IMG/VR virus record: IMGVR_UViG_3300036793_000090
Location: 1-41,142 of that record
Source: a virus
Taxonomy: Duplodnaviria > Caudoviricetes
Strand: one strand, 5' to 3'
Length of the DNA stretch: 41,142 nt
In this document: positions 1-41,142 of the stretch, one piece after another
How positions within the stretch are numbered: the stretch's first letter is position 1
Layout of the letters: each line of letters starts with the position of its first letter
Translations under genes and position numbers: made by a program
Notes under the pieces: generated by a model
Database searches by the model: none
Told to the model about the DNA's origin: nothing
Seen by the model: only the letters and a program-made list of their open reading frames with translations

Positions 1-336
1 TGTCATCCCCTGGAGGAACGCCTTGCCGTTAGGGTCACCGACCTTTAGGTTCCCGAGTGACGCCTTCAGTGCGTCCGCTTTCGCCTTCAGGGCGGCGAGC
101 TGGGCGTCTAGCTCTCCCGAGTTAGCCTTCAGCTTTACGTCGGCCGAGAGTCCTGCGGCGGCCTTCTTGGTAGCAGCGTCCAGCTTAGCCCGGAGATCAG
201 GGTCTACATTCAGGGTGACCTTACCGGAAAGCCCGGCGGTTGCCTTTTTTACCGCAGCCTCTGCCTCGGGCTTGAACCGAGCGCCATCGGCCACGATTGC
301 AACACGAGCTTCACCAAGAAGGCGGCCTCCTGACAA
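1..336 (-). CDS. Tape measure protein, N-terminal part (runs off the window)
   Basis: TTG start after AAAGGGG; open frame MSGGRLLGEARVAIVADGARFKPEAEAAVKKA..., Ala/Lys-rich; follows the tail chaperones. Confidence 0.8.
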   Translation of the reverse strand, partial: MSGGRLLGEARVAIVADGARFKPEAEAAVKKATAGLSGKVTLNVDPDLRAKLDAATKKAAAGLSADVKLKANSGELDAQLAALKAKADALKASLGNLKVGDPNGKAFLQGMT

Positions 337-387
337 TGCAATCCCCTTTACGCCGGTATCAGGGTCAGCCTATGCGAAAGGGGCCTC

Positions 388-759
388 TTAATCTACATGC
401 ACGGACCACAGACCTGTAGTAAGGAAAGGGTACTTCTCGTGCATCTGCTCAGCCGGGAGTTCCAGGAAAAGGCCCGGGTCTCCCGGAGACTCAGCGCCAC
501 CGAAAAGTACACCGCCGCTCAGCTTGGCGTGCCCTACAGTATAGGTAATGTGGGCCTTGGTATATCCGGGAAGCTGAGCGTTGGAGGTACGGCCCGTGCG
601 GTGAACGCCTTTCCTGATTACAGTGCCGCGTACCCTTACCTTCTCAATGGCGACAGCAGCCATCTGCCTGGCGAGGTCCCGCATTAGGTCACCGACAGGG
701 CCGTGCTCGTCGCGCATCAGCTCGTCAACGGCGTCCTGGTTAATGGTCACGTCATTCAA
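388..759 (-). CDS. Putative neck/tail-completion protein (HK97 gp10-like)
   Basis: Size, N-terminal 'INQDAVDELMRDEHGPVG', C-terminal 'PFL'; tail module context. Confidence 0.5.
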   Translation of the reverse strand: MNDVTINQDAVDELMRDEHGPVGDLMRDLARQMAAVAIEKVRVRGTVIRKGVHRTGRTSNAQLPGYTKAHITYTVGHAKLSGGVLFGGAESPGDPGLFLELPAEQMHEKYPFLTTGLWSVHVD

Positions 760-1198
760 AGTCGTGCTCCGTGTCGATCTTCTTGCCCCGGAATTCGCGG
801 TTCATGTCACCGAAGAAGATATCCTTATCCGACTTCATGGAGTCCTCTTCCAGTTTAGCCGCCAGTTCCGGGGAAATCTCGGGCTTAGCGTCCGGATCGA
901 TTCCACGGGCAATAAGGGAAGCGCGCATCATTTCCTCAGCCTTCTTTTCGGAAGACATGCGCTGGCCGATAGCCTCTTCGAACTTGACGATCTGCTCATC
1001 GATCGTGTCCGCGTCTTCTTCCTGGGGCGGCTGGAATCCGCTGACGTGATGGTAGTAAGCCATGTTAAGAAGCTCACGGATCGTGTAGTCGTCAATGCGG
1101 TGCCCTGACCACAGGAGCTTGCCCTCGAATACGGGCAGGTAGTCCCTTATCCAGCGGAATAGGGTCAGGACGGCGGGGTAGGGCGGCCGGATACGACC
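752..1198 (-). CDS. Tail assembly chaperone extension (gpT-like), probably reached by -1 frameshift
   Basis: Frame is open from 1198, overlapping the last codons of the upstream chaperone; first ATG only at 1063. Confidence 0.65.
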   Translation of the reverse strand, partial: GRIRPPYPAVLTLFRWIRDYLPVFEGKLLWSGHRIDDYTIRELLNMAYYHHVSGFQPPQEEDADTIDEQIVKFEEAIGQRMSSEKKAEEMMRASLIARGIDPDAKPEISPELAAKLEEDSMKSDKDIFFGDMNREFRGKKIDTEHDFE

Positions 1199-1563
1199 TC
1201 AAGCGCCTTGGTGATTACGTCCAGCAGTTCCTCGGCGTCGGCGTCCTCGTCCAGCGCGTGGTCCTCGAAGGCAGGCCAGTCTTCCCTGAAGATAACCGAC
1301 TTCAGCATGGCGTAGATGGCACCGAGAGCGCGGGGGTCTTCGGTGGACATCTCGGAGGCGGCGCTCCACTTGAGCATAGCCATTGCGCCGATCTTCTCGC
1401 GGACGCGGAACTTCTTGCCCTTCAGCGCAACCTCGTCATACTCCTTCTTTCCTACGACCTGGCCTTCTACGGCCTCAGCGGTGTCGTCTGAGAGCGCGTC
1501 CTTGCCGGTCTTGGAAAGCTGAACTGCCGCGAGTTCGCGGTCTACCTTGGCACTAGCGGGCAC
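1165..1563 (-). CDS. Tail assembly chaperone (gpG-like)
   Basis: GTG start after AAGGAGG; acidic, ends '...SGRPTPPS'; lies between tail tube and tape measure. Confidence 0.75.
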   Translation of the reverse strand: MPASAKVDRELAAVQLSKTGKDALSDDTAEAVEGQVVGKKEYDEVALKGKKFRVREKIGAMAMLKWSAASEMSTEDPRALGAIYAMLKSVIFREDWPAFEDHALDEDADAEELLDVITKALEVVSGRPTPPS

Positions 1564-1600
1564 GTAATCCTCCTTAATCAAGGAGAAGCCTACCACTAAA

Positions 1601-1640
1601 CGCGAAAAGAACTAGGCGACATTGCCTAGTTCTTTTCGTG
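1601..1640. terminator. Intrinsic terminator-like hairpin after the tail tube gene
   Basis: CGAAAAGAACTAGGC...GCCTAGTTCTTTTCG inverted repeat with T tracts on both strands. Confidence 0.8.
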
Positions 1641-1652
1641 AATGGGTCGTGC

Positions 1653-2087
1653 TTAGGTGCCGGTGATACCACTTACCGGGTAGCGGGTGATCTTGGACGC
1701 CGCGTTCCAGGTGGACTTCAGGCTGACAGCCGCAGCCACACCGCCGGCGAGCGAATAGTCAGGTAGGATCTGGCCAAAGAAATACTGGCCCGGGTTCGCT
1801 CCCTGAGATCCGAGAGTGCTCGGGTAAAGGTAGAAGTTGCGCGGCAGGCCGTCCTGGGCCGCAACGTAAGTCTGCGCCGTAGCGGTGTCGAAGAAACCAG
1901 AGAAGTCGCCGGAAGCGTCGGGCAGGCCGGCCACCCAGATGAGGTTGGTGTCACCCATGCAGGTAACGTCAACCTTCGCCACGGAGAAGTTAATGCTCCA
2001 GTCAGAAAGGAAGGCCATCGGAGAAGCAAGGTCTGCCGGGTTCACGCCCAAATAGACTATGCCATTGCGGCCATGGATACGCGACAA
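1653..2087 (-). CDS. Major tail (tube) protein
   Basis: 'WSINFSVAKVDVTCMGD...GLPDASGDFSGFFD' tube-like pattern; RBS AAGGAG; followed by terminator and chaperones. Confidence 0.75.
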   Translation of the reverse strand: MSRIHGRNGIVYLGVNPADLASPMAFLSDWSINFSVAKVDVTCMGDTNLIWVAGLPDASGDFSGFFDTATAQTYVAAQDGLPRNFYLYPSTLGSQGANPGQYFFGQILPDYSLAGGVAAAVSLKSTWNAASKITRYPVSGITGT

Positions 2088-2143
2088 TTCAAGCTCCTTG
2101 GGTAGAGGTCAATTTCTATGTTAGGAGCAGAATCGTGAACGCG

Positions 2144-3220
2144 CTAGAGCAGTCCGAACTTACTCATCTCGTCCATTAGCAGGGTCGCGTGATTGTCGAA
2201 TGTGCGATCCTTGACAGCTTGACGGGCGCACTCTCCGAGGTACCGGGATTCTTTCTGGTTATTGAGGTAAGCCTTCAGCAAGTCGGCAGCTTCTTCTACT
2301 GACTTAAAGGTAGGAAGGAACGGGAAAAGCTCGTCTGACTCTCCGCGTGCATCGCGAACCCACGGGATACCGCAGGCCGCCAGTTCTACCTCACGCGGGC
2401 CGATAGCCCATCCCTCGCCGTCGTGGATCTTCTCTGACTCGCGCCGGTAGAAATTGATTCCCACCCTGGAGCGGCGGTAAATGTCAGCGGTATCGGCATT
2501 GCTTACAGCCTCGTCGCGCGGGTGGCCTACGTACCTGAGCAGGGGTGAGCCGTTCAGGTGCTCTCCGTCCCAGGCACAGCCGCCCAGCGCTATCTGGTAC
2601 TTGTCCGCGTCGATGTGCGTGAACAGTTCCTCGAAGAACTTACGCCGGGAGTCGAAAATCGTGCCGATGAACGTGAAGTCGATGTCCTTGTCCTTAACCA
2701 CACCCGGGTAATGAATGTCCGGGTCGTAGGCGTGCGGCATGTACATAGCCGGGGCGAGGGCGGCGTACTCTTCCAGGTTCACCGGGTCGTTAAGCAGGTT
2801 AAGCGTGGCGTACTGAGCCCGCATCAACTGCTCGTCGTCCTGGTACGGAGACTCTGTGTGCAAGATCACGAGCTTGTGCCGGCGCTGCCTGATCAGGTCC
2901 ATTACCCACGCCGGGGTAAAGAACGCCGACACGAAGAACACCATGTGTGGCCATACCGAGTACAGGTCGTGGGTCAGTCCCTGCATCGACGCGGTTACGG
3001 CGTCTTCCTTGGACATCGCCTTGCGCCACGGGACGAGCCCGGTCTCAGGGTCGGCCTCGGCTCCGTAGTCAGGAATCGATACCTGGCTGTAGAAGCTGAG
3101 ACGGTCGTTGGTATTGAATACGGCGACTTCATGGCCCTGCTTCTCGAACGCCTTCTTCCACCCGTTGAATACGTCGGCCACAGAGAACTCGGGGCCAGGG
3201 TGGACCATCAGGATTCGCAA
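2144..3220 (-). CDS. Glycosyltransferase, GT-B (CgeB/Glyco_trans_1_2-like)
   Basis: TTG start after GAGGAG; 'MPHAYDPDIHYP', 'DFTFIGT', 'GPREVELAACG'. Confidence 0.75.
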   Translation of the reverse strand: MRILMVHPGPEFSVADVFNGWKKAFEKQGHEVAVFNTNDRLSFYSQVSIPDYGAEADPETGLVPWRKAMSKEDAVTASMQGLTHDLYSVWPHMVFFVSAFFTPAWVMDLIRQRRHKLVILHTESPYQDDEQLMRAQYATLNLLNDPVNLEEYAALAPAMYMPHAYDPDIHYPGVVKDKDIDFTFIGTIFDSRRKFFEELFTHIDADKYQIALGGCAWDGEHLNGSPLLRYVGHPRDEAVSNADTADIYRRSRVGINFYRRESEKIHDGEGWAIGPREVELAACGIPWVRDARGESDELFPFLPTFKSVEEAADLLKAYLNNQKESRYLGECARQAVKDRTFDNHATLLMDEMSKFGLL

Positions 3221-3372
3221 GGCTTCTCCTCGGGTTCCGGTACTTCGGTATCGCCGTAATGGCAGCAGCCTTCGCTCTGGTGCAGTACGGCGCAGCTCTG
3301 GTTCCTGATACGCCACCAGCGACAGCAGCGGGGACACTGAAGCACCATAGGCTGGCGGTCGTAAAGATGCAT
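3208..3372 (-). CDS. Small Cys-rich hypothetical protein (54 aa)
   Basis: ATG coupled to upstream TGA; MHLYDRQPMVLQCPRCC...EGCCHYG; fills the gap exactly. Confidence 0.5.
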   Translation of the reverse strand: MHLYDRQPMVLQCPRCCRWWRIRNQSCAVLHQSEGCCHYGDTEVPEPEEKPCES

Positions 3373-3842
3373 CAGCTCAGATCCTGGTGCGCGGAGATAG
3401 TCAAGCTGATACGGCCCTGGAAGTACTGCTGGCCGGCGATCTCGATGTCACCGTACGCCTGGACCTGGTAGGGCTCGCACCACTCGACTACGCCTCCCAG
3501 TGTAGGGTCGGCGGCTATCGCCTCGGGAATGGAGGTAAAAGAATCAGACGGCTCGAACCCGAGGTACTGGTCTACAGTGTCCTGGGCGCGTTCCAGCGAA
3601 GGAGCACGAGATACGAAGACGGCGATAACCATCTGGTACTCCGTGGCTACCGGGATAACACGCGGTAGTCCTATGACGCTGTGCTCGCCCAGGGTAACGC
3701 CGTACTTGGCATACGGTGCGCCGGGAAGGATAGCGCCCTGCGGCGGGTTAACCTGGTCAGGCATCTTCGGGCTCATGCGCAGTCCGGTTGCGTTCTGGAC
3801 CTGAGCCGCCAGGGCGTCCCTGATTGCCTTGATGCTAGCCAC
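3372..3842 (-). CDS. Putative tail terminator / tail completion protein
   Basis: 'IRDALAAQV...AIAADPTLGGVV' motif typical of tail terminators; upstream of tube gene. Confidence 0.65.
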   Translation of the reverse strand: MASIKAIRDALAAQVQNATGLRMSPKMPDQVNPPQGAILPGAPYAKYGVTLGEHSVIGLPRVIPVATEYQMVIAVFVSRAPSLERAQDTVDQYLGFEPSDSFTSIPEAIAADPTLGGVVEWCEPYQVQAYGDIEIAGQQYFQGRISLTISAHQDLS

Positions 3843-4041
3843 GGTTCAACAGGCTCTTGTAGAGAGTAAGCGAGAATACGAACGACTGGAGGCGGCCGAA
3901 CCCGGTCTTGCGGAATGCCTCGTAGGTGCTGCGCATGTAAGCGGCCATGCTGACTATGCCGTCTTTGCGCACGTCCTCGGTGGCGGACTCCATGGCCTCG
4001 CGGAGTTCTTTTTCCGTCTCGGGATCTATCCCGTCACCCAT
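3835..4041 (-). CDS. Hypothetical protein
   Basis: Coupled to neighbours; coding-like composition. Confidence 0.5.
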   Translation of the reverse strand: MGDGIDPETEKELREAMESATEDVRKDGIVSMAAYMRSTYEAFRKTGFGRLQSFVFSLTLYKSLLNRG

Positions 4042-4997
4042 ATGACTTCCCACGCTTCCTCAATTTCTGATTCAAGGGGAACAATTTCGCCCCAGCTTAC
4101 CACCTTATTCCCTGGCATAAGGAGTCCGCAGTGATCCCCGTTCGGAGTCTGGAACCCGACGATCATCCCAGGCTTAGCATCAGCCGGGTTCACTATTCCG
4201 TACTCGCTGAGGCTCGCGGGAGCCCACGCCTCGTAATAGTCCAGCCGGTCCAGGGCAACGGATAGCCGGTTGTCACAGAGAACCTGGAGGTACGTCACCT
4301 GATTGTCGTTTACCCGGTAGCCGGTGTGGTAAAGCAGGTGATTGGCTGCGGCTACGGCTACGCAGTTCTCTTCGCCCTTGTCGTTTCCGGCTGTAATCCA
4401 CTCCGTGCTCTCCGTGTGCGTGTCCCCTGCTGCCTTCCTGGGCTTTGAGGCTGCCGCATGCGATACCCGGGCCGCTGCCGCGTTAGCTTTCGCGATAGCG
4501 CTCCTGTTCGTAGCAGGCTTACTGACGGCCCTGCGCCCTGCTGCCACGACCTTCCCCTTGCTCGCGTGGTAGCGGCTCACCCGGACACTGCCCTTGTTGG
4601 TGGTGATGGCGTAGGTCTTTTTCCCGTACCTTGCCTGGAGGTACGCGGTGATGGACTGGACCTTAGACAGGCGGCTGCGCAGCGGTACCCCGGGGTAGCG
4701 GGAGAAAGTCTGGTTGCCGTACCGGGCCTGGAGGTAGGTGTTGCGCACGATGTTCGCCTTGGTGCGCGCGACGTACCTGCTGCGCCTTTTCTGGCGGGTC
4801 GCTGCCGCCTGTACCCTCTTAGCCGCGATGGCGTTAGCGCGCTGCTGATGGCCGGCGTTCTTTACGGCAGCATTGTAGGCAGCCCGGAAGGCACTTCGCT
4901 GGACAGAGGTGAGCTGGCTGCTGGCGTTCGTGGTTTTCGAGGTCTTGGTGCTCTTGGCGACTTTAGCCTTCTTTGCCGCCGGGCTTTTCGCTGCCAA
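4026..4997 (-). CDS. Highly basic K/R/A-rich protein with C-terminal papain-like domain
   Basis: TTG start after AGAGG; C-terminal 'GND...NCVAVA...HC...SWG' resembles 39421-40401. Confidence 0.6.
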   Translation of the reverse strand: MAAKSPAAKKAKVAKSTKTSKTTNASSQLTSVQRSAFRAAYNAAVKNAGHQQRANAIAAKRVQAAATRQKRRSRYVARTKANIVRNTYLQARYGNQTFSRYPGVPLRSRLSKVQSITAYLQARYGKKTYAITTNKGSVRVSRYHASKGKVVAAGRRAVSKPATNRSAIAKANAAAARVSHAAASKPRKAAGDTHTESTEWITAGNDKGEENCVAVAAANHLLYHTGYRVNDNQVTYLQVLCDNRLSVALDRLDYYEAWAPASLSEYGIVNPADAKPGMIVGFQTPNGDHCGLLMPGNKVVSWGEIVPLESEIEEAWEVIWVTG

Positions 4998-5223
4998 AGC
5001 CGAACTTCCTCTCTGCCGAGTCTCCCATGTAAACCGCCGTAGGCGAGATCTCCATGTGCGCGCTGAGAGTGCCGTGCGGATCGACAGGAGGCGGCTGCTC
5101 AAATTCCTCGCCTTCTTCGTCCCCGGAACTGCTGTTGGTACGCATCTGGGCGCGCTTGAAACTGCCTTCCCAGAAAAACAGGTTGCTACCGAATCCGAAA
5201 ACGATCCTCATGGCAGGATGCAC
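4963..5223 (-). CDS. Hypothetical protein
   Basis: RBS AAGGAG; fits between neighbours. Confidence 0.45.
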   Translation of the reverse strand: MHPAMRIVFGFGSNLFFWEGSFKRAQMRTNSSSGDEEGEEFEQPPPVDPHGTLSAHMEISPTAVYMGDSAERKFGFGSEKPGGKEG

Positions 5224-5226
5224 TCC

Positions 5227-5658
5227 TTACATGTTTACCTGAAGTGTAATGCTACTCGTGGCAAATGTGAGGGTGTCACCCGAATTCGTAGTCACGGACG
5301 TAGTAACGGCAGCCCACCACCAGCGCACGGCCCCGTTATCGTAAAGCGCGATGTTGGCTACCGTTGTCGCGGGCATGCCGGTCTGCGTGATAGCCGAGCC
5401 GGAGTTCGTAATCGATGTCACGCCGGTCGAGTACCCGGCAGATCCGAAAGTTCCGGTTACGGTGTACGTAATTCCGCCTGCCGGGTAGCTTCCGCCGGAT
5501 ACCTCAGTGCCGTCGCCCGTTTCGTTCGTGGTGCCGGTGGGCGTGATGAGCTTTAGCTTGCCTGTGGTCCCGCTCCACGCCGTAATAGCCGCCCTGCCCG
5601 TGATGGCATTCAGGATGTTGGTTGCCTTCGCGGAGTCAAGGCCGCTGGTAGCACTCAT
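5227..5658 (-). CDS. Virion structural protein, paralog of 6727-7176
   Basis: Shared 'SGGSYPAGGI', 'VRWWW', 'TNSGDTLTFATSSIT'. Confidence 0.7.
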   Translation of the reverse strand: MSATSGLDSAKATNILNAITGRAAITAWSGTTGKLKLITPTGTTNETGDGTEVSGGSYPAGGITYTVTGTFGSAGYSTGVTSITNSGSAITQTGMPATTVANIALYDNGAVRWWWAAVTTSVTTNSGDTLTFATSSITLQVNM

Positions 5659-6644
5659 TAAATGCCCACCTTGTTCTGGACGTTGATGTAACCGCGCAGC
5701 AGCTCCACGATCATCGGGCTGGTCTGCGTCTTTACAAGGCCAAGTTCTCCGAAGCCGGCTATTCCCCACGGCGCGTCCTTCGCCTTGAACAGGTCGGCGG
5801 CCATGATCAGCGCGGCCTGGGTGACGTTCGGCGGGATTGTCGGCCAGCCCCAGGTTCCGGTGACCTGTACGCGGTTCTGCCGGGTGAACGGCCACAGCCA
5901 CGGCAGCCACTGTCCTCCGGCCGGATTACCGCTCGTGCCCTGCGTTACCTGGAGGTAGTTACTCGGCCGCGCTACACCCATGTCGTGCTGGTTGTAGTTG
6001 CCGTCGTACCTCAGGAGCTGGTAGTTAACGTCCTGTACCCAGTGGACCTCGTAAACGCCGTCGCCGTCGTAGTCCAGGTCAACGCTAGAGGCGGAAACCA
6101 GGTCATCGATCGTCAACGTCCACACGTTGTCCGGGCGGTACGTGCGCGCTTCCGTGATCTGGTAGAAGTGCCGGCCGCAGTACGAGTTGATCCAGTCCGT
6201 CACGGTGCTGATCGCTAGCTGGATCTCGTAGTCGTCGGTGTCGTCCTCGATCTGGAGCCGCGACTTCAGCTCTTCCATTCCGCAGTACCAGAACTGCATT
6301 CCAGCCGAATTGGCATCGGAAAGGGAAACCAGGCGGAAGGTACCGGGTGTTACCTGGTTTACGAAAGATCCAGTTCCGATCCAGGTGAACGTGTAAAGCC
6401 CTGGAACGGTGAGCCCAGATAGCTGGAGATTGTAGATGCCTGTACCAGCGCGAGTAATCGTGTTATGAGGGGGAGATCCGTTGTAGGTATATGTAGTTGC
6501 CGTAGCCGTGGGATCGGTAATTACGCACGATACACTTGCAGGGTCAGCAATAGTGCCGGTGTCATTTACGAAGGTAACCGGAGTTACGGGCACGCCTTCA
6601 GCCGAGTTGGCGTAGAACACCGGGAGGTTTACTTCGCCGCTCAT
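5658..6644 (-). CDS. Head-tail adaptor (gp6-like) with extra N-terminal beta-rich domain
   Basis: 'YCGMEELKSRL...INSYCGRHF...VTGTWGWPTIPPNVTQAALIMAADLFK'. Confidence 0.8.
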   Translation of the reverse strand: MSGEVNLPVFYANSAEGVPVTPVTFVNDTGTIADPASVSCVITDPTATATTYTYNGSPPHNTITRAGTGIYNLQLSGLTVPGLYTFTWIGTGSFVNQVTPGTFRLVSLSDANSAGMQFWYCGMEELKSRLQIEDDTDDYEIQLAISTVTDWINSYCGRHFYQITEARTYRPDNVWTLTIDDLVSASSVDLDYDGDGVYEVHWVQDVNYQLLRYDGNYNQHDMGVARPSNYLQVTQGTSGNPAGGQWLPWLWPFTRQNRVQVTGTWGWPTIPPNVTQAALIMAADLFKAKDAPWGIAGFGELGLVKTQTSPMIVELLRGYINVQNKVGI

Positions 6645-6726
6645 TTCGACGTGCTCCAGCTCCGGGGGATGCTCGGCATTTTATCCCTCGGTTCAATTAA
6701 ACCGCAGCCGCCTCGACGGTAAAAGT

Positions 6727-7176
6727 TTAGACGTTAAGCTGCACCGTAATGCTGCTAGTCGCGAATGTCAGTGTGTCACCGGAATTCGTGATAACGGCAG
6801 TTGTAAGCGAGCCCCACCACCAGCGGACGGGGGTAACGCTGGTCCCGTCGTAGATAGCCGCGTCAGTAACGCCAGGAGTGGTCACGGCAGGCATGCTAGC
6901 CTGGGTAACTGCCGCGCCAGAGTTGGTAACAGACGCTATGCCGCCCGAATAGGAAGCTGCACCGAACGTGGTACCGACAGCACCCATGTCAATTCCACCC
7001 GCAGGGTAACTGCCGCCAGAAATCTGAGTAGCGGCATCTCCGGCTTCGTTCGTGGTGCCGCCGGACATAAGCTTCAGCTTGGGGTGGTTGGTCGTGGCGA
7101 AGGCACTAAAGGGAGTAAGACCGAGCATCGCGCTAACACACGAGACAGCAATTCCGGAAGCCAGGCCGCTAGACAT
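6727..7176 (-). CDS. Virion structural protein, paralog of 5227-5658
   Basis: Shared motifs with 5227-5658; G/T/S-rich. Confidence 0.7.
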   Translation of the reverse strand: MSSGLASGIAVSCVSAMLGLTPFSAFATTNHPKLKLMSGGTTNEAGDAATQISGGSYPAGGIDMGAVGTTFGAASYSGGIASVTNSGAAVTQASMPAVTTPGVTDAAIYDGTSVTPVRWWWGSLTTAVITNSGDTLTFATSSITVQLNV

Positions 7177-7401
7177 TTACATGCCTCCTTCAATGTGTGC
7201 GAGCAGTTCATAGCCCCGCTTCTCTCCGCTGGCCGTGAGAATCCGGTCACAGTGACCGTCAACGCAGCCACCGGAATCGCGGCAGCAGTCCATGTGCCTT
7301 GTCTGCACCGTTCCGTCACCCTGGAGAATGTGGTGACGCGGGTGGTCATCACCCTGGCGGCACGTGTCGCACCACATCTGAGTACGGTTCTCTTCAGCCA
7401 T
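7177..7401 (-). CDS. Small Cys/His-rich protein
   Basis: CDTC...DDHPRH...HMDCC...C; RBS present. Confidence 0.65.
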   Translation of the reverse strand: MAEENRTQMWCDTCRQGDDHPRHHILQGDGTVQTRHMDCCRDSGGCVDGHCDRILTASGEKRGYELLAHIEGGM

Positions 7402-7414
7402 GATTCCATCCTAC

Positions 7415-9709
7415 TTAGAGAGGCGTGTACGTAACAGTGCCGTAAATGCACGTATTGATATTACCGCTACCGTCTACTGCGTCGATACGGTAAAACGTGT
7501 GAACCTGGTCCTGAACGTCAGCGTTGGCGATAGCGATATTGCAGGTTCCGGCCGGGGCACTGACGATCGTAATCGCCGGAGTGCCGCCCGCACTGGAAAG
7601 GATAATGTTCCTGCCGTCAGAATCCAGTACTCCCGCAGAGGGCTTCAGCAGCATCTTCACGGTGTAGCCGGTCAGGTTAAGCGCCGAGCCGTTGCTGGTC
7701 AGGGAAACGTTCAGCGTGATGTCATTGAACTCGGGAAATACCTGATCTACTTCCTGCATGGTCCATCCCACCGCGCCGCCGCCGAAATTGGTCATTCCCA
7801 GGGTACCGCCGAGGGCCGGGGGCGAGATAGTGCCGCCCAGTACATTAGCTACAATACCGGCAGTGCCTCCCGTGTTAGGAAGAACAAGGCCGCCGCCGAA
7901 TGTAGGGAGCGTTAGAGTTCCGCCGTACTGGTTTGCTACTTCCGATTCAGTGCCGCTGAAAAGCTGACGGATAACGCTGCCGCCGAGATTTGCCGGAGGA
8001 CGCAGGAAATGGGTGACGCCGTTGATTACGAACCGGGCGACGGCAGCCGGGTTAAGGTGGCCCAGTGCGGTCTTGGTTCCGTTGAAAGCAGCCCGTGCGG
8101 TAGCGGCCGTAGTCAGGAAACCGTGCTCTGTCGCGTGGGCCGCCGCTGTCAGGTGCGCGGTAACCGACGAGGTGAAGGTCCCGAACGCTGTCTTGGTTCC
8201 TGCGAAGGAATCATGCGCGGTTATTGCCGTGGTGAAGTGGCTGAGTCCGGTCTTGGTACCAGAGAATGCGGCACGGGCAGTAGCGGCAGCGGCCAGGGCA
8301 CCGTGCTCAGTTACATGGGCTGCCGCAGTCATGGCCGCCGTAGCCGCAGCAGTGAAGCTCCCGTGCTCAGTTACGTGGGCCGCAGCCGTCATACGGGCCG
8401 ATACCGCAGTTGTCAGGCTGCTTAGCGCAGTCTTAGTTCCCGCTACCGTGGCCCTCGCCGTGACAGCGGTATTCAGGGCAGCGTTCTTCGCCGTGCTGGC
8501 AGCCGAGGTCATTACAGCGGTGGCGCTCGTAGTCAGGTGCGCCAGTCCGGTCTTAGTTCCGGCGGTAGTAAGGTGCGCGGTGACAGCGGAGGTAAAGGTG
8601 CCGAGTGTAGTCCTGACTCCCGTGAATGAGGCGTGCGCTGTCGCTGCCGTAACCAGGTTCCCGAGCGCGGCCTTGGTGCCCGTGAAAGCGGCGTGCGCGG
8701 TTACCGCTGTCGTGAGGTGGCTGAGTCCGGTCTTCGTACCGGCGAAAGCGGCGCGGGCAGTAGCGGCGGCAGTCAGGAACCCGTGCTCAGTTACCTGAGC
8801 GGCAGCGGTAAGGTGCGCGGTAATCGCGGACGTGAAGTGCCCGAACTCGGTAACCTTGCCCGCGAGAGTGGTGTGCGCGGTGGCCGCCGTAGTCAGGTGC
8901 GTGAGCCCGGTCTTGGTGCCGCCGAAGGAAGCGTGCGCGGTAGCGGCAAGGACCAGGTTGCCGTTGTGCGTGACGATGCTGGGCTGTACCTGGCCGGGAA
9001 TGGAGTTGCCAGGCTGTGCGAAGCCGGGAATTGCCTGGGTGCCGAGTAGCCCGTTAGTGCCGGTGTAGAGAGCGCCACCGCCAGGTACGTCCGCAAGCCA
9101 CACGCCTGCGTAACAGGTGGTACCGCTGTTCGCGAACTTAACCTGCGTCCACGTGAGGCCGCTAGTGTCACTGACGGACACCGTGGTAGGAGTTCCGCCC
9201 GCCGCACCGTCCGAACCGACCAGCGCTACTAGCAGCGAGCCGGCGACCGGGGTAAAAGCAGCCGTCGTGATCGTGGTCGCGGACGTGGTGTTGGCCACGG
9301 CAGGCGCGGAAGCATCCTCAGCGAGCGTCCCCGTAGTCAGGATCTCGACAGCGGCAATGTCGGGGAATAGGGACGCCGAAGACGAACCGTACGTAGCCGC
9401 GCCCGGAGTGCCGGTAACCGAAGACGCGCGCCAGCTTGTGTAGAACTCCTGGTTGGGCGTGTCATGGAAGTCAGTGATGAACGTAGTGGTCGCGAGAGCG
9501 GTGTTCGACGCGCCTGCGCTGGAGGCCCCGTAAACCCGTGAGCCGGTCTGCGTTGTGGTGAGAGAAACCTGGTTGGGGCTAGCACCCGCGATCGATGCCG
9601 TGCCGCCGGTCTGCGACGCTACGGTCTTCGCTCCGGTAAGCACCATGACCTGCACCTGAATGCCTATGGAAGTACCGGCCGTTTGCGCAGCAGTTACGGT
9701 CAGGGACAC
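7415..9709 (-). CDS. Fibre-like structural protein with ~16 20-aa Thr/Ala/His repeats and a C-terminal domain shared with 10575-13484
   Basis: Repeat 'GHLTTAATAHAAFAGTKT..'; C-terminal 'EFNDITL...NGSALNLTGYTV.M.LKP'. Confidence 0.7.
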   Translation of the reverse strand: MSLTVTAAQTAGTSIGIQVQVMVLTGAKTVASQTGGTASIAGASPNQVSLTTTQTGSRVYGASSAGASNTALATTTFITDFHDTPNQEFYTSWRASSVTGTPGAATYGSSSASLFPDIAAVEILTTGTLAEDASAPAVANTTSATTITTAAFTPVAGSLLVALVGSDGAAGGTPTTVSVSDTSGLTWTQVKFANSGTTCYAGVWLADVPGGGALYTGTNGLLGTQAIPGFAQPGNSIPGQVQPSIVTHNGNLVLAATAHASFGGTKTGLTHLTTAATAHTTLAGKVTEFGHFTSAITAHLTAAAQVTEHGFLTAAATARAAFAGTKTGLSHLTTAVTAHAAFTGTKAALGNLVTAATAHASFTGVRTTLGTFTSAVTAHLTTAGTKTGLAHLTTSATAVMTSAASTAKNAALNTAVTARATVAGTKTALSSLTTAVSARMTAAAHVTEHGSFTAAATAAMTAAAHVTEHGALAAAATARAAFSGTKTGLSHFTTAITAHDSFAGTKTAFGTFTSSVTAHLTAAAHATEHGFLTTAATARAAFNGTKTALGHLNPAAVARFVINGVTHFLRPPANLGGSVIRQLFSGTESEVANQYGGTLTLPTFGGGLVLPNTGGTAGIVANVLGGTISPPALGGTLGMTNFGGGAVGWTMQEVDQVFPEFNDITLNVSLTSNGSALNLTGYTVKMLLKPSAGVLDSDGRNIILSSAGGTPAITIVSAPAGTCNIAIANADVQDQVHTFYRIDAVDGSGNINTCIYGTVTYTPL

Positions 9710-9728
9710 GACTCAACACCTCCCGAGA

Positions 9729-10568
9729 TTATGCCGCCCGGAAGATTAGCGGTGCAGGGATAACAAGCGCGTTACTAGCGTTGCTGGCGCTCCATTTAGC
9801 AGTTAGTACCAGAGGACCGCTGCCGCTGATTGCAACACTAGTTGCGTTCGACGCAACGCCAGATGACGTAGTAGTGGTGCTCTGCCACCACGAGTTAAGG
9901 TTTGCAACAGCGTGCGTTGTGTCGATCAAGGTAACCGTTGCGTTGAAATCAAAACTGGACCCTGAAGGAATGGAAGCGGTAAGTGCCGGACACTTAGTGC
10001 CTGTTACCATAGACAAGATAGAAGTTCCCGCTATCCCGCCCCAGCGCAGGTTCCAGGTGAGCGTAGGCGCACTTGAAGTGGTCTGAATTGACCCGAATGC
10101 AATAACTTCCCATGATGCTCCGGCTATCAGCTCGTCCGACGTAGGCTGGTAGGTGGCAACGAGAGTTTCAGTGAGGCTCGTGTTATAGCTAACAGGAGTC
10201 ACGGACGCACTGGGTGTCTGCTTGAAGTTCTGGAGCGTACCGTGGGAAATAACCTGGACGTACGTCGCTCCGCTGGCGTGCGCTACCGGAGCCGTGCCAA
10301 GGGCACCCCGGGTTACATGCCACGAAGTAGTGGTGCTGTTATCGGTGACCAGGACTATTTCATTGGTGGTGTCAGCAGGGTCACGTGCGTAGAAGTACGT
10401 ATTGGGCACGGAACTGGTCTGAGCGGCAGGGAATGAAGTGTTTCCCGTGCTCATGGTCCACGTCTCGGTAACACCGCTAGAAGGGCTGCTGGTGCCGTTA
10501 GTTCCGCCGGACCCGGCAGCAGCCACGCACGATGCGCTGTTAGCGAAGACTTCCTTGGAAATAGCCAT
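9729..10568 (-). CDS. Ser/Thr-rich structural (fibre-associated) protein
   Basis: 'EIVLVT...VTRGALGTAPVAHASGA' motif common in phage fibre proteins. Confidence 0.6.
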   Translation of the reverse strand: MAISKEVFANSASCVAAAGSGGTNGTSSPSSGVTETWTMSTGNTSFPAAQTSSVPNTYFYARDPADTTNEIVLVTDNSTTTSWHVTRGALGTAPVAHASGATYVQVISHGTLQNFKQTPSASVTPVSYNTSLTETLVATYQPTSDELIAGASWEVIAFGSIQTTSSAPTLTWNLRWGGIAGTSILSMVTGTKCPALTASIPSGSSFDFNATVTLIDTTHAVANLNSWWQSTTTTSSGVASNATSVAISGSGPLVLTAKWSASNASNALVIPAPLIFRAA

Positions 10569-10574
10569 AGCTGC

Positions 10575-13484
10575 CTACAGTGACGTGTACGTAATGTTAC
10601 CGTACATTGCCGTGTTAATATGGCTGCTCGCGTCCACGGCATCGATACGGTAGAAGGTGTGCGTCTCGTCCTGCAAGTCAGCATTCGCGATGAACACGGA
10701 TATAGCGCCGGAAGTAGGGCTGGTAATGGTGATGGCCGGGCTTCCGCCTCCGCTGGACAGCTTGATTACCCGGCCATCGGTGTCAACGACTCCGGCGGTA
10801 GGCTTCAGGTACATGTTCACCGTGTAGCCGGTCAGGTTGAGCGCAGAACCGTTGTTGGTAATGGTTCCGGTCAGCGTGATGTCATTGAACTCCGCGAAGT
10901 TCAAGTTGATGTTCTGCATAGTCCATCCTGTCGCACTGCCGCCGTAATTTACCATTCCCAGGGTACCGCTAACGATAGCTCCTGAGATAGAACCACCCAG
11001 CAGGTTAGAGCTGGCGACAGTCCCGGCCAGGTTATTTGCAACCTGGGTATTAGTTCCTCCGTACGATACCTGGGTAATCGTGCCGCTAACGGTAGCTGTT
11101 ACGGTGTCTATTCCGTCTACCGTGTAAACGGCAAGAGCGCCCCCGAGGCTCATAGGCGGCCGGTTACCAGGCGCATTCCTGCTTCCGGTAAATACCGCGC
11201 GTGCTGTAGCGGCAAGGGTGACTACGCCGTGGACTACCTCTACGCCTGCTGCGGTCAGGTGCGCGGTAGCCGAGGAGGTGAAATTGCCGAACCGGGTACG
11301 TGTGCCTGCTGTGGTCAGGTGCGCGGTAGCCGAGGAGGTGAAATTGCCGAACCGGGTACGTGTGCCTGCTGCGGTCAGGTGCGTGGTAACAGCGGAAGTC
11401 AGGTGGCCGAACTGGCTGCGCGTTCCCGTGAAAGCGGTGTGCGCCGTTACTGCCGTGGTCAGGTGGCTGAACTGGCCGTGCCTGCCTCCAAACGATGCGG
11501 TTGTAATAACATCTGAGGTAAGCCCGGTCGAGCCGCCAGGCGGGGAAATAGCCGGGGCGAGCGGCTGCAAGGGAATTCCGCCGCCACCGATGCTGGTGGG
11601 CGAGTTGTTGTCTACCAGTTGCATTGCCAGCATGCAGGTCTGGACATCGACAACCCACGGCGTGTTGCTGTTCACCCGGTCAGAGAGGGGCATTCCCCAG
11701 TCAGCCAGGAACTGGTCCCTTACTGATCCCTGCGCGCCGCCTTCCGAGCAAAGTTCCCAGCCGGGGCCGCTTGAGTCAACGATGTAGGCACCGTAATTCT
11801 GCAATGTCCAGGCAAGCTGCCTTCCCGGCTCGCTCGTCAGTCCTAGCGTCGAAAGGTCTACCGAGGCCGGGATAGCCATCAGCGCGCCCATCTTCATGCC
11901 GCTGTACTGAGTGGGGTTGGCGGACCCGTACACGCTTACCGCCCCGGCGTCGGCAACGGTGGCCGGCCAGCGGGAGCAGGCTGCCTGCGTCGTCTGGGGT
12001 GCGAACACTACCGTATCGTCCACGACGATCTTTATCGCGTGCCGCATTCCCGTCTGCCCAGGGCGCAGCTCGCCTAGCCTGATCGACCCGCCGATAGCCG
12101 ACAGCTTCGAGCCGCCGTGCGAACCGGAGGAGCCGTCCGCTTCGTACAGGTCCACGTCGTTGAACGCGACAATTGAGGTGCCGTTGCCGCCGGCGGTGCA
12201 CAGTGCGAGGGGCTGGCACTGGGATATCGTCCTGCCGTCCGCCTGGAGGAACGCTGCCGAGTCGTTCTGGTTATCGCTTACGGCAATGTAGTCAGCAGGC
12301 ACCGGGACCGTGATAGGCAGTCCTCCTGTACTTCCGCCAGTGGCCCCGCACCTGTCAGCCCCGGTCCAGCCTGCCGACGAGTACGCGATCGTGACAGTCG
12401 GCGCGGCAGGCGCGAGCACGATCCTCTCGTCATCGATGTTCGGCATGGGCGTGAAGTTGCTGCTGCTGAACGGGTAGCTGGGCAGGCTCACGCTGACGTA
12501 AGTAGCGCCGCTTCCAATCGGCATGTTCCATATGCTGTTAACTCCGAACGGCTGCTGCAACGGGTCACGGGGAACTACGTTAATAGTCAGGGACTGAGTA
12601 TCGGTATTGCTTACCGCGTCGGTGACCTCAACCGTGAAGGTCGTGCTGCCCGATGTAGCCGGGGCGACACCTGTAATTGCCCCGGTGGAAGTATTCAGGT
12701 GCGCCCACGACGGAAGGCTGCCGCTGGAAATACTCCACGTGTACGGAGCTACGCCCCCGGAAGCCTGAAGGTCATCGTAGTAGTCCTGGTTCTCAGCAGC
12801 ACTGATCAGGGACGTGGTAGAGATAACCGGCGATCCGGCTGCCTGCACTTCTACCGCTATCACGGCCCAGGTGTCACCGTTATTGGGCCATGCTATCTTG
12901 ACTGCCGAGCCAGTGGACGGAACGGTGCCGCCTGCCGCGAACTCGGCGTTCTCAGTACCGAACGTGTTAGGGGTGATATAGCGGCTAGTAGCCGGGCTGG
13001 TAATGGTTCCCATTGGCGATCCGCTGCACACGAAGCCGCCGATTATATTTCCGCTTACCGTGCTCGGAACGTTTACCGTCTGCGTTCCGCTGGACCCGAG
13101 GGCGGAGTGAGGAGTTCCGAAAGCGGCGGCTACGGTAGATGCCGAGCCCAGGAACGACATAGAGCCGCAGGCCAGCTGGTCAAAAGATCCGGTAGCCGTT
13201 ACGGTTACTGTCCCGGTTCCGGCCGCGAGGGTACCGGCAATTCCGAAAATAGCCAGGTACCCGGTAGTACCTCCGTCTGAATGGATATTAGGGCCGAGCT
13301 GGGTCATCGAGTTGCCGTTGAAATCGACAAGCACGTTTGACCCGGAATCGTTCGTGGAGTCTACGCTGACGCCTACCAGCAGGGCAGTCGCGGACACCGA
13401 GCCTGTGTGAGTCCAGGTTGTCGGTGAAGATGCGCCGCTGATTCCGGAACTAGACGGGCCAACGGCATCGAAGGTAACTGCCAC
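10575..13484 (-). CDS. Large modular fibre/adhesin-like protein (Ig-like domain, globular domain, 20-aa repeats, shared C-terminal domain)
   Basis: He_PIG-like 'LQASGGVAPYTWSISSGSLPSWAHLNTSTGAITG'; 'PFGVNSIWNMPIG' domain; C-terminus similar to 7415-9709; likely leaderless GTG. Confidence 0.7.
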   Translation of the reverse strand: MAVTFDAVGPSSSGISGASSPTTWTHTGSVSATALLVGVSVDSTNDSGSNVLVDFNGNSMTQLGPNIHSDGGTTGYLAIFGIAGTLAAGTGTVTVTATGSFDQLACGSMSFLGSASTVAAAFGTPHSALGSSGTQTVNVPSTVSGNIIGGFVCSGSPMGTITSPATSRYITPNTFGTENAEFAAGGTVPSTGSAVKIAWPNNGDTWAVIAVEVQAAGSPVISTTSLISAAENQDYYDDLQASGGVAPYTWSISSGSLPSWAHLNTSTGAITGVAPATSGSTTFTVEVTDAVSNTDTQSLTINVVPRDPLQQPFGVNSIWNMPIGSGATYVSVSLPSYPFSSSNFTPMPNIDDERIVLAPAAPTVTIAYSSAGWTGADRCGATGGSTGGLPITVPVPADYIAVSDNQNDSAAFLQADGRTISQCQPLALCTAGGNGTSIVAFNDVDLYEADGSSGSHGGSKLSAIGGSIRLGELRPGQTGMRHAIKIVVDDTVVFAPQTTQAACSRWPATVADAGAVSVYGSANPTQYSGMKMGALMAIPASVDLSTLGLTSEPGRQLAWTLQNYGAYIVDSSGPGWELCSEGGAQGSVRDQFLADWGMPLSDRVNSNTPWVVDVQTCMLAMQLVDNNSPTSIGGGGIPLQPLAPAISPPGGSTGLTSDVITTASFGGRHGQFSHLTTAVTAHTAFTGTRSQFGHLTSAVTTHLTAAGTRTRFGNFTSSATAHLTTAGTRTRFGNFTSSATAHLTAAGVEVVHGVVTLAATARAVFTGSRNAPGNRPPMSLGGALAVYTVDGIDTVTATVSGTITQVSYGGTNTQVANNLAGTVASSNLLGGSISGAIVSGTLGMVNYGGSATGWTMQNINLNFAEFNDITLTGTITNNGSALNLTGYTVNMYLKPTAGVVDTDGRVIKLSSGGGSPAITITSPTSGAISVFIANADLQDETHTFYRIDAVDASSHINTAMYGNITYTSL
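11245..11383. repeat. Near-perfect 60-bp coding tandem repeat (~2.3 copies)
   Basis: GGTCAGGTGCGCGGTAGCCGAGGAGGTGAAATTGCCGAACCGGGTACGTGTGCCTGCT repeated at 60-bp period. Confidence 0.9.
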
Positions 13485-13500
13485 AACATCAAAGCTACCG

Positions 13501-13526
13501 GGAATAGGGCACGGTTCCCAGGTGTT
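13501..13526 (+). promoter_or_regulatory. ECF sigma (SigR/SigH-like) promoter
   Basis: GGAAT-N18-GTT upstream of a plus-strand gene. Confidence 0.6.
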
Positions 13527-13665
13527 ATAGCGAGTACAACTGAATCCCCCGGCCCCGCTTGCGTGCTTCCGCCAACACGACGGCACGAACACCTACCTAC
13601 CCATCAGGTTCATGTTGTAGGCGTTGCGGGGACCGGGGACTCTTACGTTGGAGAGGAATTACCCA

Positions 13666-13932
13666 GTGGCGGTTAAGGGACGGGCGGAAACGCCCGAGGA
13701 TCGTGAGAGGCTTCTGGCCGAGCTTGGGAAGCTGTGGAACATCCCGCCGGATCTCAGGCTCGGCCAGCTCATCTACAACGCGGTCGGCTTCTGGCTGCTG
13801 AAGAACAACAAACCGTGCAAGGCACGCGACGTGAGCGATGCGATCTTCGAGGCAGAAGACGACGACCTGCTGACTACGATCGCGAAGTACGTTATGGAGA
13901 ACTACCCCCCGAGGGCTTCCACATCTTCCTAG
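13666..13932 (+). CDS. Hypothetical protein (PDLRLGQL motif)
   Basis: GTG after GAGAGG; 'LW..PDLRLGQLI' motif seen in small phage proteins. Confidence 0.65.
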   Translation: MAVKGRAETPEDRERLLAELGKLWNIPPDLRLGQLIYNAVGFWLLKNNKPCKARDVSDAIFEAEDDDLLTTIAKYVMENYPPRASTSS

Positions 13933-14119
13933 CCTGCCGCTGGTAGCCGTCGATCACAGACGAGGGCACTACACGGGTCACGACACGGATCGCGTAGGAG
14001 AGCTGGAAGCGCGTCTCGGAGTAGGTGGAGGCGTCCACGAGCAGCAGGAAGGCATCGCTCTCCCACTTGGCGAGGTTAACCGCCTCGCGATCCGGGCCAG
14101 GCCCCGCGTCCACTGCCAT
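13892..14119 (-). CDS. Hypothetical protein
   Basis: Coding-like codon usage; overlapped by the deaminase ORF tail. Confidence 0.5.
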   Translation of the reverse strand: MAVDAGPGPDREAVNLAKWESDAFLLLVDASTYSETRFQLSYAIRVVTRVVPSSVIDGYQRQARKMWKPSGGSSP

Positions 14120-14628
14120 ATCTTCAGGCTACGCTTCGGTTCCTGCCTGGTCCACTGGCCCCCGTACCAGGTAACCTGGGCATAACCCGCGCCCTTGAGC
14201 AGCTTCCAGCAACCGTCACAGGGCTCGTCGGTGAGATACAGGTGAGCATCCCAGGCCAGTATCCCGGCCCGTATGGTGGCGTTCTGCTCCGCATGGAGGG
14301 CTATGCAGGCTCCCGGCCCGGTATCGTACGAGCTGCCCGCTTCCACGGCGTCAGGGCAGGGCCATCCCTTACCGCAAGCGCATTCGAATATGGAATCCAG
14401 GGTCTTTGAGAATGTGTCTGTCCGGTAGTGGCGTCCTCGCGGGCACGCGCCGTCTGAAAGGCAGCCAGGCTGGCCGGGAGCGGAGCCGTTGTAGCCGGTA
14501 GCGATGATGTGCTTCGTAGCGGGATCGACTACGACCGCGCCTACCTTGCGCCGCGTGCAGTCGGCTCGTGCGGCTACCGAGTCAGCGATGCCGAGGAAGT
14601 AATCGGTCCAGTTAATCCTCTTCGCCAT
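13978..14628 (-). CDS. dCMP deaminase family protein
   Basis: 'ADCTRRKVGAV', 'TGYNG', 'HAEQNA', 'PCDGC' zinc-deaminase motifs. Confidence 0.9.
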   Translation of the reverse strand: MAKRINWTDYFLGIADSVAARADCTRRKVGAVVVDPATKHIIATGYNGSAPGQPGCLSDGACPRGRHYRTDTFSKTLDSIFECACGKGWPCPDAVEAGSSYDTGPGACIALHAEQNATIRAGILAWDAHLYLTDEPCDGCWKLLKGAGYAQVTWYGGQWTRQEPKRSLKIWQWTRGLARIARRLTSPSGRAMPSCCSWTPPPTPRRASSSPTRSVS

Positions 14629-14748
14629 CGTCGCACTCGCTTCCGGGCTCGGGGTTTACTGCACAGCAGTTCCGGCAGATCATGTGGGCTATGTTACTAG
14701 CGCAGATTATGCCGAAGTACGGCCGGAGCTTATGGCCGCCGAGGTAGT

Positions 14749-15309
14749 TCACGGCTTCTTCCAGGCTCCCCGGTTACCCATGTCGAAGTCATCGACCACA
14801 GTCGTCCAGTGCTGCGGGGGGTTCTGGAGAGCGGCCCCGGCAAGGATGGCACCGGACTTCATCTCCGTGTAGATCTTCTGCTCTAGCTGGTCTTCCAGCG
14901 CCTCGTCACGGAACGGCCGGTAAAGCCAGATGATGTCGTGCTTGTCGTAGCCGTAGGGATAGTCGAGGGCATCTCCTACCCAGACCGGCCCGCGTGCCTT
15001 CTTCAGGGCCTCGTCAGCCAGGTACCCGGAGTACTCGATTCCGGAGGTGATAAGCCCGAACAGCTCGCGGGCTATCATTGACTTGGTGCCGATACCGCAG
15101 CCCACTTCGAGGAACTTAACGCCATCGGTAATAGCTACGACCTCGGTCATGATGGCTACGAAATCAGCAATCTGGAATGGCATGTAGCTCGTGCGTGTCT
15201 TGTCGCCGCCCTGGATCATGAAAGCGAAATCCCCGTCGAATGCCTCGTTTAGCGTACGCTGAAGCCTTCCGACGCGGCCATTGCCGATATAACTATTCTC
15301 GTCAATCAT
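14749..15309 (-). CDS. Class I SAM-dependent methyltransferase
   Basis: 'FLEVGCGIG', 'GIE', 'GDAL', 'YRPF'. Confidence 0.8.
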   Translation of the reverse strand: MIDENSYIGNGRVGRLQRTLNEAFDGDFAFMIQGGDKTRTSYMPFQIADFVAIMTEVVAITDGVKFLEVGCGIGTKSMIARELFGLITSGIEYSGYLADEALKKARGPVWVGDALDYPYGYDKHDIIWLYRPFRDEALEDQLEQKIYTEMKSGAILAGAALQNPPQHWTTVVDDFDMGNRGAWKKP

Positions 15310-15318
15310 GGGCGCAGC

Positions 15319-15624
15319 TTACCACGACGTTGGCTTATCGGGGTCTCCGTATACAGCTTTTCCATCAGGACCGAGAATGTACTTGACCTCAGGGTCTTCA
15401 CCGAGTTCGAGGTAAACCGGGCTTTCCTGTCCCCAGCCGGCTCCTGAGTTCCCGGTGGAGCACTGATGGCAGAGACCGCCGGGGAGATTGTTATACGCCT
15501 CGTCCATAACCACGTCGAAGTCAACCTCGCCGTCTTCACCGATTATTTCATCAGTGAGTTCTACCTTGACGGTGTACTCGGCCCAGACGGAGAAAGATAC
15601 CGTCAGCTTGTCTCCTGTTTCCAT
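15319..15624 (-). CDS. Hypothetical acidic protein with CxxC
   Basis: Leaderless-type ATG after TAGAGT; 'LCHQC'. Confidence 0.6.
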   Translation of the reverse strand: METGDKLTVSFSVWAEYTVKVELTDEIIGEDGEVDFDVVMDEAYNNLPGGLCHQCSTGNSGAGWGQESPVYLELGEDPEVKYILGPDGKAVYGDPDKPTSW

Positions 15625-15636
15625 GGCGCGACTCTA

Positions 15637-15846
15637 TCAGAGTTCCCTGCCAACGCGGGCAAACCAGGACATAGCCGCCTCGATAGCCGCGTCCATCGGC
15701 CCCTGGCCTAGCACGTGCGCGCTGGGGCCGGTGATGCGGACTACGAAGCCGTCGTCAACCTGGGCAGCTTCGGCACGATGGCCCTCGGGAAGAACCTCTC
15801 CTACGTCAACCCAGTGCCACGCGTGGTCTTCTACGGGAATAGTCAT
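15637..15846 (-). CDS. Hypothetical protein
   Basis: Coupled to upstream stop. Confidence 0.55.
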   Translation of the reverse strand: MTIPVEDHAWHWVDVGEVLPEGHRAEAAQVDDGFVVRITGPSAHVLGQGPMDAAIEAAMSWFARVGREL

Positions 15847-16913
15847 CAGTCGTCAATCAGCCACTGGGGGTGCTCCAGGGTCCATTTCACCGTGCGCCGC
15901 AGGGACTCGCGGAACGGCACGGGCATCGACCATCCCAGCGACATGATCTTAGACGGGTCCAGGCCGTAGTGCGGGTCGTGACCGGGACGCGTGGTGTGGA
16001 AGTCCTCCAGCCGGTACTTCAGCGGCTTGCCGATGTCTTCCGCGATCATCTTCGCCAGGGTCAGGTTGTCTATCCTGTCCGGCGAGGCGATGTTGTAGCG
16101 GTCGGGGCGGTCATTGACAGGCTGGCTGTCGTAGCTCTTGTGCGCCGGGAATACGGTGGGATCGGTGTGCTCCAGCAGGAAGAGGCTGGCGTCGGCCACG
16201 TTGCGGGCATGCAGGTAGTGCCGCGTGCCGATATTGCCCTCGGAGCCGTGAATTGTTATCAGCTCGCCCTTGGCTACCTTCGCGATTACCCGGGGAATGA
16301 ACTTTTCCAGATCCTGCCGTTCCCCGATCATGTTCATGATGTTGAGGATGACCACCGGGACGCCGTAAGTGCGCCAGTAGGAGATGGCGATGTCTTCCTG
16401 GGCGGCCTTGGAGCCCGAGTACGGGTTCGAGGGAAGGATTACGTCCCATTCCGGGTGGCCCTTGAAATCGTCAGCGGCCACCGGCCCGTAAACCTCGTCA
16501 GTGCTGACCCAGATAACTGCCTTGGGCTTTAGCACGCGGGCCAGTTCCAGGGTATTCAGGGCGACTTCGGTGTTGTTCCGGATGAACGGGGCCGGGTCGG
16601 TGATAGAGCGGTCTACGTGGCTCTCCGACGCGATGGCGGCTATGTAGTCGATCTCGCCTATGCGCGCAGCTTCCCGGGCCGTGAACGGGGCCAGCAGGTC
16701 GTGAGTGATCACGTCGATGCGCTCACCCCACCACGGACGTGCAGATGAGAAGTCATCGTGAGAATGCAGCACTTCCGCGATCCGGTCATTAGTGCCTTTG
16801 TGCCGGAATGAGTCTGTGAGCACGCAGTCCCAGTCGGTACTGGACAGTACATGCTCAAGGAAGTGGTGGCCCACGAACCCGCCGGCCCCGGTAATGAGAA
16901 TCCGCTTAGTCAC
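15846..16913 (-). CDS. NDP-sugar 4,6-dehydratase (RmlB-like extended SDR)
   Basis: 'GAGGFVG', 'ASESHVDRS', 'STDEVYG', 'YSGSK', 'RPGHD'. Confidence 0.9.
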   Translation of the reverse strand: MTKRILITGAGGFVGHHFLEHVLSSTDWDCVLTDSFRHKGTNDRIAEVLHSHDDFSSARPWWGERIDVITHDLLAPFTAREAARIGEIDYIAAIASESHVDRSITDPAPFIRNNTEVALNTLELARVLKPKAVIWVSTDEVYGPVAADDFKGHPEWDVILPSNPYSGSKAAQEDIAISYWRTYGVPVVILNIMNMIGERQDLEKFIPRVIAKVAKGELITIHGSEGNIGTRHYLHARNVADASLFLLEHTDPTVFPAHKSYDSQPVNDRPDRYNIASPDRIDNLTLAKMIAEDIGKPLKYRLEDFHTTRPGHDPHYGLDPSKIMSLGWSMPVPFRESLRRTVKWTLEHPQWLIDD

Positions 16914-17916
16914 TGGTTAGCTCCGTCCAGGTACGCATCGCACGAGCCAGCTTATACCAGTAGTACTTGTGACCGTGGTCTTCCTGGGCAAAGTCTTCCA
17001 CTGAGTTCGCCAGGGCCAGGTAGCAGGTTCCCGCGTCGTCATAAGAGCTGATGTCAGCGGAAGCGACGTGCCGCCAGAACTTCTCGTGGACTTCGATTCC
17101 CGGCGCTTCCTTGATAACGCGCTCCTGCGGGTCAGATTCCTTGGTGTGCACGATGCTCGGGTACCCGGAAGTAACCAGCCAGCCCATCTGATCCGCGATC
17201 CGCTTGACGAACAGGCCGGCCCAGATGTCATCGAACCTATCGAACGGGAGCTTCTTCAGTCCCTGGCTCGTGCGCTCGTGACCCTGGAGCATGAAGTACA
17301 TCGCCGGAAGTACCTCGGGCGCGAAAGCCAGGTTCATCCCGCACATGGGGAACAGCTTGCCGTGCGGAATAATGCTCACGTCGGCGGCAGGCCCGGTACG
17401 AAAAGCGGGGTGATCTAGCGCGGTAACGCCGTCCAGGTCGGGAATATTCGACCAGAGCCCGTGGATCACCCTCACCGGCTTAAACTTCCTGATCTCATAG
17501 GGGTACCCCCGGGGGAACAGGCCGGATTCCGGCGGCAGCGTGTTTACCCATTCCTGCTCGCTGTACTTGTAGGTCAGCATGCACTCGAACTGGTAAGGAT
17601 ATTCCTGCCAGCGCGGCTCGGGAAAGCAGTCGTCGTCCAGGGTCCAGGTTACTTCGCCCTTTGCCCTCAGGAACCCGTAGCTCTTAACGGCCGAGCTGCG
17701 CCGGGGGATGATCCACGAGTCGCCGCCGAGATCACGGTCGATGTCGTCCCAGGCATAGTGCTCGAACTGGTCATAGCCAGACGTGTCCAGCTCGAACGAT
17801 TTAGAGGGGCTGTCCTCTACCAGGATTACCCGGCAGCCCCCGAGCTGGCTTCGCCAGGCTTCCAGCCAGCGTTTCATGGAAGCCTCGCGGCAGGAGGCGA
17901 TTACGATGGTTGTCAT
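16906..17916 (-). CDS. UDP-arabinopyranose mutase / reversibly glycosylated polypeptide (GT75)-like protein
   Basis: 'LDDDC', 'RGYPY', 'HGLWSNIPDLD', 'PMCGMNLAF', 'RFDDIWAG' match the RGP/UAM family signature. Confidence 0.8.
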   Translation of the reverse strand: MTTIVIASCREASMKRWLEAWRSQLGGCRVILVEDSPSKSFELDTSGYDQFEHYAWDDIDRDLGGDSWIIPRRSSAVKSYGFLRAKGEVTWTLDDDCFPEPRWQEYPYQFECMLTYKYSEQEWVNTLPPESGLFPRGYPYEIRKFKPVRVIHGLWSNIPDLDGVTALDHPAFRTGPAADVSIIPHGKLFPMCGMNLAFAPEVLPAMYFMLQGHERTSQGLKKLPFDRFDDIWAGLFVKRIADQMGWLVTSGYPSIVHTKESDPQERVIKEAPGIEVHEKFWRHVASADISSYDDAGTCYLALANSVEDFAQEDHGHKYYWYKLARAMRTWTELTSD

Positions 17917-18572
17917 CCGAGCGGCGCTCCGTGGTGGTATCCGTTGAGCCTGAAGGTCCCGGTGGGCTTGGCTGCCCATGGTACACCTGCTGCGGCCCAG
18001 CGCGTTAGCATCTGGCCGTCTCCCTCGTAGCCGTCCCTGGGGTCGAAGCCGCCGTGCGTCATCACGAGGCGGGCACGGTGCATAAGTCCGGAGGTGTCCG
18101 CGTGCCCTACCGCAGGAATAGGACTTATCTCGTGGCCCTCCCAGCCGCTCAGCGCGAACTCGATGTGCGGGTGATCCTGGAACAGGGCTACCATCTCGGC
18201 AATGTGCGTCTCCGCGTAGTCGTTGTCGTCGTCCAAGTACGCCACCAGGTCCCCTGTGGCAAGCAGAGAGCCAGCGAGGCGGGCGGTAGCCCCGAACCCG
18301 CAGAGAAAGCCCGTGTTTCCCCCGTAGCCTGCTGCCTGGTAGAGAGGAGTCCAGTTACGCCCGAGCGCCACGAACCTGCGGGGGGACTGGCCGTCGCCGC
18401 TGTAGCCCAGGCTGCGCAGCATGTCCTCGGTAGCCTGGTCGTCACCGTCGATTACCACGAGGTGCTGGAGATTGGAGTACGTCTGCCGGTCAATAGACGC
18501 ACAGGCGTGGTCCCTGATCGTAGTCGGACGCTGCCAGGATGACGTGACTACGGTTACGAGAGGATCATTCAC
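17913..18572 (-). CDS. Glycosyltransferase family 2 (GT-A)
   Basis: 'PLVTVVT', 'QTYSN', 'VIDG', 'VAYLDDDN'. Confidence 0.85.
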   Translation of the reverse strand: MNDPLVTVVTSSWQRPTTIRDHACASIDRQTYSNLQHLVVIDGDDQATEDMLRSLGYSGDGQSPRRFVALGRNWTPLYQAAGYGGNTGFLCGFGATARLAGSLLATGDLVAYLDDDNDYAETHIAEMVALFQDHPHIEFALSGWEGHEISPIPAVGHADTSGLMHRARLVMTHGGFDPRDGYEGDGQMLTRWAAAGVPWAAKPTGTFRLNGYHHGAPLG

Positions 18573-19588
18573 TGAAACAGCCTTTCATATGCCTTTTCCC
18601 ATTTATGCCAATTGGCTTCTACGGTAAAGGCCGAGGCGTGCACTTTACCTTTTTCGCCCATTTCCTTACGAAGGTCAGGATTATCCGCCAGCAGGCGAAT
18701 GTACTTCATCCAGTCATGAGGGCTTTGATTCTTCACCAGGAAGCCGTTCTCCCCGTGCACGATGTACTCGCGGTACGGCTGTACATCAGAGGCAATAACT
18801 GGGATACCGCGTGCGTTGTACTCCAGCGTTTTCAGCGCCGACTTCGAACGGCTGAATGTCGTATCCTTCAACGGGACAATGCCTATGTCGAAGTCAATGG
18901 ACTCATAGTAGGCGCGCTCGTCGTCATTGATTTGCTTCCATCCGGAGTAGATCATCTGGTCCCAGTTTCGAGCGTTAAATGACGGGCGGTAATCGGTGCC
19001 TCCGACAAGTAGGTCCCAGTTGTCGTTCTTAGCAAGGAACCGGCGGACGGGCTGAGCCGCCTCGTGAATATCCAGGCCGTGACTTGCCCCTCCTATCCAG
19101 CCGAGCCTCGGACGGCGATTAGTTTCCTTCGGCAAGTCCAGTACATACTCGGGAACGCAGTTCGGCAGCACGGCAACGTTCTTGCACTCGTGGCCCCGGT
19201 GAAGCTGCGCCAGCGTCTCGGTTGTCACTGTTACCAGGTCAGCGGTCTGACTGTACCCCTCGATGGATTCCCGCACGGTAGGTTCGCTATACCGCTGGTA
19301 AGCTGCCCAGTTCACCTTTTCGACATTGAACAGGTCATCGTCAGTTTCGTAGACAAGCCGGTTATGAGGTTTCCGCGCACGCCGCCACATCGACATCCCG
19401 TTGTATCCAGCGAGCCGCTGACAGGCCAGCACGTCATAATCACTAGCGTTGCGGATGTGCTCAATAGTCTCTGTGTCCGACGTGTTGCTGAAGGTGACCT
19501 CATGCCCGTGCTTTGCAAGCTCGCGAAGGGGCTGAACCATCCGGACGTGCCCGCATCCCAGGCCGTCGTTTGCTGCGAGGATCTTCAC
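18569..19588 (-). CDS. Glycosyltransferase, GT-B (GT4-like)
   Basis: 'YETDDDL', 'DIGIVPL...KS.LK.LEY...GIPVIAS', 'HGENGFLV'. Confidence 0.85.
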   Translation of the reverse strand: MKILAANDGLGCGHVRMVQPLRELAKHGHEVTFSNTSDTETIEHIRNASDYDVLACQRLAGYNGMSMWRRARKPHNRLVYETDDDLFNVEKVNWAAYQRYSEPTVRESIEGYSQTADLVTVTTETLAQLHRGHECKNVAVLPNCVPEYVLDLPKETNRRPRLGWIGGASHGLDIHEAAQPVRRFLAKNDNWDLLVGGTDYRPSFNARNWDQMIYSGWKQINDDERAYYESIDFDIGIVPLKDTTFSRSKSALKTLEYNARGIPVIASDVQPYREYIVHGENGFLVKNQSPHDWMKYIRLLADNPDLRKEMGEKGKVHASAFTVEANWHKWEKAYERLFQ

Positions 19589-19628
19589 CCGGACAGACTA
19601 CCAGGAAATAACGGAGTAACATGATGGA

Positions 19629-19760
19629 ATGCACCGTTTTGTAGAGCCCTCGCCGGTTCACACTCCCTGCGACATGCGCGCTGTAGACGAAATCCTCGCC
19701 CGGAACGCTAAGGTAGCAGCTCAGGAAGATAAAGGCCGTAAGAAGCAGCGCAAGAAGTAA
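19629..19760 (+). CDS. Small basic hypothetical protein (43 aa), opposite to the operon
   Basis: MHRFVEPSPVH...KGRKKQRKK; ends directly at a bidirectional terminator. Confidence 0.45.
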   Translation: MHRFVEPSPVHTPCDMRAVDEILARNAKVAAQEDKGRKKQRKK

Positions 19761-19800
19761 AGAAATCCTGGTAGCCGGATCGCGGCTACCAGGATTTCTT
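19760..19800. terminator. Bidirectional intrinsic terminator
   Basis: Perfect 18-bp inverted repeat AAGAAATCCTGGTAGCCG / CGGCTACCAGGATTTCTT between convergent genes. Confidence 0.85.
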
Positions 19801-19838
19801 GTGCTCCCGGCGGGATTGGGGTCGAGGCCAGGAGATGC

Positions 19839-20057
19839 TTATACCTGGGTACCAGGCTGCGGGTGGCCGTGGTTTCCCCGGCTCATAGCCGCAGAGAAGT
19901 GGTCGCCGTTCTCGGCCGCGAGGCCGACTTCGCCGGCGTCATCGTCAACCTTGGACCAGCCGGCTACGGGACCTCCGGAAGAGGCGCTGTAGTTGTACTG
20001 GTTGAGACCTCCGGTCTTGCCGCCGCGAACAACGTTCTCGCCAGTAGGCTCTGCCAT
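19839..20057 (-). CDS. Small Gly-rich hypothetical (head-associated?) protein
   Basis: Coupled in the capsid operon. Confidence 0.6.
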   Translation of the reverse strand: MAEPTGENVVRGGKTGGLNQYNYSASSGGPVAGWSKVDDDAGEVGLAAENGDHFSAAMSRGNHGHPQPGTQV

Positions 20058-20058
20058 C

Positions 20059-20292
20059 TTAATCACCTGCCTTTGTGCCGTGTGCGTTCACCAGGGGGCG
20101 GACATTGGAAAGAGCCGGAACGTCCAGGTCGGAGTTACCTACGACAGCGTTGGGCGTAGCTAGCGTTACCATGACCTGCTCAGATTCAGAGCCCGGTGCG
20201 CCTGTACCGTTCGAGAGTCCTGAAATCGTGTTACCTGCGGCCATAGAGCTACCGCCGGTAAGACCCTTGCAAGTGTTACTCAGGTCTTCCAT
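20059..20292 (-). CDS. Small Gly/Ser/Thr-rich hypothetical protein
   Basis: Contains 'TGAPGS' also present in 20296-20745. Confidence 0.6.
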   Translation of the reverse strand: MEDLSNTCKGLTGGSSMAAGNTISGLSNGTGAPGSESEQVMVTLATPNAVVGNSDLDVPALSNVRPLVNAHGTKAGD

Positions 20293-20295
20293 GGC

Positions 20296-20745
20296 TTAGG
20301 CTCCCGTGTGATCGTGGCCGATCGGGGCCTGACCCATACCCGTGGACTTGGGGTGGTAGAGGCCGGGAATGCCGGTGTCGGTGCCGTACTTGTTCGCCTG
20401 TGCCTCAGTGTCCACAGAGCCGCCGGACATGTCCAGACGCGGGCTAGAGCCGTAGGAGTCCTGGGTGTAGGACGCGCCACCAGAGGTGCCTGCGGTCGCG
20501 CCAGAGCCGCCGGGAGCGCCGGTAGCAGTGTCGCCGGTCGCTGCGCCGTAGATGGAGCCGGGAACCGGAGCGGTCAGGGTCGGGTCAGACGGGGACATGC
20601 CCACGCCGCCGGTACCAGGAGCGCCCGTGCTCTGCGGGTTCTGGATGCCGAAGGGGATCTTGCCGGCAGCCTGACCAGGCTGGGCAGTCTGGTCGCCACC
20701 GTGAGCTGCGCCCTTAGAGGGTCCGCCCATAGTCTTATCAGCCAT
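20296..20745 (-). CDS. Gly/Thr/Pro-rich low-complexity protein (possible capsid decoration)
   Basis: RBS AGGAGG; repeated 'TGAPG'. Confidence 0.65.
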   Translation of the reverse strand: MADKTMGGPSKGAAHGGDQTAQPGQAAGKIPFGIQNPQSTGAPGTGGVGMSPSDPTLTAPVPGSIYGAATGDTATGAPGGSGATAGTSGGASYTQDSYGSSPRLDMSGGSVDTEAQANKYGTDTGIPGLYHPKSTGMGQAPIGHDHTGA

Positions 20746-20810
20746 TAAAGTGCCTCCTGTGAATGGTCAGGCTGTTCATCTCCCAGGGTAGCTCGGCATT
20801 CAAGACTGTG

Positions 20811-21269
20811 CTAGAGCGAGCTGTATTCCTTGATTAGTGCGGCTTTAGTCCATTCCGCAGCCGTATTCCCGTTCGCACCATTGTGCACGGCCCATTCAAT
20901 CCACTTTGCCTTGGGCTCTGCGGTGCTCGGCCGCTTCATCGTGGACTCGGTGACTTCGGAAGCGGAGTCGTCGCGGTCGAAGTCAGAATCGAAGTCATCA
21001 GGGAAGTCCTCTACTTCGAACTGACTTACCATCTCCTCTTCCTGCTCGCCGTCAAGACGCTCTAGCTTGGACTCGAAATCAGGGTCTGCGGTCTTGAGCA
21101 CGTCGTAGCCCCGGTTCAGGGAAGGATTGCCCGGGTACTCAGCTAGGCCGTTCCGAACTAGGTCTTCGGCTTCCCAGTCAGGGACATCGATAGTTCCTAG
21201 ATACCCGGGCCATTCCTGGTTGTCGAACCGGGAGCCTGTGCGATGCATCAGCATTCGTACTAGAGTCAT
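20811..21269 (-). CDS. Hypothetical head-module protein
   Basis: Directly after capsid gene; leaderless ATG after TATTCT; C-terminal 'KAKWIEWA...TKAALI' small helical motif. Confidence 0.7.
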   Translation of the reverse strand: MTLVRMLMHRTGSRFDNQEWPGYLGTIDVPDWEAEDLVRNGLAEYPGNPSLNRGYDVLKTADPDFESKLERLDGEQEEEMVSQFEVEDFPDDFDSDFDRDDSASEVTESTMKRPSTAEPKAKWIEWAVHNGANGNTAAEWTKAALIKEYSSL

Positions 21270-21284
21270 GCCCTACAGAATACG

Positions 21285-21320
21285 CGAAAAGCCCTCGCAC
21301 CGTAGCGCGAGGGCTTTTCG
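21285..21320. terminator. Intrinsic terminator after major capsid gene
   Basis: CGAAAAGCCCTCGC...GCGAGGGCTTTTCG. Confidence 0.85.
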
Positions 21321-21334
21321 TTAACCACTACTGG

Positions 21335-22576
21335 TTAGGTAGTCGGTGCCTGGTAGAGCTTGACCGCGTTGGTGTCGCCCCAGTTACCGTCGCCGCGCAG
21401 GAGGCAGCGGAAGGTCACAAGGTCGGAGCCGAATGCGAAGTCATCGGAACGCTCGAACCGGAGTCCGCCGACGAGCCGCACGAAGTACTGGCTGAAGTCA
21501 CCAAATGCGACGGACTTGTTGCCGGTAACCACGGCCGGCATGAACGGATCGGCCACGAGGGGCTTGCCCAGCAGCAGGTCGGGAGCACCAAGTACGGTGC
21601 TCGGCTCCCAGATGGGCCGGGAGTTGCCGTCCACCAGCTTGCGGAACCCGCCGATGGTCTTGTCTGCCGCGAGCCAGTAGCAGGACCGGGACTGACGGTA
21701 CGGCGCGATAACGCTGTACTCAAGGTCAATCAAGTCGTTGTACTGAGCAGCGCCGCTCTTGCCTGTCGTAGTGCCGGTAACGCCGACAGAGACACCGCCG
21801 GTAAGCAGGCTGCCGGAGATTCCGCTTCCGCCGTTGACGAGCGCGGTACCGAAAGCGTTGCCGATAGCACGGCCGGAAGACATCGCGAGGTAGCCGAGGA
21901 GGTCAACTGCGGTGTCATCGATGAGTTCGCGGCTGAGCTGGGTGAGCGAGCCGAACTTGGTTGCCGCGAGCGTACGCTGGCTGAACGCAGGGTCAGCAGC
22001 GGTGATCGGGGCACCCTGAGTAGCGGAAACGCCGGTAATGTGACTGGAAACTACCGGGATCTGGATCGTCTCGCCGCCGGTGGTGTTCAGGACGCTCGGG
22101 CCGGTCTGGAGAAGGCCGCTGACTTCGATCAGGTACGCAATGAGCTGGTCGTAGAAGTCAACCGGGACGGTAGCCGAGGCAGCAGCGGTGTTGGACTGGA
22201 GAACACGGAGTTCCGGAATGCTGATCGAGCCGCGCTTCTGACGGTGAACGTCCTGTACGACGTTGCCGCTCCGGCCGGTCATCCAGTTGCGCAGTTCCTC
22301 ACGCATTGCGTCAGCGCTGCCGCCACCGCGAGCCTCTTCGCGTCCTGCGAGGTTGTTGTAAACCTCGTCGGTGGACTTGGCACGGGACTCAGCGTCGAGA
22401 ACGGCCTTCAGGCGCTCATCGATCTTGTCGATTTCGCCGTTCAGGGCCTCCCACTTGCCCTCTTCCTCGCCGGTAAGGGCGCGGTTCTCCGTGGTGCTAA
22501 GCTCCAGAAGCTCCTTGGCCTCATGCCAAGCCTTCTGACGCCTGTCACGGAGGGTCTTGGCAACTTCAGATGCCAT
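21335..22576 (-). CDS. Major capsid protein (HK97 fold, with N-terminal delta domain)
   Basis: Coiled-coil N-terminus; 'SRELIDD', 'LLGKP', 'FGDFS.Y', 'RGDG'; RBS AGGAGG. Confidence 0.95.
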   Translation of the reverse strand: MASEVAKTLRDRRQKAWHEAKELLELSTTENRALTGEEEGKWEALNGEIDKIDERLKAVLDAESRAKSTDEVYNNLAGREEARGGGSADAMREELRNWMTGRSGNVVQDVHRQKRGSISIPELRVLQSNTAAASATVPVDFYDQLIAYLIEVSGLLQTGPSVLNTTGGETIQIPVVSSHITGVSATQGAPITAADPAFSQRTLAATKFGSLTQLSRELIDDTAVDLLGYLAMSSGRAIGNAFGTALVNGGSGISGSLLTGGVSVGVTGTTTGKSGAAQYNDLIDLEYSVIAPYRQSRSCYWLAADKTIGGFRKLVDGNSRPIWEPSTVLGAPDLLLGKPLVADPFMPAVVTGNKSVAFGDFSQYFVRLVGGLRFERSDDFAFGSDLVTFRCLLRGDGNWGDTNAVKLYQAPTT

Positions 22577-22678
22577 TTGATGCCTCCTAGAAATTGATTC
22601 GGGATGACATCCGGCTCCGAAGTCCTCGCCTCAGCAAAGGCGGCTACTTGGCCACGGTTCGTCAATTACCTAGTGAAC

Positions 22679-22719
22679 ATAAAAAATCCGACTTTCGCAA
22701 GTAAAGCCGGATTTTTTAT
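22679..22719. terminator. Terminator/attenuator-like hairpin between protease and capsid genes
   Basis: ATAAAAAATCCG...CGGATTTTTTAT. Confidence 0.65.
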
Positions 22720-22744
22720 CGCGGGGTGTGCTACCAGACGACCT

Positions 22745-24091
22745 TTACTCGTCGTCAGAGTCGAAGAAGTACGGGTCGTACATCCTCTCCTGAAGCATTG
22801 CCAGCTTCAGGCGATTAGCTGCTGCCGTGTCAATCTCGTGGCCGTTGTCGGAGAGGCCGTTCTCTTCCACAGCCTCTTCCATTGCGGAGCGGCCCTGCTC
22901 TTCGCCGCCCTTGCCCGAGTCGTCCTCGCTCTCGGTGTTCTCGTCTTCCTCGTCCTCGTCGCTGTCGTCAGCGTCGGACTTGGGAGCGTCGCGAACCTCG
23001 GACTCTTCGTCAGCCGAGTTCTTCGCGGGAGCGCTGTCGTCGCCGCCGGTCCAGTCAGCGGGGAGCATGTGGGAAAGGCCGAGAGCCTTGGCACGCGCGA
23101 TGATGTGCTGGCGGATAGCCTCGTGGCTCGCGTGACCGCGCCCGACAGCGTGAATCGCATTGTGCAGGTCTTCCTCGTCCGCAATGGGATAGGAAGGGTC
23201 GCCCTTGTCATTCGGCATTGCCGCGCCGCTAGAGCCCATCTTCTTCATCTGGGCCGCGTCGTACTTGGCACGAACCTCAGCCTCGTACCAGGCGGCACGC
23301 AGCTCGTCTGCTGTCTGCATTACAGTTTCCTCCTGGGAGACATTAGTCGTATTAGTTGTAAACGTCATGGTGCTGGTACCCGTAGTCACGGGAGTAACGA
23401 CACCAGGCGTACCTGTAACCGTAATAGTGGGTACAGACGGGCGGTCACTGCGCTTGAACAGCCTCACGCCCTGGTTCTCTGCAAGGAGAGAACGGATTTC
23501 TGTAGGGTCAGCCTGGAAACGCAGCGACAGCGAATTCACAGCGCCGTCCAGCGCGCGGGAGGCTGCGGTAGCGTCCGGGTAGGCGGGGGTGATAACCGGG
23601 GCAACGTCTACCAGTTCTACATTGGTCAGGGTACGAAGCGGGTAACTGTAATCGGAGAGTCCCCAGTCATCACCGCCCTCAGGAACCCGGAAAGCGAAGG
23701 AAGAGTGCTGGCAGTCACCGCGCTGGCAAAGCTCGATGATGTCCGACCGGAAAGACGGCGGTACAACGTCGTACATTAGCCCGGTGTCATCAAAATCGAT
23801 CAGGCAGGTTCCTGCGCGGGTGGTACCAAGGAGGAAGTCGTCGTTGTGGTTGTAACGGCACACCACGTCCTGCCAGCCTTCAGCCTTGGACTGGGTGAAA
23901 GCACGAGAGTCAACCTTCTCTACGAACCCTCCCAGCTTCCGCGACAGCTTATTGAAAACTGAAGCGTAGCCTACGATACGGCCGGGGCCAGAGCCGTCAG
24001 CAGCCTGGCGTACTTCAGGCTTGAAGGGGTTGATACGGCGCTCGGGGAATGCCGAATAAAACTCTCCGGCCACGTGAACGTCAGTCACCAA
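22745..24091 (-). CDS. HK97-family prohead protease with long C-terminal extension
   Basis: 'GYASVFN', 'YNHN...LG', 'SSFAF', 'VITPAYPD'; acidic tail. Confidence 0.9.
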   Translation of the reverse strand: MVTDVHVAGEFYSAFPERRINPFKPEVRQAADGSGPGRIVGYASVFNKLSRKLGGFVEKVDSRAFTQSKAEGWQDVVCRYNHNDDFLLGTTRAGTCLIDFDDTGLMYDVVPPSFRSDIIELCQRGDCQHSSFAFRVPEGGDDWGLSDYSYPLRTLTNVELVDVAPVITPAYPDATAASRALDGAVNSLSLRFQADPTEIRSLLAENQGVRLFKRSDRPSVPTITVTGTPGVVTPVTTGTSTMTFTTNTTNVSQEETVMQTADELRAAWYEAEVRAKYDAAQMKKMGSSGAAMPNDKGDPSYPIADEEDLHNAIHAVGRGHASHEAIRQHIIARAKALGLSHMLPADWTGGDDSAPAKNSADEESEVRDAPKSDADDSDEDEEDENTESEDDSGKGGEEQGRSAMEEAVEENGLSDNGHEIDTAAANRLKLAMLQERMYDPYFFDSDDE

Positions 24092-24147
24092 AACCCTCCA
24101 TAGGCATAGGTATCGATTTCCAGGTTAGAGCCGGAAATGCATATACG

Positions 24148-25753
24148 CTAGTCGTTCAGTCCGCCAGGGGGCAGTTCCTTGTAGTTCTCCACCATGTCCC
24201 TGACTACGGAATTGGGGATCTGGGCGGTAAAACGGTTCATGTCAACGGATTCCATTAGCGCCCGCTGAACGTGCGAAAGGCGCAATATGGCCGCTGCCTC
24301 GTGCTTTCCCATGGTGTCAAGCTCGCGCGAGTAGGCGTTCATCATGTTCGCGTAGAACTGGCCAGGATCGTTAGCGGGGCCGGTGGGAGCGCCAGTATTG
24401 GGGTCGGGCTCGAATTCCCCTCCAGCCGGGGTCTTAGTCATTCCCTGCTTCTGAAGGCCCTCCAGCTTGTTGCCCGCGAGGTCCATGAGCAGTACAACCT
24501 GGTCCAGCATCGACTTCGGCAGTGCGCCGGCACGCTGGGCCATGGAGACCATGAGCTGAAGCGGCAGGGACTCGCCGCCCGCGCCCTTGGGAAGCGGCGG
24601 CAGGTCTTCCAGCTCGCGCAGCTCGTCGGTAGAGCGCAGGCCGATGTTCCGCTGAATCTGGTAGATCTCGGTGCGCGTCTTGAGGTCCGTCTTCAGCAGC
24701 GCGTCAGTATTGAAAGCGACTACGCGGCGCTGGGGCAGCAGGTCAGCGAACGCCCACTCCAGGCGGCACAGCCACGGCCTGAGGGCTTCGATTACCTGAA
24801 GCTGGTTCTGCTCCACGGTGTTGTAGGTGAGCGAGTCTCCGCTCTTTCCGCCGACCCTGTTAGGCGGCAGGTCCAAGATCGAGGCGATGTGCGTGGCATT
24901 GAGCTGCATGGCGTCGATGAACTGTGCCTCGGACGGCGGAACGGTAACAGGGGTGTAGTCCCAGTCACGTCCGTACACGAGCGGTTCGCGCCTCTGGAGC
25001 GAGGTAACGAGCATGCGGCGAATCGTTGCGGCCTGCTCAGCATCGACTTCAAGTTCGGAGTTCTGGAATGTACCGGGAGGGAATCCGCCGGACGCGTACC
25101 AGTCAGTTCCGTAGCGCTGCGCTTCCCAGCCGGCCAGGATTGTCAGTGCGAACGCTCGCAACGGGGAAAGCCCCTCAAGGCGGCCTGCCATCGCATAGCC
25201 CTTGAGATGGAAAACCTCAGCGTCAGGACCGTACCACTTCATTTTCCGGCCGTAGGCGTAGACATTCTGGGCAAGCGGGTTGAAGTTAGTCGGGTCTTCC
25301 TGCTCTACTATTACGTACTCGGGCGGAATCCACTCTATTCCCGTGGGGTAGCCGAATCCGTCGCGGCCGGTAATAAGGCCCCAGGCATTGCCCTGTAGCG
25401 TCAGGCTGGACATGCACGAGAACATCCAGTCGTAAACAGTCCCGGTAACAGACGGCTTGTCGAAGATGCTAGGTCCGTTATAGGGAACCCTGCGACCGTC
25501 GCGGCTCTGGGTATAGACCTTGACTGGAAGGGACGCGGCATTGTCAGAGAGGATCTTCGTTCCGGCGTACAGGGCGGGAAGTCCCAGCGCCTTGTCTACG
25601 CCGAATAGCTGACGCGTCGGGTGAACAGGCCCGCCCACGTCGAAGCGCATGAAAGGATCGGTCCACGGCTGTTAACTGCCACGGCACTCCACCGATAGCC
25701 CGCTTTTCTACGCGCTTCGAGGAGTGTGCAGAGATATTCTCTAGCAAACCCAT
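24148..25753 (-). CDS. Portal protein, interrupted by a 7-nt coding gap at 25669-25675
   Basis: HK97-portal motifs ('GNAW', 'GLSPL', 'EAQF'); AAGGAGG+ATG at 25753 is out of frame with the body, joined across CAG-TTAA-CAG. Confidence 0.9.
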
Positions 25754-25945
25754 GACCAAACCACCTCCTTTACACGCCACATGCACAAGTGCATGGCTCG
25801 TAACGGGGATTGGCCAAGGACCAGCCGAATTGCGGTCCTGCTCCGCTCCTAACCCGGCTCTGCTAGACGAGTGTGGTGCGCTGACTAACAGCCACGGGCT
25901 ACTTGCTAGTTTGGAGTAGTTTGCCTGATCATGCAAATTTTCGCA

Positions 25946-25951
25946 TATACT
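25946..25951 (+). promoter_or_regulatory. -10 element (TATACT) for leaderless HNH transcript
   Basis: TATACT 6 nt before ATG 25958; TTGCCT at 25921. Confidence 0.5.
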
Positions 25952-25957
25952 ACTTAT

Positions 25958-26539
25958 ATGCGCGATGACCTGATAGGGAAGACATTCGGCCGCCTGACAG
26001 TAGTGCGGCACGACCGAGGCAAAGGCTGGCTGTGCCTCTGTGAGTGCGGCGAGGAGATCCACACACGGCCTGGATGCCTGGAAAGTGGCAATACCCGTAG
26101 CTGCGGGTGCCTGCACAAAGAGGCTGTCACTAAGCACGGGCACGCACGTAAATCAAGGCACAGCACAACCTATAATTCCTGGTCAGCGATGATCAGCCGA
26201 ACTACTAACCCACAACACCCGCGTTGGGCTGACTGGGGCGGCCGGGGCATTACGGTTTGCGATAGCTGGCGTGAATTCGAGAACTTCCTTGCCGATATGG
26301 GCGAGAAGCCTCCGGGCATGACACTAGAACGGATAAATAACAACAGCGGCTATAGCAAGTCCAATTGCTGCTGGGCAACTCCTGCGCAGCAAGCGCGTAA
26401 TAATCGCGGTTACCGCCTGACTCCTGATGTACGGAAGCGTATTGCCGAGCTAGCTGAAGACGGTAACACCATGATTCAAGTCGGAAAAATCGTCGGACTG
26501 AATCGCCATACAGTGTCTAAGGCGTGGCCTGATCTTTAG
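25958..26539 (+). CDS. Free-standing HNH homing endonuclease
   Basis: 'GKTFGRLTV', 'CLCECG', 'SCGC', 'GGRGITVC..W', 'TLERINN...Y...NCCWAT..QQARN'; inserted opposite to operon. Confidence 0.9.
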   Translation: MRDDLIGKTFGRLTVVRHDRGKGWLCLCECGEEIHTRPGCLESGNTRSCGCLHKEAVTKHGHARKSRHSTTYNSWSAMISRTTNPQHPRWADWGGRGITVCDSWREFENFLADMGEKPPGMTLERINNNSGYSKSNCCWATPAQQARNNRGYRLTPDVRKRIAELAEDGNTMIQVGKIVGLNRHTVSKAWPDL

Positions 26540-26801
26540 GGACAACCTGCACCCGAGCACCCTTGTGGAACCCGTAGCGCATGCATGCGCCGGTCCAGCG
26601 AACACGGTTGAAGGTCCAGAGGGCGCTGAACACGACTACGAACCATGCGGTGCCTACGCTCCAGCCAATCGACGTGAAGACGAAGGCGATTGCGGTCAGC
26701 AGCATGCGGCGCGTGAACTGAACCGGGTGAATGTCTCGTGCCCGTTCCGCTATTTCCGAGCTAGGCCGGAGTACCGGCGGGTGAACATGCGTCATAGTCA
26801 T
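26517..26801 (-). CDS. Small membrane protein
   Basis: Hydrophobic stretch 'MLLTAIAFVFTSIGW...WFVVVF'; upstream of portal. Confidence 0.6.
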   Translation of the reverse strand: MTMTHVHPPVLRPSSEIAERARDIHPVQFTRRMLLTAIAFVFTSIGWSVGTAWFVVVFSALWTFNRVRWTGACMRYGFHKGARVQVVPKDQATP

Positions 26802-26805
26802 GCGG

Positions 26806-27030
26806 TCAAGAATACAGCAAGTCGTTAAAGTAGCCATTCATCCACTGGCGCGCGGCGGCAATCTCATCGGCAGTGGCACGGTACGCACTAGCAGACTCGG
26901 TGTACCCCAGCAGGCTTTCAGACTGCGCCATGTCGCGGCACCTTCCGACAGCCCTGTAGAACTTGTTCGTCAACTGGAACGCGCAGACCTGGATTTCGCT
27001 CCGGTCCTTTTCAGCCAGCTCTGCCGTCAT
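26806..27030 (-). CDS. Hypothetical protein
   Basis: ATGA coupling, RBS GAGAGG. Confidence 0.6.
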   Translation of the reverse strand: MTAELAEKDRSEIQVCAFQLTNKFYRAVGRCRDMAQSESLLGYTESASAYRATADEIAAARQWMNGYFNDLLYS

Positions 27031-27167
27031 AGCCTCTCGGCTTTCTTCGCACTACGCCTGAGGTGCCAGCGGACCACCGGGTAGCAGATGTCGAAGCGGC
27101 CCAGGAACCCGCAGATGAAGCAGTAGGTCTTCGGCGGCTTCGGTCGCGGTGCCATGATCCCGATCAT
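27027..27167 (-). CDS. Small hypothetical protein with CxxC
   Basis: Coupled to neighbours. Confidence 0.45.
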   Translation of the reverse strand: MIGIMAPRPKPPKTYCFICGFLGRFDICYPVVRWHLRRSAKKAERL

Positions 27168-27385
27168 TTTACTGTTCCTAGTTTTGCCATCGTGTGCTTC
27201 TCCTCGCGCCTGCGCGAGACTACGTTCCTCAGTACCTGCTCGCACTGCGCGCGGAGTTCAGGCTTCTCCTTGCGCGCCCACTGGATGTGCTCCAGGGCCG
27301 CCTCGAACTCCTGGCTGCTGGAGGGGTAGTTGAGCAGGTATTCCTCAGCGGTCCTGAGGCGTTCTGCTTCGTCGTTCAGTGCCAT
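27164..27385 (-). CDS. Hypothetical protein
   Basis: Coupled to neighbours. Confidence 0.55.
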   Translation of the reverse strand: MALNDEAERLRTAEEYLLNYPSSSQEFEAALEHIQWARKEKPELRAQCEQVLRNVVSRRREEKHTMAKLGTVK

Positions 27386-27999
27386 AATTTGCCGTCCGGG
27401 TGATGGTCGCAAAGTCCCTTTACGCACGTGCCCTCGAACTCGTGCATTGCATCGGCAAGTGTAGCAGCCTCGATCCTGTGATCCTCGTAGCAGTTAGGAC
27501 TTGAAGCAACAGGAAGCGGGAAAACGTACTCGGCCGTCCCCGGCGGTGTGTCGTCAAGTTGCTGGATCGCGCTGGTTGCGGCTTCCTGGATACGCCTTCG
27601 GGTCAGCTCCACCGCGTTGATGTTCCAGAAGACAGCCGCTGCGTGGTCCTCGCCGTCCTGCACGTCAAAGAAGAAGTTCATGAAGTGACGCCACAGTGCC
27701 TCGGTATGGTGCTTCAGCGTGTCCGGGGCGCAGGAATTCTCCCAGTTGCGGTCACCGTACTTTTCGCCGCCGCGCGTGTACAGCTCCGCGATCCTCACGA
27801 TAAGCTGGTCCGGCATCGGCACGCCCTCGGGGAACATGAGCGTGTACTTCGTCTTGCCGTCCTGCTTATCCCTGACTACGCCGTCAGTATGCTGGGCTCG
27901 CTTGCCGGAATCCCGGGTAAGGAACATGCCGTGGATATTGGCCAGGCGAACTTCCTCGGCAAGTTCTTCCAGGTACTCGCTCTCGCCGTATCCGTACAT
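27376..27999 (-). CDS. dATP/dGTP diphosphohydrolase-like domain protein (DUF5664-like)
   Basis: 'G..RD..DGK..Y.L', 'G.EKYGDRNWE', 'RH', 'EDHAAAVFWN'. Confidence 0.75.
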   Translation of the reverse strand: MYGYGESEYLEELAEEVRLANIHGMFLTRDSGKRAQHTDGVVRDKQDGKTKYTLMFPEGVPMPDQLIVRIAELYTRGGEKYGDRNWENSCAPDTLKHHTEALWRHFMNFFFDVQDGEDHAAAVFWNINAVELTRRRIQEAATSAIQQLDDTPPGTAEYVFPLPVASSPNCYEDHRIEAATLADAMHEFEGTCVKGLCDHHPDGKLWH

Positions 28000-28562
28000 C
28001 AGGAAACCTTCCTCAGGCCGTAGTCGAATGCGTCCGGAGGACGTATCTCCAGCATCTCGCTGACTGTCAGGTTCTTGTCAATATCCTGGTACAGCTCCAG
28101 CGAGTTACTGGGACGGGTTGTTATTATGTAACTGCCGTTCTCCTGCTTAGCGCCGGTAGCGACCAGGGACGCCAGGGTTTCCACGGTCCAGTCCTTATGC
28201 GCGTGAATGGCGTAGTGCGTGTACGAGGCAGAATTATCAGAAATCTTGACGCTGATATAGCAGGAATAACGAGGAGCCTTCCCTATCGGCCCGGACGCGA
28301 TGCTCTTGCTGAATGCAATGTCGCTGTCGGTGAACGACCCGGCGGGAATAGTCTTTCCTTCAAGCCTCTCGATGCGCCTGGAGAGAAAGAACTGCGCTTT
28401 CTTCAGGTCTTCGAGCTGGTCGTTCTTGTCGCGCCTGATGTACTTGAGTACCTGGAACAGGTAGGCGTCCTCGTCAAAGCCCCACGCCTCGGCAACCTTG
28501 ATGACCTCGTACGGGTCATCCTCGCCGCCGTAGTGGGCGGGGTGGTTCACGGCGTCGCTCAC
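27999..28562 (-). CDS. DUF3310-like (T7 gp1.7-related) protein with C-terminal extension
   Basis: 'DAVNHPAHY', 'KYI.R', 'LEDLKKA.F.L'. Confidence 0.8.
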   Translation of the reverse strand: MSDAVNHPAHYGGEDDPYEVIKVAEAWGFDEDAYLFQVLKYIRRDKNDQLEDLKKAQFFLSRRIERLEGKTIPAGSFTDSDIAFSKSIASGPIGKAPRYSCYISVKISDNSASYTHYAIHAHKDWTVETLASLVATGAKQENGSYIITTRPSNSLELYQDIDKNLTVSEMLEIRPPDAFDYGLRKVS

Positions 28563-28732
28563 AGGCCCCCCGACCTCCACTCACCCAGGGATTCTGTCTT
28601 CTTGGTCTCGTAGCGCAGCTTCTCTTGCAGGGCGATCGCAGTCAACTTAGTACAGTTGTCAGCGCCGTAGCCCAGTACCGCGAACGCGTCCCACACAGCG
28701 TCGGCCCAGGCGGCAATCTCTGCTGGAGTCAT
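28559..28732 (-). CDS. Small hypothetical protein (57 aa)
   Basis: MTPAEIAAWADAVWDAF...; ATG 9 nt after ECF-type -10; GTGA coupling downstream. Confidence 0.6.
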   Translation of the reverse strand: MTPAEIAAWADAVWDAFAVLGYGADNCTKLTAIALQEKLRYETKKTESLGEWRSGGL

Positions 28733-28741
28733 AGTCGTCCC

Positions 28742-28767
28742 AACGCCGTTCTCCTGGAGCGTATTCC
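28742..28767 (-). promoter_or_regulatory. ECF sigma (SigR/SigH-like) promoter
   Basis: GGAAT-N18-GTT in the divergent intergenic region. Confidence 0.65.
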
Positions 28768-28810
28768 TGGGTCAGCGTAGACTGAGCTGTACCAGAGACA
28801 GGAGGCCCCG

Positions 28811-28987
28811 GTGGCTGTAGAGGAACCGCTGTTCAGGCTGGAGTTTCGTCCCGCTCCGGAGCCGCCCCCGCCCACGGTGCTCATCCGCAGGAATGGATAC
28901 GACGTGCCGATCGTTATGCCAGAGGACCACGCCTTCGAGCTGTACCTGCTGCTCAAGGCCCACTTTGAGGGAGACGGCAGCAAGTGA
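28811..28987 (+). CDS. Small hypothetical protein (58 aa)
   Basis: GTG after AGGAGG; GTGA coupling to next gene. Confidence 0.6.
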   Translation: MAVEEPLFRLEFRPAPEPPPPTVLIRRNGYDVPIVMPEDHAFELYLLLKAHFEGDGSK

Positions 28988-29328
28988 GCAAGAGGCTTCT
29001 GATGCGCGACGCCGAGTTCATCCGCGTGTTCGCTGAGTTCGGCTTCTCCCACCGCCAGCTCGCGAACGAGTACGGCAGGCACCCTGACACCATCCGCAAC
29101 ATCCTGCACTACACGAGCCACGACCCCGCGCGCACCCGCGAGAGCAGGCGCAACAAGAACCGGAAACTGGCAGACGAGCACGTTCTCCACGTCAGGGAGT
29201 GGACAACGACCTGCAACTTCGGAGAGCAGAAAATCTCCCGGCTGCTCAGGGAAACTTTCGGCGTAGAGGTGTCCAGGTCCACCGTGCGCCAGGTTATGCA
29301 GGGACTTACCTACCAGGACGTACGGTAG
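28984..29328 (+). CDS. Helix-turn-helix DNA-binding protein
   Basis: Two HTH-like segments 'SHRQLANEYGRHPDTIRNIL' and 'KISRLL..FGVEVSRSTVRQV'. Confidence 0.7.
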   Translation: MSKRLLMRDAEFIRVFAEFGFSHRQLANEYGRHPDTIRNILHYTSHDPARTRESRRNKNRKLADEHVLHVREWTTTCNFGEQKISRLLRETFGVEVSRSTVRQVMQGLTYQDVR

Positions 29329-29756
29329 TGGCCGCTAAGTGGATCGAGAGCGCAGAGCGCAACACCTCCTGTTCCCGCTGTCATGCTCAGATCGTCATCG
29401 GCCAGCGGTTCTACTACCAGCGCCGTGGCACCTACCTGTGCGAGCTGTGTGGTTCGCTGGCCGAGCACGAGGTGCCGGAGGTAGGCGAGATCGAGGCGGG
29501 GGTACTGGCTGACCTTGCCGGGCTGCCTCCGGAGGCGTCCGAGCGCACGATAGCCAAGCTGGCTCTCCACAATGCCCGCCGGATTGACAGCGGAGACGTG
29601 TCCGACCGTGATATTGCCCCGCTGGACAAGGAACTCCGGCAGATGGTCGCCCAGCTCAAGCTCGACTTTCCCCCTGAGCCCGAGGACGACGCTACTGAAA
29701 CTAGCCGCAAGCGCAGGGCAAGGCTGCTTATGATGGACGGAGAAATGGAGGACTAG
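29328..29756 (+). CDS. Putative terminase small subunit with N-terminal Zn finger
   Basis: 'IAKLAL..ARRID.G....APL.KELRQ' resembles actinophage small terminases; CxxC pairs; upstream of terL. Confidence 0.55.
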   Translation: MAAKWIESAERNTSCSRCHAQIVIGQRFYYQRRGTYLCELCGSLAEHEVPEVGEIEAGVLADLAGLPPEASERTIAKLALHNARRIDSGDVSDRDIAPLDKELRQMVAQLKLDFPPEPEDDATETSRKRRARLLMMDGEMED

Positions 29757-30040
29757 TGAAAACGGTCTACGCACCCCTGTTCGGGGTTCCCTCGGAAGCT
29801 GCCGGCAGCCCGAAGATCCTGGACTACGAAATCATGAGGCGGCGAAGCGCCGTTCGCCTCTACCTGAAAGTGAAGGTGAACCTGCCGTCCGCACTCGAAC
29901 TCGCTGACGCTTCTGCTTACCCAGAGGGGGTTAAGCTCGGTATCAGGAAGCAGATCGCGAACGACCAGGAAGTCACCCTGGAGCAGATACGAATTCTCCT
30001 CGGCTGGGCAGCCCGCAGGGCACAGCACACGGGGCGCTGA
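29756..30040 (+). CDS. Hypothetical protein
   Basis: Coupled to upstream stop. Confidence 0.55.
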   Translation: MKTVYAPLFGVPSEAAGSPKILDYEIMRRRSAVRLYLKVKVNLPSALELADASAYPEGVKLGIRKQIANDQEVTLEQIRILLGWAARRAQHTGR

Positions 30041-30043
30041 GAG

Positions 30044-30250
30044 ATGGCGAAGTACCCGGGCGGCCTGAAATCTGAGGCAAAGCTCGCAATCAGCCTAGGC
30101 TGGAAACTGGTAAAAGCCGGCAGCGGCCATATGAAGTGGTACGACCCCCAGGGGATACTAAGGATCGTTACCTCGATGACGCCTAACGGGAACAGACGCG
30201 GAATACTCAACGCCAAGGCGGACCTGAAGCGATTCGGAGTAATACCATGA
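30044..30250 (+). CDS. HicA-like toxin (mRNA interferase fold)
   Basis: 'LGWKLVKAGSGHMKW..P.G...V....TP', 68 aa. Confidence 0.65.
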   Translation: MAKYPGGLKSEAKLAISLGWKLVKAGSGHMKWYDPQGILRIVTSMTPNGNRRGILNAKADLKRFGVIP

Positions 30251-30492
30251 AGAAGCTGTCCCCTGGCACGGCCGGCTGGCTTTCGGTGGGTGCGGTCGTA
30301 GTCGCCGCCGAGCTGCTAGACACGAAGACCATGAGCGAGGCATTCCGCGAGGCGTCCAGGCACCCGGTAGCAGGCCCCGTCGTAGTCACCACGTGGGTAG
30401 TCCTCAGCGCTCACCTGCTCGGTATTCTTCCCCCTAAGTACGATCCTTTCCGGCGAGTCACTAGTCACATGAGCAGGAGCCGCAGGTCTTAA
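30247..30492 (+). CDS. Small membrane protein
   Basis: Two hydrophobic segments; 'MSEAF...HP', 'HL....P..DPF'. Confidence 0.65.
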   Translation: MKKLSPGTAGWLSVGAVVVAAELLDTKTMSEAFREASRHPVAGPVVVTTWVVLSAHLLGILPPKYDPFRRVTSHMSRSRRS

Positions 30493-30944
30493 TGGCACGA
30501 GGCAAGCTGTGGACGCAGGAAGAAACCGACCTTGTTCTCAATAACCCGGATATCTCGGTTAGCGTACTCGCGGAAAAGCTGGGCCGTTCGTATTACGCTG
30601 TAAGTAAGGTGCGCTGGCGCGCTGCTAATCCTGCCAATAAGAAGAAGAACACTGATGACTTCGACCTGCGCCCGTCCGGCTGGTACGCGGAGACAATAGG
30701 CACGCTCCTGCTGCACTACCAGGACGCTTACGCCACATGGAAGCACTTCCACAGGTACGTGGAGGTAAAGCACGTGGACACCGACGACCTCGGGTGGACC
30801 AAGCTGCTGTGCAGGAGAGACGCGGATGCCCCGTTATATAGAGAACCGGGAAACTTACCCGGACGGCCTGTTCTTCGACCTGCCGAAAAAGGACGACTAC
30901 GACATCAAGGTAAAGCCTCTTCCGTACAGCCCCGCCGAGCCTGA
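30492..30944 (+). CDS. Hypothetical protein with N-terminal HTH; functional end may be near 30836
   Basis: 'WTQEE...LAEKLGRSYYAV'; last ~40 codons overlap the next gene. Confidence 0.6.
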   Translation: MARGKLWTQEETDLVLNNPDISVSVLAEKLGRSYYAVSKVRWRAANPANKKKNTDDFDLRPSGWYAETIGTLLLHYQDAYATWKHFHRYVEVKHVDTDDLGWTKLLCRRDADAPLYREPGNLPGRPVLRPAEKGRLRHQGKASSVQPRRA

Positions 30945-31131
30945 GCAGTTCTACTGGCACCTGTTCTTCAAGGGCGATAAGGTGAACGGCGGCCTGTGCA
31001 CTTCCGAGGGCGAGGCCATGAACCGGGCGAGTCAGTACAAGTACGATCACCACCGGGTCCTGTTCCTGGAGAAGTACGTATTCGACCAGGAGACCGCCGG
31101 CTGGATTCCACGGAGTTCCCTGAATATCTAG
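30826..31131 (+). CDS. Hypothetical protein
   Basis: RBS AGGAG; strong GC3 bias. Confidence 0.65.
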   Translation: MPRYIENRETYPDGLFFDLPKKDDYDIKVKPLPYSPAEPEQFYWHLFFKGDKVNGGLCTSEGEAMNRASQYKYDHHRVLFLEKYVFDQETAGWIPRSSLNI

Positions 31132-31150
31132 CTGTGCTACTATACAATGT

Positions 31151-32824
31151 ATGGTTGCCGTTGCTATCGACTACGAAGAGGAAATCTTCGGAAACCAGAT
31201 GCCTCGGCTGTGGACAGCGCCGGACAGGCACCGGGATGAAACTGACGGCTGCAAGTCGTGTGCGATATCAGACGACGGCCTTGGCGGGATAGGCTGCGGC
31301 AATTACCTAGCCACGGAAATGCTCGACTGGGCTCGGGGATTCGGGTACAAGGCCGACCCGTGGCAGGAATGGGTCATGCGGGAAGCCTGCGGCACGCGGC
31401 CTGACGGCAAGTGGGCTAGCTTTGAGAATGACCTTATCGTTAGCCGGCAGAACGGAAAGGGCACGATCCTCGAAATCCGCGAGCTGGCGGGCATGTTCGT
31501 CTTGGGCGAGGAACTGATCATCCATACCGCCCACGAGCTGAAGACCGCGCAGGAGCACTTCCGCCGCGTCGTGTCCACGGTCGAGAACTATCCCGCGCTG
31601 TCGCGCCGCCTCAAGGGCAAGCCGCGTGCGTCCCACGGTGAAGAAGCGATCGAGCTGATATCCGAGCCGACACTTATCTTCGGCTCCGGACGCAGGCGCA
31701 TGTACAAGAAGGTCGGCCCGCGACTCCGCTTCCTGGCCCGCTCGCGCGGTAGCGCCCGTGGATTCACCTGCAACTGCCTGATCTACGACGAGGCGATGAT
31801 CCTCTCGGCTGAGGCGGTCGGCGCATCCATGCCCACGATGGCCGCCGTGCCCAACTCCCAGATGTGGCTCACCGGCTCGGCCGGCCTGGAAGACTCTGAG
31901 CAGCTTGCGCGCTCGCGCCGCCGTATCGTGCACAACACCAAAGACCTGTTCGGCGCTGAGTGGTCGGTACGGCCTCACCTGGTTACCTGCCCCGTAGACC
32001 GCGAGAACGGCCGGACTACGAACAACTACGTCGTGTGCGAGGAGCACGACGACCGCGACGACCCGGTTGCATGGGCTAAGGCGAATCCCGCGTTCGGCTA
32101 CCGGCTGTCGGCAGAGTTCACCAAGAACGAGATGGCGACGCTGGCGACCGTAGAATTCGACCGCGAGCGGCTGGGCGTCGGCCAGTGGCCTGCGGAAGAC
32201 GAGGCGTGGCGCGTCGTGTCAGAAGACTTGTTTAAGTCTTTGACACTGGAGAACCCCGGCAACATCCCGGCTGGCGGCCAGCTCGCCTTTGCCCTGGACG
32301 TCGATGAGGGCGGCGCTAACTCCACGATCGCGGTGAGCTGGACCCACAAGGACGGCTGCCTGGTCATGGAGATCCCGAAGAACTGCTCGCGGCCGGGCAC
32401 CGACTGGGTAGTTGACCGCCTGGAAGAACTCGTGAAGAAGTACCACCCGCTGGCGATCGTGGCACCGAGGAACGGTCCAGCGGCCGGCCTCGGTGACGAC
32501 CTGGAGAAGCTGTGGCCCAAGCACCACAAGTTCGGCTCCCGCCTGATCCGCACCGGCCCTGCCGACGAGGCTGCGGCGTTCGCCTGGTTCGTACAGCAGT
32601 GCAAGAGCGAGAACAAGCCCCTGAGGCACCTGGGCGAGAAGAAGGGGTACAAGCTCTGGCACGCCGTGGGAACGGCTGAGAAGCGCGTTGTGGGCGACGG
32701 AGGGGAAACCTGGAGCCGCCGGGACAGTACCACCGACATCACGCCGGCTACGGCATGCAACCTCGCGGCATGGGGACTGAACAAGAAGCGCAGGAACTAC
32801 GACCTGCTTGCATCGGTTCGCTAG
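31151..32824 (+). CDS. terL: Terminase large subunit
   Basis: 'PWQ', Walker A 'SRQNGKG', Walker B 'LIYDEA', 'WAKANPA', 'FDRERLG'; leaderless after TGnTACTAT. Confidence 0.95.
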   Translation: MVAVAIDYEEEIFGNQMPRLWTAPDRHRDETDGCKSCAISDDGLGGIGCGNYLATEMLDWARGFGYKADPWQEWVMREACGTRPDGKWASFENDLIVSRQNGKGTILEIRELAGMFVLGEELIIHTAHELKTAQEHFRRVVSTVENYPALSRRLKGKPRASHGEEAIELISEPTLIFGSGRRRMYKKVGPRLRFLARSRGSARGFTCNCLIYDEAMILSAEAVGASMPTMAAVPNSQMWLTGSAGLEDSEQLARSRRRIVHNTKDLFGAEWSVRPHLVTCPVDRENGRTTNNYVVCEEHDDRDDPVAWAKANPAFGYRLSAEFTKNEMATLATVEFDRERLGVGQWPAEDEAWRVVSEDLFKSLTLENPGNIPAGGQLAFALDVDEGGANSTIAVSWTHKDGCLVMEIPKNCSRPGTDWVVDRLEELVKKYHPLAIVAPRNGPAAGLGDDLEKLWPKHHKFGSRLIRTGPADEAAAFAWFVQQCKSENKPLRHLGEKKGYKLWHAVGTAEKRVVGDGGETWSRRDSTTDITPATACNLAAWGLNKKRRNYDLLASVR

Positions 32825-32997
32825 GAAAAATAACGGCCTGTGTCCTTATACAGGAGCTTCTTCATGTGCTTGCGCTTGTAATAGACACGGATAAGGTTTG
32901 AGCTAAACCCTCTGCTGACGGTTATCTTCGTCCCGTCAAGATCGTCCAGTAGCAAGTGAATGTTCCGAGCCGGGATGGACTTCACTACGGTAGCCAT
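32821..32997 (-). CDS. Small basic hypothetical protein (58 aa)
   Basis: MATVVKSIPARNIHLL...; ATG 9 nt after ECF-type -10. Confidence 0.55.
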   Translation of the reverse strand: MATVVKSIPARNIHLLLDDLDGTKITVSRGFSSNLIRVYYKRKHMKKLLYKDTGRYFS

Positions 32998-33006
32998 ATC
33001 AGTAGT

Positions 33007-33032
33007 AACTAGCGTTCGTAGTCAGCTATTCC
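33007..33032 (-). promoter_or_regulatory. ECF sigma (SigR/SigH-like) promoter
   Basis: GGAAT-N18-GTT. Confidence 0.65.
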
Positions 33033-33035
33033 CTA

Positions 33036-33116
33036 GGTGGAGCTGCACGGAATCGAACCGTGGTCCGGGTGGTCTCCGCATGCGGCCTCACTCACCAGTC
33101 GAAACCTTCCAGCCCC
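33036..33116 (-). ncRNA. Miniature tmRNA-like RNA (tRNA-like domain only, no tag ORF)
   Basis: 5' GGGGCUGGAAGGUUUCGAC and 3' GGAC-CACGG-UUCGAUU-CCGUG-CAGCUCC-ACC; G3.U70; only ~30 nt between the ends. Confidence 0.85.
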
Positions 33117-33139
33117 TCAACCCACAGTGGTGAGCTTCG

Positions 33140-33208
33140 TAGTCCTACCGAGAGTCGAACTCGGACGCCGCATTTAGGGGACGCAGGTACAGGTCCGCTG
33201 TCAGGACT
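33140..33208 (-). tRNA. tRNA-Arg(CCU), non-canonical
   Basis: Acceptor AGUCCUG/UAGGACU; 6-bp anticodon stem, loop CC-CCU-AA; tiny D arm. Confidence 0.6.
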
Positions 33209-33209
33209 A

Positions 33210-33283
33210 TGGACGGAGATATCGGATTCGAACCGATGTGACGAGGGTTGCAATCTCGTACCTAGCCTCTCGGACAATCTCCG
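33210..33283 (-). tRNA. tRNA-Cys(GCA)
   Basis: Loop UU-GCA-AC; U73; encoded CCA. Confidence 0.85.
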
Positions 33284-33289
33284 TAAAGT

Positions 33290-33356
33290 ACGCTCGTCGG
33301 GAGTCGAACCCGATATGCATCCTTCGAAGGGATGCAGACCCGTCCGGGGACGAGCG
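33290..33356 (-). tRNA. tRNA-Arg(UCG), non-canonical
   Basis: Acceptor CGCUCGU/ACGAGCG; 7-bp anticodon stem, loop CU-UCG-AA; tiny D arm. Confidence 0.65.
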
Positions 33357-33361
33357 TAAAG

Positions 33362-33438
33362 TACTGGCAGCAGGAGTCGAACCTACACAGCCGAAGCGAC
33401 AGATTTACAGTCTGCGATGATCGCCAATTCGTACCAGC
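33362..33438 (-). tRNA. tRNA-Tyr(GUA)
   Basis: Loop CU-GUA-AA; variable arm; weak D stem. Confidence 0.8.
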
Positions 33439-33439
33439 A

Positions 33440-33515
33440 TGGAGGGTCGTGCGGGATTCGAACCCGCCAATAACAGCTTCACGGACTGCTTCCTCAGCCA
33501 CTTGGATCACGACCC
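33440..33515 (-). tRNA. tRNA-His(GUG)
   Basis: Loop CC-GUG-AA; encoded CCA; lacks G-1:C73. Confidence 0.75.
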
Positions 33516-33588
33516 GGTACCTAATGAAGGAATCGAACCTTCATCCTCGCTTTGTAAGAGCGTCACTCTCCCATTGAGCTAATCAGGC
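33516..33588 (-). tRNA. tRNA-Val(UAC)
   Basis: Loop CU-UAC-AA. Confidence 0.9.
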
Positions 33589-33635
33589 TTGGAAGGCCCC
33601 GGTGCTTACCCTCTATAGCAGCGGCCAGGGCCTTG

Positions 33636-33709
33636 TATCGCCTAAGGGACTCGAACCCCTACTCTCCTGGTTCGTAGCCAGGTGCATTATTCCATTCTGC
33701 TAAGGCGAC
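33636..33709 (-). tRNA. tRNA-Arg(ACG)
   Basis: Loop CU-ACG-AA. Confidence 0.9.
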
Positions 33710-33710
33710 G

Positions 33711-33783
33711 CGGTGCGTACCGGATTTGAACCGGCGGCTTCTGCCGTGACAGGGCAGCACTCTGACCACTGAGTTAACACACC
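33711..33783 (-). tRNA. tRNA-Asp(GUC)
   Basis: Loop CU-GUC-AC; G73. Confidence 0.9.
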
Positions 33784-33834
33784 TTGGTCTGGGTATTTTT
33801 TAGTATTTGGCCTCGCGCCCCCAGCGGCGCTGTG

Positions 33835-33906
33835 CTCTCGTACCTGGATTCGAACCAAGGACGCGTTGGTTAACGGCCAACCGCTCTACCTCTGAGCTAT
33901 ACGAGA
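33835..33906 (-). tRNA. tRNA-Asn(GUU)
   Basis: Loop CC-GUU-AA; G73. Confidence 0.9.
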
Positions 33907-33939
33907 ATGGTGGCCTTTTAACGTCCTGCCCGGGACGAG

Positions 33940-34012
33940 TGGCGGGGCTGGGAATCGAACCCAGAATCTCCAGGCTTATGAGGCCGGTAACTTACCGTTT
34001 GTCCACCCCGCA
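33940..34012 (-). tRNA. tRNA-Met(CAU), initiator-like
   Basis: Loop CU-CAU-AA; 1:72 mismatch; A11-U24. Confidence 0.8.
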
Positions 34013-34013
34013 G

Positions 34014-34085
34014 TAGTCCCACAGGGAGTCGAACCCTGTTCCTGAGAGTGAAAATCTCAGATCCTAACCCATAGACGATGGGACC
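34014..34085 (-). tRNA. tRNA-Glu(UUC)
   Basis: Loop UU-UUC-AC. Confidence 0.9.
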
Positions 34086-34105
34086 TTTGTTCTTACATTG
34101 TAGCG

Positions 34106-34179
34106 TGCTCCGTATCGGATTCGAACCGATGATCTCGCTGGCTGAGAACCAGGAATCCTGACCGCTAGACCAACGGAGC
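34106..34179 (-). tRNA. tRNA-Glu(CUC)
   Basis: Loop UU-CUC-AG. Confidence 0.85.
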
Positions 34180-34326
34180 ATAAGTGACAGCTTTTCCCGT
34201 TTACTGGCGCTGGGCGGCGCTCCGAACGTGACTAAGGAGTAGGTTTAAGGGACTTACGATCGCATTACGGCAGGGCTAGCCTGCGGCGGTACACGTTCCC
34301 AAGTATCAGCCCTGCTGTCAACCTCG

Positions 34327-34402
34327 TAACGACGGTGGGATTCGAACCCACGAGTTTGCCGGATTATGAGCCCGGTCGCTTAGACCACTTGCATACGTCG
34401 CA
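34327..34402 (-). tRNA. tRNA-Met(CAU)
   Basis: Loop CU-CAU-AA; U1.U72 mismatch; initiator vs elongator unclear. Confidence 0.8.
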
Positions 34403-34403
34403 G

Positions 34404-34475
34404 TGCCTCCCGAAGGATTCGAACCCTCAGCTCGCGGGGTAAAAGCCCTGGATGTTGCCATTACACCAGAGAGGC
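34404..34475 (-). tRNA. tRNA-Lys(UUU)
   Basis: Loop CU-UUU-AC; imperfect anticodon stem. Confidence 0.8.
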
Positions 34476-34476
34476 G

Positions 34477-34550
34477 TAAGCTCGGCGGGAATCGAACCCA
34501 GCTACCACCCGCTTATAAGACGGGCGCACATACCAGCGTGCTTCGAGCTA
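34477..34550 (-). tRNA. tRNA-Ile(UAU)
   Basis: Loop CU-UAU-AA. Confidence 0.75.
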
Positions 34551-34551
34551 G

Positions 34552-34624
34552 TACCGACTCTGAGAATCGAACTCAGCGCAGTGACCTTATCAGAGTCACC
34601 GTATCGACCAGATATCCAATCGGC
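34552..34624 (-). tRNA. tRNA-Ile(GAU)
   Basis: Loop CU-GAU-AA. Confidence 0.8.
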
Positions 34625-34632
34625 TTGTAAAG

Positions 34633-34716
34633 CGGAAGGCAGAGGTGTCGAGCCCCCAGGGGTTGCCCCCTGTACTCGCTTTCGAGGCGAGGTGCAGCGC
34701 CGGCCGCATGCCCCCC
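34633..34716 (-). tRNA. tRNA-Ser(CGA), 8/4 fold
   Basis: Loop CU-CGA-AA; long variable arm; 8-bp acceptor, 4-bp T stem. Confidence 0.75.
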
Positions 34717-34815
34717 ATTTGCAGCTACTGGTTGAACTCCCCAGTCTTTCCAGCTTCGGTTAGGCGAGCCCCGGTTTATTAGGATCGCGCACACCAGGCC
34801 GCTGCCGTGCCTGAG

Positions 34816-34904
34816 AGGATGATGCGAGAGTCGAACTCGCGAGGAGGCGTAAACCCCCTACCAACTTTCCAAGCTGGCGCAATAGGCCACTATGCGAATC
34901 ATCC
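34816..34904 (-). tRNA. tRNA-Ser(GGA)
   Basis: Loop UU-GGA-AA; long variable arm. Confidence 0.9.
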
Positions 34905-34955
34905 ATGCCGGGCCTGGCTTCCGGTGGACCCAATTTGGGAGCCTGCCAGGCCCCG

Positions 34956-35040
34956 CCGAAGATAGAGTACTCGAAACTCAGGGCGTTACCACCCCCATCT
35001 CGCTAGCAACGAGCGGCCGGCCCTGCCGACTTTACCTCCG
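34956..35040 (-). tRNA. tRNA-Ser(GCU), 8/4 fold
   Basis: Loop UU-GCU-AG; long variable arm; 8-bp acceptor, 4-bp T stem. Confidence 0.75.
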
Positions 35041-35079
35041 ATGATGCCCCTACTTATATAGCTCCGAGGCGCGAGCTTG

Positions 35080-35162
35080 TACGCGAGACGGGACTCGAAC
35101 CCGTACGCCCTTCCGGGCACTGACTCCTCAAGCCAGCACGTCTTCCATTTCATCACTCGCGC
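35080..35162 (-). tRNA. tRNA-Leu(GAG)
   Basis: Loop UU-GAG-GA; long variable arm. Confidence 0.9.
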
Positions 35163-35216
35163 ATAAGCCTCAGGGTTTTTAATCCCACCTTCCATACCAG
35201 GTACCTGAGCGGGTAG

Positions 35217-35287
35217 TGCGGTAACCGGGGCTCGAACCCGGACCCCGAACTTGGCAAGCTCGGATGATTCCCTTTCACCATTACCAC
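35217..35287 (-). tRNA. tRNA-Gly(GCC)
   Basis: Loop UU-GCC-AA. Confidence 0.9.
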
Positions 35288-35333
35288 AAGACTCCCAGAA
35301 GGTTATTTCCGGACCTGTAAGCTGGGAGCAAAG

Positions 35334-35407
35334 AGCCTACTGTGAGATTCGAACTCACGACCTGTGCCTTACCATGGCACCGCTCTAACCACTGGAGCTA
35401 AATAGGC
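35334..35407 (-). tRNA. tRNA-Thr(GGU)
   Basis: Loop AU-GGU-AA. Confidence 0.9.
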
Positions 35408-35408
35408 G

Positions 35409-35484
35409 TGGAGCCAATCATCGGACTTGAACCGATAACCTTCGCTTTACAAGAGCGCCGCTCTGCCGTTGGAGCTAGATTGGC
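35409..35484 (-). tRNA. tRNA-Thr(UGU)
   Basis: Loop CU-UGU-AA; encoded CCA. Confidence 0.9.
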
Positions 35485-35548
35485 ATGTTGAAGTGTTAAT
35501 TAACCGAGATGCTTCACCCTCGGGCGATACGCTGTTACGCGCTCTACG

Positions 35549-35623
35549 TACCCCATGCGGGATTCGAACCCGCAGCATCAGGATTTCTGAGACCCTGTGG
35601 TCTGCCAGTTGCCATAACGGGGC
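35549..35623 (-). tRNA. tRNA-Leu(CAG), short variable region
   Basis: Loop CU-CAG-AA; 6-bp anticodon stem; no long variable arm. Confidence 0.75.
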
Positions 35624-35624
35624 G

Positions 35625-35697
35625 TGCGCCAGAAGTGTTCCAGCCTGGAGGGATTCGAACCCCCACTTCTGACTTAGAGGGTTTGCAACCCCTCTCG
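35625..35697 (-). ncRNA. Rearranged tRNA-like RNA with a canonical T arm
   Basis: Hairpin AGAGGG/CCCUCU, then 10-bp stem GUCAGAAGUG/CACUUCUGGC enclosing a UUCGAAU T arm. Confidence 0.5.
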
Positions 35698-35770
35698 CTA
35701 CCCACCCTGGATTCGAACCAGGAATCGCCTGCATCAGACGCAGGAGCCTTGCCTGTTTGGCCAGTGGGCA
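35698..35770 (-). tRNA. tRNA-Gln(CUG)
   Basis: Loop GU-CUG-AU; U1-A72, G73. Confidence 0.85.
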
Positions 35771-35771
35771 T

Positions 35772-35848
35772 TGGTACTCAGGGCGGGATTTGAACCCGCA
35801 GCATCAGGAGTTTTGAATCCCCGTGGTCTGCCAGTTGCCTACCCGAGC
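35772..35848 (-). tRNA. tRNA-Leu(CAA), short variable region
   Basis: Loop UU-CAA-AA; D and T regions nearly identical to Leu(CAG); encoded CCA. Confidence 0.75.
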
Positions 35849-35849
35849 G

Positions 35850-35921
35850 TACCCCCACAGGGAATTGAACCCCGCTCCTCTGATTAAGAGTCAGATGCAT
35901 CTGCCGCAATGCTTTGGAGGC
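35850..35921 (-). tRNA. tRNA-Lys(CUU)
   Basis: Loop CU-CUU-AA. Confidence 0.9.
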
Positions 35922-35994
35922 ATGACCCGCGTATTTTATTTTATATACCGCCCGCAATTGGGTCAGCGGTAGGTCCCTGTGCACCGGAACCAAG

Positions 35995-36068
35995 AGCCAG
36001 CCATCGGAGTCGAACCGATAACCTGCCGATTACGAAACGGCTGCTCTAGCCATTGGAGCTAGGCTGGC
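35995..36068 (-). tRNA. tRNA-Thr(CGU)
   Basis: Loop UU-CGU-AA. Confidence 0.9.
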
Positions 36069-36145
36069 ATATGGAGAGCTTTGACCCTCACCCGCACGGT
36101 CTATCGCGAATGCCGTGTAATGGGTACTCTCCGTGAAAGGGTCCG

Positions 36146-36217
36146 TGAGGTAGGTGGGAGTCGAACCCACAGTGCCACATTGGAAGTGTGGGAGTTTAGC
36201 CGTTAACTGACTACCCC
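36146..36217 (-). tRNA. tRNA-Gly(UCC)
   Basis: Loop CU-UCC-AA. Confidence 0.85.
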
Positions 36218-36218
36218 G

Positions 36219-36290
36219 TGGTACCCGCTGGTAACGATCCAGCCTCTCAGGCTTTTCAGGCAAGCGCTAATCCATCTTAGCTAGAGCACC
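36219..36290 (-). tRNA. tRNA-Phe(GAA)
   Basis: Loop CU-GAA-AA; atypical T loop AUCGUUA; mismatched anticodon stem. Confidence 0.75.
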
Positions 36291-36329
36291 ATGTTCCCCC
36301 GTTTTTAACGTCCTGGTCAGGCGGACTCG

Positions 36330-36402
36330 TCGGGAACCCCGGAGTCGAACCGGGTTTCTCTTGCATCCCGAGCAAGCAGATTAACCGTCTTCCTCGCTCC
36401 CG
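36330..36402 (-). tRNA. tRNA-Pro(GGG)
   Basis: Loop UC-GGG-AU; C1-G72, A73. Confidence 0.85.
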
Positions 36403-36488
36403 ATGTCCGGTTTTCGCCGGGGGTGATCAGCCCCTAGCCTGGAGGCACCGTATCCAGTTTCGGCAGGTGATTCCGGAGGTCTCCTGCC

Positions 36489-36583
36489 TGGGTGCTCGTC
36501 GGCTCGCCGCTCTCCCCATTGAGCTACGCACCCGGTTAAGGGTGCGGCAGGACTCGAACCCGCATCTGCTTACCTGTGAGCAC
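36489..36583 (-). ncRNA. Y RNA (YrlA)-like permuted tRNA mimic
   Basis: Order T arm, loop-closed acceptor stem, D arm, all inside terminal stem GUGCUC/GAGCAC; no anticodon loop. Confidence 0.75.
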
Positions 36584-36586
36584 TTG

Positions 36587-36658
36587 TCGGGTACCTGGGA
36601 GTCGAACCCAGTGTCTCTTCGATCCGAACGAAGCAGATTTCCGTCTTCCTCGCACCCG
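36587..36658 (-). tRNA. tRNA-Pro(CGG)
   Basis: Loop UU-CGG-AU; C1-G72, A73. Confidence 0.85.
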
Positions 36659-36843
36659 TCGGCGGTCTAACATCAAGTTCAGGTATTCTCAGGGGACTAA
36701 TCCTGAGAAAACGCTCGGCTGGCCCTCGATCGCGGGCAATCAACGTGTTGGCACCCTGCATGACGGCGGGAGAAAGACCGCAGAAACCTTATTCCCGCTT
36801 TATCCGCTACCCTCAGCCAGTCACGGCCTACTCTCGCAGAATG

Positions 36844-36915
36844 TGGAGATGATGGGATTCGAACCCACATGTGACTGCTTGCAAAACAGTTGCTTCCCTG
36901 TCAGGCCACATCCCC
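36844..36915 (-). tRNA. tRNA-Ala(UGC)
   Basis: Loop UU-UGC-AA; G3.U70. Confidence 0.9.
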
Positions 36916-37071
36916 ATGTGGGAGCCGGATGGAAGCCGACTCCCGTATTCGTAGTCATTGGCTGGAGGACCGTCTGACTACGAAGCTTTTTCTATGCTCA
37001 CCACTGTGGAGTTGTCTAGTATCAAGTCCGTTCACATCTCTGCCCGCGAAGGTTTCGGTAGTGGGACTAAG

Positions 37072-37143
37072 CACGCCGCCGAGGAGTCGAACCCCGACCA
37101 AGAGGTTTGGAAGCTCTTGTGCTAGCCGTTACACCAGCGGCAT
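37072..37143 (-). tRNA. tRNA-Trp(CCA)
   Basis: Loop UU-CCA-AA; G73. Confidence 0.85.
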
Positions 37144-37177
37144 ATGTAGTTGTTGTCCTGCGGTTGTGCCCTCTTAC

Positions 37178-37203
37178 AACGAAGGCCCCGTCCCGGTTAT
37201 TCC
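37178..37203 (-). promoter_or_regulatory. ECF sigma (SigR/SigH-like) promoter driving the tRNA array
   Basis: GGAAT-N18-GTT ending 35 nt before the first tRNA. Confidence 0.7.
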
Positions 37204-37341
37204 GGAGCGAGGCCCTAGTTTCGAGAAATTTTCTCGTCTAGGTCCGCTCCCTAAGAGGCTGGTTCCAGGCATCGCAGCCGGCCGGTCGGGGCATGTGCCC
37301 GAACAGCTTGGCGGTGGCGATCTCTGAACTCATGACCCCAT

Positions 37342-37542
37342 CTAAGCACGGTCACCGGAGGATGTCAAACCGGATTTCCGGGCCGCCTGGCGGTACCTCT
37401 CGACCGTACGCACAGTCACGCCCAGGCGCTTGGCGATCTGCGAGGCCGACAGTCCCTGGTCAGTGAGGAACTGCGTGTCCTCGATCCCGCCTAGCCTCTG
37501 CTCGGTGCGGGCGGCGTTCATCGCCTCGATGGTGCTTCTCAT
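37342..37542 (-). CDS. Small HTH DNA-binding protein
   Basis: 'QGLSASQIAKRLGVTVRTVERYR'. Confidence 0.8.
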   Translation of the reverse strand: MRSTIEAMNAARTEQRLGGIEDTQFLTDQGLSASQIAKRLGVTVRTVERYRQAARKSGLTSSGDRA

Positions 37543-37817
37543 GGCTTGGCCGCCGCATCACGCAGGCGCTGAAGGTACCGCTGCTGGTTCGCGGCGGCTT
37601 CCGCGTTGACCTTCCAGTGCTTTTTCTTCATCGGTCGCCACTTGTCGCCCATGCATACCATGCCGACCTTGCAGCCGGGGCAGACAGGGGTACCTTCCCA
37701 TGGTGCCTTGCAGACGTGCCCGCAGGTCGCGCAGCACCACTTCGCCTTGGGGCCTGACTTGCAGTCCCGGCACGGACGCGTCCACGACCAGCTACGGTCC
37801 CAGTATCCCTTAGCCAT
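37539..37817 (-). CDS. Cys-rich (zinc-finger-like) hypothetical protein
   Basis: Three CxxC pairs; coupled to both neighbours. Confidence 0.6.
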   Translation of the reverse strand: MAKGYWDRSWSWTRPCRDCKSGPKAKWCCATCGHVCKAPWEGTPVCPGCKVGMVCMGDKWRPMKKKHWKVNAEAAANQQRYLQRLRDAAAKP

Positions 37818-38431
37818 TACTTCAGCCCGCTTCCTACCTCGATGTCCCTGGTCCCGGCCGTTACCCAGTCGCGGGCAATGTCGTGCTGCGCCGTAGCCAG
37901 TTTCACCCGGCCCGAGCACACGGCGTCGTGGAGCGCGTTCTCAATCGCGTCCTTAGGGTTCGGGATCTTGCCCTGCTCGGGCCAGAGGTTACTCGCCTTG
38001 TTCGAGCCGCCCAGCTCCAGCGGTATCAGGTGGTCGTACTCGCCGTAGCCGGCCGGGTTCGTAGTCACGATGCCGTACCGGGCGAAAGCGACCTCGCGCT
38101 CCTTCTTGGTGAAGTACTCGCGGTGCGCCGTGGCCCAGCCTGGAGTGCAAATGGCCGTCACCGACGTTGACTGGACCGAGCCCGGCGTGCAGTTCGGATC
38201 GGGAAGCTCCTCGCCCTGCTCGAACCGGAGACGGCACGGCGAACTGGGAGGAGGGTTCGTAGTCGATGGCAACGGCGCGAAGGTCGGCGGCTTGGGCTTG
38301 GCCGTGAACGGCGTGGTGCTCGTGACCGTGGCCTGGCCCGGGGCCGGCGAACTGGCTGACGACTGCACTGGCCCGCAGGCCACGACCACCGCCAGCGGGG
38401 CAAGGAAAAGGCCCGCGTGCTTCAGCTTCAT
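37817..38431 (-). CDS. Lipoprotein/secreted HNH-like nuclease
   Basis: Signal peptide with 'VVVAC' lipobox, Pro/Thr linker, 'EYDHLIPLELGGSN...NLWPE...KD..EN'. Confidence 0.7.
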   Translation of the reverse strand: MKLKHAGLFLAPLAVVVACGPVQSSASSPAPGQATVTSTTPFTAKPKPPTFAPLPSTTNPPPSSPCRLRFEQGEELPDPNCTPGSVQSTSVTAICTPGWATAHREYFTKKEREVAFARYGIVTTNPAGYGEYDHLIPLELGGSNKASNLWPEQGKIPNPKDAIENALHDAVCSGRVKLATAQHDIARDWVTAGTRDIEVGSGLK

Positions 38432-38441
38432 GATGAATGCC

Positions 38442-38467
38442 AACAGCACGCGGGCCTTTGTTGTTCC
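38442..38467 (-). promoter_or_regulatory. ECF sigma (SigR/SigH-like) promoter
   Basis: GGAAC-N18-GTT, ATG 10 nt downstream. Confidence 0.6.
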
Positions 38468-38468
38468 C

Positions 38469-39014
38469 TTACTGAGGTACTGAGAACACAGGCCATTCCT
38501 GGCTCATCCACCGCGCTCGGGGTTCTCCGCGCCCTACCCAGGCTTCCGCTTCGTAGCGCGCGTCTTCCGTCAGCCGGGGAAGTTCAGGAAGGGTAGCCAA
38601 GTACGACGCCCTGGCCCACCAGAAGTTACCTGCGTAGTACGGGCTGACCACATGCTCTGGCATCGTCTCAGGTGTGAACCACCAGACGCCTGACGTATCG
38701 TAGTTAACTAGGTCTGCTACCCGCGCAGGCCATGCCCTCAGCAACCGGTCCAGCATTACGCTACGCCAGTAGAACTGCGACTCCCACTGATTGGAAGCGC
38801 CTTTAGTGTGGGTGTATAGCACGTGCCCGCCTGGATTTTCCTGGCTCCATACCCTCACCTGGTTAAGAGTAACGTCCTCGAACGTCCCCGGTGAAGCCCA
38901 GGTGACCCGTATGGTTGCCGGAAACTGCACTTCGGCTGCCGCGCTCTGGAACTCCCGCACGATATCGTGACCGGCAGGAGTGTCCAGAGCGTGACAGAAC
39001 CAAGCAATGCTCAC
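38469..39014 (-). CDS. Putative glycosyltransferase-like protein
   Basis: 'VLYTHTKG', 'YAGNFWWARASYL', 'RY.AE.W' motif set. Confidence 0.5.
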   Translation of the reverse strand: MSIAWFCHALDTPAGHDIVREFQSAAAEVQFPATIRVTWASPGTFEDVTLNQVRVWSQENPGGHVLYTHTKGASNQWESQFYWRSVMLDRLLRAWPARVADLVNYDTSGVWWFTPETMPEHVVSPYYAGNFWWARASYLATLPELPRLTEDARYEAEAWVGRGEPRARWMSQEWPVFSVPQ

Positions 39015-39409
39015 GAGTGAACGTTGATGTACCCGAGAAGGTCGAACAGGCCGACCTTGAAATCCGCGTAACTACTGTAAGGCGCATAACCGAGAGTAGT
39101 CGGTGCCCCATTCAGGACGACACCTGTAGTACCGTCCGAAACGGAAGTTACCTTGGTGAGGTCAATAACTACCATCGCAGAGCCGGATGTAAACGACGTA
39201 ACATCCCCTACGGTGACGAGGGGGTAGCCTACCGTCTGGACAATACCTGTAAGAGCGGTTTTCAGGTCGCTCAGCGAAGTGTACCGACCGAGTGTCAACG
39301 ACTGGGCGTTGAGGTAGAAGTAGCTACTGTCTGCGCTTATCCAGAAGTACGGAATGTCGCTGACACGCGTGAGAGGTAGGTTGCCTGCACCGCTACTTTC
39401 GATAAACAT
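39011..39409 (-). CDS. Hypothetical protein with internal duplication
   Basis: 'LN....TLG..YTSLSDLK' and 'LN...TTLG..PYSSYADFK'. Confidence 0.6.
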   Translation of the reverse strand: MFIESSGAGNLPLTRVSDIPYFWISADSSYFYLNAQSLTLGRYTSLSDLKTALTGIVQTVGYPLVTVGDVTSFTSGSAMVVIDLTKVTSVSDGTTGVVLNGAPTTLGYAPYSSYADFKVGLFDLLGYINVHS

Positions 39410-39420
39410 ATCGTTTCTCC

Positions 39421-40401
39421 TTACTGGCCCTTGTCCGAGAGCCAGTTACGCAGTGCCTTGGTGAGGTAGCGGTCCTTGAACCAGCTCCGCAGGTAACGAT
39501 TGGCTGCTACGACGAGCGCCTGTTCCGCCGGGTCAAGCGGCGAAGGAACGGGCACAGGAACCGGAACAGGAGTCGGAGTGGGCGTCGGAGTCGGCGTCGG
39601 AGTAGGCGCAGGAGCAGGGAAAGGATTAGCCTGGCCGGTGAGCGCCGCAAACTGCGCCCCGAACGCCTGGAGGTCAACGCCCTCAACGTCCTTTCCGGTT
39701 GCCTTGTTTACCCAGTCCTGACTGATGACGGCCCATGCCTCGCCGCCGTTGCCCGCGACGTACTCGTTCCAGAACGTGTAGGTCATCTTCTGGACCGCGC
39801 CCCACGTGTACACGTAGAGGTAATCGGCATCGTAACCGGCTACCAGCACGCAGTGGCCGCCCTCGATCGGGCTGCCCGGCACTACGTCCCACGGCTGGCC
39901 GGCATTGAACTGGTCCATGGCGCTGCTCGGGAACGCGAGGCCGATGTCCACCGCGCCGAACTCGGAGACCGCCTGCTTTACCTCGGTGATGTTGGTCGGG
40001 TTGACCTGGGCGAACGCCGCTATGACATGATTGGCGAAGCCGGTCTTCCGCAGCCAGTTCAGGCCGTCCTGGATCATCGTGCCCTGGTCGGTGGGGTTCG
40101 CGCCGGGGGGTCCTGCGTTCGGGTCGAAGCCGGTGATCGTGCTGTACGCTGCCAGGGCTTCTGCCTCGGTGACTACGACCTCGGTTCCCTGGCCGACCTG
40201 GGTCTGCTGCTCGGTAATGTGACCGTCGCACGCTTCTACGCAGTCACCCCAGTTGTCGTTGCCGAGCATGCCGATGTTCTGGAGCTGGGAGTAGTAGTCC
40301 ACGGAAGCGGGCGGGGTGACGCCGGCCTTCCGGATCGTGGAATAGTAAAGCCTAGCCTTGTTGGGGTCATTCGGCTTAACGCCGGAACGAAAGGTAACCA
40401 T
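39421..40401 (-). CDS. Papain-like (C1-type) cysteine peptidase with Pro-Thr linker; possible lysis protein
   Basis: 'GNDNWGDCV', 'GGHCVLVAGYD', 'TWG'; (PT)n linker. Confidence 0.7.
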   Translation of the reverse strand: MVTFRSGVKPNDPNKARLYYSTIRKAGVTPPASVDYYSQLQNIGMLGNDNWGDCVEACDGHITEQQTQVGQGTEVVVTEAEALAAYSTITGFDPNAGPPGANPTDQGTMIQDGLNWLRKTGFANHVIAAFAQVNPTNITEVKQAVSEFGAVDIGLAFPSSAMDQFNAGQPWDVVPGSPIEGGHCVLVAGYDADYLYVYTWGAVQKMTYTFWNEYVAGNGGEAWAVISQDWVNKATGKDVEGVDLQAFGAQFAALTGQANPFPAPAPTPTPTPTPTPTPVPVPVPVPSPLDPAEQALVVAANRYLRSWFKDRYLTKALRNWLSDKGQ

Positions 40402-40410
40402 CTTGCTCCT

Positions 40411-40953
40411 TTACCTGAGCTGTAGATCCCGCATATAGAGGCTAGCGGGAGTCACGTCTCCGGGCCAGCGCTTGTCGGTGAATACATGCGCCCCGAGCCG
40501 GAGACAGAACTCGTCGGCCAACTGCGAACAGATCATGTGGCCCGTGCTGCTGATGTATGTCCGCAGGTAGGGAGCCGGAATGTGCAGGCGGTGAGTAGCC
40601 AGGGCCGCGTAATCCAGGAAGGAGTAAGGAATGTCCCTCATGCTCTCCGCGACGTGGCTGATCTCAGTAGCGTTCGTAGTCGGAGGCAGCAGCTTGAAAA
40701 TGCCCTCGCACCAGTACACGTTCGAATAGTGCAAGGGCACGATCCGGGCACCACCGGGCTCGGCTTCGAGGATCAGGCCCCCGGGTAGTACCACAAACGC
40801 GTGTTCCCAGTCGGAAAATCCCTCGCCGTTGAGGAACTGGCCGACTCGTATTGCCTTGCCGACATCGCCCGAGATCTGAGTGAGCCCGATCGTGCCGGGC
40901 GCAGGAATTACTAGTGGCATGATTCCATGATAGCGTTCGTAGTCAACAGCCAA
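40411..40953 (-). CDS. Permuted papain-like NlpC/P60 (YiiX/YaeF-type) enzyme
   Basis: His before Cys: 'WEHAFV...EA', 'PY', 'ICSQL', 'VTPASL'. Confidence 0.75.
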   Translation of the reverse strand: MAVDYERYHGIMPLVIPAPGTIGLTQISGDVGKAIRVGQFLNGEGFSDWEHAFVVLPGGLILEAEPGGARIVPLHYSNVYWCEGIFKLLPPTTNATEISHVAESMRDIPYSFLDYAALATHRLHIPAPYLRTYISSTGHMICSQLADEFCLRLGAHVFTDKRWPGDVTPASLYMRDLQLR

Positions 40954-41014
40954 GTTACCCGCCGGTAACCGCGAATTGGCTATTAATCCGGCCCCGAGGG
41001 TACCCGCCGGTAAC
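40954..41014. repeat. Twice-repeated quasi-palindromic operator-like site
   Basis: TACCCGCCGGTAAC at 40956-40969 and 41001-41014; first copy is GTTACC-CGCC-GGTAAC. Confidence 0.6.
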
Positions 41015-41142
41015 GTCCCAGGTCAGCATATAGTTCGCCTGTGCAAACTTGTACCTTTCTCGTACTTTACAGTGTACAGGATTTGACTAGTTTGTAAGTT
41101 ACGGTTCCGTAGGTTATTTTCGAACGGTTTCGGGCGAGTTTC

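Follow-up and report, generated by a model that had tools for sequence, protein, structure and literature searches.

TTA-led coding gaps in the portal genes of soil phages: a probable ribosomal hop at the edge of a likely mobile module

How does a phage produce an essential head protein from a gene whose reading frame is broken near its start? The question is raised by the portal gene of an uncultured soil phage, studied here in a 41,142-nt stretch of DNA (positions 1 to 41,142 of IMG/VR record IMGVR_UViG_3300036793_000090; hereafter the window). The portal is a head-assembly protein, and its gene, on the minus strand, lies upstream of protease and capsid genes. Translation should begin at the ATG at 25753, which follows an extended Shine-Dalgarno sequence, AAGGAGGTGG (25761..25770, minus strand, 7-8 nt 5' of the ATG), of the strong type typical of the gapped portals described below. 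Codons 1-26 (25676..25753) end in CAG (25678-25676). There the frame is interrupted by 7 nt (25669..25675) made up of TTA (25675-25673), a single A (25672) and a second CAG (25671-25669). When the TTA is read as Leu, straight translation gives a product of 69 amino acids (25544..25753) that ends at the stop codon 25546-25544 and is not a portal. In the +1 frame a TAA (25674-25672) is met, and a 507-codon frame holding the portal body opens right behind it. That body, which runs from CCG, the codon at which reading would resume, to the stop codon (24148..25668), is of the HK97 type and matches PF04860 with an E value of 6e-50 and 170.6 bits against a cut-off of 39.1. Skipping the 7 nt joins 26 and 506 codons into a protein of 532 residues. 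A first-pass annotation, made from the window's letters, had described this split, the two identical CAG codons and the 69- and 532-residue products, and all of these are confirmed in the sequence.

The closest homologs have 532-536 residues (P0004 532, P0006 534 and P0007 532), so the joined protein has their length. They are contiguous across the site, as had been anticipated, with P0006 reading GGVPWQPWTDPF, and their N-termini are homologous to the first 26 codons of the window's gene. The gap is one of many. Three of the 42 loci recovered by protein search carry a TTA insert at the same codon, and a motif ending W-x-TTA gave 32 viral matches, every one a portal, and 29 portals among 104 matches in metagenomes. 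When the base after W-x was instead any base other than C, 32 of 47 viral matches were portals, 31 of them with TTA and one with AAA; with C in that position, portals made up 112 of 120 among about 150 matches, and all 112 had Pro. No Leu codon other than TTA followed W-x in any of these portals.

TTA-led inserts were found in 54 of 128 distinct related portal 5' ends, and 72 of the 128 have no gap. A profile aligner that permits skips but is blind to TTA, run on the 124 of these 5' regions that were long enough, returned 65 gaps that begin with TTA. They belong to 51 genes and occupy nine positions in a stretch of about 15 codons. The gaps range from 2 to 15 nt and take 12 different lengths, 7 nt being found in 25 of the 65, and they fall in all three frames (37/15/13, the 37 being +1). 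Fifty change the frame, and at least one such gap is present in 40 of the 51 genes. Outside the position on which the pattern had selected, TTA begins 22 of the 23 frame-changing gaps. Several relatives carry two or three gaps in one gene. On a tree of 112 of the 128 portal bodies (16 short or unclassified rows were omitted), the gap is scattered, with 27 changes, at least 18 of them forced on well-supported branches.

Some members of the family depart from this pattern. L487 has a 7-nt gap led by AAA, with an HNH gene adjoining, and L108 a 9-nt gap led by TGA; decay, error or other slow codons are suggested as alternatives for these two. L482 combines a strong ribosome-binding site with no gap and has ACG where a start codon is expected, and L046 still carries, ahead of its current portal 5' end, the remains of an older one. 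Long in-frame insertions in the bodies of the portals of G004 (7550-10141) and of G471/G472 (open frames of 990 and 871 amino acids), which are also TTA-gapped, are possibly inteins.

How these gaps are decoded may be read from the codons that flank them. Compared with the take-off codon, the landing codon is identical in 13 of the 65 gaps, synonymous in 34, alike at two of three positions in 15 and otherwise different in three; the 18 that are neither identical nor synonymous mostly follow TGG. Of the 47 gaps whose take-off and landing codons share a decoding box, 45 end at the earliest triplet from that box. By the wobble rules, the pairs CGA/CGC or CGT, CAA/CAG, AAT/AAC and TAT/TAC can each be read by one tRNA. 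Such pairs point to reading by one tRNA rather than to the leftover of a DNA duplication, and the spread of lengths from 2 to 15 nt over all frames fits a slide rather than a fixed shift. CGA, which pairs weakly, serves as take-off codon for 29 of the 41 genes gapped at the window's site, but just two of 72 intact genes have it. Contiguous homologs, the conserved 26 codons, 65 independently built gaps whose landing codons match or nearly match, and the scarcity of usable downstream starts together lend strong support to a hop, and we consider it very probable, on this comparative footing, that the gap is decoded by ribosomes hopping between matched codons. To that extent the first-pass annotation, which had proposed such a hop, is borne out; the purpose that it ascribed to the hop, gating by a scarce tRNA, is not established.

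The hairpin that had been proposed at the gap does form, with a 7-bp stem and -13.2 kcal/mol, but its stability does not exceed that expected by chance (z -1.09), and equally good folds arise in 55% of controls with synonymous shuffling. As a specific signal at this site it is not supported. Across the gap set, 41 of 57 stem-loops are stronger than their control, a modest excess among sites that are not independent. Internal Shine-Dalgarno sequences 5' of the take-off codon have a median of -9.6 kcal/mol, against -7.0 in intact genes, in a stretch constrained by Gly-Gly-Val. A search for split matches between the window and 3,385 frames of related loci revealed no other hop site among the window's genes with relatives in that set.

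Could the portal be made without a hop? A +1 frameshift at or after the TTA, or removal of bases at the RNA level, would agree with the 37 gaps that are +1, and the 2-nt gaps after TTT in L027 and L161 are formally shifts. However, in the window the +1 frame has its TAA directly before the landing codon, so that a single +1 shift meets a stop here, and such a shift cannot account for gaps in three frames across the family. With 12 lengths, landing by decoding box rather than by DNA repeat and no slippery run at the window's site, we regard this explanation as highly improbable. More improbable again is a fresh portal start at Met 25650, with the 26 codons serving as a leader. This Met does lie upstream of the Pfam domain, but its ribosome-binding site scores -6.2 kcal/mol against -19.0 at the ATG at 25753; of the 40 frame-broken relatives, 15 offer no in-frame start codon upstream of the conserved core and just one offers a start with a fair site, and 48 of the 54 gapped genes preserve the N-terminal motif. 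An assembly error or a dead gene is already largely refuted and seems to us barely credible. It is true that a single sequencing run covers the site (a contig from X1, of depth 16 and possibly from the source sample, spans the gap unchanged; X2 and X3 have no coverage there), but the gap is not an assembly error, because it belongs to a set of 54 distinct gapped 5' ends among the 128. In these the TTA is always in frame and the gene bodies are intact, and the near-complete gapped genomes have one portal each.

If the hop is real, the question becomes how the gap came to be there. Between the portal and a gene for a small membrane protein (26517..26801, minus strand), which directly precedes the portal in intact relatives, the window has a predicted HNH-type endonuclease gene with a C-terminal helix-turn-helix (25931..26539, plus strand; phrog_374, E 2e-58), divergent from the portal. 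The HNH gene is absent from this place in the closest intact relatives, and the membrane-protein gene marks the left edge of the inserted module: the distance from its end to the Trp codon is 178-250 nt in nine close intact relatives and 838 nt in the window. The HNH identification comes from PHROGs alone; a Pfam HNH search was negative, and the nuclease part has no solved relative. An HNH gene of any kind adjoins 17 of 43 gapped and one of 63 intact portals, and one of the window's own family lies within 1.6 kb of 16 of the 43 and one of the 63. In a set that had not been selected for TTA the window's family is found at four of 11 gapped and one of 44 intact portals. The neighbouring HNH of L001 and L070 belongs to another family. 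Counted by independent pairs, 6.8 of 18 go in the same direction and none in the opposite one (median p 0.016, range 0.002-0.125). No recognisable nuclease is found within 1.5 kb at 26 of the 43 gapped portals, and therefore loss of the nuclease after insertion must be assumed. In L122 (4207-4827) and L129 (1358-1990), a divergent phrog_4652 gene takes the place of the HNH gene before a gapped portal.

The second companion of the gap is the initiation site. An extended Shine-Dalgarno of the form GG[AG]GGTG precedes 53 of 54 gapped portals and two of 70 intact ones, and by independent pairs 15.3 of 17 agree in direction, with none opposed (median p 6e-5). Sequence identity also jumps at the gap. 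The window and intact L006 are divergent 5' of the gap and then identical for 48 nt 3' of it; L458 and L484 are 97% identical upstream, then differ by the HNH gene and a divergent 5' end, and are near-identical from the gap onward; and the same jump is seen in two pairs of gapped portals with different upstream modules. At third codon positions, the identity of gapped genes to their nearest intact relatives rises from 0.43 on the 5' side of the gap to 0.63 on its 3' side (30 of 51 pairs); in control pairs of intact genes the corresponding values are 0.64 and 0.73 (48 of 72). The window and L001 have the leader and first codons in common, and their portal bodies are not sisters. A second TTA gap in G472 (near 61349, minus strand; near 1349 in locus L497) is 4 nt long, leads from TAC to TAT and lies in a glycosyltransferase gene, a homolog of window 2144-3337, with a gene carrying a NUMOD4 motif divergent upstream. 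We suggest that the gap is the edge of a mobile module consisting of the HNH gene, a very strong ribosome-binding site and a replaced portal 5' end, an origin that is better supported than gating. Neither the HNH gene nor the covariation of the ribosome-binding site with the gap had featured in the first-pass annotation.

The alternative function for the same hop is that of a sensor, with the portal made only when the host is short of charged tRNA-Leu(UAA), virion assembly thereby tied to the growth phase of the host, and the HNH gene merely spreading the gap. This was the model of the first-pass annotation and is that of Hau3, for which it is supported (PMC10732093). TTA is indeed rare in the window (one of 10,939 codons in 53 modelled genes), and a sensor would agree with the retention of TTA rather than any other rare codon, with the 26 gapped genes that have no nuclease nearby and with serial gaps, which would sharpen a switch. 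The prevalence of frame-changing gaps favours it as well, since decoding TTA as Leu would throw 40 of the 51 gapped genes out of frame. Nine of the 51, however, keep a frame open for more than 100 codons, and therefore the tRNA cannot shut these. The window's tRNA array (33210..37143, minus strand) does lack Leu(TAA), as had been noted, although ARAGORN finds 27 tRNAs by default and 33 non-overlapping ones under relaxed settings rather than the 34 first reported. The array is context and not specific to the gap: G470, an insert-free relative, also lacks a Leu(TAA) tRNA, and two gapped genomes are devoid of tRNA genes, so we reject the missing tRNA as evidence for gating. Moreover, the 72 relatives mentioned above are gap-free, and the gap is often gained or lost. 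No tyrosine integrase was found in any of five large related records and no serine recombinase in four of them, the records without either including three that are gapped (G471, G472 and G005); the fifth, G473, carries a serine recombinase, which would suit a sensor. The window itself is a 41-kb fragment. No Streptomyces host was found. On balance, we consider a sensor unlikely, though a good deal less so than the explanations that dispense with the hop.

Several further elements of the window stand out. A dCMP-deaminase-like frame (13978-14628, minus strand) overlaps the next gene by about 45 codons and has a TTA at codon 184, in the overlap. An 82-nt tmRNA-like element (33035-33116, minus strand; RF00023, 53.5 bits against a cut-off of 47) consists of two joined tRNA-like ends with no tag-reading frame; L070 has a weaker copy of it (13574-13650), and insert-free G470 a similar element (10204-10279). 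As speculation, it could bind SmpB and blunt the rescue of stalled ribosomes. Inside the tRNA array, positions 36508-36568 (minus strand) give a weak Y-RNA-like (YrlA) match of 34 bits, below the cut-off of 69.

The explanation that we favour, with somewhat better than even confidence, is that the gap arrived with the HNH gene as the edge of a mobile module and that ribosomes stall at the TTA, slide seven bases and go on to make the 532-residue portal. The predicted HNH enzyme would cut intact portal alleles within the conserved GGVPW-x-PW stretch during mixed infections, and repair would copy in the HNH gene, the new 5' end and the gap. The insert would then disrupt the predicted cutting site while leaving the protein unchanged. 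In the infected cell UUA may be read slowly, which would make the TTA the likely A-site codon of the stall; peptidyl-tRNA-Gln would leave the first CAG, slide seven bases and re-pair on the first matching triplet, the second CAG. The very strong initiation site may compensate for ribosomes lost at the gap or feed a queue behind the stall. The nuclease would often be lost later, with the gap and the ribosome-binding site persisting. No productive infection could then do without the hop, and if host tRNA-Leu(UAA) has an influence at all, this would be a side effect. We put forward more tentatively, as something that may well prove wrong, that inserts of this form (a codon, TTA, 0-9 filler bases and a matching codon) are silent and give selfish phage nucleases a general trick that needs no intron. 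In hosts that in effect leave UUA unread, nuclease modules could then break their targets at will and stack gaps in an arms race, and the extended Shine-Dalgarno would be obligatory, driving or paying for the hop.

Two known systems come close to this one. In Streptomyces phage phiHau3 and two prophages, UUA-led gaps have been described in the large terminase by Antonov et al. 2023 (PMC10732093; Smith et al. 2013 cited therein), at four sites in three of 100 terminases and with reporter and mass-spectrometry support, and Hau3 has been called the best candidate for regulatory bypassing (PMC5009743). As in the portals, a short insert lies in an essential packaging gene with an in-frame UUA at its 5' end, the flanks are collinear in homologs, there is a landing codon, gaps may be serial, and one of the prophage gaps is also 7 nt long. 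The differences are that the window's gap is in the portal, its terminase (31151-32824) having no in-frame TTA; that the portals have 65 gaps of 2-15 nt, some of them in frame; that the searches point to no Streptomyces host; and that the portal gaps go together with an HNH gene and a strong site of initiation, an association not found in the sections of PMC10732093 searched.

The other is the mobA/gene 60 cassette of T4, in which, according to Manning and Atkins (10.1101/2022.08.31.505936, which also cites Bonocora et al. 2011 for the cassette), the gap blocks nicking and the nuclease is lost later. Here too a matched-codon gap lies at the edge of a module that contains an HNH gene together with the region of the target gene in a divergent version, gains are repeated and recent, and the nuclease is often lost while the gap is kept. 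In contrast, the gene 60 gap is 50 nt long and follows a stop codon, whereas the portal gaps are of 2-15 nt at a hungry UUA; the topoisomerase gene is split in two and the portal gene is not; and there is no homology between the systems, nor a strong conserved stem-loop in the portals. Protection from cutting by the T4 gap makes protection by the portal gaps a prediction by analogy. The byps of Magnusiomyces mitochondria, as treated in the same source, are likewise many bypassed inserts, several to a gene, that begin at a codon with no tRNA and tolerate a relaxed match between take-off and landing, but they are GC-cluster-like mobile elements of 27-55 nt, whereas the portal gaps have no common filler sequence. 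The portal gaps are thus Hau3-like in decoding and mobA/gene 60-like in origin, and members of neither. Our literature search, which covered few subscription journals, turned up neither a portal gene with TTA bypass nor any connection between UUA gaps and HNH genes.

The host is likely to be actinobacterial, because of the nearest relatives and one source label, Trebonia. The nearest cultured portals found by protein search are those of Mycobacterium cluster J phages, which share the PF04860 family and the order membrane gene, portal, protease and capsid, but at 30-34% identity and, in Courthouse and Ariel, with intact portals and no HNH gene there. A DNA search matched no cultured phage, and 401 genomes of one actinomycete order (that of Planomonospora) gave 14 matches, the nearest at 40-45% and none close. 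In a motif search, matches for a host tRNA-Leu(UAA) stayed at the control level. A pattern scan of genome contigs gave one portal in 62 matches, on a 1.6-kb contig in an Acidobacteriaceae bin, which is too weak to name a host. The large terminase subunit of the window (31151-32824, plus strand) is 5.4 kb from the portal and on the opposite strand, unlike in relatives, which have it ahead of the membrane gene. Glycosyltransferases, an epimerase, an RGP-family mutase and a methyltransferase lie among the virion genes (14749-19588 and 2144-3337, minus strand), and this cluster likely serves virion glycosylation.

Natural translational bypassing has been documented in very few systems, and the literature consulted leaves undecided whether it serves regulation or merely the rescue of selfish inserts. 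The portal family offers a set of 65 natural versions of a minimal signal (take-off, UUA, filler and landing), with near-isogenic partners that have no gap, which puts this question within reach of short reporters and cleavage assays. It also has a practical side, as gene callers truncate or mis-start essential genes that carry such gaps (P0003, P0047 and P0103). If silent inserts do prove to be an intron-free trick of phage nucleases, bypassing would be common and repeatedly invented in the genes of soil actinophages rather than a rare feature confined to T4, Hau3 and one yeast mitochondrion.

Follow-up and report, generated by a model that had tools for sequence, protein, structure and literature searches.

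What is the short RNA gene that closes a phage tRNA array, and what could a tmRNA without a message do for a phage? The window, by which we mean the whole 41,142-nt virus record analysed here, encodes capsid, portal, prohead protease and terminase proteins. Its terminase best matches those of actinobacterial phages (30–36% identity) and its capsid those of Streptococcus, Rhizobium and Streptomyces phages (about 29% identity). These matches suggest that the host is likely actinobacterial and do not single out Streptomyces. The gene for the large terminase subunit (31151–32824, plus strand) lies on the strand opposite portal and capsid and converges on a tRNA array. Downstream of the capsid gene (15846–19588 and 2144–3337, minus strand) are genes for an epimerase, a reversibly glycosylated polypeptide (UDP-sugar mutase type) and glycosyltransferases, which we take to resemble the virion-glycosylation modules of actinophages.

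The array stops 23 nt upstream of an 81-nt gene on the same strand, the last of its RNA genes and likely part of the same transcript. A scan for a σ70 promoter belonging to the gene itself returned one site in 5 kb, against 1.9 expected. Several features of the surrounding sequence deserve mention in their own right. The ARAGORN call at 34476–34550 (minus strand) is a tRNA-Ile whose anticodon, UAU, is rare in bacteria. A tRNA-like sequence at 33140–33208 (minus strand), read by eye, has a 7-bp acceptor stem, a T arm and a CCU (Arg) anticodon, but its position 33 is C and its D arm is weak; it is missed by Rfam and by ARAGORN, also at the relaxed score. Just downstream of the 81-nt gene, a short motif (33014–33030, minus strand) is shared with the two closest relatives (L367 and L023) and was not found in the rest of the family. 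The further flanks differ among the three phages, and the motif could be part of a promoter or the start of a decayed small open reading frame (ORF).

The 81-nt gene encodes the tRNA-like domain of a tmRNA without a tag frame, as the first-pass annotation of this sequence had proposed; the minus-strand sequence quoted there is an exact match. G1 lies at 33116 and the second C of the encoded CC at 33036, with the terminal A of CCA absent from the DNA. The ends are as canonical as had been claimed: a 7-bp acceptor stem with G3–U, the discriminator A, a D loop ending in UCGAC, a GGAC connector and a T arm are all present. The Rfam tmRNA model RF00023 aligns at both ends with its middle deleted (53.5 bits, E = 3.1e-19 on a 6-kb stretch), which is the large gap between matched ends that had been anticipated, and 312 middle positions of the model face 21 nt of the RNA. 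On a 256-base stretch the score is 44.9 bits, below the gathering cut-off of 47 bits, and the gene is not in the RF00023 gathering list of the whole-window search. ARAGORN misses it at default settings and miscalls it as tRNA-Ala(tgc) at the relaxed score, which is why such genes stay unannotated. No tag-like frame was found at 32000–37600 of the window. The features of the locus are as follows.

33036..33116, minus strand: tag-less mini-tmRNA gene, 81 nt encoded (79 nt to the discriminator A, plus CC); RF00023 match
33110..33116, minus strand: 5′ strand of the acceptor stem, with G3 of the G3–U70 alanine identity pair; RF00023 alignment and pairing counts
33099..33109, minus strand: stemless D loop, with equivalents of E. 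coli tmRNA U17, C18 and G19 (SmpB contacts); mapped by alignment
33090..33098, minus strand: 5′ strand of helix P2a; family pairing and covariation
33086–33089, minus strand: purine-rich internal loop before the apical hairpin
33076..33085, minus strand: apical 3-bp hairpin with a CAUG loop, which caps the arm at the normal site of pseudoknots and tag frame
33066..33073, minus strand: 3′ strand of helix P2a; family pairing and covariation
33063..33065, minus strand: GAC connector, its A equivalent to E. coli A334; mapped by alignment
33046..33062, minus strand: T arm, 5 bp and a 7-nt loop; RF00023 alignment and covariation
33036..33045, minus strand: 3′ strand of the acceptor stem, with the U70 equivalent, discriminator A and encoded CC
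33140..37143, minus strand: co-oriented tRNA array, 27 genes at the ARAGORN default and more at the relaxed score

Other classes of RNA were considered and set aside. The 5′-then-3′ order had been taken to rule out a permuted two-piece tmRNA, and the permuted model (RF04321) indeed gives only a partial-model match of 16.1 bits; records that carry the short form have a single RF00023 match in 44 of 46 cases. A tRNA-Ala is contradicted by the lack of a D stem and by an apical loop of 4 nt rather than a 7-nt anticodon loop, and reading the apical NGC as an alanine anticodon fails because an additional base disrupts NGC in 14 of the 50 C-N-N-G loops. No Rfam Y RNA matched up to E = 10, and the TROVE domain of Ro60, the partner of bacterial Y RNA, was not found among the 49 ORFs of the window, which may be a partial contig.

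Between the two tRNA-like halves lies a structured spacer of 31 nt. A spacer of about 30 nt had been predicted correctly; the length that it stands for is about 290–310 nt (full-length spacers were searched at 295–325 nt) and not about 270 nt. In the window copy the first variable pair of P2a is a U–C mismatch and one A is bulged out, and this single RNA folds no better than its shuffles (z = −0.85). The structural claim therefore rests on covariation across the family.

In a pattern search of IMG/VR that asked for both tRNA-like ends and a spacer of 18–48 nt, 87 of 92 distinct sequences had spacers of 27–33 nt. P2a pairs 1–4 hold in 88, 89, 87 and 86 of 90 distinct sequences, a set restricted by the search expression to spacers of 24–34 nt, with outliers dropped (shuffled means 38–42, maxima 53–56). 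For 36 sequences picked for equal D-loop length, with the inner T-stem bases fixed by the pattern and kinship ignored, 97.1% of paired cells are complementary against 72.0% in shuffles, 17 of 23 pairs show changes on both sides, and slid controls drop to 39–51%. Same-length homologues with covariation, which the first-pass annotation had put forward as a check, are thus present. A non-circular scan that used no anchors but the hairpin, the connector and the T loop, and whose 119 stretches (about 140 estimated) overlap the first set, found the acceptor 5′ strand 28–36 nt upstream in 81 of 81 distinct sequences, with G3–U70 in 80, A73 in 81 and UCGAC in 75; the lone G3–U70 exception is a one-base deletion. 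A 3-bp hairpin occurs in the spacer of 84 of 90 sequences, 45 of them with a CCG/CGG stem. Its loop starts with C-N-N-G in 50 of the 84, and the bases that precede the hairpin are mostly A; C-N-N-G loops closed by G–C are stable tetraloops. A loop–loop dimer through a palindromic tip is disfavoured, as the CACG loop, which is not self-complementary, occurs nearly as often (13) as CAUG does (16).

The spacer is accordingly a covarying helix, an A-rich loop and a small hairpin, not a decayed remnant. The remnant suggested earlier captured a real resemblance (a GCAUG-like motif stands at offset 21–22 in 37 of 99 full-length tmRNAs), but in the short form this region is the hairpin that caps a covarying helix. 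Conservation of this kind points to strong purifying selection on the family. A decaying pseudogene, attachment-site remnant or assembly deletion could be argued from the P2a mismatch in the window copy and from mycobacteriophage records that matched the 3′ end only, some of them intergenic. Against it stand the narrow spacer range within the wide one allowed, the mere 12 stretches with spacers of 49–79 nt in the whole IMG/VR collection, the covariation of the spacer helix and the recurrence of the short form in contigs from three further studies. Runs from four studies were compared. One of them spans the stretch and may be the source of the record. In one of the other three, a contig spans 33003–33316 with no change within the gene; in another, one contig runs across 33006–33168; and in the third, two contigs match 33036–33116 only and continue into unrelated flanks, which marks the edges of the gene. 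These comparisons bear on the presence of the gene and say nothing about its expression. Artefact or decay is already largely refuted, and we regard it as extremely improbable.

How widespread is the short form? A BLAST search of a phage collection gave 79 records, of which five cover at least 80% of the query: Streptomyces phages LuckySocke, GiJojo and Shaeky, Stenotrophomonas phage Jojan60 and Pontimonas phage phiPsal1. The RNA is unannotated in all five. In GiJojo, a GenBank hypothetical protein (gene 44; L002:5999–6241) is laid over the RNA gene; this ORF may be spurious, because the identical RNA of LuckySocke carries no such feature. The IMG/VR pattern returned 119 stretches (about 220 estimated, from 36 of 64 parts of the collection), and spacers of full length (295–325 nt) about 950 (estimated from 9 of 64 parts); many of the latter lie near record ends on inspection and may be host genes. 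Across 185,579 GTDB genomes we found 29 stretches, 23 of which score at least 50 bits on a model of the family. Four actinobacterial isolates have the short form together with a full-length tmRNA, and the short form therefore does not replace the host gene; in a fifth genome tested, a Halorubrum, the pattern match was false. In all, the partial scans gathered 171 distinct sequences, and the family spans phages of Stenotrophomonas, Pontimonas and Mycobacterium. The window copy scores 85.2 bits on the family model by construction.

Variants and unusual carriers were also seen. Twelve longer message-less forms (L125–L136) have spacers of 50–72 nt and intact tRNA-like ends, and among them L126 appears to be a short form duplicated in part; four shorter ones (L117, L099, L261 and L264) have spacers of 18–23 nt and a P2a capped by a plain loop. 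A complete 124-kb phage (G008 C1) carries a short form (46486–46567, L012) and a full-length tmRNA (77588–77979, L407) whose tag ARAGORN does not identify. One Pseudonocardia isolate (G002) has two different short forms (C99 7886–7968, L285; C30 36375–36457, L408) as well as a full tmRNA.

Genomic context varies across the family. Among 64 viral loci with long flanking sequence, a tRNA lies within 1.4 kb in only 12. A clade of 21 loci (L008, L017, L018, L032 and relatives) and phiPsal1 (L005) have the gene between those for prohead protease and major capsid protein; processing of the RNA at this site would cut the late mRNA. In LuckySocke and GiJojo it lies 5 kb from a Ro-like gene and 2–3 kb from an RNA ligase gene. 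No conserved partner emerged when 1,352 flanking ORFs were clustered, as the groups were confined to single clades; 83 chosen proteins (81 from family loci and 2 from the window) have mixed phage functions with no shared partner. SmpB was not found among the 49 window ORFs scanned. Nor was it found in any of 46 carrier records (40 from IMG/VR, mostly the longest, and 6 from GenBank; 14 rated at least 90% complete and 32 less complete or unrated), and peptidyl-tRNA hydrolase and RF-1/ArfB-family proteins were likewise found in 0 of 46, with controls positive in 10 of 10 bacteria. One of the 46 has a full-length tmRNA besides the short form. A separately encoded message piece was looked for through a resume motif: within 150 nt of the gene, the strict motif occurs in 0 of 114 flank clusters (shuffle mean 0.25) and the loose one in 3 of 114 (shuffle mean 1.8, maximum 5). 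There is no excess of the motif over shuffles that would point to a message piece nearby.

The first-pass annotation had named jakobid mitochondria as the known source of message-less tmRNAs, but a phage precedent is in print. A ‘TLD only’ tmRNA of Mycobacterium phage DS6A (tmRNA Website tmID 11587) is credited to Mao et al. 2009 in the available text of PMC4131195 and PMC11915505. According to excerpts of these papers, the DS6A form acted as an inhibitor of the cell's own tmRNA in E. coli (PMC11915505), whether or not the molecule could be charged, perhaps by titration of SmpB (PMC4131195). Of the 97,179 sequences in the 2025 tmRNA database, 9 are classed as ‘standard, no CDS’ and 79 are phage tmRNAs, and the available text names one phage case of a CDS-less standard tmRNA (PMC11915505). 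We infer that the published element is JN698994.1 28478–28560, because this is the only RF00023 match of DS6A at E ≤ 1e-12. It scores 62.6 bits on a family model built without DS6A, for which weak off-site matches reach at most 31.6 bits and the 3′ ends of full-length tmRNAs 33–35 bits. The DS6A and window elements share length class, order, P2a, the A-rich loop, a CCG-loop-CGG hairpin, G3–U70 and A73, with 53 of 81 positions identical. They differ in that DS6A has GCAC and a longer D loop where the window copy has the canonical GGAC, and in that the DS6A element stands alone beside a DNA polymerase III gene whereas the window copy ends a tRNA array.

With standard tmRNAs (RF00023) the mini-tmRNA has in common the acceptor stem, the D loop, a P2a of 7 bp that starts with tandem G–A/C–G, the A-rich loop after it, the connector and the T arm. 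In full-length tmRNAs, however, that loop sits two to three bases further on. The mini-tmRNA lacks pseudoknots, resume codon, tag frame and stop, and its P2 is capped after about 11 pairs. The tag frame is also absent from organellar CDS-less tmRNAs (mitochondrial RF02544 and the ~65-bp plastid genes of Mallomonadaceae described in the available text of PMC11915505). These are mostly permuted, are the only tmRNA of their organelle and co-occur with imported SmpB, whereas the mini-tmRNA belongs to a virus, is not permuted and exists alongside a complete tmRNA of the host. A capped stem that links 5′ and 3′ ends is likewise present in engineered tRNA-like-domain fragments (Shimizu and Ueda 2006 and Bessho 2007, cited in PMC3929946). 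Those end in a plain UUCG cap, in place of which the mini-tmRNA, a natural RNA under selection, has a conserved internal loop and a hairpin. The window element has a complete tRNA-like domain with its 5′ part before its 3′ part, G3–U70 and A73, no tag frame and a capped P2 arm. By sequence comparison, it belongs to the DS6A type of CDS-less, standard-order tmRNA, a kind that is known and now appears wider than published. We found no paper on a widespread phage family of the short form in a literature search that mostly did not extend to subscription journals.

What might such an RNA do? The reading that we favour, and consider probable if only just, is that this DS6A-type message-less tmRNA, likely charged with alanine, binds host SmpB and competes with host tmRNA, so that proteins from stalled ribosomes would escape the ssrA tag. 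It keeps the complete tRNA-like domain, with helix P2 capped by the hairpin. RNase P and 3′ trimming would release it from the tRNA-array transcript, and the CCA enzyme would add the last A. G3–U70 and A73 suggest charging by the host alanyl-tRNA synthetase; the D loop, the connector and the absence of a phage SmpB suggest that host SmpB and EF-Tu would be taken. As in vitro work on similar fragments indicates, the complex could then enter a ribosome stalled where an mRNA ends, and accept the chain, adding alanine and offering neither tag nor stop codon. Host tagging would drop, with release left to host back-up routes. The SmpB contacts named in an excerpt of PMC8363625 are A15, U17, C18, G19 and A334; mapped on a 363-nt tmRNA, all have kept equivalents except A15, which is U here, as in two actinobacterial host tmRNAs. 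Excerpts of PMC3929946 and PMC2481249 report that SmpB with a tRNA-like-domain fragment supports peptidyl transfer and makes template-free polyalanine in vitro.

Several points count against competition with host tmRNA. Growth of phage lambda-immP22 needs host trans-translation (PMC2862035, in part), so blocking it can harm a phage. The charge-independence of the inhibition described for DS6A (PMC4131195, excerpt) means that charging may serve another end. As none of the 46 carrier records was found to encode peptidyl-tRNA hydrolase or an RF-1/ArfB-family protein, the model offers no phage-encoded route by which the ribosome would be freed. The mismatch and bulge in P2a and the unremarkable fold of the window copy also weigh against it, and the conserved hairpin has no role in the model.

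Near-invariant alanine identity argues against a pure sponge that would bind SmpB, and perhaps EF-Tu, without ever transferring alanine on the ribosome: G3–U70 and A73 (80–81 of 81) are kept more strictly than the UCGAC loop (75 of 81), although a sponge would not need them. The inhibition without charging, put down to possible SmpB titration in PMC4131195, the lack of a phage SmpB in the carriers and the retained contacts speak for a sponge, which we nonetheless think rather improbable. The same alanine identity leaves open a productive, tag-free rescue in which the RNA, with host SmpB, would attach one or more alanines in a template-free manner and help to free stalled ribosomes for phage translation. 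A similar proposal exists for message-less mitochondrial tmRNA; polyalanine synthesis in vitro (PMC3929946 and PMC2481249, in part) and the report that alanine tails are a ClpXP degron in Bacillus (PMC8012679, in part) fit this idea, and a location in a tRNA array or in late operons would suit a translation helper. The inhibitory effect reported for the DS6A form (PMC4131195 and PMC11915505, excerpts), the missing stop codon and the absence of a release factor or hydrolase from carriers weigh against productive rescue, which we hold to be unlikely. A bolder and more doubtful version has the RNA and host SmpB append alanine tails without a template on whole 70S ribosomes, as a counterpart of RqcH made of RNA. 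A phage signal would then replace the ssrA tag and decide which stalled proteins are degraded, and the conserved A-rich loop and hairpin would steer passage through the ribosome.

Two further explanations look elsewhere than trans-translation. The RNA might act as a counter-defence decoy or spare, drawing off nucleases or sensors that the host directs against tmRNA or tRNA in the course of infection. For CoCoNuT systems, binding of tmRNA by way of SmpB-like domains has been predicted (PMC11090510, excerpt), and the gene lies among tRNAs in the window and near Ro-like and RNA ligase genes in LuckySocke and GiJojo. The rarity of tRNAs at other loci and the lack of a conserved partner gene count against a decoy, as does the fact that the defence link is itself a prediction, and we rate it as quite improbable. 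Alternatively, the tRNA-like fold might mark phage operons for cutting by RNase P, for example at the junction of prohead protease and capsid. That position in the 21-locus clade and phiPsal1 is consistent with such a mark, as is the rarity of G at position −1 (7 of 114), but the window copy ends a tRNA array and a processing site needs neither G3–U70 nor the D loop of tmRNA. This makes a processing mark very unlikely.

It had also been suggested that the RNA matters to a phage whose ribosomes stall at TTA codons. This link is unsupported. TTA codons are absent from the capsid, portal, protease and terminase genes and present in few other ORFs, and tRNA-Leu(UAA) is not among the 36 relaxed ARAGORN calls in the window. 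We reject the idea, given these four genes free of TTA, a likely actinobacterial host that need not be Streptomyces and a family that extends to phages of other bacteria; with carriers on hosts outside Streptomyces, TTA stalling cannot be the general reason for the gene.

What had been an oddity of DS6A is a common, unannotated phage gene, with 171 distinct sequences compared with 9 CDS-less standard entries in the 2025 database. The role of a message-less tmRNA is also a question in mitochondria and plastids, and it is directly testable in cultured carriers on laboratory hosts: LuckySocke (Streptomyces lividans), GiJojo, Shaeky and Jojan60. If the proposed function is true, phages would target ribosome rescue by means of an RNA mimic.
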